Shown here: piece after piece, positions 1 to 64,000 of the stretch
How positions within the stretch are numbered: position 1 is the first letter of the stretch
How the letters are laid out: each line of letters starts with the position of its first letter
From: Spirochaetota bacterium
GTDB lineage: Bacteria; Spirochaetota; UBA4802; JAFGJZ01
NCBI GenBank assembly: GCA_016934935.1
Contig: JAFGRW010000054.1
Location: 17,900-81,899 of the forward strand
Direction: 5' to 3'
Length of the DNA stretch: 64,000 nt
The notes under the pieces: model-generated
Databases searched by the model: none
What the model saw: only the letters and a program-made list of their open reading frames with translations
What the model was told of the DNA's origin: nothing
Translations under genes and position numbers: made by a program

Positions 1-1128
1 CAAATATGGGGTTCTGTTCAAAACGAAGAGCTGAATCTTCTTGGCGGTGGGCCTGATGCTCCACCTGTTCTCCAAACAAATGGAGCCTTTTACAAGCAGG
101 TTGTAACAAGTAATTTTGCAATTAATGGAAATACACTTTTTGCCGATGTTTTTAACAAGCGTGCTCCGGTTCATATATACGATGCGGCAAGTGATCCCCG
201 TGTGGATCCCGAAACACGTAAGTTTATGGATGTTTCTGAGTTTGTTGTAGTGCCTTTGTGCTCGGCCAATAAAGCTCTTGGAGTAGTTGTAGCGGATAAC
301 AAGTTTAATGGTGCACCAATATATGAGGACCATGTCGAGCTTCTCTCTATTTTTGCTGTTCAGGCCTCTTTATCGATAGACAGTTATAATTCTCTCTCTT
401 CTGTTAAAGAGAGAATGGAGCATATTCAGGCCAAGCAGGAGGCTATTGTAGAGAGCGAAAAGATGGCAGCTGTTGGGCGAATAGCCGCGCATATTGCCCA
501 CGAAATAAGAAACCCTCTTGTGACTGTTGGCGGCTATGCGAGACGTATATTGCAGTCCGTAAAAAAACCGCAAAAAACAGTAGAGGATATAGAAAAGGCC
601 GCTTCAATAATCCTGCATGAGTCAGAACGCTTAGAGAAAATATTGTCCAATGTTATGGACTTTTCCCGGCCGTCACCTCTGATTCGTGAATATAATAATC
701 TTAACGACGTTGTAAAGGATACCTATTATCTGTTAAAAAATGTGTTACAAGAACGAAAAATAACGGCTACGCTTGATTTGGAACAGAAACTTCCTTTAGT
801 AAAGTCAGATTTTAATCAGTTAAAACAGGTCGTGCTTAATTTGTTACAAAATGCTATGGATGCAACACCTGCCGGAGGGTCCGTTATACTTAAAACAGGA
901 CTTACGGAAACACATATCTATATACGAATCAAGGATAGCGGTACTGGAATCAGTCCCGAGGCTATGGATAAAATATTTGATCCTTTTTTTACTTCTAAAA
1001 TAACAGGCGTAGGTCTTGGACTTGCTGTGGTTAAGAAAATAGTTAATGATCATAACGGTGAAATAGTAATAAGCAATAATCCTGAAGGCGGTTGCCAATT
1101 TTCAGTTGAATTATTACGCCCTTCATAA
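1..1128 (+). CDS. GAF-domain sensor histidine kinase (5' end outside window)
   Basis: Frame 1 is open from base 1 with no stop before the listed ATG at 202. It carries an H-box (HIAHEIRNPL), N-box (LLQNAMDA), G1 (IKDSGTGISPEAMDKIFDPFF) and G2 (GVGLGLAVV). The N-terminal part is GAF-like. Confidence 0.85.
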   Translation, partial: QIWGSVQNEELNLLGGGPDAPPVLQTNGAFYKQVVTSNFAINGNTLFADVFNKRAPVHIYDAASDPRVDPETRKFMDVSEFVVVPLCSANKALGVVVADNKFNGAPIYEDHVELLSIFAVQASLSIDSYNSLSSVKERMEHIQAKQEAIVESEKMAAVGRIAAHIAHEIRNPLVTVGGYARRILQSVKKPQKTVEDIEKAASIILHESERLEKILSNVMDFSRPSPLIREYNNLNDVVKDTYYLLKNVLQERKITATLDLEQKLPLVKSDFNQLKQVVLNLLQNAMDATPAGGSVILKTGLTETHIYIRIKDSGTGISPEAMDKIFDPFFTSKITGVGLGLAVVKKIVNDHNGEIVISNNPEGGCQFSVELLRPS

Positions 1129-1166
1129 TATAGTAATACTTATAACAAAGAGATGACGGAGGAGTC

Positions 1167-1532
1167 ATGAGCAGAATATTGTTGGTAGAAGATGAAAAAA
1201 ATCAGAGAGAGTTATATGCTGCCGAATTACGTGATGATGGTTACGAAGTAGAAGAGGCTTCTGATGGTAAAATGGCAGTTGAAAAGGTTAAATCGAACAA
1301 GTATGATCTTGTAGTGCTTGATATCCGTATGCCGGAGATGGACGGAATCGAGGCTCTTGGAAAGATACTGTCGCGTGATAAAAAAATTCCTATTGTAATA
1401 CATACGGCTTATTCGAACTATAAAAGCAATTTTATGACATGGACGGCGGATGCCTATGTTACAAAATCTTCAAATCTTGATGAGTTAAAAACTAAGATTG
1501 CGGAGATTCTTGCGGCAAGAGGTCAGGCTTAG
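1167..1532 (+). CDS. single-domain response regulator (CheY-like receiver)
   Basis: It has LLVEDE, a phospho-acceptor LVVLDIRMPEMDG and a conserved K. It is 121 aa with no output domain. It lies 38 nt downstream of the kinase gene, and an AGGAG ribosome-binding site precedes it. Confidence 0.85.
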   Translation: MSRILLVEDEKNQRELYAAELRDDGYEVEEASDGKMAVEKVKSNKYDLVVLDIRMPEMDGIEALGKILSRDKKIPIVIHTAYSNYKSNFMTWTADAYVTKSSNLDELKTKIAEILAARGQA

Positions 1533-1537
1533 GCTGA

Positions 1538-1909
1538 TTATTTTTCATAGCTGCAGCTGCATTTTTCCGATTCAAAAACTGTAACAGTTTTTACTGATAC
1601 AGTTTTTTCTTTTTCAAGCAGAGATTCTATCTGCAGATATATGAATTTTGCCAACTCTTCCGAGCTGGGGTTTGTGCTTTTAAAGTGCACTGTTTCGTTT
1701 ATGTTGCAGTGGTCGATAAGGGATAGTGTTTCTTTCAGCATTTTGCGCAGATCATGAAAATCTATAAGAAGACCTATCTCGTTAAGAATTTCCCCCTTAA
1801 CGGTTAGCAAAACTTTCCAGTTGTGGCCGTGCAGGTTTTCACATTTGCCTTTATAGCCTCTAAGTTGGTGTGCTGACGAGAAGTGATCCTCAACTGTTAA
1901 AAAAAACAT
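1538..1909 (-). CDS. queD: 6-carboxy-5,6,7,8-tetrahydropterin synthase (QueD / PTPS family)
   Basis: It carries CxxxHGH (CENLHGHNW) and the FSSAHQL motif typical of the PTPS/QueD family. It is 123 aa. Confidence 0.8.
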   Translation of the reverse strand: MFFLTVEDHFSSAHQLRGYKGKCENLHGHNWKVLLTVKGEILNEIGLLIDFHDLRKMLKETLSLIDHCNINETVHFKSTNPSSEELAKFIYLQIESLLEKEKTVSVKTVTVFESEKCSCSYEK

Positions 1910-1928
1910 GGTTTCTCTGATCCTTTTT

Positions 1929-2960
1929 CTATATGAATTTAGCTACAGTGCGGCCTATTTTTTCAATTTCATTTTTTGTAAGGGTTGGGTAAATCGGTAA
2001 CGAAAACATCTTCTTGCACATTCTGTCCGAGTTTGGATAATCCATTCCTTTAAGGTTTAAATAGCTGTGAAGAGGTTTCGGCACTGGTGAATAGAGTTCA
2101 ATGCCGTTTTTCTTGAAAAATTTCACTATTTTGTCATAAGTAGCATCAAAAATAACCGGAAACGATTGATAAATATAGTCATTACTGAAGGGTAACAGAA
2201 CTGAATGTTGAGTCAACCGAACCCTGTCGTAATAAATTTTTGCTATTTCGATTCTTCTTCTTATAAAGTCCTGAATACGACTAATTTGTGATATGCCCAT
2301 CGCTGCCTGGAAATCGGTCATTGAATAGTCAAAATGAGTAGTTTCTTCATTATATCTCTTTTCTCGTATAGTTGAGTAAAAACGTGTGTTATTGGTAAAA
2401 ACGGCAGCACCGTTACCTGTAGTTATCATATCATTTGGAGAAAATGAACAAACAGCAATTGAACCGAAGTATCCATCGTTTCCCTCTTTTGATTCAATAC
2501 CTATACAGTGTGAAATGTCTTCAATTACAGGCACTGTAAGCTCTTTAAAGGAAGACGAATCTATATATATTCCTCCGGTGTGCCCCATGATGATCGCTTT
2601 TGTCTTATCGTTAATCTTTGCAGCATATTTATCGGGGGAGGCCGACAGGGAGTTATCATCAATATCAATAAGAACCGGTATGGCTCGGCATATCTTAATG
2701 GCGTTTAGGGCGTGTGATGAAAAGTATGAAGGTAGTATTATTTCGTCACCCTCTTCTATGCCCAAAGCAGTAAAAGCCAGGTGGTAGGCCGACGTGGCCG
2801 AGTTAATTGCGACACTATTCTTGTATCCGGTTAATTCACAAAGAGCTTTCTCGAAAATTTTGACAGCTTCTCCCGAGGTAAGCTCATCGTTTATAAGACA
2901 ATCTAGTACTCCCTCCAGCTCCTTGCGTGTAATTGTTGGCTTGTTTGATACAATACTCAT
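1929..2960 (-). CDS. DegT/DnrJ/EryC1/StrS-family sugar aminotransferase-like protein (PLP-lysine position not conserved)
   Basis: It has the family motifs VIEDISHCIG and GSIAVCSFSPNDM. It is 343 aa. See the finding on the missing Schiff-base lysine. Confidence 0.7.
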   Translation of the reverse strand: MSIVSNKPTITRKELEGVLDCLINDELTSGEAVKIFEKALCELTGYKNSVAINSATSAYHLAFTALGIEEGDEIILPSYFSSHALNAIKICRAIPVLIDIDDNSLSASPDKYAAKINDKTKAIIMGHTGGIYIDSSSFKELTVPVIEDISHCIGIESKEGNDGYFGSIAVCSFSPNDMITTGNGAAVFTNNTRFYSTIREKRYNEETTHFDYSMTDFQAAMGISQISRIQDFIRRRIEIAKIYYDRVRLTQHSVLLPFSNDYIYQSFPVIFDATYDKIVKFFKKNGIELYSPVPKPLHSYLNLKGMDYPNSDRMCKKMFSLPIYPTLTKNEIEKIGRTVAKFI

Positions 2961-3465
2961 ATAGTTCTCCTTTGGTAAAGAAGGCAGTTTGGCTGATAAT
3001 TAGAAAATAAGTGTATCGAAATTTCTCTCGGTTAGATACAAATGAACGGCAGTTATCCTGTGGTCAAGAACGTTTTTCCTGATCTCTGATGCGAGCATGA
3101 AACGGGTATTTGTATAAAAGAAAACAATAATTGTTTCAGCTTGATGTTTTTTATGTGATTGGTCTCTTTATTGGATTATGTGTATTAAAGCTATTTTGCA
3201 AAACGTCCGATTATTATGGAGTGTGTTGTTTTATTTTGGTAACTTTGAAAATCACTATGTTTCAGCGGCTTCATTTTTTAAGCGTCTGTTTTAAAGATAG
3301 TTTTCGTGTTACCGGTAAAGTTTTTATTTTTGGCTATAAGCTTATTGTTCCGCTAAGAATAACCAGCAAGGGTGATTTTCTTGTAAAACGGTTAATTATT
3401 AGTGGCTGACTTTTGTTTGTTATTAACCGCGGCCTGATGCCGCTATTGATTTACGGGAGGTTCGC

Positions 3466-4305
3466 ATGAGAGTATATGGAGTCTTAAGCAAAGTTTTTTT
3501 AGTGATAATCATGCTTGTTTTTTCAGCAGGTTGTGCGCAGAGCAAGAATATGACACGGAATGACACTGTTGTAGAGGATATGCCTTATGATAGTGATAGT
3601 GAAGATGTTTCATTCTCGGGTGACGGCTTGGATGATATTGGTTCGGGTGATGGTGGTCTGGACGACGGGTATATAACAGCTGCTGGAGCTGGTGGCGGTG
3701 GAGCCGATTTCGATCAGACTGGTAATGCTTCGTGGTATGGCCGGGCTTTTCATGGCCGCAAGACGGCTTCAGGTGAATCTTTTGACATGTATGAAATGTC
3801 TGCCGCTCACAAAAGCTATCCTTTTGGTACTGTGCTTGAGGTTAAAAACCTTGATAACGGTAAAAGTGTTCAGGTTCGAGTCAATGACCGCGGACCATAT
3901 GTTGATGGCAGAATAATCGATGTCTCATACGCAGCTGGACGAGATCTGGGTATGCTTACAACTGGAACTGCCAGAGTGGGGCTTAAGGTTGTATCGTCAC
4001 CCGGCGCTGCACCGGTATCGGGCGGTGTGCCCATCGATGATTCTTATGGATATGGCTCACCTGATGCAGGAGCGCCGGTTTCAACAGGTGCGTATTCTTT
4101 ACAGTGTGGTGCCTTTTATTCGAAAAAAAATGCCGATAATTTGAGAGATAAACTTTCCGGAATGTTTGAAAACCGTATTGAGGTTATACATGAAGATGAT
4201 CTTTATAAAGTACGGATACTTGATATTCCTTCTAAAGAAGAGGCTAATAGGTTCAAGAGTATTCTTTCCGGGGAGAAAATCCCGGGTTACCTGATTAAGA
4301 ACTAA
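3466..4305 (+). CDS. rlpA: septal ring lytic transglycosylase RlpA-like lipoprotein with C-terminal SPOR domain
   Basis: It has a signal peptide with lipobox (FSAGCAQ). A double-psi beta-barrel (DPBB) core reads GNASWYGRAFHGRKTASGE...VRVNDRGPY. The C-terminal SPOR-like repeat reads YSLQCGAFYSKKNADNL. Confidence 0.8.
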   Translation: MRVYGVLSKVFLVIIMLVFSAGCAQSKNMTRNDTVVEDMPYDSDSEDVSFSGDGLDDIGSGDGGLDDGYITAAGAGGGGADFDQTGNASWYGRAFHGRKTASGESFDMYEMSAAHKSYPFGTVLEVKNLDNGKSVQVRVNDRGPYVDGRIIDVSYAAGRDLGMLTTGTARVGLKVVSSPGAAPVSGGVPIDDSYGYGSPDAGAPVSTGAYSLQCGAFYSKKNADNLRDKLSGMFENRIEVIHEDDLYKVRILDIPSKEEANRFKSILSGEKIPGYLIKN

Positions 4306-4469
4306 AATTCAGTTTACATAATCACAATTTATATGATTCAAAATTTTCATTAAAATCAGGAAGTCTGTTCCTCTTACAGGCTTCCTTCGTTCTTCAAATT
4401 CTCCAAAATCATACCGAAAACACCATTTTTAAAAAAAAGTCTTGATATTCCGCATTAATTAAAAAAATA

Positions 4470-4499
4470 TTGACAGAAAATGGCACTATTGGCTATATC
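4470..4499 (+). promoter_or_regulatory. sigma70-type promoter for the tRNA-Thr gene
   Basis: It reads TTGACA (4470-4475), an 18-nt spacer, then TATATC (4494-4499). The tRNA starts about 12 nt downstream. Confidence 0.5.
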
Positions 4500-4510
4500 G
4501 GACAGACTAT

Positions 4511-4583
4511 GCCCGCGTAGCTCAGTAGGTAGAGCACATCCATGGTAAGGATGGGGTCACCAGTTCGAATCTGGTCGTGGGCT
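4511..4583 (+). tRNA. tRNA-Thr (anticodon GGU), CCA not encoded
   Basis: I folded the cloverleaf by hand. The 7-bp acceptor stem has one G-U pair. The D-arm is GCTC/GAGC. The anticodon stem CATCC/GGATG has loop ATGGTAA with U33 and anticodon GGT. The T-arm is ACCAG-TTCGAAT-CTGGT. Confidence 0.85.
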
Positions 4584-4762
4584 CGGTAGTTTGCTGGTTA
4601 TCCTGCGAAAAATGATAAAGGCGCTTCCAAAAACATCATTAAACTATAAAGGTTTCTGTGTGCTTTCTCTTGGTTTTACGGGTATGCAGTTGTTTTCCCC
4701 TTTTTCTGTTCGGTTGATTTGTTTTGGGGTTGTCTTAAATACTAACATACGGAAGGCGTATT

Positions 4763-4915
4763 ATGAGACAGATTGTTTTACTCCAGTGTTCAGAATGTAA
4801 GCGTAAAAATTACGCTACAATGAAAAACAAGCGTAACACTCAGGGCAAGTTGCAGCTGAAAAAATATTGCAAGTTTGATCGTCGTCATACAGAGCATAAA
4901 GAGACCAAAGCGTAG
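4763..4915 (+). CDS. rpmG: 50S ribosomal protein L33
   Basis: It translates to [50 protein letters not shown], with CxxC...C as expected for L33. It is below the length cutoff of the ORF track. A GGAAGG ribosome-binding site precedes it. Confidence 0.85.
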
Positions 4916-4924
4916 GGAGATATC

Positions 4925-5107
4925 GTGAAACAGTTTATTGAATATCTAAAGGGTTCGCGTGAAGAGATGAAGAAAATCTCATGGCCGAACCGGGAAGAGG
5001 TTTCCCGATTTACCTTTGTTACTATCGTTACGGTTTTTATAGTAGCCATGATTCTTTGGGTTATGGATACGGTTCTGATGCAGCTAATAAGTCTGGTGAT
5101 GAAATAA
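4925..5107 (+). CDS. secE: preprotein translocase subunit SecE
   Basis: It is 60 aa with a single C-terminal TM helix. It has a GTG start and sits immediately upstream of nusG. Confidence 0.8.
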   Translation: MKQFIEYLKGSREEMKKISWPNREEVSRFTFVTIVTVFIVAMILWVMDTVLMQLISLVMK

Positions 5108-5655
5108 TGGAAATGAAGTGGTATGTAATACATACATACTCCGGTCACGAGAACAAGGTAAAGATTGCTGTCGAAAACAAGATTCGTAATCTGGGTCTCG
5201 AAGAGAGGATCGGTGAGATAAGGATACCAACGTATGACGATCCCTATCTTGACAAGAAGGGTAAAAAGCGTACTCGTTCCAAAAAGACTCTTCCGGGTTA
5301 TATTCTGATCAATATGGATCTGGATAATGAGACCTGGGGGATAGTTAAGAGTACTCCGGGTGTAACAAATTTTGTAGGTGGTTTTGGCGATGGCAAACCC
5401 AAGCCGCTTCGTGAGGACGAAGTTGGCGCTCTTCTCTTCGAGGGAAGTACTTCGAAAGCAACTAAGGAGCGCGCGACTGTAGGTATTGATTTTTCAGTTG
5501 GGGAACATGTGAAAGTAATCGAAGGTCCGTTTAATACTTTCACAGGCGTTATTGAGGAGATTTTTCCGGAAAAAGGCAGGTTGCGTATCAAAGTTGAAAT
5601 ATTTGGACGTGGAACTCCTGTGGAACTTGATTTTATTCAGGTAAATAAAATATAA
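5107..5655 (+). CDS. nusG: transcription termination/antitermination factor NusG
   Basis: It starts MEMKWYVIHTYSGHENKV and ends with a KOW motif. Its ATG overlaps the secE stop as TAATG. The 4981 start in the ORF track would overlap secE and is rejected. Confidence 0.9.
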   Translation: MEMKWYVIHTYSGHENKVKIAVENKIRNLGLEERIGEIRIPTYDDPYLDKKGKKRTRSKKTLPGYILINMDLDNETWGIVKSTPGVTNFVGGFGDGKPKPLREDEVGALLFEGSTSKATKERATVGIDFSVGEHVKVIEGPFNTFTGVIEEIFPEKGRLRIKVEIFGRGTPVELDFIQVNKI

Positions 5656-5698
5656 TCATTAATTTGATGAATTACATTCGCATAGAAAGGAATATAAA

Positions 5699-6133
5699 AT
5701 GGCACCGAAAAAAAAGAAACTGGCAACTCAGATAAAACTTCAAATTCCTGGAGGTCAGGCTAATCCGGCTCCTCCGGTTGGACCGGCTCTTGGTCAGCAT
5801 GGTCTTAATATTATGGATTTCTGTAAGGCTTTTAATGATCGAAGTAAGGATCAGATGGGAACTATACTTCCAGTTGTAATAAGTGTTTATGAAGACAGAA
5901 GTTATGATTTCATTATAAAGACTCCGCCTGCCGCGGTTCTTATAAAAAAGGTTCTGAAGCTTCAGAAAGGTTCTGCCGAGCCGAACAAGACCAAGGTTGC
6001 AACTATTACCCGGGCTCAGCTTGAAGAGATTGCAGAAATGAAAAAACCGGATTTAAATTCAAATGATATTGATGCCGCATGTAGTATTATTGCGGGTACA
6101 GCCCGATCTATGGGTGTTGATATTTCAAACTGA
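5699..6133 (+). CDS. rplK: 50S ribosomal protein L11
   Basis: It starts MAPKKKK...[22 protein letters not shown]. Confidence 0.95.
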
Positions 6134-6217
6134 TTTAAAAGTTTTGGTTGATAATGGATTTTGTAGTCATTTTAAAATGATTGCGAATATCCTAAAAATA
6201 CAAGCAATGAGGATACA

Positions 6218-6901
6218 ATGAAGCGAGGAAAAAAAATCAGCAGTGCGAGACAGAAAGTCGACAAAACCGCTCTTCTTACTCCTGAAGACGCGATAGCACT
6301 GATGAAGGAACTCAAGTTCGCTAATTTTGATGAGTCTGTAGAGATTGCTGTCAAGGTTGTACACAAAAGTTATCAGAATATTCGAGGATTTGTTACACTT
6401 CCTGCGGGTAACGGTAAAGATGTTCGTGTACTTGTTCTTTGTACAGGCGATAAGCAGGACGAGGCAAAAGCGGCCGGAGCAGACTTTGTCGGAGCCGATG
6501 ATCTGATCGAAAAAATTCAGGGCGGTTGGACAGATTTTGATGCGGTAGTTGCTACTCCTGATCTGATGCCTAAAGTTGGAAAGCTTGGACCAGTTCTTGG
6601 TAGAAAGGGATTGATGCCAAAACCTAAGGCGGGTACAGTTACAACTGATGTAAAGGGGATAATCGGAGAGCTTAAAAGCGGTAAGTTGGAATATCGTGCT
6701 GATAAAACGGGCGTTATTCATCTTGGCATAGGAAAATGCTCTTTTGAAGATTCAAAAATCGCATCAAATATTGTGGCTGTTTATCAGCAGATTATGAGAG
6801 ATAAACCATCAGATGCCAAAGGAACTTATGTCCGATCTTTGTGTATCTCTTCAACCATGGGTCCTGGTATCAAAATCAATCATAAGGGGATCGATAAGTA
6901 A
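6218..6901 (+). CDS. rplA: 50S ribosomal protein L1
   Basis: It is 227 aa with an L1 family sequence. Confidence 0.95.
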   Translation: MKRGKKISSARQKVDKTALLTPEDAIALMKELKFANFDESVEIAVKVVHKSYQNIRGFVTLPAGNGKDVRVLVLCTGDKQDEAKAAGADFVGADDLIEKIQGGWTDFDAVVATPDLMPKVGKLGPVLGRKGLMPKPKAGTVTTDVKGIIGELKSGKLEYRADKTGVIHLGIGKCSFEDSKIASNIVAVYQQIMRDKPSDAKGTYVRSLCISSTMGPGIKINHKGIDK

Positions 6902-7419
6902 TGGTAAAACAATATAAAGTAGATTTCGTTAACGAGATAAAGGATGCTCTGGAAGAGAATAGAAACTTTATCCTTACAAAATACTCCGGTATCAAAGTTT
7001 CAGAGCTTACTGCTCTTCGCTCACAAATCCGGGAAAAGGGCGCCACATATAAAGTTGTCAAAAACAATCTTTTTAAACGTGCTCTTGATGATAAAGGCTA
7101 CTCCTCAATCGAAGAACATCTGAAAGGGCCTATCGGTGTTGCTTTTGCCGGTGACCAGATAGGTGATGTTGCGCAGGTTCTTAAGGCTTTTAAAAAAGAA
7201 CAGAAGCTTTTCGAATATTTCCTGGGAGTAATTGAGGGCACTGTATATGACAGTGCAGCGCTGGCAAAAATAGCTGATCTTCCTTCAAAAGAGGTTCTGC
7301 TTTCTCAAATCATGTCTCTTATAAACGGTCCAGCTACAGGTATCGCGGTTGGTTCTAAAGAGATTATGAATTCTCTGGCTCGCGCAATAAATGCGGTAGC
7401 CGAGAAAAATAACGCGTAA
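6901..7419 (+). CDS. rplJ: 50S ribosomal protein L10
   Basis: Its start overlaps the rplA stop as TAATG. Confidence 0.9.
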   Translation: MVKQYKVDFVNEIKDALEENRNFILTKYSGIKVSELTALRSQIREKGATYKVVKNNLFKRALDDKGYSSIEEHLKGPIGVAFAGDQIGDVAQVLKAFKKEQKLFEYFLGVIEGTVYDSAALAKIADLPSKEVLLSQIMSLINGPATGIAVGSKEIMNSLARAINAVAEKNNA

Positions 7420-7546
7420 TTATGTTTATTACATAATATAGGGTCGAAAAGGTTGGTTTTTAATTAAGCTGATTTTCAGCCCCTTATAGGTTTCACACAG
7501 TAAGTGTGTTAACTTGAAGAAATTCACTAAGTATAAGGAGTTTACA

Positions 7547-7927
7547 ATGGCTAAACTTACAACAGAAGAATTGCTTGAAGCAATTGGCGGTCTTACACTT
7601 CTAGAGGCATCTGAACTTGTTTCTGCTATGGAAGAAAAATTTGGTATTTCTGCTGCTGCTCCAGTTGCGGTTGCTGCTGCTCCTGCTGCAGGCGGCGGTG
7701 CTGATGCTGCGGAAGAGAAATCCGCGTTTGATGTCGTACTTACTAACTTTGGTTCAAACAAAATCGGTGTTATCAAGGAAGTTCGTGCTATTACCGGTCT
7801 TGGACTTAAAGAGGCGAAAGCTCTTGTAGAAGAGGGCGGAGCTGTTAAAGAAGGCGTTTCTAAAGATGAAGCTGCTGACATTAAGTCAAAACTTGAAGCT
7901 GCGGGTGCGGCTGTAGAAGTAAAATAG
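7547..7927 (+). CDS. rplL: 50S ribosomal protein L7/L12
   Basis: It reads [17 protein letters not shown], an Ala/Gly hinge, then a C-terminal domain. AGGAG lies 6 nt upstream of ATG 7547. The listed 7514 start is an in-frame upstream extension. Confidence 0.9.
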
Positions 7928-7929
7928 TT

Positions 7930-8078
7930 CCATTTTGCTGACAGTGTTCGCAAAATGGGGTTTATAAAATCCGGATAATTTATTCAATTGCTGTATTGTG
8001 ATTGTAATAAAAGCGGAATTTTGTACTCCTAAAAATAGGTTGGGTTGATTGTATCAATCCGACCTATTTTGCTCTTTC
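7930..8078 (+). terminator. rplL-rpoB intercistronic attenuator/terminator hairpins
   Basis: Hairpin 1 is CCATTTTGC (7930-7938) paired with GCAAAATGG (7950-7958), directly after the rplL stop. Hairpin 2 is AAATAGGTTGG (8033-8043) paired with CCGACCTATTT (8059-8069), followed by TTGCTCTTTC. Confidence 0.5.
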
Positions 8079-8104
8079 AATACTAAAATCTCTTGAGGTC
8101 AAAA

Positions 8105-11100
8105 ATGCAAAAAACCAAAAAGGTTGTCAATTTTGGTAAGATAAATCCAAATGTTGAACTGCCAAACCTTGTTGAAGTCCAGCTGAATTCATTTGAATGG
8201 TTTTTACAGGCCGGACTGCCTCAAAAAAAACGACATTATCAAGGACTTAATTCAGTATTTGCCGATATTTTTCCGATTGAAAGCCCGCATGAAGATCTTG
8301 TACTGGAATTTATTGATTATGAAGTCGGTGATCCGAAATATTCGGAGGCTGAGTGTAAAGAACGTGATGTTACTTTTGCCTCTCCTCTTAAATCTACAAT
8401 AAGATTAATAAAAAAAGACAGTATGGAGGTTCGCGAACAGTCTGTTTATATGGGCGATATACCGCTTATGACTGAACGCGGAACTTTTATAATAAACGGT
8501 GCGGAGAGGGTAGTCGTAAATCAACTTCACCGTTCTCCGGGTATATTTTTTGCTTTCGATGATGCGAACCGTGTTTATAGCTCGCGTGTTATACCTGATA
8601 AAGGTTCCTGGCTTGAAATAGAGATGGATTCAAAAGGGTTTATTATTGCCCGTATCGACCGTAAAAAGAAGTTTCCTGTTACAATACTTGTTAAGGCTCT
8701 GGGTTACGAAACCAATGAGGATATTATAAAATTATTCTATCCTGTTGAAGAGATCAAGCTAAAAGATGAAGATTCTTATGAAGCTGCGCTTGGTCGTCGT
8801 GTAGCGTCTGATGTAGTTAGCGGCGAGACTGGTGAGGTTATCATTGAAGCTGGTAACAGAATAAATATCGATACCGTTGATATTTTTAAAGAAGAAAAGA
8901 TAAAAAGTGTAGAGTTGATAAGTTTTCCAAACAACAAAGATGACATGTATCTTGTTACAACTCTGCAAAAAGATGCGGATCTTCTTGCAAAACAGAATGT
9001 TGTCGATGCTGAAGAGCTCTCTCAAAGTCAGCTTGCTCTACTCACAATACATGAGCTTATGCGACCCGGTGAGCCTTCTACACTTGAAAATGCCGAAAAC
9101 GAATTCCAAAGGCTGTTCTTTAACCCTAAGACTTATACTCTTGGGAATGTGGGTCGTTACAAAATTAATAAAAAGTTTGGGTATGAGGATGATGATCCCT
9201 CATCAACTCTTACCAAGCGTGATATACTGGAAACAGTTAAATATGTTTTTTATCTTATTGCTGAGGCGGATGGTTTTATAGTGGATGATATTGACCACCT
9301 TGGAAACCGTCGCGTCAGATCTGTAGGTGAGCTTTTAACAAACCAGATTAAAGTTGGTTTTCAGAGAATGGAGCGTGTTATCAAGGAAAGGATGACGATA
9401 CAGGATCTTGATCTTGTTACGCCACAGGCTCTTATAAGTATTAAACCTATAAGTGCAGTAATAAATGAGTTTTTTGGTTCCAGTCAGCTTTCGCAATTTA
9501 TGGATCAGACAAATCCATTGTCTGAACTGACTCATAAACGTAGACTTAATGCGCTTGGCCCTGGAGGTTTGTCAAGAGATCGTGCCGGTTTCGAGGTTCG
9601 CGATGTTCACCATACTCATTATGGCCGGATGTGTCCTATTGAAACTCCCGAGGGTCCAAATATTGGACTGATACTGTCAATGAGTACATACTCAAGGATA
9701 AATGATTACGGTTTTCTGGAGACTCCTTACAAGATAGTTAAGGACGGCACTGTCACTTCATCTGTTAAGTATCTGACTGCAACAGAAGAGGACAGATACA
9801 ATGTAGCACAGGCTAACGCTTCAATAGATGACAATGGAATTTTTACTGAAAATCTTATACCTTGTCGTTACAGAGGCGATTTCCCTTATCGAAAACCTGA
9901 AGAGATTCAGTATATGGACGTGTCTCCCCAGCAGATCTTTTCGGTTTCAACATGTCTTATTCCTTTTCTTGAGCATGATGATGCCAATCGCGCGCTTATG
10001 GGTTCAAACATGCAGCGTCAAGCAGTTCCGCTAATGGTAGAAGAGGCACCTTTGGTGGGTACCGGTATAGAGACCTATGCGGCAATGGACTCAGGGGTAA
10101 TGATTCGTGCCAAAAATGCCGGTGATGTTGAGTATGCTGATGCGAACATCGTTAAAGTGCGCAGAAAGGATAATGGCGAGCTTGATATTTACCCACTTGT
10201 AAAATTCAAGAGAACAAATCAGGGCACCTGTTTTAATCAAAAGCCTGCTGTAAGAGTTGGTGATAAGGTTAAAAAGGGTGGAATTATCGCAGATGGACCT
10301 TCAACTGACAATGGACGCCTGGCTTTGGGTAAGAATATTCTTGTGGCGTTTATGCCCTGGATGGGATATAACTTTGAAGATGCGATTCTGCTATCTGAAC
10401 GTTTAGTAAAAGATGATGTATACACATCGTTACATATTGAACAATTCGAAGTTGAAGCTCGAGAAACAAAATTGGGGCCTGAAACCATTACGCGGGACAT
10501 ACCTAATCTTAGCGAAAAGGCCTTTAAAGACCTTGATGCTGATGGAGTTGTACGTCCAGGTGCATATGTTAAACCTAATGATATTCTGGTTGGAAAAGTT
10601 ACTCCTAAAGGTGAACAGGATATTACTCCCGAGTACAAACTTCTTCATTCCATATTCGGAGAAAAGGCGCGAGAGGTACGAGATACTTCTTTGCGTGTTC
10701 CAAATGGAATGGAAGGTGTAGTTATTGATATAAAACGCTTTTCACGGGAAAACGGTGATGAGCTTTCAGCTGGCGTAGAAGAGCTTGTTAAAGTCTTTAT
10801 CGCGAAAAAACGAAAAATATCCGTTGGGGACAAGATGGCGGGTCGTCATGGAAACAAGGGTGTTATTTCCCGCATTATGTCTGAATATGAGATGCCTTAC
10901 CTGGAGGATGGAACACCAATTGACATCGTGCTTAATCCTCTTGGTGTACCGTCTCGTATGAATCTGGGACAGTTGCTCGAGACCGAGCTTGGTTGGGCAG
11001 CTCATGAACTTGATCTCTATATGGAAACTCCTATTTTTGATGGTGCTAAACCGTATGAAATAAAGGAATATCTTAAAAAAGCAGGTCTTCCTGAAGATTC

Positions 11101-11593
11101 AAAAGCTGTACTTTATGATGGCCGTACTGGAATTCCTTTCGAAAACCGTGTAATGACGGGGTATGTTTATATTCTTAAACTGGCTCATATGGTTGATGAT
11201 AAAATTCACGCGCGATCAACAGGGCCATACTCTCTTGTAACACAGCAGCCTCTTGGCGGTAAAGCCCAGTTCGGTGGTCAGCGTTTGGGAGAGATGGAAG
11301 TTTGGGCTCTTGAAGCTTACGGCGCTGCGTATACACTACAGGAGCTTTTAACTGTTAAATCCGATGATATGCTTGGTCGCGCCAAGATGTACGAGGCAAT
11401 TGTTAAAGGGCACCATACTACTTCTCCGGGAGTTCCCGAATCTTTTAATGTACTTGTTCAGGAGCTTCGCGGTCTTGCGTTGGATGTGCGTATTTATGAT
11501 ATCCACGGCAAAGAGGCAGTAATTACCGAATGGGGTGATATGTTCGGTAAAAATCGTAAAAAAATTAAACTTGATACTATCAAGAATGATTAA
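8105..11593 (+). CDS. rpoB: DNA-directed RNA polymerase subunit beta
   Basis: It is 1163-1166 aa. GAGG lies 6 nt before ATG 8105. An in-frame TTG at 8093 is an alternative start. Confidence 0.95.
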
Positions 11594-11680
11594 GAATTGA
11601 TCTGCCATTGCTTTTTTATGAATGGCAGTGAAATAATAGCAGTAATCAGTATTATCCTATAAAAAGATCAAGGATAGAAG

Positions 11681-14600
11681 ATGAAAGATTTTAATAACTT
11701 TGATTCAATTAAGATACAGCTTGCTTCACCGGAAATCATCAGGGAATGGTCATATGGTGAAGTTAAAAAGCCGGAAACTATTAACTACAGAACACTTAAG
11801 CCTGAAAGGGACGGTCTATTTTGTGAAAAAATATTCGGTACCACAAAGGAGTGGGAGTGTTACTGTGGTAAGTTTAAATCGATCCGTTACGCGGGTGTAA
11901 TTTGTGACCGTTGTGGTGTTGAAGTAACGCACTACAAGGTTCGTCGTGAAAGAAGTGGTCATATCGAACTTGCAACACCGGTAGCTCATATATGGTATTA
12001 CCGTTCTGTACCTTCAAGACTGGGACTGCTGCTTAATATGGCGGTTAGTGACCTTAAAAAAGTGCTGTATTATGAAAAATATGTAGTAACAGATCCAGGT
12101 GAGGCCGAGGCTGAAAACATAAGCCGGGGATCGTTGCTCGAAGAAGATGAATATTACGAGCTCTACGAAAAATATGGTGATACGATGATCGCCGACATGG
12201 GAGCAGCAGCAATAAAGGAGCTGCTTCTTGATATAGATCTTGATGCCGAATCTCGTAATCTGCGGGCACTGATACTGGATTTACAGGCGAATGGCAAAGC
12301 TATCGATAAAAAACTTGTTAAGCGGGTTGAGGTTATCGAGGCTTTCAGAGATTCTGAAAACAAACCTGAGTGGATGATACTAGATGTTGTACCTGTAATT
12401 CCACCCGAGCTTCGTCCGATGGTACAGCTTGACGGAGGACGTTTTGCAACTTCGGATCTTAATGACCTTTATCGTCGAGTAATTAACCGTAATAACCGTT
12501 TAAAGCGATTACTGGCTCTACGTGCTCCGGATATCATTGTAAAAAATGAGAAACGTATGCTTCAAGAGGCTGTAGACGCCTTATTTGATAACAGCCGGCG
12601 CAAGAGAGTTGTAAAAGGAAAGGGAAACCGGCCTCTTAAATCACTTTCAGATATGCTTAAAGGTAAGCAGGGGCGTTTTAGGCAAAACCTTCTGGGTAAA
12701 CGTGTCGATTATTCCGGCCGTTCGGTTATTGTTATCGGTCCCGATTTGAAACTACATCAGTGTGGACTTCCTAAGCGGATGGCAATCGAACTTTTTAAGC
12801 CTTTCATTATGCGCCGTCTTGTTGATAAGGGGTTTGTGCCCAATATAAAATCGGCTAAACGTATGGTCGAAAACGAGAAACCTGAAGTATGGGAAGTTCT
12901 GGAAGAGGTTGTTTCTGAACATCCCGTATTGCTTAATAGAGCTCCGACATTGCACCGTCTGGGTATTCAGGCGTTTGAGCCGGTAATCGTAGAAGGAAAA
13001 GCAATACGTTTGCATCCTCTGGTTTGTCTTGCTTATAATGCTGACTTCGATGGCGATCAGATGGCAGTTCACCTGCCTTTATCTCCGCGCGCCCAACTTG
13101 AGTGCTGGACTCTTATGCTCTCTACAAACAACCTTCTATCGCCTGCAAACGGTGAACCTATTGTTACACCTTCACAGGATATAGTTCTTGGTTTGTATTA
13201 TCTTACAGCAATATTTGAAGATGACAATGAGAAACTAAAGGTTTATGATAACTACGATGAAGTTATGATGGCTGTTGACCGTCGTGTTTTAAAACTACGT
13301 TCCAGGATCGGCTTCTATTTCGATGATGAAATAGTTGAGACAACGGCAGGACGACTTCTTTTTAACAAGTCGCTTCCTGAAGGTTATAAATACATAAATC
13401 ATACTGTCGGAAAAAGTGAAATAGCCGAGATAATCGCTGATGTAGTACGTATTTACGGTGCAACAGAGACTGTTAAGCTTCTGGATGTAATTAAAGCTCT
13501 TGGTTATAAATATGGAACGCATTTTGCGCCGACAATAGCAATATCGGATATTATCGTTCCAGATGAAAAAAAGGCGATGATTACAGCTGCAAACAAAGAG
13601 ATAGAAGACATAGAAAACAATTATAGAATGGGTATGCGTACCAATGGTGAACGTTTTAACCTGGTTGTAAACAAATGGACTGGTGTTATTGATGATGTAA
13701 CCAATGTTATGATGAAAAACTTTGAAAAAGCCGAAGGTGGTTTTAACAACGTTTACGTAATGGCCAAGTCGGGTGCTCGTGGTAGTCGTCAACAGATTAA
13801 GCAGTTGGCGGGATTACGCGGACTTATGGCGAAACCGAGTGGCGAAATTATTGATGTACCTATTCGATCTAACTTTAAAGAAGGATTGAATGTTCTTGAA
13901 TATTTTATCTCGACAAACGGTGCCCGTAAGGGACTTGCTGATACAGCCCTGAAAACTGCGGATGCCGGATACCTTACAAGACGACTTGTAGATATATCAC
14001 AGGATGTTGTTATTAACGAGATTGATTGTGGAACAACTATAGGCATCGATGTATCGGCTATCAAAGAGGGTGATGAAATAATCGAATCTCTTGGCAGTCG
14101 GGTTGTTGGAAGAAATCTTCTTTATGATCTTTATCATCCTGTTACAAACGAGATTATCGCCAAAGCTGATCAAATTATAAATGAAGAAACTGCCAGAAAG
14201 ATTGACGAGTTAAAAATTGATACAATTGAAATACGTTCTGTTTTAACTTGTGAGTCACGTCATGGTGTATGCGCCAAGTGTTACGGAAGAAACCTTGCTT
14301 CGACAAGGGGTGTGGAAATAGGGGAAGCGGTAGGAATTATCGCGGCACAATCTATAGGGCAGCCTGGAACTCAGCTTACAATGAGAACATTTCACATTGG
14401 AGGTATCGCTACAGGTTCTGTTAACGAAACCGATATACGATTCCCATATCCGTTATATCTTAAAAATATTACATTCCGCACAATCGAAACAGATGATAAC
14501 AAGATCGTTTCCGTTCGTCGTGGTTACATGGAAATTCAGCGTAATGTTTTTGAGTACGAAATTGCCAAGGGTGATGATATACTTGTTGCAGAAGGTGAAA

Positions 14601-16033
14601 AGGTATACCCGGGAACTATTATTGCAAGACATGCCGACAAAACCGAAGAGATTTCGCGTTTTTCAGGTATTATCAAACTGCACTCAACCAAGGTTACTAT
14701 TCTTGGCGATGTCCATTCTGTACCAGTTAACGTAGGTGCGGTGATATATTCTCATGTCGGAGAATTCTATGACCGTAATGAAGTTTTGGCTACGGTTGAC
14801 CCAATGATGGAACCTATTATAACCGAAATTGATGGTACCATAGAGTTCTATGACATTGAAAAAAATAAGAGTATGGTTGAAGAGACAGACCCTGTCAGTG
14901 GATCTAAAAAGCGGATTATTGTTGAGTTTAAGACCGAAAAATTGCAACCGCGTATAGATGTATTTGGTAAATCCGGTGAGCCAACAACTTATCTGTTACC
15001 GAAAGGGGCTTATATTGAGACTGAGCATGGTGCTTCTGTTAAAGCAGGTGCTGTTCTCGCAAAGATACCAAAAGAGGCTGAAAGAACAAAAGACATTACA
15101 GGTGGTCTTCCGCGTGTTGCCGAATTGTTCGAAGCTCGCGTTCCAAAAGATAAGGCTACTCTTGCCGAAATTGACGGAACAGTTATTATCGGAGATACCG
15201 TTAAGAACAAGCGAAAAATTAAAATTGAAAATGAGGATGAGAGCCGTGAGTATTCTATACCATCATCCAAATTTCTCCGGGTACAGGATAAAGATTTTAT
15301 CCGAAAAGGGGAAAAACTTGACGATGGAGCTATTGACCCTCATGACATTTTAAGAATCAAAGGTCGTCCGGAACTGCAAAAGTTTCTTGTAAATGAAGTT
15401 CAGGAGGTATATCGTTTGCAGGGTGTTGGCATTAACGATAAGCATATAGAGGTTATCGTTCGCCAGATGCTCCGTAAGGTTAAAATCTCTGATCCTGGTG
15501 ATACAAATTTTGTAATCGAACAGATAGTTGATAAGTTTGATTTTAAATTTGAGAATGACAAAGTTGTAGCGGAAGGTGGAAGCCCTGCTTCGGCAGAACC
15601 TGTTTTAATGGGTATAACAAAAGCATCGCTTAACACCGAGTCCTTTATTTCTGCAGCTTCGTTCCAGGAGACAACTAGAGTATTAACTGATGCCGCTATC
15701 AAGGCAAAGGTTGATAATCTCCGAGGTTTAAAAGAAAATGTAATTATCGGTCATCTTATACCGGCAGGTACAGGTATGCCTGATTATAACAATATCTCTG
15801 TTTATCAGAATGAACCGGGTGATCTTGATATTTCTGAGGAAGAAAGCCTGGAACAGGAAGAGGCCGAAAAAGCAGCAGTTTTAGCTGCGGTTGAAACTGA
15901 AGCTACAATAGGTAAAGAACAGACAGATGAGGAGACTGCTGTTAAGAATCTTTTCAAAGCTGTAGTCGCCGATTCAGATATAGAAGATGATCTTTCAGAA
16001 CCAGATGAATCTGACGACGAAGATATAGATTAA
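11681..16033 (+). CDS. rpoC: DNA-directed RNA polymerase subunit beta' (with acidic C-terminal tail)
   Basis: It is 1450 aa. It has the Zn-finger [20 protein letters not shown] and the NADFDGD active site. Confidence 0.95.
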
Positions 16034-16039
16034 TACAAT

Positions 16040-16070
16040 AGACCGAAATATCAAAATGATGTTTCGGTCT
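16040..16070 (+). terminator. hairpin after rpoC
   Basis: AGACCGAAA (16040-16048) pairs with TTTCGGTCT (16062-16070) around a 13-nt loop. The downstream tail is only moderately U-rich. Confidence 0.4.
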
Positions 16071-16136
16071 AAAGTTGTTTCCGGTTCACATCTGTCATGA
16101 TGAGACTGCTGACGAAGAGCTTTTGCATTAATTTTC

Positions 16137-16167
16137 TTGACAATTAACAGCTCTACGAAGATATAGT
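16137..16167 (+). promoter_or_regulatory. putative sigma70 promoter of the rpsL (str) operon
   Basis: It reads TTGACA (16137-16142), a 19-nt spacer, then TATAGT (16162-16167). Confidence 0.35.
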
Positions 16168-16263
16168 CATAACCTGACCGATATTAACTAAATGATTTTT
16201 TAATTATCTATCTAAGATGTCAGGTTTTCACTAATTGATATATAATTTTTATGAGGATATAAA

Positions 16264-16638
16264 ATGCCAACAATCAATCAGCTAATAAAAAATGGGCGAG
16301 AAAGTAAGGGTAAACGCTACAAGTCGCCTGCATTAAAATCATGTCCGCAAAAACGTGGAGTTTGTACGCGTGTTATGACTGTAACACCAAAAAAACCTAA
16401 CTCTGCGTTAAGAAAAGTTGCCCGTGTCCGTTTAACAAACGGAATAGAGGTTACAGCGTATATTCCTGGAATTGGTCATAATCTTCAGGAACACTCCGCA
16501 GTTCTAGTTCGTGGTGGAAGGGTAAAGGATATTCCAGGTGTGCGTTATCACATTGTTCGTGGCGCTCTTGATACGCTTGGTGTTAATGATCGTAAACGTG
16601 GTCGTTCTAAATATGGTACAAAAAGACCAAAGGCTTAA
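16264..16638 (+). CDS. rpsL: 30S ribosomal protein S12
   Basis: It reads MPTINQLIK...[10 protein letters not shown]. Confidence 0.97.
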
Positions 16639-16849
16639 GCTGTAATTGTATAGCTGAGACACGTACATGCTGAGTAATCCAGGGAAAGAGTTGCATCTTC
16701 CGGGAGCGGGTTTCGGTTATCTTTTATTGTTTATGTAGAATCAGGATGGCTTTGCATCCGGGTTTGCTTTGTCTTTATTTATAATTAGAAAATATTATAA
16801 CTTTTACAGCGGAAATTTAACAAGATTTTCAATTTATTTGTTCTATTGA

Positions 16850-17344
<495 letters not shown>

Positions 17345-17492
17345 TAATATCAGCTTTAAGTATTTGGTTAATCTGGGTTTTATAGCTTCTTTGTTTTACC
17401 GGTATAACCTTTATGTATTATATGGACACACCTGTTTCAGCTACTGCAGAGACAGGTGTTTTTATTATTAGTATTGTGATTTAAGAGGATTT

Positions 17493-19574
17493 ATGGGACG
17501 AGATCTACCACTTCACCGGACAAGAAACATAGGTATAATGGCGCATATTGATGCCGGGAAAACCACGTTAACAGAAAGAATCTTGTTTTTTACTGGAAAA
17601 ACCCATAAGATTGGCGAAGTTCATGAGGGTGCAGCCGAAATGGACTGGATGGATCAGGAGAAAGAGCGAGGTATTACAATCACGGCTGCTGCAACGAGCT
17701 GCATGTGGAACAACACGCGGATTAATATAATAGATACACCCGGACATGTCGATTTTACCGTAGAGGTTGAAAGGTCTTTGCGTGTTCTTGATTCGGCCAT
17801 TGCAGTTTTTGACGGTGTTGCTGGCGTAGAGCCTCAATCAGAAACAGTTTGGCGGCAGGCAGACAGATACCACATTCCGAGAATATGTTTTGTAAACAAG
17901 ATGGATCGAATCGGTGCTGATTTTGCATATTGCTGCGATATGATAGAAAAAAAATTGCACGCGTTACCTTTACCGCTTCAGATACCAATGGGAGCCGAAG
18001 ACAAGTTTAAGGGCTCTATAGATTTGATAACCATGAAAGCAATATATAATGAAGGTGATCATGGCGAAAAGTTGATTTTATCTGATATACCTGAAGAATT
18101 TGCTGCTGAGGCAGGCTCAATGCGTGATATGATGCTTGAAATTGTTGCTGAAAACGATGATGAGCTTATGGAAAAATATCTGGAAGGATCAGAAATCACA
18201 GTTGATGAGATACGTTCTTCAATAAAAAAATCTGTGGCTGAAAGAAAATATTTTCCCGTATTTTGCGGTTCAGCGCTAAAGGATAAGGGTGTTCAGCCGG
18301 TTCTTGATGCCATAACATACTATCTTCCTTCTCCGAAGGATGTACCGCCAATGCATGGGCATCTTCCCGATTCTGAAGAAAAAGTATATCGCGAATCTTC
18401 AGATAAAGAAAAGTTTGCTGCTTTGATATTTAAGGTTCGATCAGATACATATGTTGGCCGATTAACATACATGAGAATTTATTCAGGAACTATTAAGGTC
18501 GGTGATCAACTTTTTAATATTACACAGAATAAAAAAGAGAGAATTGGCAAAATATTGAGAATGCATGCCAATAACAGGGAAGAGATGCAGGAGGCTTTTG
18601 CCGGTGATATTGTTGCGATTGTAGGTCTGAAATTCGCAAAAACCGGTGATACCGTATGTGATGCGTCAAATCCGGTTATTCTTGAAAAAATGGATTTTGC
18701 GGAGCCTGTTATATCAATTGTAATTGAACCAAAAACAAAAGTTGATAAAGAAAAAATTGAGCAGGCACTTGTTCGACTTGAAGATGAAGATCCGACCTTT
18801 CGTGTTGTCAAAGATGAAGATACAGGTCAAAATCTAATATCAGGTATGGGTGAGCTGCACCTGGATATAATTGTAGATCGTTTAATGCGTGAATTTAATG
18901 TAAATGCCAACGTTGGCCAACCGCAGGTATCGTATAAAGAGACAATTACTGTCGAGGCCTCTGTCGAGAAGAAATATGAAAATGTAATCGGCGGTAAAAC
19001 AATTAAGGCTGCGGTTTCGGTCTCCATTTCTCCGTTGCAATCAGGCTCGGGCATTGTTGTTGAATCATCCTTAAATAAAGACAGTATAGCTTCCGAAATC
19101 AGAGATGCTGTTGAATCCGGAGTGATAGATGGAACGCAGGCTGGCACCTTGGCAATGTTCAAGGTGGATGATATAAAAATAAAGATAAACTCATGTGTAT
19201 ATGATGATACCGAGGGTGCAGTGTTTGCATGCAGGGCTGCGGCCGGCATGGCTGTTAGAGAATCTCTTGCAAAAGCTGAGCCGGTTCTGCTCGAACCTAT
19301 TATGCGGGTTGAGATTATGTCGCCTGAAGACTATACTGGAGACATAATAAGTGATATTAATATGCGTTCTGGACGAATCGAGAGCATGGATATGGAAAAA
19401 AGCATAAAAGTATTGCATGCTTATGCACCAATGTCTGAAATGTTTGGATATGCTACAGCGTTAAGATCCATGAGTCAGGGTAGAGCCAACTACACAATGC
19501 AGTTTAGTCGCTATGAAGCAGTTGGCAAACAGAAAGCGCAAACTATAATAAACAAGATTATGGGGCGGATGTGA
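17493..19574 (+). CDS. fusA: elongation factor G
   Basis: It has [17 protein letters not shown] and NKMD G-motifs. It is 693 aa. Confidence 0.97.
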
Positions 19575-19750
19575 TAATCCTGTGACATTTTGATCTTTTT
19601 TTTCTAATATTTCGATTAATTAAGATTAATGGATTAATTTTGTTGACACAAAAGGCATATAATTTTTAATTTTGTTACTTTCAGGTCACTATTGCTATTA
19701 AATAAATTAATAATAGATTTGTATTCAAGTAATAAAAGAGGTGAATTCAC

Positions 19751-20971
19751 ATGGCAAAGGAAAAATTTGACAGATCCAAGCCACACTTAAACATTGGAAC
19801 GATTGGCCATATTGACCACGGCAAGACTACTCTTACTTCGGCAATCACAAACTGTATGGCTCTTCAATTCGGCGGAAAAAACAAAGCTGTTGCATTTGAA
19901 AATATTGATAATGCTCCAGAAGAGAGAGAGCGTGGTATTACTATCGCCACTTCTCACCAGGAATACGAGACAGATGTTCGTCACTACGCACACGTTGACT
20001 GTCCTGGACACGCCGACTATGTAAAAAACATGATAACAGGTGCCGCTCAGATGGATGCCGCAATTCTTGTAGTTGCTGCTACTGATGGCCCAATGCCGCA
20101 AACAAAAGAGCACGTTCTTCTTGCTCGTCAGGTAAACGTACCTTATATTGTTGTATTTCTTAATAAGGTTGATATGCTTGATGCTGATGAGCGTGACGAA
20201 CTGGTAGAGCTTGTCGAGATGGAGATACGTGAGTTGTTAAGTACTTACGAATTTCCAGGAGATGATACTCCGATTATTCCTGGTTCTGCTCTTAAAGCTC
20301 TTGAAGATTCAGCTGCAGGAAACAAAGATTCAGAGTGGGTTCAGGGTGTTGTTAAACTTATTAAAACCATTGATGAGTATGTGCCGGAACCAGAGCGTGC
20401 AACTGATAAGGATTTCCTTATGCCTGTAGAGGATGTTTTCTCGATTACAGGGCGTGGTACTGTTGCTACAGGACGTATTGAGCGTGGAATAGTGCACACA
20501 GGTGATAACGTTGAGATCGTTGGTTTCAAAGAGACTGCTTCTACTGTTGTTACAGGGGTAGAGATGTTCAGAAAGCTTCTTGATGAGGGTAGAGCGGGTG
20601 ATAACGTTGGTTGTCTTTTGCGCGGAACTGCAAAGGATGATATCGAACGAGGTCAGGTTCTTGCCAAGCCGGGTTCTATTACTCCGCATACAGATTTTGA
20701 ATGTGATGTTTTCATCCTTTCAAAAGATGAGGGTGGCCGACATACTCCTTTCTTCGGAAATTATCGACCACAGTTTTACTTTAGAACAACAGATGTAACT
20801 GGTGTAATCGTACTTCCTGAGGGAGTAGAAATGGTTATGCCTGGTGACCATGTTAAAAAGATGGGTGTTCAACTTATTACTCCGGTAGCAATGGACGAGA
20901 CTCTTCGTTTTGCGATTCGCGAAGGTGGAAGAACTGTTGGTGCAGGTGTTGTATCAAAAATAACAAAATAA
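19751..20971 (+). CDS. tuf: elongation factor Tu
   Basis: It has [17 protein letters not shown] and NKVD. It is 406 aa. Confidence 0.97.
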
Positions 20972-21009
20972 TTTAAAATTTATTTGACGAATAAATGCCG
21001 TATAATAAT

Positions 21010-21054
21010 AGTTGTCAGGCTGAACAGATAAGGTCTGACAACTAATAATAATTT
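21010..21054 (+). terminator. tuf terminator / S10-operon leader hairpin
   Basis: AGTTGTCAG (21010-21018) pairs with CTGACAACT (21035-21043), followed by AATAATAATTTT. Confidence 0.45.
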
Positions 21055-21072
21055 TACAATTTGAGGAAAAAC

Positions 21073-21390
21073 GTGGCTAAGTTAGCGGAACAGAGAATCA
21101 GGGTAAAACTAAAGTCTTTTGATGTAAAGTTACTTGATAAATCGGCAGCAAAGATTGTTGCAACAACAAATAGAAGTGGAGCGAAGGTCGCAGGTCCTAT
21201 TCCGCTGCCTACTAAAATTGAAAAGTTTTGTGTATTGCGGTCGCCGCATGTTAATAAGACTTCTCGTGAGCAGTTTGAGGTTAGAACTCACAAGCGTTTG
21301 GTTGATATCGTTAATCCAAACTCTGATACGGTTGAAGCGTTGATGAAGCTTGAACTTCCTGCTGGTGTTTCTGTAGATATTAAGTCGTAA
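21073..21390 (+). CDS. rpsJ: 30S ribosomal protein S10
   Basis: A GTG start with GAGG 6 nt upstream gives [17 protein letters not shown]. The listed TTG at 21061 is an in-frame extension. Confidence 0.9.
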
Positions 21391-21498
21391 GAATTGCCGT
21401 AGTATCTCTAAAATAGTTTTGAGAATTGTGTTGATATCGTTACCCGGTTCTTGTTGACCATGGCCGGTGTATAATCAATTATATATGGGAAAAATGTG

Positions 21499-22116
21499 AT
21501 GAAAAAGGCGTTAGTTGGGAAAAAAATTAGCATGACTCAAGTCTACGATGAAAATGGCGTAGTTGTGCCGGTGACTGTTATAGAGCTCGGTCCCAATGTC
21601 GTGTTACAAAAGAAGACTGTAGAAAAAGACGGATATTCGGCGTTAAAGGTTGGTTTTGGGTCTATCAAAGAAAAGAACTGTCCTGCTCCTTTATTAAAAG
21701 ACTTCAAAAAGAAGAGTGTCGAGCCTAAGCGCGTTCTTCGCGAAATAGATGCTTTTGATGAATCTCTTGATGTCGGTTCAGTAATTGATTGCAGTGTTCT
21801 GGATGGTATTGAAAAAGTGAATATTGTTTCAACATCCAAGGGCAAGGGGTTTGCTGGAAGTATTAAGAGGCATGGTTTTGGTGGTGGTCGTGCGACACAT
21901 GGTTCGCATTTTCACCGTGCTCCCGGCTCAATTGGAGCTTGTGCCTATCCGGGTGAAGTCTGGAAAGGTCAGCGTATGCCTGGAAGAAAAGGCTCTGATC
22001 GCGTTACTGTTAAAAATCTTAAAGTTGTAAAAGTTATCAAGGATAAGAATCTTGTTCTTGTATCCGGTGCCGTTCCCGGTCGCAAAGATTCAATTGTTCT
22101 TGTTTGTGAAAGCTGA
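21499..22116 (+). CDS. rplC: 50S ribosomal protein L3
   Basis: This is an L3 family protein. ATG 21499 is preferred, with GTG 21496 as an alternative. Confidence 0.93.
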   Translation: MKKALVGKKISMTQVYDENGVVVPVTVIELGPNVVLQKKTVEKDGYSALKVGFGSIKEKNCPAPLLKDFKKKSVEPKRVLREIDAFDESLDVGSVIDCSVLDGIEKVNIVSTSKGKGFAGSIKRHGFGGGRATHGSHFHRAPGSIGACAYPGEVWKGQRMPGRKGSDRVTVKNLKVVKVIKDKNLVLVSGAVPGRKDSIVLVCES

Positions 22117-22133
22117 CAAGGTGGAGTACTGAG

Positions 22134-22751
22134 ATGATTGTAGATAAATATTCTGTAAAAGGTGAAAAAATTGGTCAGGTGGAATTGTCTGACAAGGTTT
22201 TTTCGGATAAGATTAATGATGTTGTTGTCTATGAGTATATAAAGGCTGCTAATGCGAATCTTCGGCAGGGAACTCATAAGACTAAAGAAAGAGCTGAAGT
22301 TAGCGGTGGTGGAGTTAAGCCTTGGCGTCAAAAAGGTACTGGACGTGCGCGTTCAGGATCAAACCGATCTCCAATTTGGGTTGGTGGTGGTACCGTTTTT
22401 GGACCAAGAGTGCGTTCGTACCGCATCGAGCTTCCAAAAAAGGTAAAGAAAAAGGCTTTCCGTTCAATATTGTCCATTAAAGCTCAACAAGGGGATATTG
22501 TTGTTGTTGAAGATTTTAATGTGGATTCGGGTAAAACCAAAGAGATGAATTCTGTCTTAAAGAAGCTTAATGTCGAAAGAGGTATTTTTGTCTCGTCTGG
22601 CGATGATACTATGATAAAAAGATCCATAAAAAATATTGCTGATGTTAAATATAACAATGCTTCCAGACTTTCTGGTCGTGACGTTTTTTATTCTAAAAAG
22701 GTGTTATTGACAGAAAGCGCTGTAAATGCTATAAATCAGAATTTCGCATAG
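22134..22751 (+). CDS. rplD: 50S ribosomal protein L4
   Basis: It is an L4 family protein of 205 aa. Confidence 0.93.
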
Positions 22752-22754
22752 GGT

Positions 22755-23042
22755 ATGATGATGAATTTGAATGATGTTCTAATACGTCCGGTGATTACCG
22801 AAAAGACAACTGTTCAACAGGAAGATGGAAAGTATGTTTTTAAAGTAGATCGTCGAGCAAACAAAGTTTTGGTTAAACAGGCGGTAAAAAGTCTGTATAA
22901 TGTTGATGCTGAAAAGGTTAACATATCTATCGTTCGCGGTAAAAAAAAGAGAAATAAGTTTACAATCGGTTTTAAACCCTCTTGGAAGCGTGCTGTAGTT
23001 ACGCTTAAACAGGGAGATAAAATTGATTTGTATGAAAAATAA
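22755..23042 (+). CDS. rplW: 50S ribosomal protein L23
   Basis: It is an L23 family protein. Confidence 0.9.
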   Translation: MMMNLNDVLIRPVITEKTTVQQEDGKYVFKVDRRANKVLVKQAVKSLYNVDAEKVNISIVRGKKKRNKFTIGFKPSWKRAVVTLKQGDKIDLYEK

Positions 23043-23062
23043 TCAGTCATTAGGGTATAGCA

Positions 23063-23887
23063 ATGGGAATTAAAAATTACAGACCAATTACTCCGATTCA
23101 GAGATATAAGACTACTCTTGATTATGCAGATATTACAGTAGATAACCCATTTAAGGGTTTAACCAAAGGTAAATCTCAGAAAGCTGGACGTGGTGCAGGG
23201 AATAAGATTTCTGTTCGTAGAAAAGGTGGCGGGCATAAGCGTAAGTACCGGGTTATAGATTTTAAAAGAAACAAAATTGATGTTCCTGGTAAAGTAGAAA
23301 CAATCGAGTATGATCCAAATCGTTCTGCCAATATAGCTCTTATCCTTTACAAGGATGGAGAGAGAAGATATATAGTTGCTCCAAATAATCTTTCTGTCGG
23401 TGATGAAATTGTCTCAGGTGAAAAGGTTGAAGTAAGAGTTGGAAATGCTATGCCTCTAAAAAACATTCCAGTTGGTACCAGTATCTGCAATGTTGAGCTT
23501 AGTCTTGGTAAGGGTGGACAGCTGGCGCGTTCTGCTGGTGGTGCTGCACAGATTACTGGTCGCGAGGGAAAGTATTGTATGGTTAAGCTTCCTTCAGGCG
23601 AAATGAGGCGAGTACTTAAAGAGTGTATGGCTACTATCGGTGAAATAGGCAACAAGGATCATATGAATGTTACTATAGGTAAAGCCGGCCGTTCACGTTG
23701 GATGAATAAAAGACCAAAAGTTCGTGGTTGCGCAATGAACCCTGTCGATCACCCTCTTGGTGGTGGTGAAGGTAAGAGTGCTGGAAAGAGACACCCTGTT
23801 TCTCCTACAGGTGTGCCTGCTAAAGGTTACAAAACTCGAAAGAAAAATAAATACAGTGATAATATGATTATCAATAGAAGGAAGTAA
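23063..23887 (+). CDS. rplB: 50S ribosomal protein L2
   Basis: It is an L2 family protein of 274 aa. Confidence 0.95.
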
Positions 23888-23889
23888 AT

Positions 23890-24174
23890 ATGGCTAGATC
23901 GGTAAAAAAAGGACCATTTATTGACATAAAGCTCTATAAGAAAATTGAAGAGATGAATTCTTCTGGGGCTAAAAAAACTATTAAGACCTGGTCGAGACGT
24001 TCAACAATTTTTCCTGAAATGATCGGTCATACTTTAATGGTTCACAATGGGAAGAGTTTCATCCCGGTATATGTTACAGAGAATATGGTTGGTCACAAAC
24101 TGGGAGAATTCTCTCCAACGAGAAACTACCGTGGCCATTCAAGTAAAAATGATAAAGTTGCTAAAAAAAGATAG
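23890..24174 (+). CDS. rpsS: 30S ribosomal protein S19
   Basis: It is an S19 family protein. Confidence 0.95.
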
Positions 24175-24190
24175 ATTGGGATTATAGAAG

Positions 24191-24526
24191 ATGGAAACAA
24201 AAGCAATAGCAAAAACGGTGCGCATGTCTCCTATGAAGGCAAGATTAGTAGCCGATAACGTTAGGGGTATGTCTTTTCCGGTCGCTGTGGATATGTTATC
24301 ATATATGCCTAACAGTTCTGCTGCGATCATTCTTAAAACACTTAAATCAGCCGGAGCAAACGCAAAGAATATTGATCCTGATCTTCAGGAAGCAGATCTT
24401 TTCGTTAAGAAGATCACGATTGATGAAGGTGTAAGATTAAAGCGGTTTAGACCGCGTGCCCGTGGCCGTGCATCAAGAATACGAAAGAAAACCAGTCATG
24501 TTACTGTAGTATTATCAGACGAATAA
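24191..24526 (+). CDS. rplV: 50S ribosomal protein L22
   Basis: It is an L22 family protein. Confidence 0.93.
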   Translation: METKAIAKTVRMSPMKARLVADNVRGMSFPVAVDMLSYMPNSSAAIILKTLKSAGANAKNIDPDLQEADLFVKKITIDEGVRLKRFRPRARGRASRIRKKTSHVTVVLSDE

Positions 24527-24537
24527 AGGAATATTTC

Positions 24538-25224
24538 ATGGGACAAAAAGTAAATCCAATTGGACTCAGGGTCGGAATAGTAAAAACATGGAGCGGTATC
24601 TGGTTTGATGAAAAAAAACAGTACCGGAAAAATCTTCATGAAGATCTAAAGATTGAATCTTTTATTAAAAAAGAACATAAGAATGCCGGTATAGCGAAGG
24701 TTATTATTGAAAGACTCGCCGATAAGGTAAATATTCATATCCACGCTGCACGTCCGGGAATTCTTATCGGAAAAAAAGGTGCTTTTCACGAGGTTATTCA
24801 GGCAAATATTCAGAAGCTTGCGTCAAAAAAAGTCTATGTTTATATTGTTGAAGTAAAAAAAGTTGAACGTAATTCTCAAATAGTTGCTCAACAAATTGCA
24901 CAACAGCTTGAAGGACGTTTTCCTTATAGAAGAGCAGTTAAACAGGCAATAACTGCTGCCACACGTTCCGGTTGCAAGGGAATAAAGGTTATGGTTTCTG
25001 GACGATTAAACGGAGCCGAAATGGCCAGAAGTGAATCGTACAAGGAAGGTCGAATTCCTCTTCATACGCTTAGAGCCGATATTGACTACGGTTTTGCAGA
25101 AGCTTTGACAACTTTCGGTTTAATTGGAGTTAAAGTCTGGATTTATAACGGAGACATTCTTTCAAAAAATGATGCCGAGCAAAATCAGGAAGATAAATAC
25201 GCAGTAAAACGCAAGACAAAGTAA
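24538..25224 (+). CDS. rpsC: 30S ribosomal protein S3
   Basis: It is an S3 family protein with KH and S3-C regions. Confidence 0.95.
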   Translation: MGQKVNPIGLRVGIVKTWSGIWFDEKKQYRKNLHEDLKIESFIKKEHKNAGIAKVIIERLADKVNIHIHAARPGILIGKKGAFHEVIQANIQKLASKKVYVYIVEVKKVERNSQIVAQQIAQQLEGRFPYRRAVKQAITAATRSGCKGIKVMVSGRLNGAEMARSESYKEGRIPLHTLRADIDYGFAEALTTFGLIGVKVWIYNGDILSKNDAEQNQEDKYAVKRKTK

Positions 25225-25242
25225 TGGTTAGGGTTATAAATA

Positions 25243-25653
25243 ATGTTAATGCCTAAAAAAGTTAAGCATAGAAAGATACATCGCGGTCGCCTAAAGGGAT
25301 CCGCTCAACGAGGTTCTTCAATTTCTTTTGGTGAGATAGCCATTAAGGCTTTGGAGCGTGGAAAACTTAACAGTCGTCAGATTGAGGCTGCTCGTATTTC
25401 TATTACACGTAAGGTAAAGCGTGGTGGAAAGTTATGGATTAGGGTTTTTCCTGATCAACCTTTTACAAAGAAACCTGCTGAAACTCGACAGGGAAAAGGT
25501 AAAGGAAATCCGGAAGGTTTTGAAGCTCATGTTTTACCAGGTCGAATTCTTTTCGAACTTGCCGGTGTAAACAATGAGATTGGTATAGCTGCTTTGAAAG
25601 CCGCAGCTTCTAAACTGCCAATTAAAACAAAAGTTATAACACTTGAAGATTGA
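25243..25653 (+). CDS. rplP: 50S ribosomal protein L16
   Basis: It starts [15 protein letters not shown]. Confidence 0.95.
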
Positions 25654-25665
25654 TAGGTTTTTAAT

Positions 25666-25866
25666 ATGAAAGGACACCTTGAAGAATTAACCAGTGATGA
25701 GCTAATAAAGGCGCTTAATGAGTCAAAGTCTAAGATTCAGGAAGCCCGCTTTAAAGTTGTGACTGGTAACATGGATAATACCAAGTTGATTCGTGAAGAG
25801 AAAAAAAAGATTGCGCGAATACTCACTCTTAAAAAAGAGTATGATCTTGGAAAACGTAAAAAGTAA
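25666..25866 (+). CDS. rpmC: 50S ribosomal protein L29
   Basis: It is 66 aa with the L29 pattern. Confidence 0.85.
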   Translation: MKGHLEELTSDELIKALNESKSKIQEARFKVVTGNMDNTKLIREEKKKIARILTLKKEYDLGKRKK

Positions 25867-25881
25867 TAGAGCAGGTAATTT

Positions 25882-26142
25882 TTGATGGAAAACAAAAAGC
25901 CACGAAGACAGATGGTGGGTAAAGTCACCAGTAATAAAATGGATAAAACAGCTGTTGTTCTTACCGAGAAGATGACAATGCATCCTCTTTATAAGAAATA
26001 TGTTAAACAGAGTAAGAAGATCAAATGTCACGATGAAGATAATACTTTATCAATTGGTGACACAGTTCGTATCGAAGAGACAAGACCGCTATCCAAGGAT
26101 AAACGTTTTACTCTTGTTGAAATAATCGAAAAAGTTAAGTAG
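25882..26142 (+). CDS. rpsQ: 30S ribosomal protein S17
   Basis: It is an S17 family protein. Confidence 0.9.
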   Translation: MMENKKPRRQMVGKVTSNKMDKTAVVLTEKMTMHPLYKKYVKQSKKIKCHDEDNTLSIGDTVRIEETRPLSKDKRFTLVEIIEKVK

Positions 26143-26151
26143 GGATTTATC

Positions 26152-26544
26152 ATGATACAGATGCAGACATACCTGAATGTTGCTGATAACAGCGGTGTAA
26201 AAAAAGTACAGTGTATCAAAGTACTTGGTGGTACTAATCGTAGATACGCAACGGTTGGTGATATTATTGTTGTTGCAGTAAAAGACTCTCACCCGTCTTA
26301 TGGTTTAAAAGACAGTACTGGTAAAAAAGTACATACCAAATCTGTTTTAAAAGCAGTTATTGTTCGTACTACCAAACCTGTGCGTCGACCTGATGGTTCT
26401 TATATCCGTTTTGATGATAATGCTGTCGCGATAATTGATGCCAAAAATGAACCTCGCGGCACACGTATCTTTGGACCGGTCGCAAGGGAATTACGCGAGA
26501 AGAATTTTATGAAAATAGTTTCTTTGGCACCAGAAGTACTTTAA
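26152..26544 (+). CDS. rplN: 50S ribosomal protein L14
   Basis: It reads [18 protein letters not shown]. Confidence 0.95.
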
Positions 26545-26557
26545 GAGGATTAATAAT

Positions 26558-26878
26558 ATGTTTAAGACTAAAATAAAAAAAGAAGACCAGGTTGTTGTTA
26601 TTTCTGGTTCAGATAAGGGTAAAAGAGGAAAAGTTCTTTTTGTTGATAATGAGAAAAATCGAGTTCTTGTCGAAGGCGTTAATAAAAAGAAAAAACATAT
26701 CAAAAAAGCTCAGTCACCTAACGGTCAGGGCGGGATACTTGATATGGAATTTCCTATGAAACTCTCAAAAGTAATGTTTTTTTGCGAGAAATGCAAAAAA
26801 GGCGTCCGTGTTGGTAAAGAGATTTCTGGCGATAATAAATACCGTATTTGCCGAAAATGCGGAAAAAGATTGGACTAA
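26558..26878 (+). CDS. rplX: 50S ribosomal protein L24
   Basis: It has a KOW motif. The C-terminal CxxC...CxxC suggests a Zn ribbon. Confidence 0.9.
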   Translation: MFKTKIKKEDQVVVISGSDKGKRGKVLFVDNEKNRVLVEGVNKKKKHIKKAQSPNGQGGILDMEFPMKLSKVMFFCEKCKKGVRVGKEISGDNKYRICRKCGKRLD

Positions 26879-26890
26879 AGGGTAATTGAA

Positions 26891-27433
26891 ATGTCAGCAA
26901 GATTATTTGATCTTTATAAAAAAGATGTAAAAAAGCAGCTTATGGATACTTTTAAGTATAAATCTTCGATGGAAATTCCAAAAATCGAAAAAGTTGTACT
27001 TAATATTGGTATGGGTGATGCCCATGCAAATTCAAAACGACTTGCTTCGACTATGGATGAGTTGGCCGCGATAACTGGACAAAAGCCCGTTAAAACTGTC
27101 GCAAAAAAGTCGATTGCAAACTTCAAAATACGAGATGGCTATGATGTAGGTTGCAAAGTCACTTTGCGTGGTGATACCATGTACGAGTTTTTGGATCGAT
27201 TGATAAATTTCTCTCTTCCTCGTGTTCGTGACTTTAAAGGTATTTCTCCAAAGTCGTTTGATAATTTTGGTAACTATAATTTTTCTGTTAAAGAACAGAT
27301 TATTTTTCCCGAGATCGATTTTGATAAAGCGGAATATATATATGGTATTAATATAACAGTTGTTACTACTGGAAAATCTAAAGAAGAAGCTAAGGCATTG
27401 CTTGATGGTTTTGGCATGCCGTTTTGGGAGTAG
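26891..27433 (+). CDS. rplE: 50S ribosomal protein L5
   Basis: It is an L5 family protein. Confidence 0.95.
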
Positions 27434-27443
27434 GGGTTGACTG

Positions 27444-27629
27444 ATGGCTAAAGAGAGTATGATAGCAAAGCATCTTCGAGGTGCTAAATTCAAAGTGAGA
27501 AATCATAACAGATGTGCGGTTTGCGGAAGACCTCGCGGTTTTCTTCGACGTTTTGATATGTGTCGTGTCTGTTTTAGAAAATATGCTGCAGAAGGAAAAA
27601 TTCCGGGTGTTACGAAATCATCCTGGTAA
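27444..27629 (+). CDS. rpsN: 30S ribosomal protein S14 type Z (zinc-binding)
   Basis: It is 61 aa with CAVCGRP...CRVCFR. Confidence 0.93.
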
Positions 27630-27644
27630 GATAAGAGGAGTAAT

Positions 27645-28046
27645 ATGAGTTCAATTTCAGATCCAATAGCTGATATGCTTACACGTATTCGAAACGCTGT
27701 AATGGCAAATAAAAGCAAGGTAGTTGTGCCTCATTCCAATATGAAAGAATCTATTGCAAGGATTCTGAAAGATGAGGGATTTATACGAAATTATAAAATA
27801 ATTGAAGATTCAGTTCAGAATACAATTTCAATACAACTTAAATATACAGACAGCGGTGAATCTGTAATACAGCATTTAAAAAGAAAAAGTTCACCTGGAA
27901 GACGTGTTTATATAAAAACTGAAGATTTAAAGCCGGTTCTTAATAATGTTGGTATTTGGATCTTATCTACGTCTAAAGGTGTTATTACAAATAAGTCTGC
28001 CAAAGTTCAGAATATTGGTGGCGAGTTACTGTGTGAAATAGCATAA
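27645..28046 (+). CDS. rpsH: 30S ribosomal protein S8
   Basis: It is an S8 family protein. Confidence 0.95.
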   Translation: MSSISDPIADMLTRIRNAVMANKSKVVVPHSNMKESIARILKDEGFIRNYKIIEDSVQNTISIQLKYTDSGESVIQHLKRKSSPGRRVYIKTEDLKPVLNNVGIWILSTSKGVITNKSAKVQNIGGELLCEIA

Positions 28047-28070
28047 AATTTATAGTTTGAGTGTAGAAAT

Positions 28071-28616
28071 ATGTCACGTATAGGAAAAAAACCGATTAGT
28101 ATACCTGAAAAGGTTACGTATGAAATATCCGGTAATAAAATTACTGTTAAAGGACCACGCGGTGAAGATTGTTGTGAGTTCTGCGATGGTTTAGTTTTCA
28201 AAGAAGAAGATGGTGCGCTATGCATAACTAAGGCATCTGACCGTCAAGATGATAAAGATTTGAATGCAAAATACGGTCTTTTCAGGTCGCTTATTTCAAA
28301 TATTTTCATCGGAGTTTCTACCGGATTTGAAAAAAAATTAGAGATAAATGGTGTTGGATACCGTGTTCAGCAACAAGGAAATGATATCCAGTTAAATCTT
28401 GGATTTTCACATCCTGTTATATTTAAAGCACCAGCTGGAATCAAGATAGAGGTTGTTGATCAGACTCATCTTACTGTTTCCGGCTTTAATAAACAGCAGG
28501 TTGGTCAGGTTGCTGCAAATATCAGAGAGCTTCGCGCTCCAGAGCCATATAAGGGCAAGGGTATCAAGTACAGTACAGAAATAATCAGAAGAAAAGCTGG
28601 TAAGGCAGGTAAGTAA
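28071..28616 (+). CDS. rplF: 50S ribosomal protein L6
   Basis: It is an L6 family protein. Confidence 0.93.
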   Translation: MSRIGKKPISIPEKVTYEISGNKITVKGPRGEDCCEFCDGLVFKEEDGALCITKASDRQDDKDLNAKYGLFRSLISNIFIGVSTGFEKKLEINGVGYRVQQQGNDIQLNLGFSHPVIFKAPAGIKIEVVDQTHLTVSGFNKQQVGQVAANIRELRAPEPYKGKGIKYSTEIIRRKAGKAGK

Positions 28617-28619
28617 AAT

Positions 28620-28988
28620 ATGAAGAATGTCAGTGCAAAAGAGCGTCGTTATATTAAAAGACGTCTTCGTGTAAAAAATAAAATTAAAACTGAAGATCTT
28701 ACTCGCAAACGCCTATGTATATACCGTTCGAATAAGTCGATGTATGCACAGATAATTGATGACAGTGAGAAGGTTACACTTGTTGGTGTTTCTACACTTT
28801 CTAAAGAATTTTCCGGCAAAAAGGGCCTTTGTAATAAAGATAATGCAAAGATTTTAGGCAAAATGGTGGCAGATCAAGCAAAAGAGAAAGGAATAACCCG
28901 TCTTTTCTTTGATAGAAACGGCTATCTTTATCATGGCAAGATCAAAGCTTTTGCTGATTCAGTGCGCGAGAATGGAATTGAACTATAA
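28620..28988 (+). CDS. rplR: 50S ribosomal protein L18
   Basis: It is an L18 family protein. Confidence 0.9.
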
Positions 28989-28990
28989 GG

Positions 28991-29524
28991 GTGACTATGA
29001 TGAATAAGAATATGGCTAAAAAGAGAAGAGTTAACGGATCCGGTATTGAGCTTGAAGAAAAGATTGTATTAATAAATCGCGTTGCCAAAGTAGTTAAAGG
29101 TGGACGACGTTTTTCTTTTAGTGCACTTGCTGTTGTTGGTGATGGAAATGGCCATGTAGGTGTTGGATTTGGTAAGGCAAACGAGGTTCCGGATGCTATT
29201 CGAAAAAGTGTTGATGCAGGAAAAAAAGAAGTTTTTAAAATAAATCTTCGTAATTCAACAATACCTCATCAGGTTATTGGAGAGTATAAATCAGCAAGGG
29301 TTATTTTAAAACCCGCAACTCCAGGTACAGGTATTATTGCCGGGGGTAGTGTTCGTGCTGTTTTGGAAAAGGCCGGTGTTTCTGATATATTGGCTAAATC
29401 TAATGGATCACGTAATCCAATTAATATTGTTAAGGCAACACTCAATGGTCTTCTGAAATTAAGAAGTCTTAAAGAAGTTGCTGATATGCGTGAAATTCCA
29501 CTTAATAAACTCTGGGAAGCATAG
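28991..29524 (+). CDS. rpsE: 30S ribosomal protein S5
   Basis: It is an S5 family protein. The start is ambiguous between GTG 28991, ATG 28997 and ATG 29000. Confidence 0.93.
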
Positions 29525-29533
29525 GTATAAGTA

Positions 29534-29713
29534 ATGGCAAAAGTTAAAATTAAACAGGTAAAGAGTGGTATTGGTCGTAAACCAATGCAGCGTAAAACTT
29601 TACGTGCTCTAGGATTAAGAAAAATTAACGCCGAACGTGTACATGAAGATAATCCTGTAATACGCGGTATGATTGATAAAGTTAAGCACTTGGTAGAAAT
29701 ATCAGCAGAATAA
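29534..29713 (+). CDS. rpmD: 50S ribosomal protein L30
   Basis: It translates to [59 protein letters not shown]. It is below the ORF-track cutoff. Confidence 0.85.
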
Positions 29714-29732
29714 ATGTAGGTGAGTGATCATA

Positions 29733-30170
29733 ATGGAATCATATAGCATTAAAAAACCTGCTTCAGTTAAAAGCAGAAAAAGAGTTGGACGCGGAATGTC
29801 CAGTGGTTGTGGTAAAACTTCAAGTCGTGGTATGAATGGTCAAATGTGCCGTTCCGGTGCTACTCATCGTGCCTGGTTTGAGGGTGGACAGCTTCCTTTG
29901 ATGCGCCGAATCCCTAAGCGTGGTTTTAATAATAGTAATTTTGCTACAAATTACCAGCTTGTTAATATTTCCAAGCTTGAAAATTTGACAGAAACTGAAA
30001 TTACACCTGAGGTTCTTGAGGCAAAAGGGCTTATCCGTGATAAATCCGGTCTCGTAAAGGTTCTTGCAAAGGGTGAAATAAAAAAATCACTTAATATAAC
30101 AGCAGATGCGTTTTCTGCTACTGCAAAGGAAAAAATTGAAAAAGCCGGCGGAAAGATCTCGGTAAGATAA
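29733..30170 (+). CDS. rplO: 50S ribosomal protein L15
   Basis: It has RKRVGRG. ATG 29733 is preferred, with GTG 29724 as an in-frame alternative. Confidence 0.9.
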   Translation: MESYSIKKPASVKSRKRVGRGMSSGCGKTSSRGMNGQMCRSGATHRAWFEGGQLPLMRRIPKRGFNNSNFATNYQLVNISKLENLTETEITPEVLEAKGLIRDKSGLVKVLAKGEIKKSLNITADAFSATAKEKIEKAGGKISVR

Positions 30171-30180
30171 GGGAAACTCC

Positions 30181-31521
30181 ATGTCAAATGTACTTGTAAA
30201 TATCTTTAAGGTTGCTGATATCCGAAAAAAGGTTCTTTTTACTCTTTTCATTTTATTAATATTTAGAATTGGTGCTCATATACCTATCCCTGGTGTAAAT
30301 ATTGAAGCTCTGGCAGCTTTTTTTGAAAGCGCATCACAGAGTGGTGCGGGTGGGTTATTGAAGTTTTTTGATCTTTTTTCCGGTGGAGCGTTAACCCGTT
30401 TCACTGTTTTTGCATTGGGTATTATGCCTTATATTACAGCTTCGATTGTTTTTCAACTTTTACAGGTTATTGTTCCTTCAATTGAAAAAATCGTGAAAGA
30501 GGGACCAGAGGGCAGAAAGAAAATTCAGAAATGGACAAAATATCTTACTCTTGTACTATGTTTCGTTCAATCAAGCAGTATATCTATATTTCTTAAGGCT
30601 CAGCTTGTTCCAGGATTTGGTAAAATCGTAGAAATGGAATCTGATATTGCTTTTTATCTGTTAACAGCTTTGACGATTACTACTGGTACAATGATTTTAA
30701 TGTGGCTTGGAGAACTAATTACTGAATACGGTGTTGGTAATGGAATATCGTTACTAATATTTGCGGGTATAATTGTAAGGTTTCCATCGGCTATTGTAGA
30801 TACTGCTCGTAGAATAATCAGCAGATCTGAGCCGATTGTTTTCATAATGCTTCTCGTAATCTTCCTTGCTATTGTAGCAGGCGCTATTCTTTTAACTTTG
30901 GGACGTCGAAATATTCCTCTTCAATTTGGTAAACGTCAAATGGGAGGGCGTGTTACTTCTCAGACTTTGCCTATTCCTGTTAATGCTGGTAATGTTATGC
31001 CTATAATATTTGGTGTTGCAATCATGCAGTTTCCACAGGTTTTAACAAGTTTACCTGTATTTAAAGAGAGCAATCCTATTCTTGATAAAATTCAGATATA
31101 TCTTTCACCTGGGCAAATACCTTATTTGATTATATATACCGTTTTAATAATTTTCTTCTCGTTTTTTTATGCGGCAATTGCATTTAATACTGAAGATGTT
31201 GCTAAGAATCTGAAACGAAATCAGGGGTTTATTCCTGGAATTAGACCGGGTTCTGCTACTGCTGAATATTTAAGTCGGGTTCTTAATCGTGTTACTCTTA
31301 CTGGGGCATTCTTTTTGGCATTGATTGCAATTACACCTGATTTATTGATAAGATTGTTTCCAAGTGAGATTTCGCCATCTATGGCATATATGTTTGGCGG
31401 AACTTCGCTAATGATTATTGTTGGTGTTGCTCTTGATACTCTAAAGCAGGTTGAGTCTCAACTAAAGATGCGTCATTATGACGGGTTTTTCAAGAAAGGA
31501 CGAATGAGAGGAAGAAGATAG
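30181..31521 (+). CDS. secY: preprotein translocase subunit SecY
   Basis: It is 446 aa with 10 TM helices and a SecY family sequence. Confidence 0.95.
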   Translation: MSNVLVNIFKVADIRKKVLFTLFILLIFRIGAHIPIPGVNIEALAAFFESASQSGAGGLLKFFDLFSGGALTRFTVFALGIMPYITASIVFQLLQVIVPSIEKIVKEGPEGRKKIQKWTKYLTLVLCFVQSSSISIFLKAQLVPGFGKIVEMESDIAFYLLTALTITTGTMILMWLGELITEYGVGNGISLLIFAGIIVRFPSAIVDTARRIISRSEPIVFIMLLVIFLAIVAGAILLTLGRRNIPLQFGKRQMGGRVTSQTLPIPVNAGNVMPIIFGVAIMQFPQVLTSLPVFKESNPILDKIQIYLSPGQIPYLIIYTVLIIFFSFFYAAIAFNTEDVAKNLKRNQGFIPGIRPGSATAEYLSRVLNRVTLTGAFFLALIAITPDLLIRLFPSEISPSMAYMFGGTSLMIIVGVALDTLKQVESQLKMRHYDGFFKKGRMRGRR

Positions 31522-31538
31522 TTGCTGGTTGAAAATTT

Positions 31539-32303
31539 GTGAGTATTTATATCTATAAAAAAGAGCAGATAAAAAAAATCGAGAATGCTTGTCTTATTAC
31601 TGCAAATATTCTTGACGAATTAGAGTCCAAAATTGTAGAAGGTATCTCTACGTTTGAAATTGATCAATATGCACGAAAATATATCAAGGCTCATAAAGTT
31701 AAATCGGCTTTTTTGGGCTATGGGGGATTTCCGGCAACTGTATGTACTTCTGTAAACGATGAAGTTATACATGGAATACCTCGAAAAGATTGTGTTCTCA
31801 AAAATGGTGATATTGTTGGGATGGACTTTGGGGTTATTGCGGATAATTATTTTGGAGATTCCGCTAGAACTATAGCTGTTGGAAAAGTTGATCCTAAAGT
31901 CGAAAAGCTTTTAGAAGTTACCCGTGATTCGTTGTATAAGGGGATTTCTTCAGCGGTAGTCGGTAACAGAATTTCAGATATATCCAACAGCGTTGAAAAA
32001 TATGTATCTAAGTTCGGTTTTAAGCCTGTCCGTGAATTCAGTGGACATGGTATTGGTTTAAATCTTCACGAGGAACCTTCTATTCCTAATTATGGCAAGG
32101 CTGGACGTGGACCCAGGGTAACAGAGGGAATGGTTTTTGCTATTGAACCCATGATTAATACCGGTACCTCCGATGTTGATGTTTTGGATGATAACTGGAC
32201 TGTTGTAACCGCTGATGGGTCTTTTTCAGCGCATTTCGAACATACAGTTGCAGTAATTGATGGAAAGGCCAGGATACTTACACGGGGAGCTAATTTTAAT
32301 TAA
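31539..32303 (+). CDS. map: type I methionine aminopeptidase
   Basis: It is 254 aa with a GTG start. It follows secY directly, with no adk between them. Confidence 0.9.
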   Translation: MSIYIYKKEQIKKIENACLITANILDELESKIVEGISTFEIDQYARKYIKAHKVKSAFLGYGGFPATVCTSVNDEVIHGIPRKDCVLKNGDIVGMDFGVIADNYFGDSARTIAVGKVDPKVEKLLEVTRDSLYKGISSAVVGNRISDISNSVEKYVSKFGFKPVREFSGHGIGLNLHEEPSIPNYGKAGRGPRVTEGMVFAIEPMINTGTSDVDVLDDNWTVVTADGSFSAHFEHTVAVIDGKARILTRGANFN

Positions 32304-32316
32304 GAAGGGTTTATAA

Positions 32317-32535
32317 ATGGCTAAAGAAGAACCAATAGAAATTGAAGGTGTAGTAGTTGAGACACTACCTAACGCGATGTTTCGCGTTAAACTTGAAAAT
32401 GAGCATATTGTACTTGCTCATATATCAGGTAAAATGAGAATGCATTATATTCGTATTCTTCCGGGAGACAAGGTTACTGTGGAATTGTCTCCTTATGATT
32501 TAACTCGTGGAAGAATCACATATAGATCAAAATAG
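32317..32535 (+). CDS. infA: translation initiation factor IF-1
   Basis: It is 72 aa with an S1-like fold sequence. Confidence 0.95.
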
Positions 32536-32549
32536 ATGAGGCAGAAAAG

Positions 32550-32681
32550 ATGAAAGTTCGGGTTTCTGTAAAGAAAATATGTAGTGATTGTCAGGTAATC
32601 AAACGTCATGGTGTTATCCGTGTTATTTGTAAAAATCCGCGTCACAAACAAAGACAAAAAGTTAGAACTGTTAAAAAATAA
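32550..32681 (+). CDS. rpmJ: 50S ribosomal protein L36 (with short C-terminal extension)
   Basis: It translates to [43 protein letters not shown]. It is not in the ORF track. Confidence 0.85.
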
Positions 32682-32697
32682 GGATTGGTGAATAGAT

Positions 32698-33060
32698 ATG
32701 GCACGTATTTCCGGAGTTGATTTACCGAATAATAAGCGTATTGAAATTGCGTTAACATATATTTTCGGTATTGGATTAACAACTTCCAAGCTTATTTTAT
32801 CTAAAACTGGTATTAATCCCAATACCCGCGCAAAAGATTTAACCGATGATGAGGTGAACTCACTTCGTCAGACGATAAATGAAACCAAAAAGGTCGAAGG
32901 TGAACTTCGCTCCGAAATAGCTATCAATATAAAGCGATTGATGGATATTGGCTGTTATCGAGGTCTTCGTCATCGTAGAGGTCTTCCTGTAAGAGGACAG
33001 AATACTAAAAATAACGCTAAAACTCGTAAGAATAACCGAAAAGGTTCATTTAAGAAATAA
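32698..33060 (+). CDS. rpsM: 30S ribosomal protein S13
   Basis: It starts [10 protein letters not shown]. Confidence 0.95.
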
Positions 33061-33071
33061 GGAGATCTTCT

Positions 33072-33455
33072 GTGAAACAGAAAGGAAAAAAAAGGGATAA
33101 AAAGAATGTGCCTATTGGCCGTTGTTATATTAAGGCAACATATAATAATACAATTATATCCATTACAGATATGACAGGTAATATCATTTCTTGGGCTTCT
33201 TCCGGTGGTGAAGGCTTTAAAGGTTCAAGAAAATCTACTCCATATGCGGCACAGATGGCAGCAAAAAATGCAGCTCAGAAAGCAATAGATGTAGCTGGCA
33301 TGAAAACAATTGATGTATATGTTAAAGGGCCTGGTATTGGACGTGAGTCTGCAATCAGATCTTTAGCTCAGACTGGATTAGATATAACTAAAATTATTGA
33401 TAAAACACCTGTTCCGCATAATGGTTGCAGACCACGGAAAAAACGAAGAGTATAA
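33072..33455 (+). CDS. rpsK: 30S ribosomal protein S11
   Basis: It is an S11 family protein. Confidence 0.95.
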
Positions 33456-33470
33456 TACGGAGTACTAATT

Positions 33471-34100
33471 ATGGCTAAATACACAGGACCATCCTGTAAA
33501 ATATGCAGAAGAGAGGGGATGCCTCTTTTATTGAAAGGTCAAAGATGCCTTACCGAAAAGTGTGCGTTAAGAAAGAAGAAGTATCCTCCAGGACCGCAAA
33601 AAAAGAGAAGAACCAAGCTTTCTGAATATGGCGTTCAGCTTCGCGAGAAGCAGAAGATTCGTAAAACTTATGGTGTTCTTGAAAAACAGTTTAGACTTGT
33701 TTTCCAGGAAGCTAATCGTATGAAAGGCGTAACTGGTGAGAATATGCTTTCACTGCTTGAACGCCGTCTTGATAATGTAGTTTACCGTATGGGACTTGCT
33801 TCTTCAAGAAGTATGGCTCGTCAACTAATACAGCACGGTCACATTATGGTTAATGGTACTCGTGTTGATATAGCCTCTTTCAGGGTAAAGGAAGGAGCTG
33901 TTATCAGTCTTGAAGAAAAGTTTGCTGACAATGTTTCTGTATCAGAAGCAATAAAACTTTCTAAAGCTATCAGTTCCAAGCCGGAGTGGCTTGAAGTTGA
34001 TTATGATAACAAAAAAGGCAGTGTAACCCGTCTACCAAAACGTGAAGATATTCAGATGAGCTTCAATGAGCAGTTGGTAGTCGAGCTTTATTCTAAGTAA
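33471..34100 (+). CDS. rpsD: 30S ribosomal protein S4
   Basis: It is an S4 family protein with an N-terminal Zn-ribbon-like CxxC...CxxC. Confidence 0.95.
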   Translation: MAKYTGPSCKICRREGMPLLLKGQRCLTEKCALRKKKYPPGPQKKRRTKLSEYGVQLREKQKIRKTYGVLEKQFRLVFQEANRMKGVTGENMLSLLERRLDNVVYRMGLASSRSMARQLIQHGHIMVNGTRVDIASFRVKEGAVISLEEKFADNVSVSEAIKLSKAISSKPEWLEVDYDNKKGSVTRLPKREDIQMSFNEQLVVELYSK

Positions 34101-34133
34101 AAATACAATTGCCATTGTCCCGGAGGTTTATTA

Positions 34134-35093
34134 ATGGCTCCTAAAAATTTGTTAAAGGGTTTTAAAAGGCCGACTAAAATATCTTTCGAACATAGTGAGC
34201 TTGAAAAAAACTATGGAAAGTTTACAGCGGAACCTTTTGAAAAAGGATATGGCATAACAGTTGGTAATTCTCTGCGCCGTGTTCTTTTGTCTTCGATAGA
34301 GGGTGCGGCAATAACGGCTGTTAAAATTGATGGCATTAGCCATGAATTTTCGACTATTGAAGGCGTGTATGAGGATGTTACCCGAATTATTCTTAACCTT
34401 AAAAAGTTACGTTTCAAATATCATGATGATATCAGAAAAGTGCTCCATATTGTTAAAGAGGGTGCCGGGGAATTAACCGGAGAAGATTTTGCAGTTGATT
34501 CGGATATTGAGATTATGAATCCTGAGTTGCATATAGCGTCTCTTGAGAAAAATGCAAAAATAGACATCGAAGTTCAAATTGAAAAGGGACGCGGATATGT
34601 CCCTGCCGAGATGGACAATGTTGATGTTATCGGTGTAATACCTGTTGATGCAATTTTCTCACCTGTTTTAAAAGTAAATTCAACTGTTACCGATACTCGT
34701 GTAGGTCAAAGAACTGACTATGATAAGTTAGAACTGGAAATATGGACAGATGGCTCCATAAGACCCGATGATGCTTTAGCTCAGGCTGCTAAAATAATCA
34801 AGGATCATATGACGATTTTCATTAATTTTGAAGAAGAGCTTGATGACGAAGTTGAAGTAGTAGATGAAAATCTTGAAAAAATGAAGGCTCTTTTGTCTAA
34901 ATCTATAGATGAAATGGAGTTTTCGGTTCGTACATACAATACACTTAGAAGTCTTGAAATTTCCAGTTTGGAACAGTTGGTTCGTAAAACTGAGGATGAA
35001 CTTTATAAATCTAAGCATATAAGTGATCAGGTTTTTGAAGAGATCAAGGTAAAACTTGAAGAGAAAAATTTAAACCTGGGCCTTAAAGACTGA
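34134..35093 (+). CDS. rpoA: DNA-directed RNA polymerase subunit alpha
   Basis: It is 319 aa with an RpoA family sequence. Confidence 0.95.
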   Translation: MAPKNLLKGFKRPTKISFEHSELEKNYGKFTAEPFEKGYGITVGNSLRRVLLSSIEGAAITAVKIDGISHEFSTIEGVYEDVTRIILNLKKLRFKYHDDIRKVLHIVKEGAGELTGEDFAVDSDIEIMNPELHIASLEKNAKIDIEVQIEKGRGYVPAEMDNVDVIGVIPVDAIFSPVLKVNSTVTDTRVGQRTDYDKLELEIWTDGSIRPDDALAQAAKIIKDHMTIFINFEEELDDEVEVVDENLEKMKALLSKSIDEMEFSVRTYNTLRSLEISSLEQLVRKTEDELYKSKHISDQVFEEIKVKLEEKNLNLGLKD

Positions 35094-35107
35094 CGGGGAG
35101 ATTTTAG

Positions 35108-35506
35108 ATGAGAAAAATAAATAATGTTAAGCAATTAGGAAGAACATCAGCGCACCGAAAGGCGATGATATCTAATATGATTACGTCACTTATTCAAAAT
35201 GAAAGGATTGTAACAACGAAGCAAAAAGCTAAGATATTACAGTCTTTTTCTGAAAAGATAATTACAAGAGCCAAAAAGAATCTTACTGCAACGGATGCTT
35301 CTGCTTTACACAATAAACGAGAAGTAATGAAAACCATTAAAGATCGTGATGCTGTCGCAAAATTATTTGATGATATAGCAAAGCGTGTTAAAGATAGAAA
35401 TGGTGGTTATACTCGTATATATCTTTTAGGTAAGAAAAGAGCTGGTGACGCTGCTGAAAAAGCAATAATTGAGTTGGTTGATGTAAAAGCAGAAGAAAAA
35501 AATTAG
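35108..35506 (+). CDS. rplQ: 50S ribosomal protein L17
   Basis: It is an L17 family protein. Confidence 0.93.
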   Translation: MRKINNVKQLGRTSAHRKAMISNMITSLIQNERIVTTKQKAKILQSFSEKIITRAKKNLTATDASALHNKREVMKTIKDRDAVAKLFDDIAKRVKDRNGGYTRIYLLGKKRAGDAAEKAIIELVDVKAEEKN

Positions 35507-35521
35507 AAAACAAAAAAATTT

Positions 35522-35568
35522 AATGATAATAGAAAAGCTCCTTTTTAAGGAGCTTTTCTATTATCATT
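35522..35568. terminator. bidirectional terminator: perfect 22-bp palindrome with 3-nt loop
   Basis: AATGATAATAGAAAAGCTCCTT, then TTT, then AAGGAGCTTTTCTATTATCATT. It lies between convergent rplQ (+) and gene 35564..36568 (-). The 3' arm overlaps the stop codon of the minus-strand gene. Confidence 0.75.
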
Positions 35569-36568
35569 CTGTTGTTGTCGCTTCCTCTTTTTCTTCTGTA
35601 TCTTTCCTGTCCGGTGTATCAGGGCGTTTTTGATTGTTGGGGTTTGTTAATTCTGCTGATTTCGGATTCAATTCATCATAATTTCCTATTCGCTGCTTTT
35701 CAACACTGAAAAGCAGTTTGCGATTATCTGTAGCATCAACTTTATATGGTTCAGGTATTCTATCATCATAAATCGGAAACTGAGTTACCTTATGAGAAGA
35801 AACGTCATATTTATAAAGAATTTCGGACATTTTATGCGTATAAAGAGTCTGATATATTGCTATGCCGCATTCTTTTCCTTGTCGGGCTAGTTTTATGGCA
35901 TCTCTGTGTTTCTGCAATATAAAAGAGAGCTCTTTGTTTGTTTTTTTGTCCTTACTCATTATATAAATATAGTCTACATCGTCAAAAACCCTCTGCGCAT
36001 CTTCAAGGTTTCTGTACCCACTATCCAGATATTCTTCGATTGTGGCACGGATTCTAAAGTAGTGAAATTTATCTGCGTCATATGGCTTGTTGTCTTTTAA
36101 CGGGTCAATAGGACGTGAAAAAAAGTATTTCGATCTTCCCCCACCTCTTCCATATTCGACAATTATATCTACTGTTTCTTTTGCTATACTATCGAGTATT
36201 TCTTGGGTTCGGAAAATATAGAACTGAGATAGTTCACTATAAAGATCAATTAGTTGGAGTTTTAGATCATAAAAAAGATCAATGGAGGTCTCTTTCTCGG
36301 ATGATTTCTCCTTTTTATAGGTCAGGGAGCTAATATTTATAAAATGCCTTCCGTAATGTCTTTGAGCGGCAATTTGAAAATTGTCTCTTATTTTTTTCAA
36401 ATTTTCTTTTTCAGTGTCTGTTCCAAAATTTGAAATTATTATGTTTAATTCCCGTAATATTTCGAGAGATTTTCTGTATTCCTGATTAGAAATAACAGCG
36501 TTGGATACAGGATAAATTGAATGAGGAATTATTAATGTTATCAATAATATAATTTTTTTAAATCTCAT
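35564..36568 (-). CDS. hypothetical secreted protein with acidic low-complexity C-terminus
   Basis: It has an N-terminal signal peptide (MRFKKIILLITLIIPHSIYPVSNA). I found no recognisable catalytic motifs. The C-terminus reads RPDTPDRKDTEEKEEATTTE. Confidence 0.55.
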   Translation of the reverse strand: MRFKKIILLITLIIPHSIYPVSNAVISNQEYRKSLEILRELNIIISNFGTDTEKENLKKIRDNFQIAAQRHYGRHFINISSLTYKKEKSSEKETSIDLFYDLKLQLIDLYSELSQFYIFRTQEILDSIAKETVDIIVEYGRGGGRSKYFFSRPIDPLKDNKPYDADKFHYFRIRATIEEYLDSGYRNLEDAQRVFDDVDYIYIMSKDKKTNKELSFILQKHRDAIKLARQGKECGIAIYQTLYTHKMSEILYKYDVSSHKVTQFPIYDDRIPEPYKVDATDNRKLLFSVEKQRIGNYDELNPKSAELTNPNNQKRPDTPDRKDTEEKEEATTTE

Positions 36569-36859
36569 AGTACATACCCAGGATTATATAGATTTCATAA
36601 AAAGCATCATGTGAAAATATTTCAATAAAAATAACTGTTATACTATTATCGACCTAAATATTTCAATAATTAAGTAAATAATCAACAGTATAATTATGAT
36701 GAAAAGGGTTGAAATATTCGTGTTGATTTTGATTATGAACATATTTTGTTGCAATTGTCATTGATCAGCAAATAATTCAAAAAGACTTTATTTATTCAAA
36801 ATAAAAATTGCTTGAATTAATAATTATAAGTTAAAAAATGAAATGCGCAGAGAGGTTTT

Positions 36860-37744
36860 ATGGAAAAAACTAAACGAATTTCATTCCGTCAAAAAAACAG
36901 CTTGAAGTGTCCCATTTGCAAAAATGAATTTTTTCGTGAAGACCTTTTGTCTGGCGGTGGACGTTTAATAGCTGGAAACCTCACTGATGAATTAAGACGA
37001 AAATATGAAAAAAATGCTAAATATGGAATAATATATCCTATGGCGTATGTTCTAAATGTATGCCCAAGATGCTTATATACAGCTTTTCAAAGAGATTTTG
37101 AAAAACTTGATCCGGATGAAATAACTCGAATAAGGAATAGTGCTCAGTCTAGAGTAAATACTATTAAAAAGTTTTTTGGATCAATAAGTTTTGAAGCTGA
37201 CCGAAATCTTGAACTGGGTGCTGCATCTTATCTTTTGGCAGTTGATGTTTATGGCTTACGAAATAAAAATTGCGCCCCTACGTTTAAAAGCGCTGTTTGT
37301 TCTATTCGTGCGGCATGGCTTTTTGGTGATCTTGCGTTAAAATATCCGGATCGGAATTATAAGAAAATTTCAGTATTTTTTTATGGAAAAGCGTATAAGT
37401 TTTATGATAGGGCATTAGAGTTCGCTCAAAACGGCAAGGAGCCTGCATCTGCAATGCCTCATTTGGGACCAGATACCGATAAAAACTGGGGTTATGATGG
37501 GATGCTTTATATGTATGCCATGTTAACTGTAAAGATCGGTTCAAAAAACCCGGATTTAATTAAACGAATTGAAAATTTTGAGCATACGAAGCGTTACTTA
37601 TCAAGAATCTTTGGTATGGGAAAATCTTCAAAGAATAAGCCGAGCCTTATTCTGGATATGACACGTGATCTTTATGACAAAATGAATGAAATGTTGGAAA
37701 AATGGTATCAGGAAAGAGATCAGAAAGAAATATCCGGCGAATAG
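36860..37744 (+). CDS. hypothetical protein with N-terminal CxxC...CxxC zinc ribbon (DUF2225-like)
   Basis: It has CPICKNEF...CPRC followed by a helical repeat region. The family assignment is from memory. Confidence 0.5.
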   Translation: MEKTKRISFRQKNSLKCPICKNEFFREDLLSGGGRLIAGNLTDELRRKYEKNAKYGIIYPMAYVLNVCPRCLYTAFQRDFEKLDPDEITRIRNSAQSRVNTIKKFFGSISFEADRNLELGAASYLLAVDVYGLRNKNCAPTFKSAVCSIRAAWLFGDLALKYPDRNYKKISVFFYGKAYKFYDRALEFAQNGKEPASAMPHLGPDTDKNWGYDGMLYMYAMLTVKIGSKNPDLIKRIENFEHTKRYLSRIFGMGKSSKNKPSLILDMTRDLYDKMNEMLEKWYQERDQKEISGE

Positions 37745-38499
37745 CTTTATTAATTGAATATGATGGTTCAAAATTCTGTGGAATGCAGTATCAGCAAAAT
37801 TCTTCATCGGTTCAGGGTGAACTTGAAAGAGCGCTGAAAATTTTGTATGGTTATGAAATTCGTATCAGTTCTTCTGGAAGAACTGATACTGGCGTACATG
37901 CATTAGGACAAGTCGTTCATTATGACGATCTCTCAGAATTTAGTTTAAGAAGAATTCTTACTGCGTTAAATGGAATCACAAGCAGAGCTATTTCTGTTAA
38001 GAATGCTTATTTGGTATCTGGAGATTTTCATTCTCGATTCCATGCTTTTTCAAGGGAATATCTTTACAAAATATACAATAATCCTGTACCATCTCCTTTT
38101 ATGTGTAATCGTGCTATGTGGATGCCTCAATCCTGTGAACTGGATTTTATCAGGGAAATTTGTCATAATCTAATTGGGGAACATGATTTTAAAAGCTTTT
38201 GTAAAACTTTATCTGCGGACAAACCGACAGTGCGAACAATAAGTGAAATTACTGTAACAAAGCATGATGATTTAATTCACTTAAACATCAAGGGTAAATC
38301 TTTTCTTCATAACATGATTCGGATTATTGTAGGTACGATAGATTATTTTAACAAAAATTCAATAAAACCATCAAAGATAATTGATATCCTTGATGCTAAG
38401 GATAGAAAGGCTGCTGGGCCGACTGCTCCAGCATCTGGTTTATATCTTGTTAAAACAGTTTATAATCCTTCATTGGATAGTTATCCATCGGTTTTTTGA
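37702..38499 (+). CDS. truA: tRNA pseudouridine(38-40) synthase TruA
   Basis: It has IALLIEYDGSKFCGMQYQ and GRTDTGVHALGQVV, with a catalytic Asp in RTDxGVHA. ATG 37702 overlaps the upstream gene by 43 nt. No conventional start codon lies between 37702 and the conserved IALLIEYDG block. Confidence 0.85.
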   Translation: MVSGKRSERNIRRIALLIEYDGSKFCGMQYQQNSSSVQGELERALKILYGYEIRISSSGRTDTGVHALGQVVHYDDLSEFSLRRILTALNGITSRAISVKNAYLVSGDFHSRFHAFSREYLYKIYNNPVPSPFMCNRAMWMPQSCELDFIREICHNLIGEHDFKSFCKTLSADKPTVRTISEITVTKHDDLIHLNIKGKSFLHNMIRIIVGTIDYFNKNSIKPSKIIDILDAKDRKAAGPTAPASGLYLVKTVYNPSLDSYPSVF

Positions 38500-38579
38500 T
38501 AAATGTGCATGTTTCCCATACATAATAAAATGGTTGAATAATATTTGTTAGTAAACTAAGTGTCAAGAGAGTGTAATTA

Positions 38580-39131
38580 ATGAAACGAATAGCAATAATA
38601 ATATTACTGATTTTAACTGCTCAAGATCTGTTTGCGCAACGGATTAGAGGAGATTATTTTAATAGACCTCAGGTTGGTCTCTGGTTTGGCCCGGCAGCAC
38701 CACTTTTTGAAGTGTCTGAAGAGGTTGACAGTGCTCTTGCCGGCGGTGCATATGCAAAAGTATCGACCTTTTATAATCCGGTAAAAATCGGCCTGGATTT
38801 GTCTTATCAGCATCATTTATCGGCATCACTAACTTCCATCAAAATGGTTCCAATCTATAGTACACTTCAATATCGACTGCCTTTTAACACTCCAATTAAT
38901 TTTGTAGTAAAAGGTGGGGGCGGTGCTACCAGAATTTGGTTTGAGCCAGATATGGTATCACAGTGGGATTTGACTTTTGTAGGCGGTTTTGAGGTATCAT
39001 TTCCTCTTGGACGATGGATTAATGTCGGTATGCGTACAGATTATTTGATGCTTTATGAAAAACATTTAGAAGGTTCTGATCTTAACGGGCATTTTTTTAA
39101 CGTTGGGCTATCCCTGTTTTTTAATTTATAG
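38580..39131 (+). CDS. outer-membrane beta-barrel protein (small porin-like OMP)
   Basis: It has a signal peptide (MKRIAIIILLILTAQDLFAQ). Alternating amphipathic beta-strand patterning runs to an aromatic-rich C-terminus (GLSLFFNL). Confidence 0.6.
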   Translation: MKRIAIIILLILTAQDLFAQRIRGDYFNRPQVGLWFGPAAPLFEVSEEVDSALAGGAYAKVSTFYNPVKIGLDLSYQHHLSASLTSIKMVPIYSTLQYRLPFNTPINFVVKGGGGATRIWFEPDMVSQWDLTFVGGFEVSFPLGRWINVGMRTDYLMLYEKHLEGSDLNGHFFNVGLSLFFNL

Positions 39132-39318
39132 AGCACTTCGAATAATTAGAATGTTTTAAAGAATAAGATAGTTTAAGTAATAATAATGTAAATTTTTCTC
39201 GCTTAAATGCGATGAACATCTGAAGTACAGTACTCTATGGAAAATGCAGCAATATAATTTTAATAAAATGATTATATGGCATTTGTATTTTAATTATGAG
39301 TTATTTAGAGAGTAAAAA

Positions 39319-40404
39319 ATGAGAAAAGTAATTCTGTTGTTGTTTATATTTTGTTTGTCTTGTGATGGAGATCCGATTTTTTCAAATCTTGATAAATCGG
39401 ATATTATAATTGTTTTTAAAGCAACATATTCGTCAAATAATCCTCGAAATTGGTGGGGAGGTGCAGAGCCGGCCGTTTCTGCATTGGTTGATGATTCTGC
39501 AACCCATTCGACCCCGAAAGCGTTACCGGATAAGGTTCTTATTGATGTTGCGGAAGTCCGAGTCAATAATGATCGATTCTCAATAAAACGTTTTTTTAGA
39601 AATGCTGAGATGAACGATTCTCATGAACTTTTTTCCGGAAAGGGTGTTACGGTACCTACAAGTGATCTGTTTCCAGATGTAAATTATAAAAAGGTTAAAG
39701 TTTTTTTCAGAAAATTGATATATAATAATTCTTTGTACTATGATGATTCATGGGAATATATCGGAGAAACTGAAGAGAAATTTGCCAATGATAAAATACC
39801 CGGATATGATACCATCCACAGGTTAAAATATATTCAAAGTGATTATGATGAAGAAGAAGATGATGCTGAAAATATAGTTTACCCATTTGTTATTGAGTTA
39901 CCGCTTCCATTTCGTTACAAGGTTGGGACAAAAACAGTTATCGAAATCAGAGTGAATTTTAAAAATAATGTCAAATATTATGAATATGCTGATTCTGATG
40001 AAGAATATTATTATGGTTATTACTCAATTGCTGATTCTTTCGTCAATGTGAAAGAGGGTGACTTTTTTATTGGTGGAAATATGCAAGGTGGGGTTTATAT
40101 CTATGAGCCGGATAAAACCTTTACTATCAAAGGAACGGCCCCGGCAGAACGCTATGTAGTTGCTATTTTGAAAGATGATGACATTAAGAATTATTCAGGA
40201 ACTACTGCAATACCACCTTTGGCAACCTGGTGTGAAGATGGAACTTTTGTTTTAGAGAATGTACAAGCTGGCAGAGAATATAAATTTTATTATTCAACAA
40301 ACACGCCTAATTCAAATGCTGGTGTGGTTGAGGGGTTTTCTGGGGAAAAGATTGTCAATTTTGATATGGATCAAGTTGATAATGAATATAATCTTCAGTT
40401 GTAA
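39319..40404 (+). CDS. hypothetical lipoprotein with acidic/Tyr-rich stretches
   Basis: It has a lipobox signal (LFIFCLSCDG). No motifs were recognised. Acidic runs include DYDEEEDDAEN and DSDEEYYYGYY. Confidence 0.55.
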   Translation: MRKVILLLFIFCLSCDGDPIFSNLDKSDIIIVFKATYSSNNPRNWWGGAEPAVSALVDDSATHSTPKALPDKVLIDVAEVRVNNDRFSIKRFFRNAEMNDSHELFSGKGVTVPTSDLFPDVNYKKVKVFFRKLIYNNSLYYDDSWEYIGETEEKFANDKIPGYDTIHRLKYIQSDYDEEEDDAENIVYPFVIELPLPFRYKVGTKTVIEIRVNFKNNVKYYEYADSDEEYYYGYYSIADSFVNVKEGDFFIGGNMQGGVYIYEPDKTFTIKGTAPAERYVVAILKDDDIKNYSGTTAIPPLATWCEDGTFVLENVQAGREYKFYYSTNTPNSNAGVVEGFSGEKIVNFDMDQVDNEYNLQL

Positions 40405-40462
40405 TTTTAGTTATTTAATTGATCTAACATGAAATTATTTCTATAGATAAGTGGTGTTAATT

Positions 40463-41569
40463 ATGTTACGTGTGGGTATCGTTTTTGGTGGTCGTTCCGG
40501 AGAACATGATGTGTCTAGATGCAGTGCGGCATCAGTATTGCAAAATCTGGATGCTTCGAAATATCAAGCTGTGGCTATTGGAATTGATCATGATGGGAAA
40601 TGGTATCCCGATGATTCACCGGTGGTTACAAGTGATGACGTATTTGGCTCTGTATTAAATATTAAGAAAACTGGTAACTGGTTTTTTAATGTTTATCCAG
40701 ATAATGGAAGGTTGAATTTCTTTGAAAAAGAATCGGGTAAAAATATTTCTGTAGATATGATTTTTCCTGTTATTCATGGAACATATTGTGAAGACGGTAA
40801 ATTTCAGGGTATACTCGAAAGTGCAGGTGTGCCTTATGTAGGTGCAAATGTAATTGGATCGGCCATTGGAATGGATAAAGATGTTGCAAAGAGGCTTCTC
40901 GATCATGCCGGTATACCGGTTGTTCCCTGGTTCACAGTACATAAGTCTTCCTGGGATAAAACTTCTGAGTTTACAACTCAGAAGATAAAAATGAGCTTTG
41001 GATTCCCCTGTTTTGTAAAGCCTGCTAACGCAGGATCTTCTGTTGGAATATATAAAGTAAAAAATAGTGTTGAACTGTCAGAAAAAGTACTTAAAGCTTT
41101 TGAATTTGATACCAAAGTACTTATTGAAAAAGCCATAGATTGTCGAGAGATTGAATTTGCGGTTCTTGGTAATGACGATCCACGGTGTTCGGTTGCTGGT
41201 GAAATTGTTCCGAACCATGAATATTATTCTTATGAAGCTAAGTATGTTGACAAGAATGGAGCAATGCTTAATATTCCAGCTGACCTGGAATCCGAATACA
41301 GTGATAATATGCGTCAATGCGCGTTGGAAGCTTATCAACTTTTATGTCTCAAAGGCATGTGTCGAATTGACTTTTTTATTGATAAGCAAACTGACAAATT
41401 TTATTTAAATGAAGTAAATACATTACCGGGTTTTACTTCTGTTAGTATGTATCCAAAATTATGGGATTATGATGGTGTTGCGTATAGCCAACTTCTAGAT
41501 TATCTTATCGATTTAGCGTTGCAGATATATGCTGAAAAGCAAACAATAAGATTTGAATATGATGATTAA
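40463..41569 (+). CDS. ddl: D-alanine--D-alanine ligase
   Basis: It reads MLRVGIVFGGRSGEHDVS with an ATP-grasp core. ATG 40463 is preferred over the listed GTG 40451. Confidence 0.9.
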   Translation: MLRVGIVFGGRSGEHDVSRCSAASVLQNLDASKYQAVAIGIDHDGKWYPDDSPVVTSDDVFGSVLNIKKTGNWFFNVYPDNGRLNFFEKESGKNISVDMIFPVIHGTYCEDGKFQGILESAGVPYVGANVIGSAIGMDKDVAKRLLDHAGIPVVPWFTVHKSSWDKTSEFTTQKIKMSFGFPCFVKPANAGSSVGIYKVKNSVELSEKVLKAFEFDTKVLIEKAIDCREIEFAVLGNDDPRCSVAGEIVPNHEYYSYEAKYVDKNGAMLNIPADLESEYSDNMRQCALEAYQLLCLKGMCRIDFFIDKQTDKFYLNEVNTLPGFTSVSMYPKLWDYDGVAYSQLLDYLIDLALQIYAEKQTIRFEYDD

Positions 41570-41626
41570 TTTGGCTCTACTACATTTCATTCTATTACTA
41601 TAAGGGCTATAATAATTGGAGGTTTT

Positions 41627-42274
41627 ATGAATGTTATACTTCTAGGCGCGCCAGGTGCGGGTAAAGGAACAATTTCCAAACATCTGGTAGATAAGTATTC
41701 CATGGTTCAAATTTCGACAGGAGATATACTTCGAAATGAAGTAAAGAATCAGACTGAACTAGGCATTAAGGCAAAATCATTTATGGATTCAGGCGATCTT
41801 GTTCCTGATGAAGTCATTCTTGGCATTATTGAAAACAGGATAAAAGAGAGTGACTGTAAACGTGGCTTCATCATGGATGGTTTTCCCCGCACCATAGCAC
41901 AGGCTGAAGGTTTTTCTGATATGGTTGGCCGGAATAATTTAGTAATTGATGCAATACTGGAATTGGAAGCAGACGATGATTTATTAATTAAAAGGTTAAC
42001 CAGTAGAAGAACGTGCTCAAATACGAATTGTCAGGCTATCTATAATGTTTTATATCAGCCACCTGCAAAAGAAGGCATTTGTGATAAATGTGGATCTGAA
42101 CTTATACAGAGAAGCGATGAAACTGAAGAGGCGATAACATACAGATTAAAAACTTATTATGAAAAAACACAGCCTTTAATCGATTATTATAATGGGGGAT
42201 CTAACTATCACAAAATAAAAGCCGATCTTCCACTTGATGAAATTAAGGCATCAGTAGATTCAATTATAAAATAA
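41627..42274 (+). CDS. adk: adenylate kinase (zinc-lid type)
   Basis: It has a GAPGAGKGT P-loop and a lid with CSNTNC...CDKCG. Confidence 0.93.
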   Translation: MNVILLGAPGAGKGTISKHLVDKYSMVQISTGDILRNEVKNQTELGIKAKSFMDSGDLVPDEVILGIIENRIKESDCKRGFIMDGFPRTIAQAEGFSDMVGRNNLVIDAILELEADDDLLIKRLTSRRTCSNTNCQAIYNVLYQPPAKEGICDKCGSELIQRSDETEEAITYRLKTYYEKTQPLIDYYNGGSNYHKIKADLPLDEIKASVDSIIK

Positions 42275-42360
42275 ATGATTGATGTAACTAATCGATATTA
42301 TTTTAATTGAGTCTGTTATAAATTTTTGAATCAAATTTAAAATTAAACCAATTAATTGAT

Positions 42361-42415
42361 AAAGCCGAAAAGCCCAGCCTGTAATAAATTATTACAGGCT
42401 GGGCTTTTCGGCTTT
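42361..42415. repeat. perfect 25-bp inverted repeat (bidirectional terminator) overlapping the permease stop
   Basis: AAAGCCGAAAAGCCCAGCCTGTAAT (42361-42385) is followed by AAATT, then the exact reverse complement (42391-42415). The right arm encodes the last 7 codons (KAEKPSL) and stop of the minus-strand permease. Confidence 0.8.
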
Positions 42416-43942
42416 ATTTGATAATTTTATACTTAATGCAAATAAAAATAGAATTAAAATTACGCAAATGGTGTTCAAGGCATAACTCTCGCCGGGATAT
42501 CGGCGTGACGTTATGCTGTAATGAACGGTTGAAATAAGTGGAAAATTTGCCCCGCTTTGGAAAATATAGCTAATTGTGAATTCTCCAAAAATTAATGCGA
42601 AAATCTGAATAAAATTTCTAAGAAGAACCGGGAAGAGAAGAGGTAACTCAATATTTTTAAATGAGCATAAGAAACCGGCGCCATCTACTGAAGCTGCTTC
42701 AAGTATTTTTTTGCTGATTCCCTTGATATGACTGTACATAAAACTGTAGGATAAAGGTATTGCTAATACTGTATAGCCAATTATAAGAATAAAAAATGCA
42801 GGTACAGAATAGTATATATGGAAAGCTAATATAGAAAGTGAAATTATTGATGACGATATGCACAAAAAAGAATTAATAATGATATTGTAAATTCCTGAGC
42901 CGTTTTTTATAATAATATAGGTTGTAATTGTAACAATTATTGATGTAACAATTGCTGTTAAAAATGTATTTCTTAAAGCAATAATTACGGGGAAAACAGC
43001 ATTGAATTCTGTTGAGAAAAGTTTCGCGAAATAGTTTGCTTTTCTTGTTATTGAGTAAAAAAAAGAGTTGGTAACAGAAAAAAATACAATAGAGAATTCA
43101 AGTATGATAAAAAGAGCAGAACCGATAATCGAATATTGATATTTGTTCTTTTTTTTTATACTCTGTTGTTCAAGATTTTCAGATTTACTTCTTAATATTA
43201 TAAAGTTTATAGCCAGAAGAATTACAAACTGAATGATTGCAAACGATAATCCTTGGGAAATATTCAGATTTGTGTTTATGGATTGATAAATTGCAATTTC
43301 AAAATTTGAAAGTCTTATATTGCCTAGTGAAATGAGTACACCGAAACTTGTGAAACAGAATAAAAAAACCAGGAAGAAAGATCTTGATAGCGCTCCGGAA
43401 ATTGAAGGAATAACAATATGAAAAAGTAGTTTAAGATTAGATGTCGTTTCAAGTGATGCGCTTTCAAAGCGACTGATGGGTATTTTTTTTACAGCTTGAG
43501 ATAAATACATTACATAGATCGGAGAATTATAAAAAACGTGAGCAATTATTACTGTAAACAACGAATATTGTAAATTTATGGGTAAATATTTTGTTATAAA
43601 TGAAAAAACCGTAACAGTTGAAATTACTGGGAAAAAAAAAGGAATGAAAAATGTAGATTCAATTAATGTGGATACTGTAGATTTTTTATTGTACAAATAT
43701 ATAACAGGACATATTGATATTAGAAGAGAAAATATAGCCGAGATTAGAGCTTGTATAAAAGTATAATATAAAATATTAAGAGTTCGATAAGTTAAAACCG
43801 CCTTGAATGAATCAAATGAAAAAAATCGAAAAAATAACGGATAGAACAATATAAATACCGGTATTAATAGAATTAAAACCGGTATATTTTTTTTAAGTAA
43901 TTTCAATCTGCGACCATAATCTTTTCCCAATCTATAAGCCAT
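42392..43942 (-). CDS. ABC transporter permease with duplicated transmembrane domain (iron(III)/thiamine FbpB/ThiP-like)
   Basis: It is 516 aa with about 12 TM segments and two ABC permease (EAA-loop-like) repeats. Confidence 0.7.
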   Translation of the reverse strand: MAYRLGKDYGRRLKLLKKNIPVLILLIPVFILFYPLFFRFFSFDSFKAVLTYRTLNILYYTFIQALISAIFSLLISICPVIYLYNKKSTVSTLIESTFFIPFFFPVISTVTVFSFITKYLPINLQYSLFTVIIAHVFYNSPIYVMYLSQAVKKIPISRFESASLETTSNLKLLFHIVIPSISGALSRSFFLVFLFCFTSFGVLISLGNIRLSNFEIAIYQSINTNLNISQGLSFAIIQFVILLAINFIILRSKSENLEQQSIKKKNKYQYSIIGSALFIILEFSIVFFSVTNSFFYSITRKANYFAKLFSTEFNAVFPVIIALRNTFLTAIVTSIIVTITTYIIIKNGSGIYNIIINSFLCISSSIISLSILAFHIYYSVPAFFILIIGYTVLAIPLSYSFMYSHIKGISKKILEAASVDGAGFLCSFKNIELPLLFPVLLRNFIQIFALIFGEFTISYIFQSGANFPLISTVHYSITSRRYPGESYALNTICVILILFLFALSIKLSNKAEKPSL

Positions 43943-44895
43943 TGATCAAGATTATCCTCGATTTCTGTTAAAGGGATAGAGACGGTTTGTTCAGGATGCA
44001 GAGCATGGGAGAAAACTTCAGGAAGTTCTGTATTGGTTACGGGGAACATCCACTGATTTAAGGGGATTTCTTTTTGAAACATATCCGAAAGCATAAAATC
44101 TATAAATTTTCCGGCTAATAATGTTTGTGATGAACCCTTAACTATTGAGGCCCCTTCAATTTGTAAAAAGGCCTTGCCCCCCGGAATCACGAGGTTATAT
44201 GCGGATGATCCATAATTATGTATTGAATAGGCGTTATCAGTGGCGTAACTTATCATCATGGGAGCCTCTCCTGATTCGAATTTGGCAAATGACTCTGACC
44301 AGCCGGTTGATGACGTCAGAACTGAACCTTTAAAACTTGACCAAAAATTTTTCCAGTTATTTCCATGAAGAGCAATAGTCCATAGTAAAAAATCAGTACC
44401 AGTTGAAGATGTTCTTGGGTCTTGAATCAATAAAGATTTTTTATGATTGAATAAATCACTAAAATTTGCCGGTACTTTTTTTATCTTGTCAGTATTGTAT
44501 AAAACGGCAAGTGCACCATAATCATATGGAGTAGTAAAATAATCTTTATCAAAAATAAGTGAAATATCCTTAATATTTTCAAGCTTTGGGCTTTTATATT
44601 TATCAAAAAGATTATCTTTTTTTGATTGTGCAAGCATAGTAGGAGTTATACCTATTGCGATATCGGCTTGGGGATTATCTTTTTCTAATTTAAGACGTGT
44701 TAATATTCCTGACGTAGAATCAAAAAGAACTAGTTTTATTTTACAGTTATGACTTTTTTCGAAATATGGAACAAGGCTCTTTTGTATCCATGAAAAACTA
44801 TCATAGGTATAAATAGTTAATTGATTGTTATCTTCAATTTTAGTACAGCAAAAGAGGATGGATAAAATAGAAATGATAAAAATTTTTTTTGACAT
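43903..44895 (-). CDS. ABC transporter periplasmic substrate-binding protein (Fe3+/thiamine PBP2 family)
   Basis: It has a signal peptide and a PBP2-like sequence. Its stop overlaps the permease start by 40 nt. Confidence 0.65.
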   Translation of the reverse strand: MSKKIFIISILSILFCCTKIEDNNQLTIYTYDSFSWIQKSLVPYFEKSHNCKIKLVLFDSTSGILTRLKLEKDNPQADIAIGITPTMLAQSKKDNLFDKYKSPKLENIKDISLIFDKDYFTTPYDYGALAVLYNTDKIKKVPANFSDLFNHKKSLLIQDPRTSSTGTDFLLWTIALHGNNWKNFWSSFKGSVLTSSTGWSESFAKFESGEAPMMISYATDNAYSIHNYGSSAYNLVIPGGKAFLQIEGASIVKGSSQTLLAGKFIDFMLSDMFQKEIPLNQWMFPVTNTELPEVFSHALHPEQTVSIPLTEIEDNLDQWLIDWEKIMVAD

Positions 44896-45021
44896 AATAC
44901 ATCCTGAAAATAATTAGATATTGGTTTTCGCTATTGGAACTTAGAAAATTACAATGTCCTGGGAATTGATATTGTATAAGTGCCTATTCCAAAATATTTC
45001 CGTTAGTTCCTTGTTAAAAAT

Positions 45022-45630
45022 TCAATTATCAGAGGTTGCTTTAATCAAGTTTAATGTTTCTGTGATACGCTCCGCAAGTGAATCGTATGTTGCATTAGCT
45101 TCGGCATCGTTTTGATAACCACCAGAAACTTTTGCCCAACCTGTTCCTCCGAAATGAGCGGTTGGTGAACTGTCGCCAATTACAATCATACCATGAATAA
45201 GCATAGCTGCATGAACCGACTGGATAGTTATCTCTTGACCTCCATTCCGGCTACCGCCTACTGCAACAGCGCATCCAATTATGTTTTTCAAAGCAAAATT
45301 ATTTCGTCTAAAAACAACAGTTCTGTCCAGAAACGCTTTTGCTTGAGCTGTCATTGATCCCATATAAACAGGAGTTCCGAAAATAATCACATCCGGTATC
45401 TCATTTTTCAAAGATTCAATCAGAAGTGACATGTCATCATCAATATTGCATGAATAGTTAGAATTGCAATAGCCACAGGCGTTACATGGCGATATTTTTT
45501 TCTGCGCAAGGGTAATCAATTCTGTAGTTACTTCTGAATTTAACAATTGAACTTTGTTAAGAATTTTTTTTAGCACAGAATGGGTCATCTGGTCTTTCCT
45601 GGGACTTGCGGATATTGCTGTTACTTTCAT
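45022..45630 (-). CDS. iron-sulfur flavoprotein / NADPH-dependent FMN reductase family (flavodoxin-like)
   Basis: It has ISASPRK, a compact Cys cluster (CNACGYCNSNYSC) and FGTPVYMGS. Confidence 0.7.
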   Translation of the reverse strand: MKVTAISASPRKDQMTHSVLKKILNKVQLLNSEVTTELITLAQKKISPCNACGYCNSNYSCNIDDDMSLLIESLKNEIPDVIIFGTPVYMGSMTAQAKAFLDRTVVFRRNNFALKNIIGCAVAVGGSRNGGQEITIQSVHAAMLIHGMIVIGDSSPTAHFGGTGWAKVSGGYQNDAEANATYDSLAERITETLNLIKATSDN

Positions 45631-45642
45631 ACTGCTTCTCCT

Positions 45643-46047
45643 TTATAATTTATATGTTTGATTCTTATGCTTTTCAATTATTTCTTTTGTAAGAGTCGGA
45701 TATTTTAAAATATAAATGGCAACTGCAATGCCACATATAATAATAATGAATTTGATATAGTTATTGTCAATAAAAAAGAAACAGGAAAAAAACATAACTG
45801 TCCACATAGAGATCACAGATAAAAACTTTCCTTTTAGCGATATTGCTTTGTAGGTCGTAAACGGTTTGATATAGGGAGCTGTAATTCGATTTGTATGCAG
45901 CTTATTATAAAGCTTGGGGGAGCTTTTAAGAAAACAGAAGGAAGACAGAAGTAAAAATGGGGTAGTAGGTAAACCGGGCAGGATAATACCTAATAATCCC
46001 AGTAAAACAGCGAGAGTGCCAATAGTCATTAATAAAAGGTTTCTCAT
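45643..46047 (-). CDS. ybaN: YbaN family inner-membrane protein (DUF454)
   Basis: It has LGIILPGLPTTPFLLLSSFCFLKSSPK. Confidence 0.7.
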   Translation of the reverse strand: MRNLLLMTIGTLAVLLGLLGIILPGLPTTPFLLLSSFCFLKSSPKLYNKLHTNRITAPYIKPFTTYKAISLKGKFLSVISMWTVMFFSCFFFIDNNYIKFIIIICGIAVAIYILKYPTLTKEIIEKHKNQTYKL

Positions 46048-47291
46048 TTATAACTTGATCCATAGAGTGTATTGCGGTCTCTATTGTAATCACAGATTAT
46101 ATCTATAAAAGTGTTTTGAGGAAACTCTTGGTGGAGATGAACTGGAACATAATACTCATTATAACCTCTGGTTAATCCGTTTCGGCTTTTCTCGGTTAGA
46201 ACAGTAGTTTTATGCTTATCAAATAGTTCAAGATAGTCTCTGTTGTGTCTATCAGAAATATTCATAACGATACCGCTTCTCTCTTTTTTTACAGATTCTT
46301 GAACCTGATTTTGAAACGATGCTGCGGCAGTGCCTTGTCTTTTAGAGTAACGAAAAGTATGTATATGTGAAAATTTGGCTTGTTCCAGAAAAATTAAAGT
46401 TTGTTGAAAACAGCTATCTGTTTCACCGGGAAAACCTGTAATTAAATCTGTAGTAAAGTTGAACAATTTATCGACAGAACGAATTTTTTGCAGAATATCA
46501 AGATATTGCTCAGTTGTATATTTGCGATTCATGGATTTAAGTATGGTATCGCAACCGCTTTGAAGGGAAAGATGTAGATGTTTGACAATTTTATTATCAA
46601 AAAGAAGATCTATAAAATTTTGATCAATGGTTTGAGGTGATAGAGAAGACAGGTGTATTCTGAAATTACCAGTTGCATTAAGCAGTTTTGTTAAAAGATC
46701 AGTAAGATTATTGCCATTGTAATTGTAATTACTAATCATAACACCAGTTAAGAGAAATTCATGATAACCTTCATCGCGTAAAAGTTTGAATTCATTAAGA
46801 ATGGAATCAATATCTCGACTAATTGGGTTACCCCTAACGTAGGGGATTATGCAATAGCTGCAATAATTGTTGCAGCCATCTTGAATTTTAAGATTGATTC
46901 TTGTACGTGTCGAATCAATGGCTGGACTGAAAGAAAACCGGGAATTTTTGAAAGTATCTTCGGGAAGTATAAAACTATTATCAATTAAATCAGGTATTAG
47001 GTATTTATAATCATTAGATAAAAAAATTATATTATCTTTGATAGAAAAAGATTCAACAAAGCATCCAGTAACAATGACATGACCGTTAGGGCCGGCATTT
47101 CTCTGGGCGTGATGTATTAGTGTGCGTGTTTTTCGCTCACTAGCGTGTGTAACTACGCAGCTGTTGATTATAAAAACATCCGCTCTATTACTATTTGTTA
47201 ACAGATGGCCGTTCTGTTTTAAAACAGAAATTATAGACTGTATTTCTGACTGATTTAGCCTACAGCCTAGAGAGTTTATGTGAATCTTCAT
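46044..47291 (-). CDS. MiaB/RimO-family radical-SAM methylthiotransferase (MtaB-like)
   Basis: It has an N-terminal methylthiotransferase (MTTase) domain (HINSLGCRLNQ) and a radical SAM CNNYCSYC motif. Its 3' end overlaps the ybaN start by 4 nt. Confidence 0.8.
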   Translation of the reverse strand: MKIHINSLGCRLNQSEIQSIISVLKQNGHLLTNSNRADVFIINSCVVTHASERKTRTLIHHAQRNAGPNGHVIVTGCFVESFSIKDNIIFLSNDYKYLIPDLIDNSFILPEDTFKNSRFSFSPAIDSTRTRINLKIQDGCNNYCSYCIIPYVRGNPISRDIDSILNEFKLLRDEGYHEFLLTGVMISNYNYNGNNLTDLLTKLLNATGNFRIHLSSLSPQTIDQNFIDLLFDNKIVKHLHLSLQSGCDTILKSMNRKYTTEQYLDILQKIRSVDKLFNFTTDLITGFPGETDSCFQQTLIFLEQAKFSHIHTFRYSKRQGTAAASFQNQVQESVKKERSGIVMNISDRHNRDYLELFDKHKTTVLTEKSRNGLTRGYNEYYVPVHLHQEFPQNTFIDIICDYNRDRNTLYGSSYK

Positions 47292-47433
47292 TTAATAATT
47301 TAAAACCTGAATGATCTATTTAATTTATCTGTTTTACAGAAATATTCTGTAGTCTGATTTTGTCAAGATTGATCTCTCAATTGTAGTCAATAAATGGATT
47401 CAGTTAACAGATTTTGTTGACAATCCTGAGTAT

Positions 47434-49041
47434 ATGGCTATCAATAGAATAATGATTTCGATACATTATATACAAATTCTTCTTATTACTCTAACTATCT
47501 TGCTGGTTCTTCATGTAGTCGCCGGGCATCTTCGATGGCAGGTGAGTTCAAAATACCAGACAGGTCTGATTATTGGCAATATAATATGGACAATCGGAGC
47601 AGTTCTTGAAAAATCTGTATCCGTGGAATCAGGTGCGATATTCTGGTCTAGTTTTTCTTTTCTGGGTTTTATCTTCAATCCGGTTATGCTTTTTCTCTTT
47701 ATTGCAGATTACTGTAATACAATAAATTACATTAAAAAAAAAATTAGAAAATATGTTTTTGTAATCCCATCGATTGAAATAATTGCTCTTTTAACAAACA
47801 GATATCATAATTTATTTGTCACAGATTTTGTCTGGCATAAAGGAGATCTTTCTTATCAGTTTGGGCCTTTGTTCTGGCTAATGGTTGCTTACTTATGGTT
47901 TTTGATCGCTGCATGTGTTTTAACTATTTGCTATTCATTATTTAAATCAAGCCAAAATAATATGAAAGAATTATTTGTTCTTATCGCTATTTGCCTGATT
48001 ATACTGCTGTCTAATTTTGCATACATTGTGAGGATAAATGTTTTATCAGATTATGATTTTACGCCCGTAGCTTTTATTTTGAGTTCCGCATTTATATTAA
48101 TCATGTTTAACAAAAATTGTTTTGCTGAGTTACTTCCGTTAGCGCATAATTTTGTTTTCTCGAAAATAAAAGCAGGAATATTGATTCTTGATAATCAAAA
48201 TCGGGTAGTCGAATATAACGATAATGTTAATAGACAACTTGATGATGCAAATTTATGCATTGGTTATAATATATCAGATTTGCCTGAAAGGTATGCTATG
48301 ATCCGTGATATATGTATGCAAAACAGCTTTTACGAAAATGAAATAATGATACGTTCAGATGCTCCAGAGTATTACGAAATGAGTATTGATGAAATTTTTC
48401 ATAATAACAATCTTTCTGGAAAGATTGTTATGCTATATAATATTACTCATCAAAAAAAAGTTGAAAAACAACTTAAGATAGGTAATAATCTGTTAAAGGA
48501 CAGGTTATTTCAAATAGAACAACTACAGCTGAAATTGGGCGAGCAGGCTTTTAAAGATCCTTTGACAGGCCTTTATAACAGAAAATTTTTATATGATGGA
48601 ATAGCTAAGGAAATTTCAAGATCGGAAAGAGAGAAGTGCGGATTCGCCCTTGTTGCTGTTGAGATGGACAATTTCAACAGTATTGATAACCATTACGGCC
48701 AAAGTGCCGGTGACAGAGTAATGGTAGAGATATCAAATGTTATTGCTGATACCATTCGAAAAACAGATTATATTTGCCGTTTTGACAGCGGGACACTGAT
48801 GCTTATTATGACTAAAATTAATGAAAAAAATATTTCTGAAAAAATGAAGCGAATAGTTGATAAAATTACATCGTTGAAATTTAGCACCATTGCTGAAGGT
48901 ATTTCACTTGTTTCACATTTTGGATTTGCTTTATATCCGCAAAATGGAAGAACACACACGGAGCTATTTTCAAAAATTGAAAAAATGCTTCGTGAATCAA
49001 AGGAACAGAGTATAAACAGAAGTATCATTCCTGAGAATTAA
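47434..49041 (+). CDS. membrane sensor with N-terminal 7TM region, PAS-like segment and degenerate GGDEF domain (I-site retained)
   Basis: It has about 7 N-terminal TM helices and DPLTGLYNRKF. The GG(D/E)EF position reads RFDSGTL, while RKTD (RxxD) sits 5 residues upstream. Confidence 0.75.
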   Translation: MAINRIMISIHYIQILLITLTILLVLHVVAGHLRWQVSSKYQTGLIIGNIIWTIGAVLEKSVSVESGAIFWSSFSFLGFIFNPVMLFLFIADYCNTINYIKKKIRKYVFVIPSIEIIALLTNRYHNLFVTDFVWHKGDLSYQFGPLFWLMVAYLWFLIAACVLTICYSLFKSSQNNMKELFVLIAICLIILLSNFAYIVRINVLSDYDFTPVAFILSSAFILIMFNKNCFAELLPLAHNFVFSKIKAGILILDNQNRVVEYNDNVNRQLDDANLCIGYNISDLPERYAMIRDICMQNSFYENEIMIRSDAPEYYEMSIDEIFHNNNLSGKIVMLYNITHQKKVEKQLKIGNNLLKDRLFQIEQLQLKLGEQAFKDPLTGLYNRKFLYDGIAKEISRSEREKCGFALVAVEMDNFNSIDNHYGQSAGDRVMVEISNVIADTIRKTDYICRFDSGTLMLIMTKINEKNISEKMKRIVDKITSLKFSTIAEGISLVSHFGFALYPQNGRTHTELFSKIEKMLRESKEQSINRSIIPEN

Positions 49042-50023
49042 TGATCTGATTTTTCATAATCATAAAGTCGTGACCTTCGAATGAAGGAGCACGCCTGAAA
49101 AAAAAGGCAATTGTCGGGGGTATGCAACCGAAGACTGTATCTGATAAATAGAAATTTCCAGGAGTAACGTAAGAATTGGCCGCGTGAAAAATGAGATTTA
49201 AAGAATTTGAAACAGATTTTCCTGCCATATCTTCGTTTAAATAAGTAACGTTTCCCAGATGAAGTATTATAGTAGGGTTTACAATAACGGGAGACTTTAA
49301 AGTTTCTCCAGAAAATAAAATTTTGTTCAGAAGAAAATTAAAAATTCCCATGAATATATTATGGTTATTGTCTTTATAGGGAAATAGAAAAAGTACTTTA
49401 TTATCATCGGTTATCCATAATTTTCCATCAAGTGCGCCAAAATAAGATTTTAAATAATCACGTACAGTATTAATTATTGATTCAGTAAATTTGTAGCCAA
49501 AGTGATTTTGTAGTTGAGTTACCTCTTCCAGCCGAAAATACAAAATGTAAAAAGAGTATTCTTTGCCTTCCTGAATTGAATTCCATCCCTTATCCGCTTT
49601 TTTAATGTTCATACGTAAGGAGTTGTTCATAATTACTTTATCGGGCAAACTAAAATTTTTATAACTGCGAATTTTTTTTATTCTGCCTGGAGTAATTGGA
49701 TACGCAATTTCTTTCTTTGAGATATAGTCACAGAATCCAGCAAAAAAAAGATCTGATATGGAAGCGATTTCGGATTTGGGATCGATAATTCCAAAATTAA
49801 TCGCAGCTTTATCTACAAAATCAGATATACTTAAATATAATTGATCTGCTTCCAGACCTTGTATATCATAATAAACCAGGTCTCCCGGGTTTATAGAGTC
49901 TATTGATGTATTAAACATATCCCTTTTATAAATGAATAATTCATAGTCTTTTAAAAGAGAATCAAACAGGGAGCCAATTTTTTTGCTGTTTGTGAAAACA
50001 TATATATTCATGAATTTTCCCAC
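49025..50023 (-). CDS. cyclase-homology-domain (class III nucleotidyl cyclase-like) protein, apparently degenerate; N-terminal unknown domain
   Basis: The C-terminal half aligns to CHD blocks. YSFYILYFRLEEVT lacks the first metal Asp. It also has GKLWITDDNKVLFLF and TIILHLGNVTY. It overlaps the downstream gene by 16 nt. Confidence 0.55.
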   Translation of the reverse strand: MGKFMNIYVFTNSKKIGSLFDSLLKDYELFIYKRDMFNTSIDSINPGDLVYYDIQGLEADQLYLSISDFVDKAAINFGIIDPKSEIASISDLFFAGFCDYISKKEIAYPITPGRIKKIRSYKNFSLPDKVIMNNSLRMNIKKADKGWNSIQEGKEYSFYILYFRLEEVTQLQNHFGYKFTESIINTVRDYLKSYFGALDGKLWITDDNKVLFLFPYKDNNHNIFMGIFNFLLNKILFSGETLKSPVIVNPTIILHLGNVTYLNEDMAGKSVSNSLNLIFHAANSYVTPGNFYLSDTVFGCIPPTIAFFFRRAPSFEGHDFMIMKNQIINSQE

Positions 50024-50931
50024 TGTAAGCGATAAATAAAATATGAGCCGGATTTTTTTGAATCATATGGAATAAAGGCAGAAGCAAGAACTCCTTCGAT
50101 TGATGTCATTACAGTATTTGTTGCAACAGCTGAATTAGGTGGAGAAATATTTTCCAACTTTATAGTATCCATAACAGGATCTTTCGTTTTAAGCATATCA
50201 TGATTATCAATATATTCTGTTACACCTGTATTAAGACCGACTCGAATTTGAACCGGATTATCAAGTATGTTCTCAAAAGTATTGTAAGAGAAAAGAGAAT
50301 GCAAAACTTCAATGCTGCTGTAAAGAGCTTTCGAAGAGTGATCTCCAAAGTGAAAAGCTGTTAGAACTCCGTCTCCCTCAATATGCCATATTCTTCCGTT
50401 TCGCGATTCTGTTGCCGATCTCACCAGATTGTGATACTTTTGATAAAAAGATAATACATCTCTATGTGAGTTCTTTTTAAGATGGATTGTTGACTGAACT
50501 ATATCGTACCATACAAAAGTGAATGTATAATCAACTCCCTGTTGCAGCACGCCCCAGTTTTTACTTATTCTGTATTGAGGATCTTCATAAACTTGCCCTG
50601 TAACCGGATCGATGCTAAACCCCATATCAAAAAGAGTTACAACGATATTGCGTAGTTTAGAAATCTTGTATTTACGCCCTTTGTATCCTTTTGACTGAAT
50701 TGAAAAAAAGACATTTATAAAGGGAATAAGCAGATTAAAGCGACTCATATCATCAACTATCTGTCTGGCAATATCAAGCCTTGGAATATCAAGACTGGCA
50801 GGAAGGTTTGAGTACGCTTGAATGTTATAGTCGGGAATAATTTCTCTGGCAAGATGAATCATGGATCTTTGATCAATTGATTCAGCAAGTGATTGGGATA
50901 CGAGTTTGTTAAATGTCTTATCTGTTTTCAT
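50008..50931 (-). CDS. class III adenylate/guanylate(nucleotidyl) cyclase-homology-domain protein with N-terminal unknown domain
   Basis: It has TFTFVWYDIVQST (metal Asp 1), NGRIWHIEGDGVLTAF (metal Asp 2) and QIRVGLNTGVTEY, the hallmark RIGIHTG-like strand. Confidence 0.65.
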   Translation of the reverse strand: MKTDKTFNKLVSQSLAESIDQRSMIHLAREIIPDYNIQAYSNLPASLDIPRLDIARQIVDDMSRFNLLIPFINVFFSIQSKGYKGRKYKISKLRNIVVTLFDMGFSIDPVTGQVYEDPQYRISKNWGVLQQGVDYTFTFVWYDIVQSTIHLKKNSHRDVLSFYQKYHNLVRSATESRNGRIWHIEGDGVLTAFHFGDHSSKALYSSIEVLHSLFSYNTFENILDNPVQIRVGLNTGVTEYIDNHDMLKTKDPVMDTIKLENISPPNSAVATNTVMTSIEGVLASAFIPYDSKKSGSYFIYRLQWENS

Positions 50932-51274
50932 AGTAAATTTAGATATCTGACCTTTTTTGATAAGTTGAAAAAAAACTATATTTATATTACGATTCTGTGT
51001 AAACCGGGATATAAAATCAATGATCTCTATTTGTATATATAAATAGTGATCATTGATTGATATGATTTACAATATACGTTTTCTATAATAGATAAGTGAA
51101 GGTAATAAAACAACAAATAAATCCTGATTTATTATAATTTTATGAGTTTTAAACAATCCGGCTGGGTTTATTGGTGACAATCTTGAACAATACAAGTTAA
51201 TATTTGTATAAAAAACTCTTGATTATCAAATGTGATAATATATAATTTGTGAAAAAGATTAGCGGGATCAAAAT

Positions 51275-53434
51275 ATGAAATGTATAGATGTATTACCAGG
51301 AGTAAAAATAGCGGATAATGGCCGAATATCGATAATGTTCGGATGTCCCCCTGAGATTATTAAAACACTACAGGTGCTCGATATTTCCTTTCCCGATTAT
51401 ATCGTTATTCCTGATACAATATATAAATACGGAGTTGTGCAAAACAGTACTGAATTTCCTCTTTACTATTTTGTTTTTGAACTTCAAAACTGCTTTAAGA
51501 AAAAACTGGGTATTATTGGGGATCTTGAAAGCGTTTCAAATAATATAGAACTTCTTAAATTGACGCTTATGGGACCGAGTTTGGATAATTATAGAGAAAT
51601 AGGTTCTAATCGCTTCTATAACCAACTGTACAAAGAGGCCAGGTATCTTTCATTGAAAAATGAAGACGGTGAAGAGTGTGCGATAAAAGATTTTGTTGAT
51701 ACATATGTTTTTGATGATAATGGAACCATCCAGATTGAAGATATCACCATCAAACATGAAAATGACAATGTGTATTCGATCAATGGGATCGAAATTGATA
51801 TAAATTTTTATGAACCACAGAGGCCGCCATATACTTTAAGAACCAACTATACGCCCAATGTTCCTTTTAAGTTTGGAGTAGATATCCTGGGAGGGGGATC
51901 TGGTTTTACTCCCCGTCAACCCTGTTCAGCTCTTCTTTTAAACTATAATTCGGAATTTATGCTTATAGACTGTGTTCCTTATCTTGATCACTCGTTGAAT
52001 GCCCGCGGTATTTCGAAACAACAGGTAGGTGCGCTTTTTTTGTCTCATATCCATGATGACCATTGCAATATGTATCCGCTTTTAGAGATGAATGATCGTG
52101 TCAAATTTCTTGGAACAAAAGAGATTTACTGGATGGCTTTGCGTAAACTGGCTCTTCAGACCAATGGAAATCCGGAATACTTTGATTCATTTTTTGATTT
52201 TGTCGAGTTAGAGCCATATAAAGAAAATGACTTTTATGGTATGTCCATTATTCCGCACTATACTGTTCATTCAATACCAACAATTGGTGCTACATTTAAA
52301 ATGAAAGATCGTGAAATTATTAAAAGACTTTGTTTCGTAGGGGATAACAAGTCTCTGGAAAATATTGCTCAAATGGTTGATGAAGGTATTGTGTCAGAAA
52401 AAAAATATCAGTATTTAGAGAGAGTCTATTCACGCAGATTCGATATACTTTTTCCTGATGGCGGAATGGGGCTGTTGCATGGTGATCCGGTGGATTCACT
52501 TAATTCAAAGTCTGATTCTGTTGTTTTTATGCATCTTGAAAAGCTCCCGGCAAAATTTGACGCAACTTTTTCTTTAGCGCAGGTTGGAAAGCGTTATAAC
52601 CTGATTGAAAGTAACCAGCATATGTATCATGCTTTTACAGTGCAGACTATCCAGCTGATTCAACAGGCGTTTCCTAATATATCATATAACTGGATAACTG
52701 CGATTATGAATGATGTGCGATTTATTGGTTATAATATTGATGACATCATACTTAAGCAGGGGGAGGAACGTCGGGGGGCAATCTATATTATTCTATCAGG
52801 TAGATGTCGCGTTAAACAGCACGATGGTGAAATTTTAAAAGAAATTGCGTTAAAAGAGGTCGGTGACTTTATAGGTGAAATGGCAATTATTAAAAATAAT
52901 GATCATCGAACAGCGTCGGTTGTGGCCGAAACTCCTGTAATACTATGCCAATTTGATGAAAAGCTGTTTTATCATTTTCTGGAAGAAAATAATCTAGTAG
53001 AATCTACAAAAAATATGTGGATTCAGCGTAGTGAGCTGGATACCTTTTTGCCATTTAGTGATTTTTCTGATTCATTAAACGAAGAGATTTCAAGAGCTTC
53101 GGTAAGAAGAAAAATTGAACCCGGATTTGTAATTATTCGAGAGGGGGATAATTCTACAAGTTTTTACATTGTTGTTAAAGGGCTTTTTTCTGTAGAAATT
53201 GATGGTGAAAAAATAAATGTTTTAAAGAAGGGAGATATATTTGGAGAATTTGGAAGTATTTCGGAATTAATGCGTACAGCCACCGTTACTTCACTTGAAG
53301 AAAGTATTGTGTTGGAAATACCGAAAAACGAGATAAACAGAATAATTGAATCCACTCCAGCTCTAAACTTCTTTATACACCGGCTGCTTAAAAAAAGGGC
53401 GGATTCAATAAACTGGACTAAAAATAAAAAATAG
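51275..53434 (+). CDS. metallo-beta-lactamase-fold hydrolase fused to two cyclic-nucleotide-binding domains (putative cNMP-gated phosphodiesterase/nuclease)
   Basis: It has an HxHxDH motif (LSHIHDDHCNMY). It has two CAP-family cNMP-binding motifs with intact phosphate-binding cassettes (PBC), FIGEMAII...RTASVVA and IFGEFGSISELMRTATVTS. It is 719 aa with an unassigned N-terminal 200 aa. Confidence 0.7.
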   Translation: MKCIDVLPGVKIADNGRISIMFGCPPEIIKTLQVLDISFPDYIVIPDTIYKYGVVQNSTEFPLYYFVFELQNCFKKKLGIIGDLESVSNNIELLKLTLMGPSLDNYREIGSNRFYNQLYKEARYLSLKNEDGEECAIKDFVDTYVFDDNGTIQIEDITIKHENDNVYSINGIEIDINFYEPQRPPYTLRTNYTPNVPFKFGVDILGGGSGFTPRQPCSALLLNYNSEFMLIDCVPYLDHSLNARGISKQQVGALFLSHIHDDHCNMYPLLEMNDRVKFLGTKEIYWMALRKLALQTNGNPEYFDSFFDFVELEPYKENDFYGMSIIPHYTVHSIPTIGATFKMKDREIIKRLCFVGDNKSLENIAQMVDEGIVSEKKYQYLERVYSRRFDILFPDGGMGLLHGDPVDSLNSKSDSVVFMHLEKLPAKFDATFSLAQVGKRYNLIESNQHMYHAFTVQTIQLIQQAFPNISYNWITAIMNDVRFIGYNIDDIILKQGEERRGAIYIILSGRCRVKQHDGEILKEIALKEVGDFIGEMAIIKNNDHRTASVVAETPVILCQFDEKLFYHFLEENNLVESTKNMWIQRSELDTFLPFSDFSDSLNEEISRASVRRKIEPGFVIIREGDNSTSFYIVVKGLFSVEIDGEKINVLKKGDIFGEFGSISELMRTATVTSLEESIVLEIPKNEINRIIESTPALNFFIHRLLKKRADSINWTKNKK

Positions 53435-53436
53435 TA

Positions 53437-53886
53437 TCAATCTTCACAGAAAAATTCTACAATTTCGGCCGCGTTTTGAGCTGACAAAAGCACCCGTCGA
53501 AAGGCATTGCTTTTAGTTGCGCGGGATATCTCCGATAGTGCTTCAATATGAGGACCCGATTGATCAGGTGGAGCCAACAGTAGAAAGAAAAGATGAGATA
53601 AGTTGCCATCATGTGAATCACAGTCTATTCCTTTTGGTGAAACTCCAATTGCCAGTACCAGTTGATTAACCTCTTCTGTTTTCGCATGAGGCAAAGCAAT
53701 GCCGTTTTCGAGTGCAGTGCTCATCTGATTATCGCGGTTGATTACAGCATCAAATACCGATTCTGTGTTCTTTACCTTGCCGGCCTTGTGAAGTATTTCT
53801 ATCAGTTCCCGGAAGACATCATGTTTCGTGTTACTTTCAAGTGGTACTTTTATTACATCTTCGTTTATCATTTCCAATAATGTCAT
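53437..53886 (-). CDS. ptsN: PTS EIIA type-2 (PtsN / EIIA-Ntr-like) regulatory protein
   Basis: It has GIALPHAKTEEV with the conserved His. It is 149 aa. Confidence 0.75.
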   Translation of the reverse strand: MTLLEMINEDVIKVPLESNTKHDVFRELIEILHKAGKVKNTESVFDAVINRDNQMSTALENGIALPHAKTEEVNQLVLAIGVSPKGIDCDSHDGNLSHLFFLLLAPPDQSGPHIEALSEISRATKSNAFRRVLLSAQNAAEIVEFFCED

Positions 53887-53898
53887 GTTCGTTACCCC

Positions 53899-54399
53899 TT
53901 AGTTGAGATTCTCATAGATATCATCGACTCGATCTTCATCTTTTACAATTAAAACTGAACAGGGCACACTTCGCATGGCTCGCTCACTTTCATTGTGAAA
54001 TTCATCTCTACGACTTCTAATCCTGGATAGTTCACCAATTACAAATAGATCAATTTCGTATGATCTGACAAGTTCTTTAATTTTCACATTGACCAATCCG
54101 CTCTCCTTTATGCATTCGGGAGCCAGACCCTTTGAAACAGCTTCAGTTTCAAAGTTTCTTAAATATTTATCTGCATCAGCTTCAAGATCGTTTTTGTATT
54201 CAATTTGTTCAGATTCAATAAAAATACGGCTTTTAACGAGGTCATTAAGAGCATGGGTATTAATGATAAATGTGCCGTATAGTTTTGCGTTCAATTTTCT
54301 GCATAAACAGATGGCATATCGTGCCGCGGTGACCGACTCGATAGAACCGTCCAGGTAAACGAGAACCCTCTCTACAGGATTATCCATATTTATCTCCAT
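53899..54399 (-). CDS. universal stress protein (UspA family)
   Basis: It has a Usp fold pattern (VLVYLDGS...CSVLIVKDED). It lies 4 nt downstream of V-ATPase subunit D. Confidence 0.7.
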   Translation of the reverse strand: MEINMDNPVERVLVYLDGSIESVTAARYAICLCRKLNAKLYGTFIINTHALNDLVKSRIFIESEQIEYKNDLEADADKYLRNFETEAVSKGLAPECIKESGLVNVKIKELVRSYEIDLFVIGELSRIRSRRDEFHNESERAMRSVPCSVLIVKDEDRVDDIYENLN

Positions 54400-54402
54400 T
54401 CA

Positions 54403-55044
54403 TTATTTGTTACTTAAACGGGCTTTAACTCTTTTCATTAGAATATAACGATCTCTCTCGTCTTCTTCAAGTCTGTTTTGTATGTATCTGATGGACTGGG
54501 TCAGATCTGGTATGGCAATTTTTTCTAAAGCATTTACCTTGCGTATGGTTTTACGCACTTCACGAGCCAGCCTCATAATGGATATTTTAAGTTCCGCCAG
54601 TTCACCCATTATGCTCAATATCTGCTTAAAGTCATTAATTGCGTTATCAATCCATGAACTTGTACCCTCAGGAGCGTAGTAGGGGCCATGCTCTTTAAAA
54701 GTTGTCCGTACAACCGGAAGCGATACTCCCATAATACGCCTGGAAGTCAGTGTAATTGATGATTCAATATTAATTGCAGAGGACAGGGCAGCGGCTTTTA
54801 GTTTGCCGTTTTCGATAACAGCAAGTCGTAGTGATTTGTGAGCTTGTTGAAGTGTAAAATCTGATTTTTCTTCAAAATCAACAGCAAGATCTATTAAGTT
54901 AAGAAGTTCCATAATAAGTATATTTCGTTTTTGATCCAGAAGCTCGTATCCCTGCGAAGCAAATTCAAGTTGCTGTTTGAGCCGAATCAGATTTGTTCGT
55001 GTGGGAGCTGGGCGATTATCTGCCATAGTGTTCATCCAGTTCAT
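54403..55044 (-). CDS. V/A-type ATP synthase subunit D
   Basis: It reads [30 protein letters not shown]. An alternative start at 55026 would reduce the overlap with subunit B. Confidence 0.85.
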
Positions 55045-56431
55045 CTTCAGTTATGCGTGTAAGTTCTTCCGGAGGAAGAATACTTAAACATTGCCATGCT
55101 ATATCGAGACTCTCTTCGATGTCGCGATTCTCATCATTGCGCTGGTTTACAAAGCGCCGCTCAAATTCATCACCGAATTCCATATATTGTTTGTCTAAAG
55201 CTGTTAGCTCTTCATCACCAATTACCGATGCTAAATTACGTACATCCTTTACATAACTGTAAGACGCAAAAAGTTGGCTTGCCAGATGAGGGTGATCGAT
55301 TCTTGTCATATCTTCACCGATACCGTCTTTCATAAGTCTCGAAAGGGAGGGTAATCCAGCGACTGGAGGGTAAATACCACGGCTATTCATGTCCCTGTCA
55401 AAAACAATCTGACCCTCTGTTATATAACCAGTTAGGTCAGGTATAGGGTGAGAGATATCATCATTCGGCATAGTAAGTATTGGAAGTTGAGTTATTGAAC
55501 CGGAACACCCTTTTATCATGCCCGATCTCTCATAGAGTTCTGCAAGATCAGAATAGAGATAGCCTGGATATCCTTTTCTGGAAGGTATTTCGCCTCTTAT
55601 TGTCGAAATCTCTCTTAACGATTCACAATAGTTTGACATATCGGTCATTATTACCAGTACATGTTTGCCGCAGTCGTAAGCGAGATGTTCTGCAAGTGTT
55701 AGAGCCGTACGGGGAGTGATAATCCGCTCGATGGATGGATCGTCGGCCAAAGACAGAAAGAGAGCGACTTTATCCAGTACTCCTGAAGACTCAAAAGAGT
55801 CGATAAAATAACGTGCTATATCATGTTTGATTCCCAGTGCGGCGAACACAACCGCAAAATCGGTTTTTTCACCTCGTAGAGTTGCCTGACGGGCAATCTG
55901 TGCCGCAAGCTGATTATGCGGAAGTCCGTTACCTGAAAATATTGGAAGCTTTTGTCCACGTATCAGGGTATTCATTGCATCAATAACAGAAATTCCGGTC
56001 TGAATAAAATCACGCGGATATTCGCGAGCTGTGGGATTAACGGGCAGCCCATTTACATCTTTCTCAATTGCAGATATGGGCGGAGGACCACCGTCAATGG
56101 GATTCCCCAGCCCATTAAAGACGCGTCCAAGCATTGATACGTCAACAGGAATCATTAGAGGTTCACCCTTAAAACGCATCCTTGTGCCGGGTAAGGTTAG
56201 GCCGCTGGTGCCCTCAAAAACCTGGACGGCAACAGCAGTTTTTGATGTATCCAGTACCATTCCTAATCTAACCTGTCTATTTTGATCAATACACTCGACC
56301 AGTTCGCGGTAACCGACTTGATGTGTATTGCGAATAATTATAATCGGGCCATCAATCTGATGAACACCGATATATTCACGTCCTTTAAGAAGATCTTTAT
56401 GAATTTTATCCAGTTTATCTGTTTTTATCAT
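55016..56431 (-). CDS. V/A-type ATP synthase subunit B
   Basis: It is 471 aa. It is the non-catalytic alpha/beta-family subunit with a degenerate P-loop region. Confidence 0.93.
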
Positions 56432-56438
56432 TTTTTAC

Positions 56439-58211
56439 CTACAGTTTTTCTATAGATCTTTCAAGACGTGCTTCAATACGGTCAAGAAGTGAAAGATCGT
56501 CGTTAGGAACAGTTAATTTCATTTTTACAATATCTTGAAGCACTTTTATACGTCTTAGATTAACTAAAGTTGTTCCCTTGCGAATGGAGTTTTCACCAAG
56601 CTCGGCATATTTGAGGATTATATCCATCATACGTAATTGTTTTTCGACAGTCGAATAGCAGTCGTTTTTATCAAAAGCGCTCTGTTGCAGAAATGCGTTT
56701 TTAAAAAGTGTGCATATTTCTATCACAAATCTCTGGCTGTCGGGTAATGCGTCAGGACCAACAAGTTTAACTACCTGCTGTAATTTTATTTCACGTTGTA
56801 AAAGCTCCATGATGCGTGAACGGTTACGAAACCAGTTGTCACCGGCTCTTTCTGCCCACCAGGGCGAGACTTCGTCAAGATATTCGGAGTAGCTTTCCAA
56901 CCAGGATATGGCTGGGTAGTGGCGAGCGTTTGCCAGATGTCTATCCAGTCCCCAGAAGCAACGGACAAATCTTTTTGTGTGCTGAGTTACGGGTTCCGAG
57001 AAATCGCCTCCAGGAGGAGAAACTGCTCCGATAAGAGTTACTGAGCCCTCTTCTTCATTAAGGGTTTTCATAAAACCGGCACGTTCATAGAATTCTGCTA
57101 TTCTGGTAGGTAAATACGCAGGGAAACCCTCTTCGGCCGGCATCTCTTCCATACGACCTGAAAGTTCTCTGAGGGCTTCTGCCCAACGTGAAGTAGAATC
57201 GGCCATTACTGCTACATGGTATCCCTGGTCGCGATAGTATTCCGCAAGTGTTACCCCGGTATAGATACTTGCTTCTCGTGCCGATACAGGCATGTTGGAC
57301 GTGTTGGCGATCAGTAAAGTTCGTTCCATTAAACTGCTTCCTGTACGAGGATCAACAAGTTTAGGAAACTCGTTAAGTACATCGGTCATCTCATTGCCGC
57401 GTTCGCCACAACCAATATAGACTATTATGTCTGCGTCACACCATTTGGCAATAGCGTGCTGAGTCATGGTTTTTCCTGTTCCGAACCCACCTGGAATTGC
57501 AACTGTACCGCCTTTTGCAAGAGGAAATAGTGTGTCAATAACTCTCTGCCCTGTAATAAGGGGAATGCGTAAAGGAATGCGGCTTGCCACAGGCCGTGGT
57601 TTTCTAATCGGCCAGCGATGAATCATGGTGAGGTCTTTAACCGTTGAACCATCATTAATTTTTGCAATAACCGTATCAACAGTATAGCTTCCGGGATTAA
57701 GCACAGAGTTAACTGTACCAGACAGATCTGGTGGACAGAGTATTTTATGTAGTATACGGTCGCTTTCCTGTACTGTTCCGAGTACTGTCCCGGGAGATAT
57801 GAAATCACCGTCATTTATTGCCGGAGTATAATTCCAGAGTTTTTCACGATCTATTGATGGCGACTGAATACCTCTTTTAATATGTGAACCTGATATTTCA
57901 GCCAGTTTTTCCAGTGGGCGCTGTATTCCATCATATATTGTCCCTATAAGACCGGGGCCTAGCTCAACAGAAAGCGGCAGTCCTGAACCGTAAATAATAT
58001 CGCCCGGTGCAACGCCTGTTGTATCCTCATATACTTGAATAATGGCATTGTTACCGGATAGCTTAATAATCTCTCCGATTAATCTTGCTTCAGAAACACG
58101 TACAAGTTCCATCATCATGCCGTCGGTTATTCCATCGGCTTCAATAACCGGGCCGTTAACCCGTTTTACCAGTCCGATGCTTCTCTCTTCCATTTGAACC
58201 TCGTCTTGCAA
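56439..58211 (-). CDS. V/A-type ATP synthase catalytic subunit A
   Basis: It is 590 aa with a GGFGTGKT P-loop and a non-homologous insert typical of A subunits. Confidence 0.95.
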
Positions 58212-58249
58212 GATGCCTTATCGCAACAATAATGCATCACAATTTTTTG

Positions 58250-58891
58250 TCAGTTATCAGAACTATCAATAATTTTGTTAATCGCCTGTCGTATATCTGA
58301 CTGATTTCGAATGATTCTGTCGTTAACAGTATTACTAAACGCTACAGATCCATCTTCGGCGTTTAGTACTACACCCTGACAACTCAGGTGATCAGATTCA
58401 TCCAATTTAATAACTGTTTCATTGCCTCTGATTTCAGAAACCCGTTTATTTACTAAATCCAGGAAGTCCCTATTAATAATTTTTTTTTCGGCGGCAGATG
58501 TTCTAATGATAGCACGAGAAAGATTCAAGCCAATGGCAGCCTCAATAATCCAGTTTAACAGGATATGCCTGTATTCAGGTTTATCTATCTTACTTGCCAT
58601 ATGTGCTCGGGTGTCAGAAATGAGTTTATTGATAAGCGCTTCACGTTCGCGAAGGGCTTTGCGTTTTTTTTCTACAGCTATTTGAGAAATTATAGAATTC
58701 CGTTTTTCATTTTCTCTTCGGGTTGCCTCTACTTCGGCATCACGAAGAATGTTCTCTTTTTGTATTGACCAGCTTTTTTGGTGTTCATCAATTTGAACAT
58801 TCGCGGTTCTGACTATTTCATCAGCTTTTTTTTGAGCTTCTTCAAATATACCGCTTATTACCGCCTGTTGACCCTTCTGTTCCATATTCAC
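58250..58891 (-). CDS. V/A-type ATP synthase subunit E
   Basis: It has a coiled-coil N-terminus plus a globular C-terminus, and operon context. Confidence 0.7.
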   Translation of the reverse strand: MNMEQKGQQAVISGIFEEAQKKADEIVRTANVQIDEHQKSWSIQKENILRDAEVEATRRENEKRNSIISQIAVEKKRKALREREALINKLISDTRAHMASKIDKPEYRHILLNWIIEAAIGLNLSRAIIRTSAAEKKIINRDFLDLVNKRVSEIRGNETVIKLDESDHLSCQGVVLNAEDGSVAFSNTVNDRIIRNQSDIRQAINKIIDSSDN

Positions 58892-59197
58892 CTACAAATT
58901 GATACCTATAGCTTCATTTACCATTTCCCGTAATCGGGGTTTGTTCAGATCACGACCGTCCATGCCTGGAATTTCAACTATTAGTGGAAAATCGTGGGAA
59001 AATGTGTAACTATTAACCAGTCCGCTGATTAAGGCGGACGCCTGTTCTGTAATAATTATGATCGCTGTTTCGGATAAGGACAATGCTTCTTCAAAAGCCG
59101 CTTGGGCCTCCTGTTCATTTGTGGCTGCACGTCCGTGAACACCCACCATGCCGAATCCGAGAACAGTGTCTTCGTCACCGATAATGAAATATTTCAA
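58892..59197 (-). CDS. V/A-type ATP synthase subunit F
   Basis: It is 101 aa and starts MKYFIIGDEDTVLGF. Confidence 0.75.
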   Translation of the reverse strand: MKYFIIGDEDTVLGFGMVGVHGRAATNEQEAQAAFEEALSLSETAIIIITEQASALISGLVNSYTFSHDFPLIVEIPGMDGRDLNKPRLREMVNEAIGINL

Positions 59198-59565
59198 AAT
59201 TTACCCAGAATCATCAACGCTGCGATAAAACCAAAAACAGCAATTCCTTCAGCCATTGCCACAAATATTAGAGCTTGACTTCCGACTTCAGGTTTCTCGC
59301 TCATAGCACCCATCGCTGCCGAGCCTACACGTGAGATAGCCATACCGGCACCTATAGCGCCAAGACCGAAAGCAATTGCTGCTGCAATTACTTCCCATTT
59401 TACTACTTCTGCTTGATGCTCATTTGCAATAGAGCTTAGGGATTCGGCTTCTTCCGCGGCCATTGCCGGAGAAACAAGAATTAATAGCGCTATTATCATT
59501 GTAAATAGAGTAATGAGAAGACTAAGAGCTATTCTTTTTCTAAAGACTTTTTGAGTTGAGTTCAT
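59194..59565 (-). CDS. V/A-type ATP synthase proteolipid subunit K (single-hairpin c-type with N-terminal extension)
   Basis: It has a Gly-rich TM (GLGAIGAGMA) and a carboxylate helix (AMAEGIAVFGF). It also has an extra N-terminal hydrophobic segment. Confidence 0.75.
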   Translation of the reverse strand: MNSTQKVFRKRIALSLLITLFTMIIALLILVSPAMAAEEAESLSSIANEHQAEVVKWEVIAAAIAFGLGAIGAGMAISRVGSAAMGAMSEKPEVGSQALIFVAMAEGIAVFGFIAALMILGKF

Positions 59566-59687
59566 TTTTACCTTCCTGTATTATCAATAAGCTTAAAACA
59601 ATTAGGTAACCTCCAATAACCAAAATAACACTTAATAGCTGTTACATTCTAAAAATGGTAATTTTAGAAGTTCCCATTGCCTCCTAT

Positions 59688-61679
59688 TTATTTCTGACGA
59701 AGTGAAATGGGCTCGTAAACCCTGCCCGAACCGCGAAAATATTTTGAGAAAAACTCGTAATAATTTAAGCGCAGTGACTGTATACCGGCTGATAGCCCTT
59801 CAAGGGCAATTACCAGTATATTTCCTATAATAATCACGATGAGTGACACAATCGCTGAATCAGATGAAGCCGCAATTTGAAAGAAAGCGTTCATTAAACT
59901 TACATGAGCAATTCCAAGACCAGCAATTCGTAAAAAAGAGAGGGTATTGGAAAGATATCCTGAAAAAAGCTCCAGCAGTTCGACAATCCAGTCCATAAGC
60001 CAATCTGTGATTATACCGATTTTAAACGGAGTTTTACATTTTATAAAAAATTCTGTCGGAGCTTTTATTGCAAAAAGTATACATGGCAGACCCGTTAAAA
60101 TATATAATTCTTTGTCTGGCGGAAAACTCTTGTAATTACTATTTACAAAGAAAAAAGCGGTGTATACGCCTCCAGCATAGAACCAGCTGCCTAAAATACC
60201 GCCTTTATCAAAGAGAAAAGAAAAGTATCGTTTTGAACGTATACAGTTTATCATGTTTAAAAGAAGTCCGCAACCGATAATCGTGACACCAAATTTTATT
60301 GTTATACCAAGTATATCGTAAATATCGCTTATTAGACCAGTTCCCTTATGCCCCAGTACAATTCCATGATAGTCAAACCATAGTGGTTTAAAAAGCCCAA
60401 GCCCAAAATATGACCCAAATAGAATTCCTGCTGCAACTGAAGCCATACCGCAGTACATAATCAGTCTTGCAAGTTCATAAGCTGTACCGCGTTTTTTCCG
60501 TTTTATAAGAGCGGTAATTGCTCCGCAAAGAGCAAGAACCAAGCCGTGACCGGCGTCACCGAACATCAATCCAAACATGGTTAAAAAAGAGAATGCAACA
60601 ATCACAGTTGGATCAATGCTTCCATATTGCGGCATCGAATAGTTTTCGACCACCCATTGAAACGGTTTAAGAAAAGTACCATGATTAAGTTTAACAGGAA
60701 CAATCGAGCTGTTGAGTAGAGGATCCTCTTCGGGTTTGACCCATTGTATGTAATACTTTCCATTCGTAATCTTCTTAATGATCTTTTCGGCTGCATTTTT
60801 CAAATGGCAAGGTAGCCAGCCGGAAAAAATTACTGTGTCTGATGTTTTACCAAAGCTGTTTTGAATTTTTATACATTGAGCGGTTATTGTCAGATTTCTC
60901 CAGGATTCAGTAAGTATCGGAGCGAATTTTCTGATTATATCTTCTGCCTCCTTTTCAAATCCGGTTTGCTCTCGGTTAAGTTCTTCGATTGAAGAGGCGA
61001 GTTTATTAAGAATCTCTTCTTTCTTTCCAGTTAATTCAGGTGGAAATTCAACACTTTGCCACTGATACCTGTCAAGTGCTGTGCCGATTCGTTCTTCGTC
61101 TCTGGACATATATATGATTATTGCTGATACTTCATCTTGAGTTGATTGGGAAAAGTGAATAACAGCAGGATATAACGATAGAGCCTGCGTTAATCCTTCC
61201 TTCCTGGATTTACGTATCAGACCGGTTGCAACTCTGACTGAAGACTCAGGAGGAGGTGACGCTTCGATGGAACCAAAAAGATCGGTTTGTCTCATTATCT
61301 CCGTTTTTCTATTGATGCTCTGTTGAATATCCTTCTGCTTGTCGCGAATTTGCCGAATTTGAAGATTCAGTTCATCAAGGCGATCGGTAACTTCTTTGGG
61401 ATCAACCGGAACCAGCTTTTCGGCATTAAGATCCGAGGTGTCAGGAAGAGGAATATTTACTTGTGACAATAATTGTTCTATTCTGGAGCGTATTTCAATG
61501 ATATCTGTTTCAGCTGTATCTTTGTCAAACGGCGAGAGCTGATTGGAAAATGAGAGTGTTTTATCATGTATATCGGTAAAATCAATAATACCTTCATTTA
61601 AAAGTGCTTTAGTAACGGAATCGGTATCTCTACGTAAAATTATTGCGTTTAATCTGATCATTGATTGTGGAAAGATCAT
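59688..61679 (-). CDS. V/A-type ATP synthase subunit I (a-subunit)
   Basis: It is 663 aa with a soluble N-terminus, a polytopic C-terminus, and an essential Arg region. Confidence 0.85.
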   Translation of the reverse strand: MIFPQSMIRLNAIILRRDTDSVTKALLNEGIIDFTDIHDKTLSFSNQLSPFDKDTAETDIIEIRSRIEQLLSQVNIPLPDTSDLNAEKLVPVDPKEVTDRLDELNLQIRQIRDKQKDIQQSINRKTEIMRQTDLFGSIEASPPPESSVRVATGLIRKSRKEGLTQALSLYPAVIHFSQSTQDEVSAIIIYMSRDEERIGTALDRYQWQSVEFPPELTGKKEEILNKLASSIEELNREQTGFEKEAEDIIRKFAPILTESWRNLTITAQCIKIQNSFGKTSDTVIFSGWLPCHLKNAAEKIIKKITNGKYYIQWVKPEEDPLLNSSIVPVKLNHGTFLKPFQWVVENYSMPQYGSIDPTVIVAFSFLTMFGLMFGDAGHGLVLALCGAITALIKRKKRGTAYELARLIMYCGMASVAAGILFGSYFGLGLFKPLWFDYHGIVLGHKGTGLISDIYDILGITIKFGVTIIGCGLLLNMINCIRSKRYFSFLFDKGGILGSWFYAGGVYTAFFFVNSNYKSFPPDKELYILTGLPCILFAIKAPTEFFIKCKTPFKIGIITDWLMDWIVELLELFSGYLSNTLSFLRIAGLGIAHVSLMNAFFQIAASSDSAIVSLIVIIIGNILVIALEGLSAGIQSLRLNYYEFFSKYFRGSGRVYEPISLRQK

Positions 61680-62812
61680 CAGTTGCCTCCGTGAATATCA
61701 GCAGTATAGTGTAGAGTATTCAAAGTGGAAATAATCCTGGAGATCTCATTTTCTCGAAGGCGTATATACACAAATGCTAAGGACTCGTCAAATAATGATC
61801 TGGTTTTTACTCTTGTATAAAGGTTTACTGTTCTTTCCTGTATGCTTTGTCTTATATATGAATGCAGTTCGTGCTGTTCCAATTTGGTTGATTTGTCAGT
61901 CATAGATGAAAGCGAAAAACGTTTTAAAATTTCTGCTGTGGATGGTCTATTATCATTAATAAAGTCTGACTCTATGATTCGGTTGCCTCCAGGAATATAA
62001 AGAATGTTCTGTGATTCCGGGCTGACAATATTTGATAAACGAACAAGCCGCCCTAGATTAATCATATCGATATCCTGTTCAAGTAGAAGTTTAAGGTCGG
62101 TATTCTTGTCGCTGTGAAAAAGATTCAGACAATCACATAAGCAAGCAGATGAGTGTTGCATGTTTGCAAAGTTGTTGTAAAAATGAATTTTAGCAACAAG
62201 TGCTGAACAGGTGGAAAGAGAGTAGTTTATTACTGTGTTATAAAGATATTTGTAATAGCTGTTTTCAAGAATAATTTCGCAGCGAAGCAGATTGCCACTT
62301 TCGCTAATTTTTTCCAGTTCCTGAATGACACAAGCGTATGGGGTTGTTCTGAGATGTTCGGTAAGGGACTCGGTGTTTGATGCGTTTATTATACTGTCAT
62401 AAGAAACACCTTCTAAAGGGATATCCCGAGGAATATACTCGGTATAGTCGCTGATTGACCTTTTGCGAAATGATTGATCAAACCAGAGCCTAAGAGCTGT
62501 TTTGAAGGCGCTGTAACGGCTGCGCTCGGAAAGCGCTTTAACAAGTGGAATAAGTACTGCTGGTGAATGGTTTTGAAGTTTAATAATATCCTGATATAAA
62601 AAAGTGACAAGTTCTTTTTCAACTGTTTTCAAATCTCCGGTGCGGGAGTAAGTCTTTGTAATAAAATTAAAATCAGTCGATTGAAACATATAGAGAGCTT
62701 CTTCGAGTGAAGCAGATTTAAGAAGTTTTTCAAAAAAATCGGGTGCGAGGAGTTTTGCCATCAGGGCATGTATCCGTGAGTTTATGTAGGCATAATCTGA
62801 TAAGCCACCCAT
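61679..62812 (-). CDS. V/A-type ATP synthase subunit C (d-subunit family)
   Basis: It is 377 aa and all-helical. It sits between the G/H and I genes. Confidence 0.6.
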   Translation of the reverse strand: MGGLSDYAYINSRIHALMAKLLAPDFFEKLLKSASLEEALYMFQSTDFNFITKTYSRTGDLKTVEKELVTFLYQDIIKLQNHSPAVLIPLVKALSERSRYSAFKTALRLWFDQSFRKRSISDYTEYIPRDIPLEGVSYDSIINASNTESLTEHLRTTPYACVIQELEKISESGNLLRCEIILENSYYKYLYNTVINYSLSTCSALVAKIHFYNNFANMQHSSACLCDCLNLFHSDKNTDLKLLLEQDIDMINLGRLVRLSNIVSPESQNILYIPGGNRIIESDFINDNRPSTAEILKRFSLSSMTDKSTKLEQHELHSYIRQSIQERTVNLYTRVKTRSLFDESLAFVYIRLRENEISRIISTLNTLHYTADIHGGN

Positions 62813-62816
62813 AATA

Positions 62817-63122
62817 TTATTCTTCCTTTACGCTGGTGTTGCAAATTATGGCCGATATTTCATTAATTGCGAGTTCATAGCTGTTATTAGGTAATTCAAG
62901 GTTACCAATTCTTTTGCTTTCATTTTCCTGATATACATTTTCTGCTGTTGCAATGATTCTTTTTTGCAATGATTTGCGAATATTATCTTTGAGTTTGATT
63001 TTTTCTTCGTTTATATCGGCATCAGTTTCCCTGATCATTCTGGAGGCTTTATCGCGGGCATCACGAACAATTTTTTCTGCTTCTTTTTCGGCTGCGAGAA
63101 TCTCTTGCAGTACAGCTTTCAT
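62817..63122 (-). CDS. V/A-type ATP synthase subunit G/H (peripheral stalk coiled-coil)
   Basis: It starts MKAVLQEILAAEKEAEKIVRDARDKA. GGAG lies 9 nt upstream of ATG 63122. The listed 63194 start adds an N-terminal extension lacking a ribosome-binding site. Confidence 0.6.
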   Translation of the reverse strand: MKAVLQEILAAEKEAEKIVRDARDKASRMIRETDADINEEKIKLKDNIRKSLQKRIIATAENVYQENESKRIGNLELPNNSYELAINEISAIICNTSVKEE

Positions 63123-63516
63123 TAGAAATGCTCCGCAAATAGTAATTTTATGTCCGGAAGATGTTTGCACAGGAAATAACGGACAAATTTTCACCTGATT
63201 GTAGGTATACGACTTAAGAATGTCAATATCTTTTCAATCTTTCATGGAACCTGTAAAAATGTAACTTTCCGGGCAGTTAAAACTTTTTGCTCTTTAGCGA
63301 TATTTAGGTATATACAATCAATTCTGTGAAAGTTCTCTTGTTTAATTGTCCAACACAACATTACAAATCAAAGAAGTGTTGGACTGATTACATCTTACAT
63401 TTTATTAATAGAAGTTACCACCAGTAATATTTTATTCACAGGTAACTTAATATACTTTAAAAATTTCCAAATAGACCGATATTGAGAAAAGACAGTGTTT
63501 TTTTACGGGGGAAGTT

Positions 63517-64000
63517 ATGAAAAAAATCATTATTTTGACGGTTGTCTTAACTATTACCGGCATTCTTTTAGGTCAGTCTGAAGAAGAACCGGATAAGGCA
63601 ACAGTAGTTGCTGCTGAACCCGGTGGAGCACGTTGGGGAAGCAGTTTCGATGAAGTTCGGGAGGTTGCGCGAGGTAAGCTTCAGTTTTACCGCAAAGATC
63701 ATTATATAATCACCAAAGACGGTGAAATAACTTACACTTATGGATTTTTTTATGAAGATCCCGAAATGCTTGGTATGGATCCCGAAGAAGAAGTGGAACC
63801 GGAACCGGAACCAGCCGGTGCTACCGCGGAAGGTGCGACCGATGACGAAAAAACAGGAGAAGCTCAGTATTTATATGGCATAACTTCTTTTCCCTATTTG
63901 GCGATGGAAGATGTTAAAAAGAAATTAATCGAAAAATATGGGGAGCCTACTGCTGAGTCGATAGTGCGCAATAGTGGAGTGATAATATGGGATCTGGAAA
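63517..64000 (+). CDS. hypothetical secreted protein (3' end outside window)
   Basis: It has a signal peptide (MKKIIILTVVLTITGILLGQ) and an acidic Pro/Glu-rich linker. The frame is open to the window end. Confidence 0.55.
   Translation, partial: MKKIIILTVVLTITGILLGQSEEEPDKATVVAAEPGGARWGSSFDEVREVARGKLQFYRKDHYIITKDGEITYTYGFFYEDPEMLGMDPEEEVEPEPEPAGATAEGATDDEKTGEAQYLYGITSFPYLAMEDVKKKLIEKYGEPTAESIVRNSGVIIWDLE

Follow-up and report, generated by a model that had tools for sequence, protein, structure and literature searches.

A candidate heterodimeric class III nucleotidyl cyclase encoded by overlapping genes in Spirochaetota

In class III nucleotidyl cyclases the active site is located at the dimer interface, with the Asp pair supplied by one protomer and the Asn/Arg by the other. 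The bacterial members have been described as homodimers, and asymmetric heterodimers with a single active site have been regarded as having developed in eukaryotes (PMC4821796, PMC9552081). For Rv1625c, co-expression of two complementary inactive point mutants, D300A and R376A, was found to restore activity (PMC4821796). No description of a bacterial heterodimeric class III cyclase was found in the literature, although this search was incomplete and the absence of a report is not proof.

Here we describe two overlapping genes, A and B, in a window of 64,000 nucleotides from a Spirochaetota bacterium (contig JAFGRW010000054.1). Folds, homology, catalytic-residue distribution and conservation of the gene pair were established. 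From these we consider it moderately probable that A and B together form an obligate heterodimeric class III nucleotidyl cyclase of the cyclase homology domain (CHD) type, derived from one ancestral CHD gene by duplication and subfunctionalisation.

Gene structure, conservation and genomic context

Both open reading frames named in the original prediction were confirmed as real and on the minus strand (Table 1), and all of its quoted motifs were located: WYDIVQST, IEGDGV and IRVGLNTG in A, and YFRLEEVT and NIYVFTN...LVYYDIQGLEAD in B. The 16-nt overlap reported between the two genes was wrong. It would place the start of B at a GTG at 50023. The ATG at 50011 (MNIYVF...) was preferred, since all orthologues begin there and the public protein P0012, to which B is identical (100 %), is 328 aa long. 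The overlap is therefore the 4-nt sequence ATGA, through which A and B are predicted to be translationally coupled. A scan of positions 48800-51400 for sigma-70 promoters and terminators gave nothing better than shuffled sequences.

For gene A, 11 full-length homologues with 40–98 % identity and 153 relatives among GTDB species representatives were found, and an exhaustive search gave 217 representatives for the B family at E<=1e-30. All of the A and B homologues were labelled "hypothetical protein". Wherever a locus had enough sequence (84/84), B followed A directly on its 3′ side and on the same strand, and in 72 of 79 pairs the stop of A and the start of B were −4 to +4 nt apart. All but one of the retrieved loci (79/80) were titled Spirochaetota or one of its subgroups. 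Two copies of the family, both of them A+B pairs, were present in each of two metagenome-assembled genomes, JAFGTF01 (L036, L039) and JAGYNX01 (L014, L041). Two candidate departures from the paired arrangement were rejected. A second A gene in CP070841.1 (L049) appeared to have no B, and was found to be followed by an assembly gap (a run of N); a 630 aa protein, P0156, had the length of an A–B fusion, and was found to combine a B-type CHD with an unrelated P-loop-containing N-terminal part.

Neighbourhood comparison of the retrieved loci found no family-wide conserved neighbour other than the A or B partner itself. Within the window’s clade, the pair divergently adjoins a gene, located at 51275..53434 in the window, whose product combines a metallo-beta-lactamase fold with two cNMP-binding domains. 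An HIHDDH motif is present in this protein, its RTA[ST] phosphate-binding cassettes are intact, and one family of cyclic-nucleotide phosphodiesterases is matched weakly. Its cNMP-binding domains resemble those of Pycsar effectors. The adjacency of this gene speaks for the cyclase reading, but such cNMP-related neighbours were kept in the close clade only.

Table 1. Positions in the window of the A and B genes, their domains and the residues discussed in the text
Feature	Position	Strand	Description or basis
Gene A	50008..50931	−	307 aa; putative C1-like subunit: helical N-terminal domain and CHD
Gene B	49025..50011	−	328 aa; putative C2-like subunit: receiver-like domain and degenerate CHD
ATGA overlap	50008..50011	−	TGA stop of A overlapping ATG start of B
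A N-terminal domain	50572..50931	−	aa 1-120; mostly helical (DSSP of model), family-specific
A CHD	50014..50568	−	aa 122-306; profile matches to PDB cyclases
B receiver-like domain	49658..50011	−	aa 1-118
B CHD	49040..49606	−	aa 136-324
A Asp143, first metal-binding Asp, end of beta1	50503..50505	−	Aligned to metal Asp of Ma1120 and 3mr7; codon checked
A Asp187, second metal-binding Asp, EGDG hairpin	50371..50373	−	Aligned to GDG of 3mr7 and Ma1120; codon checked
A Met254...Lys258, canonical transition-state Asn/Arg positions	50158..50172	−	Alignment to VNVAAR of 3mr7
B Arg160, first metal Asp position	49532..49534	−	hhalign to A D143; HMM alignment to metal Asp of Ma1120
B Asn204, second metal Asp position	49400..49402	−	hhalign with A; HMM alignment
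B Asn272...His276, helix alpha4	49184..49198	−	HMM alignment to VNVAAR of 3mr7: N on N, H on R

Domain architecture and homology

The C-terminal domains of both proteins were confirmed as CHD folds by Foldseek and profile comparisons, with the beta-alpha-alpha-beta-beta-alpha-beta arrangement of the cyclase fold. As single sequences neither A nor B matched any PDB entry, and family profiles were needed; the A CHD profile then matched 3mr7 (E 4e-9), Ma1120 (E 3e-6), Rv1900c (E 2e-4) and PycC 7r65 (E 8e-4). The AF2 model of A had a pLDDT of 84.4, and its best 50 Foldseek PDB matches were all class III cyclases. The score of A against Pfam Guanylate_cyc (PF00211) was 19.9 bits for the full length and 21.3 bits for the domain, below the gathering score of 21.9, and only 10 of 85 A-family CHDs reached this model at E<=0.01. 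For B, which was modelled at a pLDDT of 84.8, no Pfam match was found, Guanylate_cyc was absent from all 18 B sequences searched, and HMM alignment to CHDs by sequence alone was not significant (E about 0.1). NCBIfam likewise gave no match for A or B.

The two proteins were related to each other by BLASTP (E 3e-6), and hhalign of the A-family and B-family profiles gave 97.9 % probability and an E-value of 4.7e-13 over 171 columns, with a common lead-in to both CHDs of the form W-x6-G-x-(E)Y-x-F. On these scores, the resemblance of A and B to each other, and of A to class III cyclases, is far beyond chance.

The N-terminal domains differ from one another. For A, no Pfam match was found for this domain, and a 78-sequence profile retrieved nothing from the PDB (best E 1.3). 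The receiver-like appearance first noticed at the N-terminus of B was borne out by structure comparison of the model, which has a CheY-like (beta/alpha)5 fold; no Pfam Response_reg match was found in B. The beta3 Asp is conserved (D49, 81/84). At the beta5 Lys position the window protein has K99, and 56/84 have K or R. At beta1 the window protein has N8 and 40/84 have D, as a single acid only, and the Thr/Ser position is occupied by Asp (D77, 80/84). B thus has less than the full phosphorylation pocket of a receiver, and the domain is probably a pseudo-receiver. Its phosphorylation is doubtful given the absence of a beta1 acid and Thr/Ser and the partial conservation of the Lys.

A shared fold would also be compatible with a different reaction, in which the pair acts as a Pycsar-like pyrimidine cyclase or as a nucleotidyltransferase (GGDEF-like or oligonucleotide-forming) and might belong to a defence system. 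The best library matches of A were weak ones to PycC models, against which the N-terminal half of its CHD scored best (E 2.6e-6), the PycC structures 7r65, 8jsz and 8jsf were among the fold matches, and the Pycsar-like cNMP-binding domains of the divergent neighbour point in the same direction. Faint GGDEF matches occurred in 3 of 18 B proteins (E 0.026); a GG[DE]EF hairpin motif or a preference for a GGDEF-type fold was not found in the pair. Identity as a Pycsar or defence system was rejected, as the surroundings of the pair include no conserved effector and the distribution of the retrieved loci, 79/80 of them under Spirochaetota titles, is not patchy. Overall, such an alternative chemistry is considered highly improbable.

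Catalytic residues and the proposed enzyme

Catalytic positions were mapped by hhalign of A against B together with direct HMM alignments to 3mr7 and Ma1120, and residues were counted across 87 A and 84 B sequences, with per-position totals varying slightly. As originally predicted, A keeps both canonical metal-binding Asp residues, and these are conserved across the family (Asp143 in 85/86, Asp187 in 86/87); the EGDG hairpin is invariant and R230 is kept. At the canonical transition-state positions of A there is no conservation, the Asn position (M254 in the window) being K50/N9/R8 and others and the Arg position (K258) E35/D11/R9 and others. An orthologue of A at one locus, P0010 (L003), is without both Asp residues, and its partner B keeps the Asn and His.

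The first metal Asp was correctly predicted to be missing from B, where the alignments place R160 and no Asp (family E64, R9, D3, Q3). The loss is not confined to this residue, and the second Asp is also gone (N204; family F30, Y15, T7, L6 and others, with D in 3/81 and an aromatic residue in 45/81). B carries the opposite half of the site. Asn272 and His276, which both lie inside helix 269-280 of the AF2 model and map identically when routed via A, are N in 82/82 and H in 80/82 of the family. Of the transition-state pair, whose loss from both proteins had been raised as a sign of inactivity, the Asn is therefore retained in B and the Arg is replaced by His.

The census and three independent alignments gave a complementary split of catalytic residues over two diverged CHDs. 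By residue content A is C1-like, with two Asp and no Asn/Arg, and B is C2-like, with Asn/His and no Asp pair, so neither an A nor a B homodimer should hold a complete site. The testable elements of the original interpretation all held up, with one refinement: the two are not an active enzyme with a pseudo-enzyme, A being itself incomplete, but complementary half-enzymes.

The same counts bear on whether A alone could be the enzyme, as a homodimer with non-canonical transition-state residues, with B as a co-expressed regulatory pseudo-enzyme or adaptor that acts via its receiver-like domain and lends no catalytic residues. This arrangement would fit the presence in A of both metal Asp, of R230 and of an invariant EGDG hairpin, and the fact that A scores as a cyclase by sequence and B does not; a phosphate contact is conceivable for the Lys that 50/86 A proteins have at the Asn position. 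However, the variability of the Asn and Arg positions of A (K/N/R/Q/A/E/M... and E/D/R/M/Q...) argues against a catalytic role there, and N272 and H276 are invariant or nearly so among B proteins whose CHDs are only 22–30 % identical to that of the window B, which would hardly be expected if B were a pseudo-enzyme with a regulatory role alone. A as sole enzyme is thus judged distinctly unlikely.

The base-recognition positions were also non-canonical. The purine-specifying Lys position is H183 in A (family N/S/H...) and I200 in B (family M/I), and the purine-specifying Asp position in B is K265 (family T/N/E...), where the alignment is less certain. Neither the Lys/Asp pair for ATP nor a Glu/Cys-type pair for GTP was found, these positions being hydrophobic or variable in A and B. 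With His in place of Arg and these non-canonical base positions, activity could be weak, altered or absent. An A/B complex that is non-catalytic, namely a nucleotide-binding sensor or scaffold of cyclase-like domains, would resemble the Pseudomonas aeruginosa ATP-binding protein related to class III cyclases or the cyclase-like fold proteins of Acinetobacter. Against this, both metal Asp of A are kept in about 99 % and the Asn of B in 100 %, a signature of selection on chemistry rather than on binding only, and we regard a non-catalytic role as unlikely.

From the residue distribution, and by analogy with known cyclases, a scheme for heterodimerisation, catalysis, product and regulation of the favoured A/B enzyme may be proposed. 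One bicistronic message with the ATGA overlap would yield both proteins, favouring their co-production, and the two CHDs would pair head to tail as in all class III cyclases. The heterodimer would most likely have a composite active site and a second, degenerate one, as in mammalian adenylyl cyclase C1/C2. The composite site would be formed by D143 and D187 of A, binding metal, and by N272 (ribose/transition state) and H276 (for Arg) of B. The second, pseudo-symmetric site, made of R160 and N204 of B and M254 and K258 of A, would be catalytically dead and may be a regulatory pocket. Regulatory inputs would come from the receiver-like domain of B and the helical N-terminal domain of A, and the product would be a cyclic nucleotide, with the base left undefined by the non-canonical recognition positions.

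Outside the window’s clade, B has mostly Glu at the first Asp position (64/83), with an Asp two residues on (74/83), so the degenerate half-site cannot be called "dead" throughout the family and might itself be functional. When residue 160 of B is Glu or Asp, residue 254 of A is Lys or Arg in 49/67 pairs, compared with a basic residue in 1/9 pairs when residue 160 of B is Arg. This charge covariation in the degenerate site is suggestive (Fisher p = 6e-4, with phylogeny not corrected for). Like the strict adjacency of the two genes and their narrow spacing, it lends indirect support to an association of A and B.

Comparison with known cyclase systems

On its broadest reading, the pair would be a natural, obligate heterodimeric class III cyclase encoded by two genes, the first of its kind in bacteria, widespread across Spirochaetota orders and found there only so far, and an independent invention of the C1/C2 arrangement. 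It would combine His for Arg and a non-canonical base pocket with a product other than cAMP/cGMP or a novel selectivity, under control of a pseudo-receiver and a degenerate allosteric site. Taken together, this is tentative and unlikely. If the favoured A/B heterodimer is correct, its conserved, operon-encoded occurrence in many Spirochaetota lineages would show that the division of labour seen in C1/C2 evolved in bacteria too, a simple two-protein system would be available to study why asymmetric cyclases keep a degenerate site, and a function would be gained for several hundred "hypothetical protein" clusters (the 217 B representatives and 153 A relatives). As A and B escape Pfam and NCBIfam, current surveys of spirochaete second-messenger enzymes miss them.

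The closest relatives by sequence and fold are the homodimeric bacterial class III cyclases (Ma1120, Rv1900c, Rv1625c, CyaC, Cya2, CyaB and Silicibacter 3mr7). In these enzymes a single chain has all catalytic residues and the two sites formed are equivalent, whereas A and B each carry a half-set. Base-recognition residues are non-canonical in Pycsar PycC as in the pair, but Pycsar joins PycC to a gene for a cNMP-activated effector, which has no conserved counterpart here, and we know of no two-gene split PycC. The REC-GGDEF proteins PleD, WspR and DgcR resemble B over its whole length (Foldseek E about 2e-8), both having a receiver fold at the N-terminus and a palm-type cyclase domain after it. 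The catalytic domain of B differs in being a CHD rather than GGDEF, and its receiver is without the beta1 acid and Thr/Ser and has a partly conserved Lys.

Mammalian membrane adenylyl cyclase C1/C2 (PDB 1cs4, 1ab8) is one fused chain, in contrast to the two polypeptides from overlapping bacterial genes described here. The pair has His for Arg and is without the adenine-specifying Lys and Asp, and its receiver-like and helical domains stand where the mammalian enzyme has 6TM bundles and G-protein sites. Soluble guanylate cyclase alpha/beta (3uvj, 6jt2, 6pas) was among the fold matches of both A and B, at 11–16 % sequence identity. It differs from the pair in being eukaryotic, with H-NOX/PAS/coiled-coil sensors, Glu/Cys guanine specificity and Asn/Arg. 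It is a two-polypeptide CHD heterodimer with one catalytic site and one pseudo-site, in which each subunit has its own N-terminal sensor domains, and in this it resembles the proposed A/B enzyme.

Organization and conservation of the gene pair

Genes A and B, encoding the C1-like and C2-like cyclase homology domain (CHD) subunits respectively, are arranged head-to-tail on one strand. The ORF listing placed the start of B at a GTG at 50023, corresponding to the 16 nt overlap of the original prediction. This start was ruled out, as all B orthologues start with M-x-I and the database protein P0012 ('MAG: Spirochaetes bacterium', hypothetical protein), 100 % identical to B, is 328 aa long. In the junction DNA, the A stop (...tca-TGA) is overlapped by ATG-AAT-ATA, and B was therefore assigned to this ATG, reducing the overlap to the 4 nt ATGA. 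The motifs quoted in the original prediction were all found in the two ORFs.

Coordinates of the gene pair and of other features of the window
Feature	Position	Strand	Remarks
Gene A	50008..50931	minus	ORF, 307 aa
Gene B	49025..50011	minus	ORF, 328 aa; start corrected by orthologues, P0012 and DNA
B positions 160/162	49526..49534		see text
MBL-2xCNB gene	51275..53434	+	719 aa; divergent, upstream of A
7TM (HisKA_7TM)-GGDEF diguanylate cyclase gene	47434..49041	+	convergent with B; the two 3' ends share 17 nt (49025-49041)
MiaB-like radical SAM gene	46044..47291	-	
PTS EIIA-2 domain protein and universal stress protein	53437..54399	-	just past MBL-2xCNB gene
tRNA-Thr (GGT)	4511..4584	+	sole Rfam/ARAGORN match in the 64 kb window
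Low G+C	42001..52000		0.30-0.34 around 42-52 kb compared with about 0.40 elsewhere
Negative GC skew	54001..60000		positive across the first 54 kb

Searches recovered 11 close homologues of A and, after profile iteration, 18 of B. The B profile, run as an exhaustive HMM search, returned 217 cluster representatives at E<=1e-30, nearly all 315-340 aa, and a scan of GTDB species representatives returned 153 relatives of A; the source name was 'hypothetical protein' in every case seen. Among the retrieved A loci, 79/80 were titled Spirochaetota or its subgroups (Leptospirales, Spirochaetales, Treponemataceae, Alkalispirochaeta) and one uncultured bacterium. In 84/84 loci with enough downstream sequence, the A-type ORF was followed directly 3' by a B-type ORF in the same orientation, with -4 to +4 nt between A stop and B start in 72 of 79 pairs; the three seeming cases of A without B were contig ends or an assembly gap. 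In the two-copy MAG assemblies JAFGTF01 (L036, L039) and JAGYNX01 (L014, L041) each copy was an A+B pair, and the pair therefore appears to duplicate as a unit. CP070841.1 also has two family copies (L030, L049), with the second A (L049) followed by an assembly gap.

No further neighbour was kept family-wide in the comparison of retrieved loci. In the divergent gene product, an unassigned stretch of about 200 aa at the N-terminus is accompanied by a metallo-beta-lactamase fold (HIHDDH motif) and two cNMP-binding domains (MBL-2xCNB) whose RTAS/RTAT phosphate-binding cassettes are intact. This protein weakly matched a cyclic-nucleotide-degrading phosphodiesterase family and the anti-Pycsar protein Apyc1, and could be a cNMP-regulated cNMP phosphodiesterase. 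Elsewhere this gene is a neighbour of the pair in L004 and L012 alone, and the 7TM-GGDEF gene recurs in L003, L004 and L012, within the closest clade only. These surroundings fit a cyclic-nucleotide signalling neighbourhood restricted to the window's clade. No link was seen between the pair and the PTS EIIA-2, universal stress protein or MiaB-like genes.

Folds and domain composition

A matched Pfam Guanylate_cyc at 19.9 bits, below the gathering score of 21.9, and B had no Pfam match; neither protein matched NCBIfam, or the PDB in single-sequence searches. Family profiles resolved the assignment. A profile of the A C-terminal domain (85 sequences) matched the solved class III cyclases 3mr7 (E 4e-9), Ma1120 (E 3e-6) and Rv1900c (E 2e-4), and also PycC (the Pycsar pyrimidine cyclase), CyaB and Cya2. 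Using the AF2 model of A (pLDDT 84.4), the top 50 Foldseek matches were class III cyclases only. Matches of the B profile to the PDB were all cyclases, at a non-significant E of about 0.1. The two families are homologous to each other (hhalign 97.9 %, E 4.7e-13, 171 columns; window proteins by BLASTP, E 3e-6).

The N-terminal domains of A and B are unlike each other. The first 120 residues of A are helical in the AF2 model and matched nothing known in a profile search. In the receiver-like domain of B, the beta3 Asp is kept in 81/84 sequences, the beta1 acidic pair is lacking (N8 in the window), Asp occupies the Thr/Ser position and the beta5 position is Lys/Arg in only 56/84. The domain is best regarded as a pseudo-receiver. 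A 630 aa metagenomic relative, P0156, has a B-type CHD lacking this domain and joined to an unrelated N-terminal part with a P-loop (GPHGSGKT), representing a distinct architecture or else a chimera produced by assembly.

Catalytic residues divided between A and B

Catalytic positions were mapped by three independent alignments (A to 3mr7/Ma1120, B to 3mr7/Ma1120, and A to B), followed by a census of 87 A and 84 B sequences.

Catalytic positions in the window proteins and their families (alignments and census)
Position	A	B
First metal Asp	D143; D 85/86	R160; E 64, R 9, D 3
Second metal Asp	D187; D 86/87	N204; F 30, Y 15, D only 3
Transition-state Asn	M254; K 50, N 9, R 8, others	N272; N 82/82
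Transition-state Arg	K258; E 35, D 11, R 9, others	H276; H 80/82

The first metal Asp is thus absent from B, as originally predicted. In the B model, N272 and H276 are one turn apart on helix 269-280, as are Asn and Arg in canonical CHDs. In class III cyclases the active site is built where two protomers meet, one contributing the Asp pair and its partner the Asn/Arg. This sharing is illustrated by complementary Rv1625c mutants (PMC4821796). Given such a site and the split residues, an A/A or B/B homodimer should lack a complete active site; pairing A with B would give a single one. The putative two-CHD heterodimer of the original prediction was supported and sharpened, its 'active plus pseudo' assignment being replaced by complementary half-enzymes. 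That A is an enzyme by itself is quite unlikely.

The class III fold and the split catalytic set are present; a Pfam score at threshold, the canonical Arg and purine-specifying residues are absent. The base-specifying positions are non-canonical: the Lys position is H183 in A (family N/S/H) and I200 in B (family M/I), and the Asp position is K265 in B (family T/N/E). A non-catalytic nucleotide sensor is unlikely, given the near-invariant Asp pair of A and the invariant Asn of B. Different chemistry or a defence role is highly improbable. A and B are more probably than not a heterodimeric single-site cyclase, with dimerisation, activity, product and regulation all inferred.

Positions 160/162 of B read R-L-E in the window's clade and E-L-D in most B outside it, so that the 'degenerate' half-site is itself conserved across most of the family. 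This Glu at the first Asp position, with an Asp two residues on, suggests that the 'dead' half-site may have a conserved function of its own. The charge of B160 covaries with that of A254, its predicted counterpart on the other side of the interface: where B160 is acidic, Lys/Arg occupies A254 in 49/67 pairs, compared with 1/9 pairs where B160 is Arg (Fisher p = 6e-4, with no phylogenetic correction). This provides weak independent support for an A-B contact. In the A orthologue P0010 (L003:8001-8921), both metal-binding Asp are replaced, by Ser and Ala, and the adjacent B retains the invariant Asn and His; P0010 may be a naturally inactivated copy.

Comparison with known cyclases

Bacterial class III cyclases are stated to homodimerise, giving two productive centres (PMC4821796, PMC9552081), and R. 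centenum GcyB/GcyC have been described as non-catalytic cyclase subunits (PMC4681086). The heterodimeric CHD enzymes found in literature searches were only eukaryotic, namely tmAC, sGC and the chytrid rhodopsin-cyclases. The split-residue logic proposed for A/B is the same as that of mammalian adenylyl cyclase C1/C2 and of soluble guanylate cyclase alpha/beta, and the pair would, on balance, be expected to work like these heterodimeric cyclases.

Follow-up and report, generated by a model that had tools for sequence, protein, structure and literature searches.

Textbook examples of c-di-GMP effectors include the class of degenerate GGDEF proteins in which the I-site is still live; one of them, PelD, carries a GAF domain and not PAS. 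The GGDEF domain of Caulobacter PdeA (CC3396) binds GTP without turnover. PssE from Listeria monocytogenes and PelD from Pseudomonas aeruginosa are I-site c-di-GMP receptors with degenerate signatures, and both activate the exopolysaccharide synthases of their own operons. The signature of PssE reads DKDDA with RxxD five residues upstream, and two c-di-GMP molecules are bound per protein with a Kd of 0.79 µM (PMC4125290). YdaK from Bacillus subtilis is an integral membrane protein with an N-terminal module of four TM helices and a C-terminal degenerate GGDEF domain (SDERI) that keeps RxxD; it does not synthesise c-di-GMP, binds it in vitro and requires the R202/D205 I-site for its function (PMC5422440). 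YdaK has neither a PAS domain nor a long signalling helix, is encoded within the same-strand EPS operon ydaJ-N, and acts on the products of neighbouring genes. Staphylococcus aureus GdpS is likewise membrane-anchored, and its cytosolic GGDEF domain recruits a partner enzyme, DgkB, to the membrane non-catalytically (PMC11962490). GdpS differs in retaining a GGEEF signature, in acting independently of c-di-GMP and in its 5TMR_LYT sensor, and is a precedent for a scaffold rather than for an I-site receptor. The convergence of c-di-GMP and cNMP signalling has a precedent in Bd1971, a cAMP-sensing EAL enzyme (PMC6717892).

In this study, a gene from an uncultured Spirochaetota bacterium was compared with these systems within a 64,000-nucleotide stretch of DNA (GCA_016934935.1, JAFGRW010000054.1:17900-81899), hereafter the window. 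The encoded protein probably belongs with the known PelD, PssE, YdaK and PopA type, judging from a dead A-site with RxxD five residues upstream, and the original prediction, which called this pattern typical of proteins that bind rather than make c-di-GMP, agrees with the precedents of PssE and YdaK. It shares with YdaK an N-terminal membrane module followed by a degenerate GGDEF domain, and differs from it in the HisKA_7TM and PAS-like sensor modules and in its convergent cNMP-signalling neighbours; in contrast to PssE and PelD, no polysaccharide genes flank it. The features of the gene are as follows, with positions counted from the first letter of the window.

47434..49041, plus strand: gene of the 7TM-PAS-GGDEF protein, 535 aa (GenBank MBN2769164.1, deposited as 'diguanylate cyclase')
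47479..48138, plus strand: HisKA_7TM membrane sensor module, aa 16-235; the fastest-evolving part (dN/dS 0.44), missing from the L004 orthologue
48139..48549, plus strand: PAS-like domain and long helical linker, aa 236-372; the most conserved part (dN/dS 0.065)
48550..49017, plus strand: GGDEF-fold domain, aa 373-528 (Pfam, PDB alignments and AF2 model), catalytically degenerate
48661..48714, plus strand: degenerate metal/GTP-binding box EMDNFNSIDNHYGQSAGD, canonically DxDxFKxxNDxxGHxxGD, with D327E, K332N, N335D, D336N and H340Q
48757..48768, plus strand: predicted I-site RKTD (R442..D445, equivalent to PleD R359..D362), from PDB and PleD alignments
48778..48798, plus strand: degenerate A-site RFDSGTL in place of R[YF]GG[DE]EF, from PDB and PleD alignments

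The GenBank record is identical to the translated sequence and is titled 'MAG: diguanylate cyclase [Spirochaetes bacterium]', a name given by PGAP. M7 (47452) may be an alternative start; it is used by some depositors and is also where the 50% identical orthologue begins. The protein is laid out as HisKA_7TM, PAS-like, coiled-coil and GGDEF regions. The membrane sensor proposed originally was recovered as an end-to-end Pfam match to HisKA_7TM (PF16927; residues 16-235, profile positions 2-224 of 224, E 9e-35), and the GGDEF domain was recognised both by Pfam (PF00990; residues 373-528, E 5e-31, 108 bits against a cut-off of 23.8) and by NCBIfam (TIGR00254; E 1e-29, 103 bits against a cut-off of 37.4). 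Pfam found no EAL or other enzymatic output domain in the 535 residues. Residues 231-372 gave no Pfam PAS match even at E up to 10, and the putative PAS domain was assigned from relatives, given that Pfam recognises PAS at the collinear position in 8 of 10 family members. PAS-like strands are present in the AF2 model, with low confidence at residues 300-327, and are followed by a long helix (H338-373). The 7TM part of the full-protein model is poor (pLDDT about 40-55) because few alignment sequences cover it, and the membrane module was given no structural reading. The GGDEF domain is modelled with pLDDT above 90 over about residues 350-530 and superposes on the Thermotoga maritima GGDEF structures 4urs and 4urg (Foldseek; TM 0.87-0.90, rmsd 1.6-1.8 Å), and it is thus predicted to be a genuine GGDEF fold. 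The expected domain start DPLTGLYNRKF lies at residues 375-385.

The register of the active site was determined by phmmer alignment to four solved diguanylate cyclases (7e6g SiaD, 6d9m, 6zxm DgcR and 4urs) and by a MAFFT alignment to the PleD sequence, which had been validated against the PDB and supplied the residue numbering of the substitutions. In all four independent PDB alignments R449-F-D-S-G-T-L455 falls on R-[YWF]-G-G-[DE]-E-F and R442-K-T-D445 falls on RxxD, and the nucleotide spans of the I-site, A-site and metal box translate as expected. The five residues YICRF separate RKTD from D451, which is the canonical I-site spacing and the exact distance originally proposed. The PleD alignment, suggested as a check, showed a conserved I-site (R359 as R442, D362 as D445) and a lost signature (G368D, G369S, E370G, E371T and F372L), confirming the proposed loss of both glycines and the acidic residues. 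It further revealed D327E (metal), K332N (phosphate), N335D (guanine), D336N, H340Q and R446I; among the metal/GTP contacts D327, K332, N335, D344, K442 and R446, only D344 and K442 are kept. The equivalents of PleD R390 and R313 are present as R473 and R396. An alternative register with an intact GG[DE]EF elsewhere was rejected, as no such motif occurs in all 535 residues and the four PDB alignments concur. With its GTP/metal half-site destroyed, the protein is almost certainly catalytically dead and would be unable to make c-di-GMP.

The parent family was collected by exhaustive HMMER search, which at E<1e-30 gave 477 cluster representatives; of the 150 family members listed, most share the same length (about 535 aa) and architecture. 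The parent HisKA_7TM-PAS-GGDEF cyclases are alignable with the protein from end to end and have the same domain order and RKTD I-site; they differ in keeping GG[DE]E[FILM] and all GTP/metal residues, and score 157-171 bits against the Pfam GGDEF profile compared with 108 bits here. Motifs were tabulated for 152 sequences of the 7TM-PAS-GGDEF family. RxxD is present in 147 of them, and 146 (about 97%) carry an intact signature, that is, GG[DE]E[FILM] or AGDEF: GGEEF in 88, GGDEF in 42, GGDE[ILM] or GGEE[ILM] in 14 and AGDEF in 2. AGDEF (PMC3974145) and SGDEF are examples of characterised signature variants with activity. Degenerate signatures are confined to the four-sequence Spirochaetota clade of the window's protein (DSGTL in three, NGDTL in one) and to two unrelated singletons. 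Neither a profile search of a 5.8-billion-protein set nor scans of metagenome and genome contigs enlarged this clade beyond P0001, P0002 and P0003, so that four sequences and their near-identical cluster members are the whole basis of the conservation statistics.

The nearest outgroup, P0046 (33% identity), is the protein of locus L015 and keeps every catalytic residue (RKTD..RYGGDEL). It occupies the same genomic place, with the gene order of the window: the cyclase-like gene pair described below, the GGDEF gene convergent on it and a radical-SAM gene. The L010 orthologue, located within the same four-gene cluster, reads RKTD..RFGGDEM. Because these syntenic outgroup orthologues are intact, catalytic death is a derived condition that arose among otherwise normal cyclases. 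RKTD does not vary among the four clade members or the syntenic outgroup orthologues, being letter-identical in 6 of 6 cluster orthologues that are only 32-50% identical overall.

The order of residue loss was examined in those 40 columns of the GGDEF domain for which the family shows at least 85% conservation. Nineteen of these are kept in all four clade members and 21 have changed. The kept columns include the DxLT..NR entry, D329, F331, structural glycines, D344, R366 and both I-site residues, and only 2 of 10 A-site rows are among those kept. All four members lack G368, E371, F372 and R446 together with most of the C-terminal AD..Y.AK..GR motif; the loss of D327, K332, N335, D336, H340 and G369 is confined to the window's sub-lineage, in which K332 survives in P0003. 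P0002 keeps D327, K332, N335, D336, H340, D344 and K442 and has lost only the signature and R446, five fewer GTP-site losses than in the window's lineage. As P0002 keeps pocket residues that the window's sub-lineage lost, decay was stepwise: catalysis went first, with the signature and R446, and the metal and guanine contacts of the GTP pocket eroded later. Given 19 of 40 columns kept, the chance of both I-site columns being among them is about 0.2; retention of these two residues alone is not significant and is indistinguishable from background retention, since so many invariant columns were kept anyway.

Selection was evaluated by Nei-Gojobori dN/dS between the window and locus L002 (92% amino acid identity). 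The ratio was 0.23 for the whole gene, 0.44 for the 7TM module, 0.065 for the PAS/linker region and 0.147 for the degenerate GGDEF domain, and 0.03-0.27 for neighbouring genes. Comparison with L004, in which dS is near saturation, gave 0.08 for the PAS/linker region and 0.17 for the GGDEF domain. The dead GGDEF domain is under purifying selection and, because of this, still does something: a function is retained. The gene is nevertheless the fastest-evolving of its neighbourhood, with 50% identity to its L003 orthologue against 60-81% for neighbours, and 92% identity to that of L002 against 96-99%.

The window is part of the core chromosome of this uncultured genome. V-type ATPase genes are present, two very large ORFs are taken to be rpoB/rpoC by size and position, and a run of small ORFs looks like ribosomal-protein operons. 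The left flank of the gene (a radical-SAM MiaB-like gene, DUF454, an FMN reductase and a solute-binding protein) is syntenic in all relatives. The right flank in the window, in L002 and in L004 is a pair of genes on the minus strand, encoding 332 and 307 aa; a further gene of 719 aa follows the pair in the window, and the L002 and L004 sequences end before that position.

49025..50023, minus strand: 332-aa protein, distant paralogue of its 307-aa neighbour, without both candidate metal-binding Asp; converges on the GGDEF gene
50008..50931, minus strand: 307-aa protein with a predicted C-terminal class III nucleotidyl-cyclase fold; candidate metal Asp D143 and D187 conserved
51275..53434, plus strand: 719-aa protein with a metallo-beta-lactamase fold and two cNMP-binding domains, cyclic-nucleotide phosphodiesterase-like

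The cyclase fold of the 307-aa protein was found only by fold search. PDB sequence searches with the 307-aa and 332-aa proteins returned nothing meaningful, the 307-aa protein had no NCBIfam match, and its Pfam score for Guanylate_cyc (PF00211; 19.9 bits) is under the cut-off of 21.9. Its AF2 model (pLDDT 83.6) gave 50 listed Foldseek matches, all of them class III AC/GC, with E-values from 1.6e-9 to 1.6e-7 and TM up to 0.81 among those listed. Conservation of D143 and D187 extends to 7 of 8 homologues. The 332-aa paralogue is 22% identical to the 307-aa protein (E 3e-6), and both Asp are lost in 7 of 7 sequences; this asymmetry recalls heterodimeric class III cyclases, by analogy. The L003 and L010 orthologues of the 719-aa protein carry a precomputed match to PF23023 Apyc1.

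The original prediction linked the GGDEF gene physically to the cyclase pair through a tail-to-tail arrangement with an 18-nt overlap. The overlap with the convergent 332-aa gene is 17 nt (49025-49041), and the link itself held in part. The genes are indeed convergent, and a 7TM-GGDEF gene adjoins the pair in four of the eight lineages that carry it (the window's clade, L010, L014 and L015), a recurrence that makes a functional link plausible. The pair is on its own in the other four lineages, and the orientation of the GGDEF gene to the pair is either convergent or divergent, never that of an operon; the convergent gene of the window is therefore not co-transcribed with the pair. L003, the 50% relative, has no pair at this locus, and its MBL-cNMP gene lies 115 nt after the GGDEF gene on the same strand; a pair from the same metagenome sample (3300051636) sits on another contig. 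The MBL-cNMP gene adjoins the pair in 2 of 8 lineages (window and L010); it lies next to the GGDEF gene in L003 as well as in the window and L010. The association of the 7TM-GGDEF gene with the pair is thus recurrent and not obligatory. Other orthologues with an intact GGDEF domain occupy the same cluster, which therefore is not specific to c-di-GMP sensing and does not need a receptor-type GGDEF. A tblastn search of the 64-kb window with 45 proteins containing GGDEF or EAL domains found no other gene of either kind, and no c-di-GMP riboswitch turned up in Rfam at the gathering threshold, which reported only a tRNA.

A c-di-GMP receptor that uses the I-site is the best explanation for these observations, and we place the probability of this model as a whole at roughly 0.5; binding of c-di-GMP at the I-site, as read from the residues, is itself about an even bet. 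The protein derives from ordinary product-inhibited HisKA_7TM-PAS-GGDEF diguanylate cyclases and has become a membrane-anchored pseudo-diguanylate cyclase, the GTP/metal half-site having been destroyed within a small Spirochaetota clade. Purifying selection has meanwhile preserved the RxxD site along with the signalling helix, the PAS-like domain and the DxLT..NR motif at the domain entry. From this combination of loss and retention we infer that a receptor-like function is the most likely one. An intercalated c-di-GMP dimer would bind R442/D445, with R473 and R396 assisting, on a cytoplasmic dimer of the degenerate GGDEF domain, and its occupancy would be combined with whatever the 7TM/PAS module senses. 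The output would most plausibly be a protein-protein interaction at the membrane. Leading candidates for the partner are the products of the conserved adjacent genes, namely the asymmetric class III cyclase-like pair and the phosphodiesterase-like MBL-fold protein that carries two cNMP-binding domains; such a partnership would couple the c-di-GMP level to cNMP turnover. Output to the neighbouring cNMP module is suggested by synteny only and is a tentative proposal, less likely than not. Even more speculative, and rather improbable as a whole, is the extension that the four genes form a conserved Spirochaetota module coupling c-di-GMP to cNMP, in which the GGDEF protein switched from producer to pure receptor in the window's clade and c-di-GMP from another source controls, at the membrane, how cNMP is made or degraded.

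The retained I-site may also reflect inertia, because RxxD is ancestral and IRKTDY[IV]CR[FY] is a structural strand-turn, and the residue equivalent to PleD R390 and PelD R402 speaks against the receptor model by varying within the clade (R473 in the window's protein, R in P0001, K in P0003, I in P0002). Further points against it are the fast evolution of the gene, the tblastn result for other GGDEF or EAL genes in the window, and the optional, never operonic, association with the cluster, some of whose GGDEF genes are intact. These points bear on the alternative that survives best, a nucleotide-independent scaffold or adaptor, in which the dead GGDEF domain is a membrane-tethered interaction surface and RxxD a structural leftover. 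Such a protein might bring in or control the cyclase-like or phosphodiesterase-like proteins encoded next to it, or it might pair with an active 7TM-GGDEF paralogue in heterodimers that are inactive. GdpS in S. aureus (PMC11962490) and a Shewanella GGDEF domain whose interaction with HubP works as a switch (PMC9061725) show that GGDEF domains can act in this manner, and the statistically weak I-site retention, the variable R390 equivalent and the strongest constraint falling on the PAS/linker region rather than on the GGDEF domain are in line with it. However, RKTD has stayed letter-identical among orthologues of low overall identity, R396 and R473 are present too, and known proteins of exactly this pattern bind c-di-GMP. 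A scaffold is accordingly a real possibility, held at clearly less than even odds.

A sensor of GTP or another nucleotide, whose degenerate A-site binds GTP without turnover and reports its level to a partner in the manner of PdeA, is unlikely. The base- and phosphate-binding residues of P0002 are mostly intact, and none of the four clade members has lost D344 or R366, which would suit such a role. In the window's protein, however, N335 (guanine contact) has become Asp, K332 Asn, D327 Glu and R446 Ile, and the role is improbable for this protein because its guanine and phosphate contacts have drifted. Moreover, a conserved GTP sensor predicts stable GTP-site residues, and in this clade these are the ones that vary; the protein also has neither an EAL domain nor any other enzymatic output domain. 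An incipient pseudogene, a gene or domain in decay and without function, is very improbable and was rejected on dN/dS. Although the gene evolves fastest in its neighbourhood, with a ratio of 0.44 in its 7TM module, and the L004 orthologue is without this module, the frame is intact in P0002 and in the near-identical (at least 90%) cluster sequences P0001 and P0206-P0208, and the ratios of 0.15-0.17 for the GGDEF domain and 0.065-0.08 for the PAS/linker region fall within the housekeeping-neighbour range of 0.03-0.27. Least credible of all is a still active diguanylate cyclase with a non-canonical motif, which has the PGAP name in its favour and against it the absence of both signature glycines and both acidic residues and the substitution of D327, K332, N335 and R446, since we know of no characterised active variant that lacks all of these signature and GTP/metal residues.

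The I-site receptor model, if c-di-GMP is indeed bound, would add a 7TM and PAS sensor-coupled I-site receptor in an uncultured Spirochaetota lineage and would correct the public annotation of MBN2769164.1 as a 'diguanylate cyclase'. Three features lift the locus slightly above the routine: its architecture couples the protein to a sensor, syntenic orthologues show a clean passage from producer to pseudoenzyme, and the conserved neighbourhood holds an unannotated cyclase-like pair and a cNMP-regulated phosphodiesterase-like protein. The cluster, with this pair and the phosphodiesterase-like protein, is a lead for c-di-GMP/cNMP cross-talk. The evolutionary point is the more useful one: intact and dead orthologues in the same conserved cluster provide a natural comparison for the passage from a product-inhibited cyclase to a pseudoenzyme.

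The degenerate GGDEF gene has an ambiguous start, at window position 47434 or 47452. The second of these (M7, giving 529 aa) was called for two near-identical members, P0206 (NCBI) and P0208 (JGI/IMG), and the alignment of the 50% identical orthologue P0002 to the window protein also begins at M7. MBN2769164.1, which is the exact window protein, and P0002 are both publicly annotated as 'diguanylate cyclase', a name at odds with the active-site analysis.

The orthologue in the syntenic locus L004, P0003 (75% identity), begins M-ELIPLAH at query residue 231, with the entire 7TM module absent. No 7TM-module homology was found in the 478 nt upstream (L004 4376-4854) of its gene (L004 4854-5771). 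A radical-SAM gene on the same contig was called as two pieces. Coverage of this contig is low (3.2x), so P0003 could be either a genuine soluble form of the protein (PAS-GGDEF*) or an artefact of assembly.

Further genes are located elsewhere in the window, as follows:
202-1532 (+), GAF-HisKA-HATPase histidine kinase, with a stand-alone receiver domain protein next
35564-36568 (-), 334-aa ORF without a Pfam match
39319-40404 (+), 361-aa ORF without a Pfam match
The kinase may be truncated by the window edge. The 361-aa ORF is conserved in the syntenic loci L002 and L003, and is unannotated there too.

The following features include and flank the cyclase-like pair:
49025-50931 (-), overlapping genes of 307 aa and 332 aa, conserved in Spirochaetota
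51275-53434 (+), 719-aa protein with an N-terminus of ~200 aa, an MBL-fold domain and two cNMP-binding domains
within 53437-54399 (-) and 54403-63194 (-), PTS EIIA(Ntr-type) and universal stress protein genes
The MBL-cNMP gene is directly followed by the last two and then by a V-type ATPase operon, and this order is the same in L003. The 719-aa protein shares 81% identity with the L003 orthologue, whereas the GGDEF gene is far less conserved (50%). The N-terminal region of the 719-aa protein is uncharacterised; its MBL-fold domain gave weak matches to both RNase Z and cyclic-nucleotide phosphodiesterase, and its orthologues carry a precomputed PF23023 Apyc1 match.

In two other lineages, a SpoIIE/PP2C-type phosphatase gene (L008 13474-14406; L011/L012 10457-11536) was observed ~1-5 kb downstream of a lone cyclase-like pair, which may be a coincidence or indicate a further signalling partner.

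Neither pair protein was assigned a family by Pfam or NCBIfam. The 307-aa protein opens with a helical, strongly conserved stretch of ~125 residues that contains no known domain. The fold of this protein is that of a class III nucleotidyl cyclase with both candidate metal Asp conserved; both are lost in the 332-aa paralogue (22% identity), so that the pair resembles an asymmetric heterodimeric cyclase.

Follow-up and report, generated by a model that had tools for sequence, protein, structure and literature searches.

We analysed a window of 64,000 nucleotides, by which we mean the whole stretch of DNA at its full length, and followed up one gene in it whose product joins metallo-beta-lactamase (MBL) fold and cNMP-binding (CNB) domains (Table 1). 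The coordinates and the + strand given for this gene in a preliminary description were confirmed, and the motif strings quoted there translate from the open reading frame. The gene is stand-alone and monocistronic, with a divergent gene on its upstream side (50008–50931) and a convergent PTS-EIIA2 gene on its downstream side. Promoter and terminator scans around the gene gave counts that were not above the shuffled expectation, and the 343-nt intergenic region on the upstream side gave no Rfam match near threshold. Two cyclase-like genes, whose products have 307 and 332 aa, are located upstream of the MBL-CNB gene in the window (49025–50931).

Table 1. Features of the MBL-CNB gene and its product, with positions counted from the first nucleotide of the window.
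Feature	Position	Strand	Remarks
Promoter-like TTGATT-16-TATAAT	51219..51246	+	Ends 29 nt before the ATG; weak, and such sites in the region are not above shuffles
Whole ORF	51275..53434	+	ATG start, 719 aa plus stop; full-length homologs exist
Predicted degenerate pseudo-MBL domain, residues 1–198	51275..51868	+	No conserved His, no HxHxDH
Catalytic MBL-fold binuclear metallo-hydrolase domain, residues 199–446	51869..52612	+	Motifs I–V
Motif II SHIHDDH, S257–H263	52043..52063	+	Fits [T/S]HxHxDH; family pattern [TS]H[IL]HDDHC
Long connecting helix, MBL to CNB-A, residues 447–465	52613..52669	+	Secondary structure of the model
CNB-A domain, residues 466–580	52670..53014	+	Pfam, sequence search, Foldseek
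CNB-A phosphate-binding cassette GEMAIIKNNDHRTAS	52874..52918	+	Conserved in the sister family too
CNB-B domain and C-terminal helix, residues 581–719	53015..53431	+	Pfam, sequence search, model
CNB-B phosphate-binding cassette GEFGSISELMRTAT	53243..53284	+	Intact here (E658, R667)

Synteny is preserved in an 81%-identical relative (DUF454, radical-SAM, 7TM-GGDEF, the MBL-CNB gene, EIIA, Usp, V-ATPase), which does not carry the two cyclase-like genes found upstream in the window. The GGDEF gene adjoins the MBL-CNB gene in the two closest genomes and is not conserved beyond the closest relative. A conserved operon partner was sought by all-against-all clustering of ORFs in the flanks, and no family reached beyond 13 of 79 loci; the cyclase-like genes had no homolog in the flanks of the 79 other loci. 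The neighbors that did recur were lineage-specific housekeeping genes (ABC ATPase, acyl-CoA dehydrogenase/synthetase, F420 synthesis, MCP, and DAHP synthase), and in Leptospirales and a gammaproteobacterial clade the MBL-CNB gene shows the behavior of a chromosomal gene passed on vertically.

The architecture of the protein is pseudo-MBL, catalytic MBL, CNB-A, CNB-B. The AlphaFold2 model, obtained with an alignment of 52 full-length homologs (A1), was very confident (mean pLDDT 91.5, pTM 0.90). Motif II lies inside an MBL fold in this model, with the alpha-beta/beta-alpha sandwich present, as had been proposed for the HxHxDH region from the sequence. The metal-site motifs comprise D232 (motif I), H258/H260/D262/H263 (II), H332 (III), D357 (IV), and H420 (V), and H402 is likely the phosphate-contacting His. 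Among 169 distinct full-length homologs, D232, H258, H260, D261, D262, H263, H332, D357, D395, H402, D407, and H420 were each found in 168–169. The active site of Trz1 consists of five His and two Asp plus a phosphate-contacting His (PMC5449637), and the canonical set in the window protein matches this scheme. The invariance of the nine canonical MBL positions implies selection for catalysis.

At the sequence level, the MBL signal is marginal. Lactamase_B in Pfam scored 21.8 bits against the whole protein, just under the cut-off of 22.7, and 24.0 bits when residues 201–460 were used alone. The best NCBIfam match of the catalytic region was RNase Z, which was sub-threshold (38.5 bits vs. a cut-off of 252, residues 201–347), and the "cyclic nucleotide-degrading phosphodiesterase" model NF041851 gave 23.6 bits vs. 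a cut-off of 400. PF23023 (13.7–15 vs. 50) and PF12706 (15–17.2 vs. 27) also stayed below their cut-offs, although precomputed matches to both are listed for relatives of the window protein. There was no match to the classical class-II phosphodiesterase (PDE) family PF02112, to which yeast PDE1, V. fischeri CpdP, and Dictyostelium PdsA belong and whose HxHLDH signature is absent. When a profile of the catalytic region was compared with PDB sequences, the matches included Apyc1 (1.6e-5), ELAC1 (5.9e-5), and the YhfI-like proteins 7t28, 1zkp, and 6kns; only about the first 70 residues align, indicating that the MBL domain is divergent. RNase Z and PhnP resemble the fold equally well, so that structure gives no guide to the substrate.

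The preliminary description had found nothing recognizable in the roughly 200-residue N-terminal region. This holds for sequence searches: residues 1–200 had no Pfam family above cut-off and no match among PDB sequences, even when searched as a 23-sequence profile (best E = 0.89). It does not hold for the fold, which in the AlphaFold2 model is a pseudo-MBL, with 141 of the 198 residues aligned to the MBL core in structural comparison. Going by the model, the N-terminal domain is a catalytically dead copy of the MBL domain. It contains a single His, which is not conserved, and lacks HxHxDH, and so cannot hold a binuclear center. A profile–profile comparison between the N-terminal and catalytic domains showed no sequence trace of duplication (hhalign probability 0.7%), which makes the pseudo-MBL assignment a structural one only. 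The modeled inter-domain arrangement is like that of long RNase Z, and the two MBL domains together superpose on ELAC2 over 357 residues and on Trz1 over 370.

Conserved positions in this domain are G23, P25, E27, K30, D47, E60, F61, and Y64, all invariant in the window family, and six of them (G23, E27, K30, E60, F61, and Y64) are common to the window family and the sister family described below. The polar residues E27, K30, and E60, with F61 and Y64, would lie in the pseudo-active-site region and are invariant across both deeply diverged families. One could imagine that the pseudo-MBL domain, beyond acting as a structural stand-in, forms a second, non-catalytic site for a nucleotide or product, or completes the substrate pocket in trans. 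The enzyme would then integrate two signals, from a ligand at the pseudo-site and from cNMP at the CNB domains, or hydrolyze a messenger other than the one it senses. We regard this as speculative and rather unlikely; if true, it would make the protein a new node through which cAMP/cGMP signaling in spirochaetes and marine Gammaproteobacteria is tied to a different nucleotide pool.

The C-terminal sensor module is recognized with ease. Both CNB domains were identified by cNMP_binding PF00027 (118.2 bits vs. a cut-off of 27.5, E = 1.6e-34), Plasmodium PKG was the best match over residues 466–700 in a sequence search (E = 1.6e-25), and CNB-A/CNB-B tandems from PKG and from the regulatory subunits of PKA dominated the Foldseek matches in the PDB (E about 1e-18). 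The CNB domain of Bdellovibrio Bd1971 was also a structural match. As the preliminary description had it, both domains keep the Glu and Arg of the phosphate-binding cassette (PBC), and GEMAIIKNNDHRTAS and GEFGSISELMRTAT align to the PBCs of PKG. In the CNB-A cassette, G534 and A547/S548 are present in all 169 homologs, R545 in 166, and position 535 is Glu in 150 and Asp in 19. In the CNB-B cassette, E658 is retained in 113/169 and R667 in 121/169; most spirochaete members, the window protein among them, have this cassette intact, and it has degenerated in the sister family and, to W/N, in the gammaproteobacterial clade. With the CNB-A cassette conserved throughout and that of CNB-B variable, CNB-A would be the sensor site that all members have, and CNB-B a second, optional one that is kept here. 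The Arg-Thr pairs at 545–546 and 667–668 resemble the PKG-type RT(A) motif. In most family members the PBC Arg is followed by Ser or Asn, so that selectivity for cAMP vs. cGMP is not readable from the cassettes.

Fusions of an MBL hydrolase to two CNB domains had been thought uncommon, and this proved wrong. A first homology search gave 470 significant clusters; the best 120 were nearly all 700–750 aa long with the same architecture, and came from Leptospiraceae, Turneriella, other Spirochaetota, and some Pseudomonadota. Relatives matching the conserved motifs numbered 275 in species-representative genomes, and the best 80 of these belonged to Leptospirales/Spirochaetota (46–81% identity) and to a gammaproteobacterial clade (34–40%) made up of Pseudohongiella, Azotimanducaceae, and other Pseudomonadales. 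A profile search of 1.84 billion representatives yielded 576 proteins with E ≤ 1e-30. These included variants of the core: CNB-less pseudo-MBL+MBL proteins of about 470 aa, N-terminal fusions to REC (P0264) or CHASE2 (P0237), and a C-terminal FhuF-like domain (P0228), architectures that are typical of signal-transduction output domains.

Five representatives among the 576 carried THCHADHD[ASG]. One of them, P0241, has the exact THCHADHDS, and a search started from it brought up a sister family of at least 1,798 clusters, with proteins of about 720 aa and the same Pfam set, that ranges over Desulfobacterota, Myxococcota, Spirochaetales, Brevinematales, Ozemobacteraceae, Wallbacteria, and Sericytochromatia. 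The sister family keeps the canonical set D232, H258, H260, D262, H263, H332, D357 (96/118), H402, and H420, and varies at H328 and D407. Several of its NCBI records are named "cAMP/cGMP-dependent 3′,5′-cyclic-AMP/GMP phosphodiesterase", a name presumably transferred from the Dictyostelium GbpB/PdeE entry. The window protein is colinear with one record so named (P0311) over residues 20–669 (BLASTP 2e-25, 20% identity), and its N-terminal, MBL, and CNB-A domains each share about 22% identity with the sister family. The colinear alignment and the shared pseudo-MBL residues indicate that the four-domain architecture is an old and very widespread bacterial design. An 867-aa match (P0230) had been considered as Dictyostelium GbpA and was rejected, as P0230 is metagenomic.

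An MBL-type PDE gated by fused CNB domains is already known from Dictyostelium, where it has been characterized, and some annotation pipelines name bacterial members accordingly. In the Dictyostelium class IIb enzymes, an MBL catalytic domain is combined with two cNMP-binding domains, and cGMP or cAMP bound there activates hydrolysis of the same nucleotide (PMC11988041, PMC3188802). GbpA/PdeD (PDE5) and GbpB/PdeE (PDE6) share with the window protein the order of MBL followed by two CNB domains, and all have HxHxDH. Their motif II is HCHADHDS (PMC3188802), which differs at two family-invariant positions from the [TS]H[IL]HDDHC of the window family. The window protein thus belongs to the H[IL]HDDHC branch, whereas the Dictyostelium enzymes, placed by motif alone, would fall in the HCHADHD branch, and the link to PdeD/PdeE, GenBank AAL06059 and AAL06060, runs via bacterial proteins of the P0241/P0311 type, which are colinear with the window protein over all four domains. 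The motif [T/S]HxHxDH defines the cAMP-degrading "atypical class-II PDEs" (Rv1339, CpdA, YhfI), which are closely related to RNase Z (PMC9293780). SHIHDDH at residues 257–263 fits this motif, although the PF12706, PF23023, and NF041851 scores are below cut-off. In contrast to enzymes of the Apyc1/YhfI/BA1088/Rv1339 type, which are single-domain homodimers of about 250 aa without sensors, the window protein has a dead MBL domain in front and two CNB domains behind.

By analogy with these systems, we consider it reasonably likely that the window protein is a cytosolic, stand-alone, cNMP-regulated 3′,5′-cyclic-nucleotide PDE of the MBL "atypical class II/class IIb" type. In such an enzyme, a two-metal center formed by H258, H260, D262, H263, H332, D357, and H420, with H402 near the phosphate, would activate a water that opens the 3′,5′-phosphodiester of cAMP and/or cGMP. 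The dead N-terminal MBL domain would, in the manner of long-form RNase Z, take the place of the second subunit of homodimeric Apyc1, YhfI, and RNase Z, so that the modeled protein probably acts as a monomeric pseudo-dimer. The PKA-R/PKG-like CNB tandem would sense the messenger, and binding of cNMP at CNB-A, and here also at CNB-B, would relieve autoinhibition. With rising cNMP, hydrolysis would become faster, providing substrate-activated negative feedback as in GbpA/PdeD and GbpB/PdeE. We infer activation by cNMP at the CNB domains by analogy with GbpA/GbpB (PMC11988041) and Bd1971 (PMC6717892), and we likewise infer that cNMP is the substrate of the MBL domain. In the searchable literature, we found no bacterial MBL-CNB PDE with characterization or activity data.

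Bdellovibrio Bd1971 is a bacterial precedent for allosteric control of this kind: its cAMP-sensing CNB domain switches on a fused EAL c-di-GMP PDE (PMC6717892). Bd1971 differs from the window protein in having EAL rather than MBL and, in place of the PKA/PKG-like tandem, a single CNB that is domain-swapped; moreover, it hydrolyzes something other than the ligand it senses. In another reading, the CNB domains of the window protein might sense cAMP/cGMP while the MBL domain cuts another phosphodiester (2′,3′-cNMP, phosphoribosyl-1,2-cyclic phosphate, or a cyclic or linear dinucleotide), so that one messenger would control the turnover of another. Enzymes of the PhnP family equal Apyc1 in structural closeness, and the two closest genomes have a GGDEF gene beside the MBL-CNB gene, but this neighbor is not conserved outside the closest relative. 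GbpA and GbpB, the only characterized proteins with such an architecture, hydrolyze the nucleotide that they sense, and both [T/S]HxHxDH and the nearest profile matches (Apyc1, YhfI-like) belong to 3′,5′-cNMP PDEs. We consider such cross-talk unlikely. We find it improbable that the protein is a cNMP-gated ribonuclease of the RNase Z/BN type, which, as in long-form RNase Z, would hold RNA with its pseudo-MBL half and cleave it with its active half, cNMP acting as the switch. RNase Z is the best NCBIfam match of the catalytic region, the MBL pair superposes on ELAC2 and Trz1, and one pipeline labels a relative "ribonuclease BN". Long-form RNase Z (human ELAC2, yeast Trz1) likewise carries a dead N-terminal and an active C-terminal MBL in one chain, but the resemblance is structural only. 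The N-terminal half of the window protein (198 aa) is much shorter, a tRNA-binding arm is not evident, and RNase Z has no CNB sensor module. The PxKxRN loop of RNase Z (the P-loop named in PMC5449637) is missing, the window protein having GFTPRQPCS without the Arg-Asn.

The neighborhood bears on the idea of a Pycsar-like anti-phage effector, in which the neighboring cyclases would make cNMP upon infection and thereby activate the window protein as a nuclease. In PADLOC, the CNB region is picked up by PycTIR effector models (E about 1e-26 to 1e-28), but these matches cover only the generic CNB domain; the 307-aa neighbor weakly matches PycC cyclase models (25 bits) and Guanylate_cyc (19.9 bits), but adjacency to cyclase-like genes is unique to the window, such genes being missing from the syntenic relative and from the flanks of the 79 other loci. 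With housekeeping genes as recurrent neighbors and a vertical pattern of inheritance, a Pycsar-like operon is largely refuted, and we regard this role as very improbable. Source annotations from many pipelines would make the protein a non-enzymatic, CRP-like cAMP receptor, but no DNA-binding domain was found with Pfam or NCBIfam and the nine canonical MBL positions are invariant in 168–169 of the 169 homologs; this reading is hardly credible, and labels such as "CRP-like cAMP-binding protein" are misleading for MBL-CNB proteins. The sensor is close to that of PKA regulatory subunits and PKG, where both PBCs have Glu and Arg as in the window protein, with the difference that the regulated partner here is a hydrolase, not a kinase, and is joined to the sensor in cis.

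What is new is that the conserved N-terminal 200 aa are predicted to be a pseudo-MBL domain giving a long-RNase-Z-like pseudo-dimer, that CNB-A appears to be universally competent and CNB-B often degenerate as judged from their cassettes, and that an H[IL]HDDHC subfamily, with members in Leptospirales and marine Gammaproteobacteria, has been delineated. Recognition of the pseudo-MBL explains a conserved region that had been unannotated, and the monomeric pseudo-dimer that it predicts would parallel the evolution of long-form RNase Z. Cyclases for cAMP/cGMP and CNB proteins are abundant in Leptospirales and many other bacteria, and termination of these signals is poorly defined. The window family is a strong candidate for a feedback-controlled "off switch" of cAMP/cGMP signals, and the sister family adds thousands more proteins to the potential enzymes of this kind. 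The family appears to be a bacterial equivalent of the PDEs through which Dictyostelium, under stimulation by cGMP/cAMP, shapes its chemotactic signaling.

The surroundings of the putative cNMP-regulated phosphodiesterase (PDE) gene are listed in the table below. The diguanylate cyclase gene, which encodes a HisKA_7TM sensor region and a GGDEF domain, also adjoins the PDE gene in the closest relative, an 81%-identical homolog with a syntenic locus, and the adjacency is kept only there. It places c-di-GMP and cNMP signaling genes side by side. On the other side, the downstream end of the V-type ATPase operon carries a Usp gene as well as one of the PTS-EIIA2 type, and this gene order is likewise kept in the 81% relative. 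GC content is 0.30–0.36 at ~ 36–52 kb (36000–52000) versus 0.38–0.44 in the rest of the window. The rise of the cumulative GC skew ends at ~ 54 kb (about 54000), and gene orientation turns to the minus strand at the same point.

Features in the window around and within the putative PDE gene
Feature	Position	Strand	Remarks
Diguanylate cyclase gene, HisKA_7TM (7TM sensor) + GGDEF	47434–49041	+	Upstream of the putative PDE gene
Two ORFs, 307 aa and 332 aa	49025–50931	−	16-nt overlap; divergent from the putative PDE gene
Conserved stretch of the pseudo-MBL domain	51341–51466		ORF residues 23–64
V-type ATPase operon	53437–60000	−	Subunits D, B, A, plus other genes further upstream

The 307-aa protein gave sub-threshold signals for a class-III cyclase (Pfam Guanylate_cyc, 19.9 bits; PADLOC PycC, 25 bits), and by eye we found the two metal-Asp motifs, YDIVQST and EGDGVL, together with RVGLNTG. 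The 332-aa protein is its distant paralog (BLASTP, 3e-6), in which the cyclase motif positions appear degenerate. Judged from these motifs, the two proteins may therefore form a cyclase pair of a catalytic and a pseudo-subunit. Both genes are missing from the syntenic locus of the 81% relative and from every other locus examined.

Within the PDE family itself, we found the pseudo-MBL+MBL core in several architectures (P0264, P0237, P0228, P0185/P0210/P0212/P0253). Forms with a REC receiver or a CHASE2 sensor at the N terminus retain both CNB domains, another form bears a C-terminal FhuF-like domain in addition to the two CNBs, and the core also stands alone, lacking any CNB domain, as a protein of ~ 470 aa. 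What is conserved is thus the two-MBL unit, the predicted catalytic module, and its sensors can be exchanged. Across the window family and the colinear four-domain sister family, which share only about 22% identity, six residues of the catalytically dead N-terminal domain show no or almost no variation: G23, E27, K30, E60, F61, and Y64. Such conservation of polar residues in a pseudo-enzyme domain suggests a putative interface or ligand site.

In the gammaproteobacterial clade (L055–L085), the phosphate-binding cassette of CNB-B lacks its Glu and Arg (replaced, e.g., by W and N), and both residues are also lost in most of the sister family (P0290–P0408), whereas the CNB-A cassette is intact throughout both groups. 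Two spirochaete MAGs each encode two paralogs of the family, L032/L053 in UBA6919 and L011/L052 in SRR4028170_bin.30, and in each pair one paralog is about 51–52% and the other about 38% identical to the window protein. The presence of two paralogs per MAG suggests functional diversification, for example toward differing nucleotide specificities.
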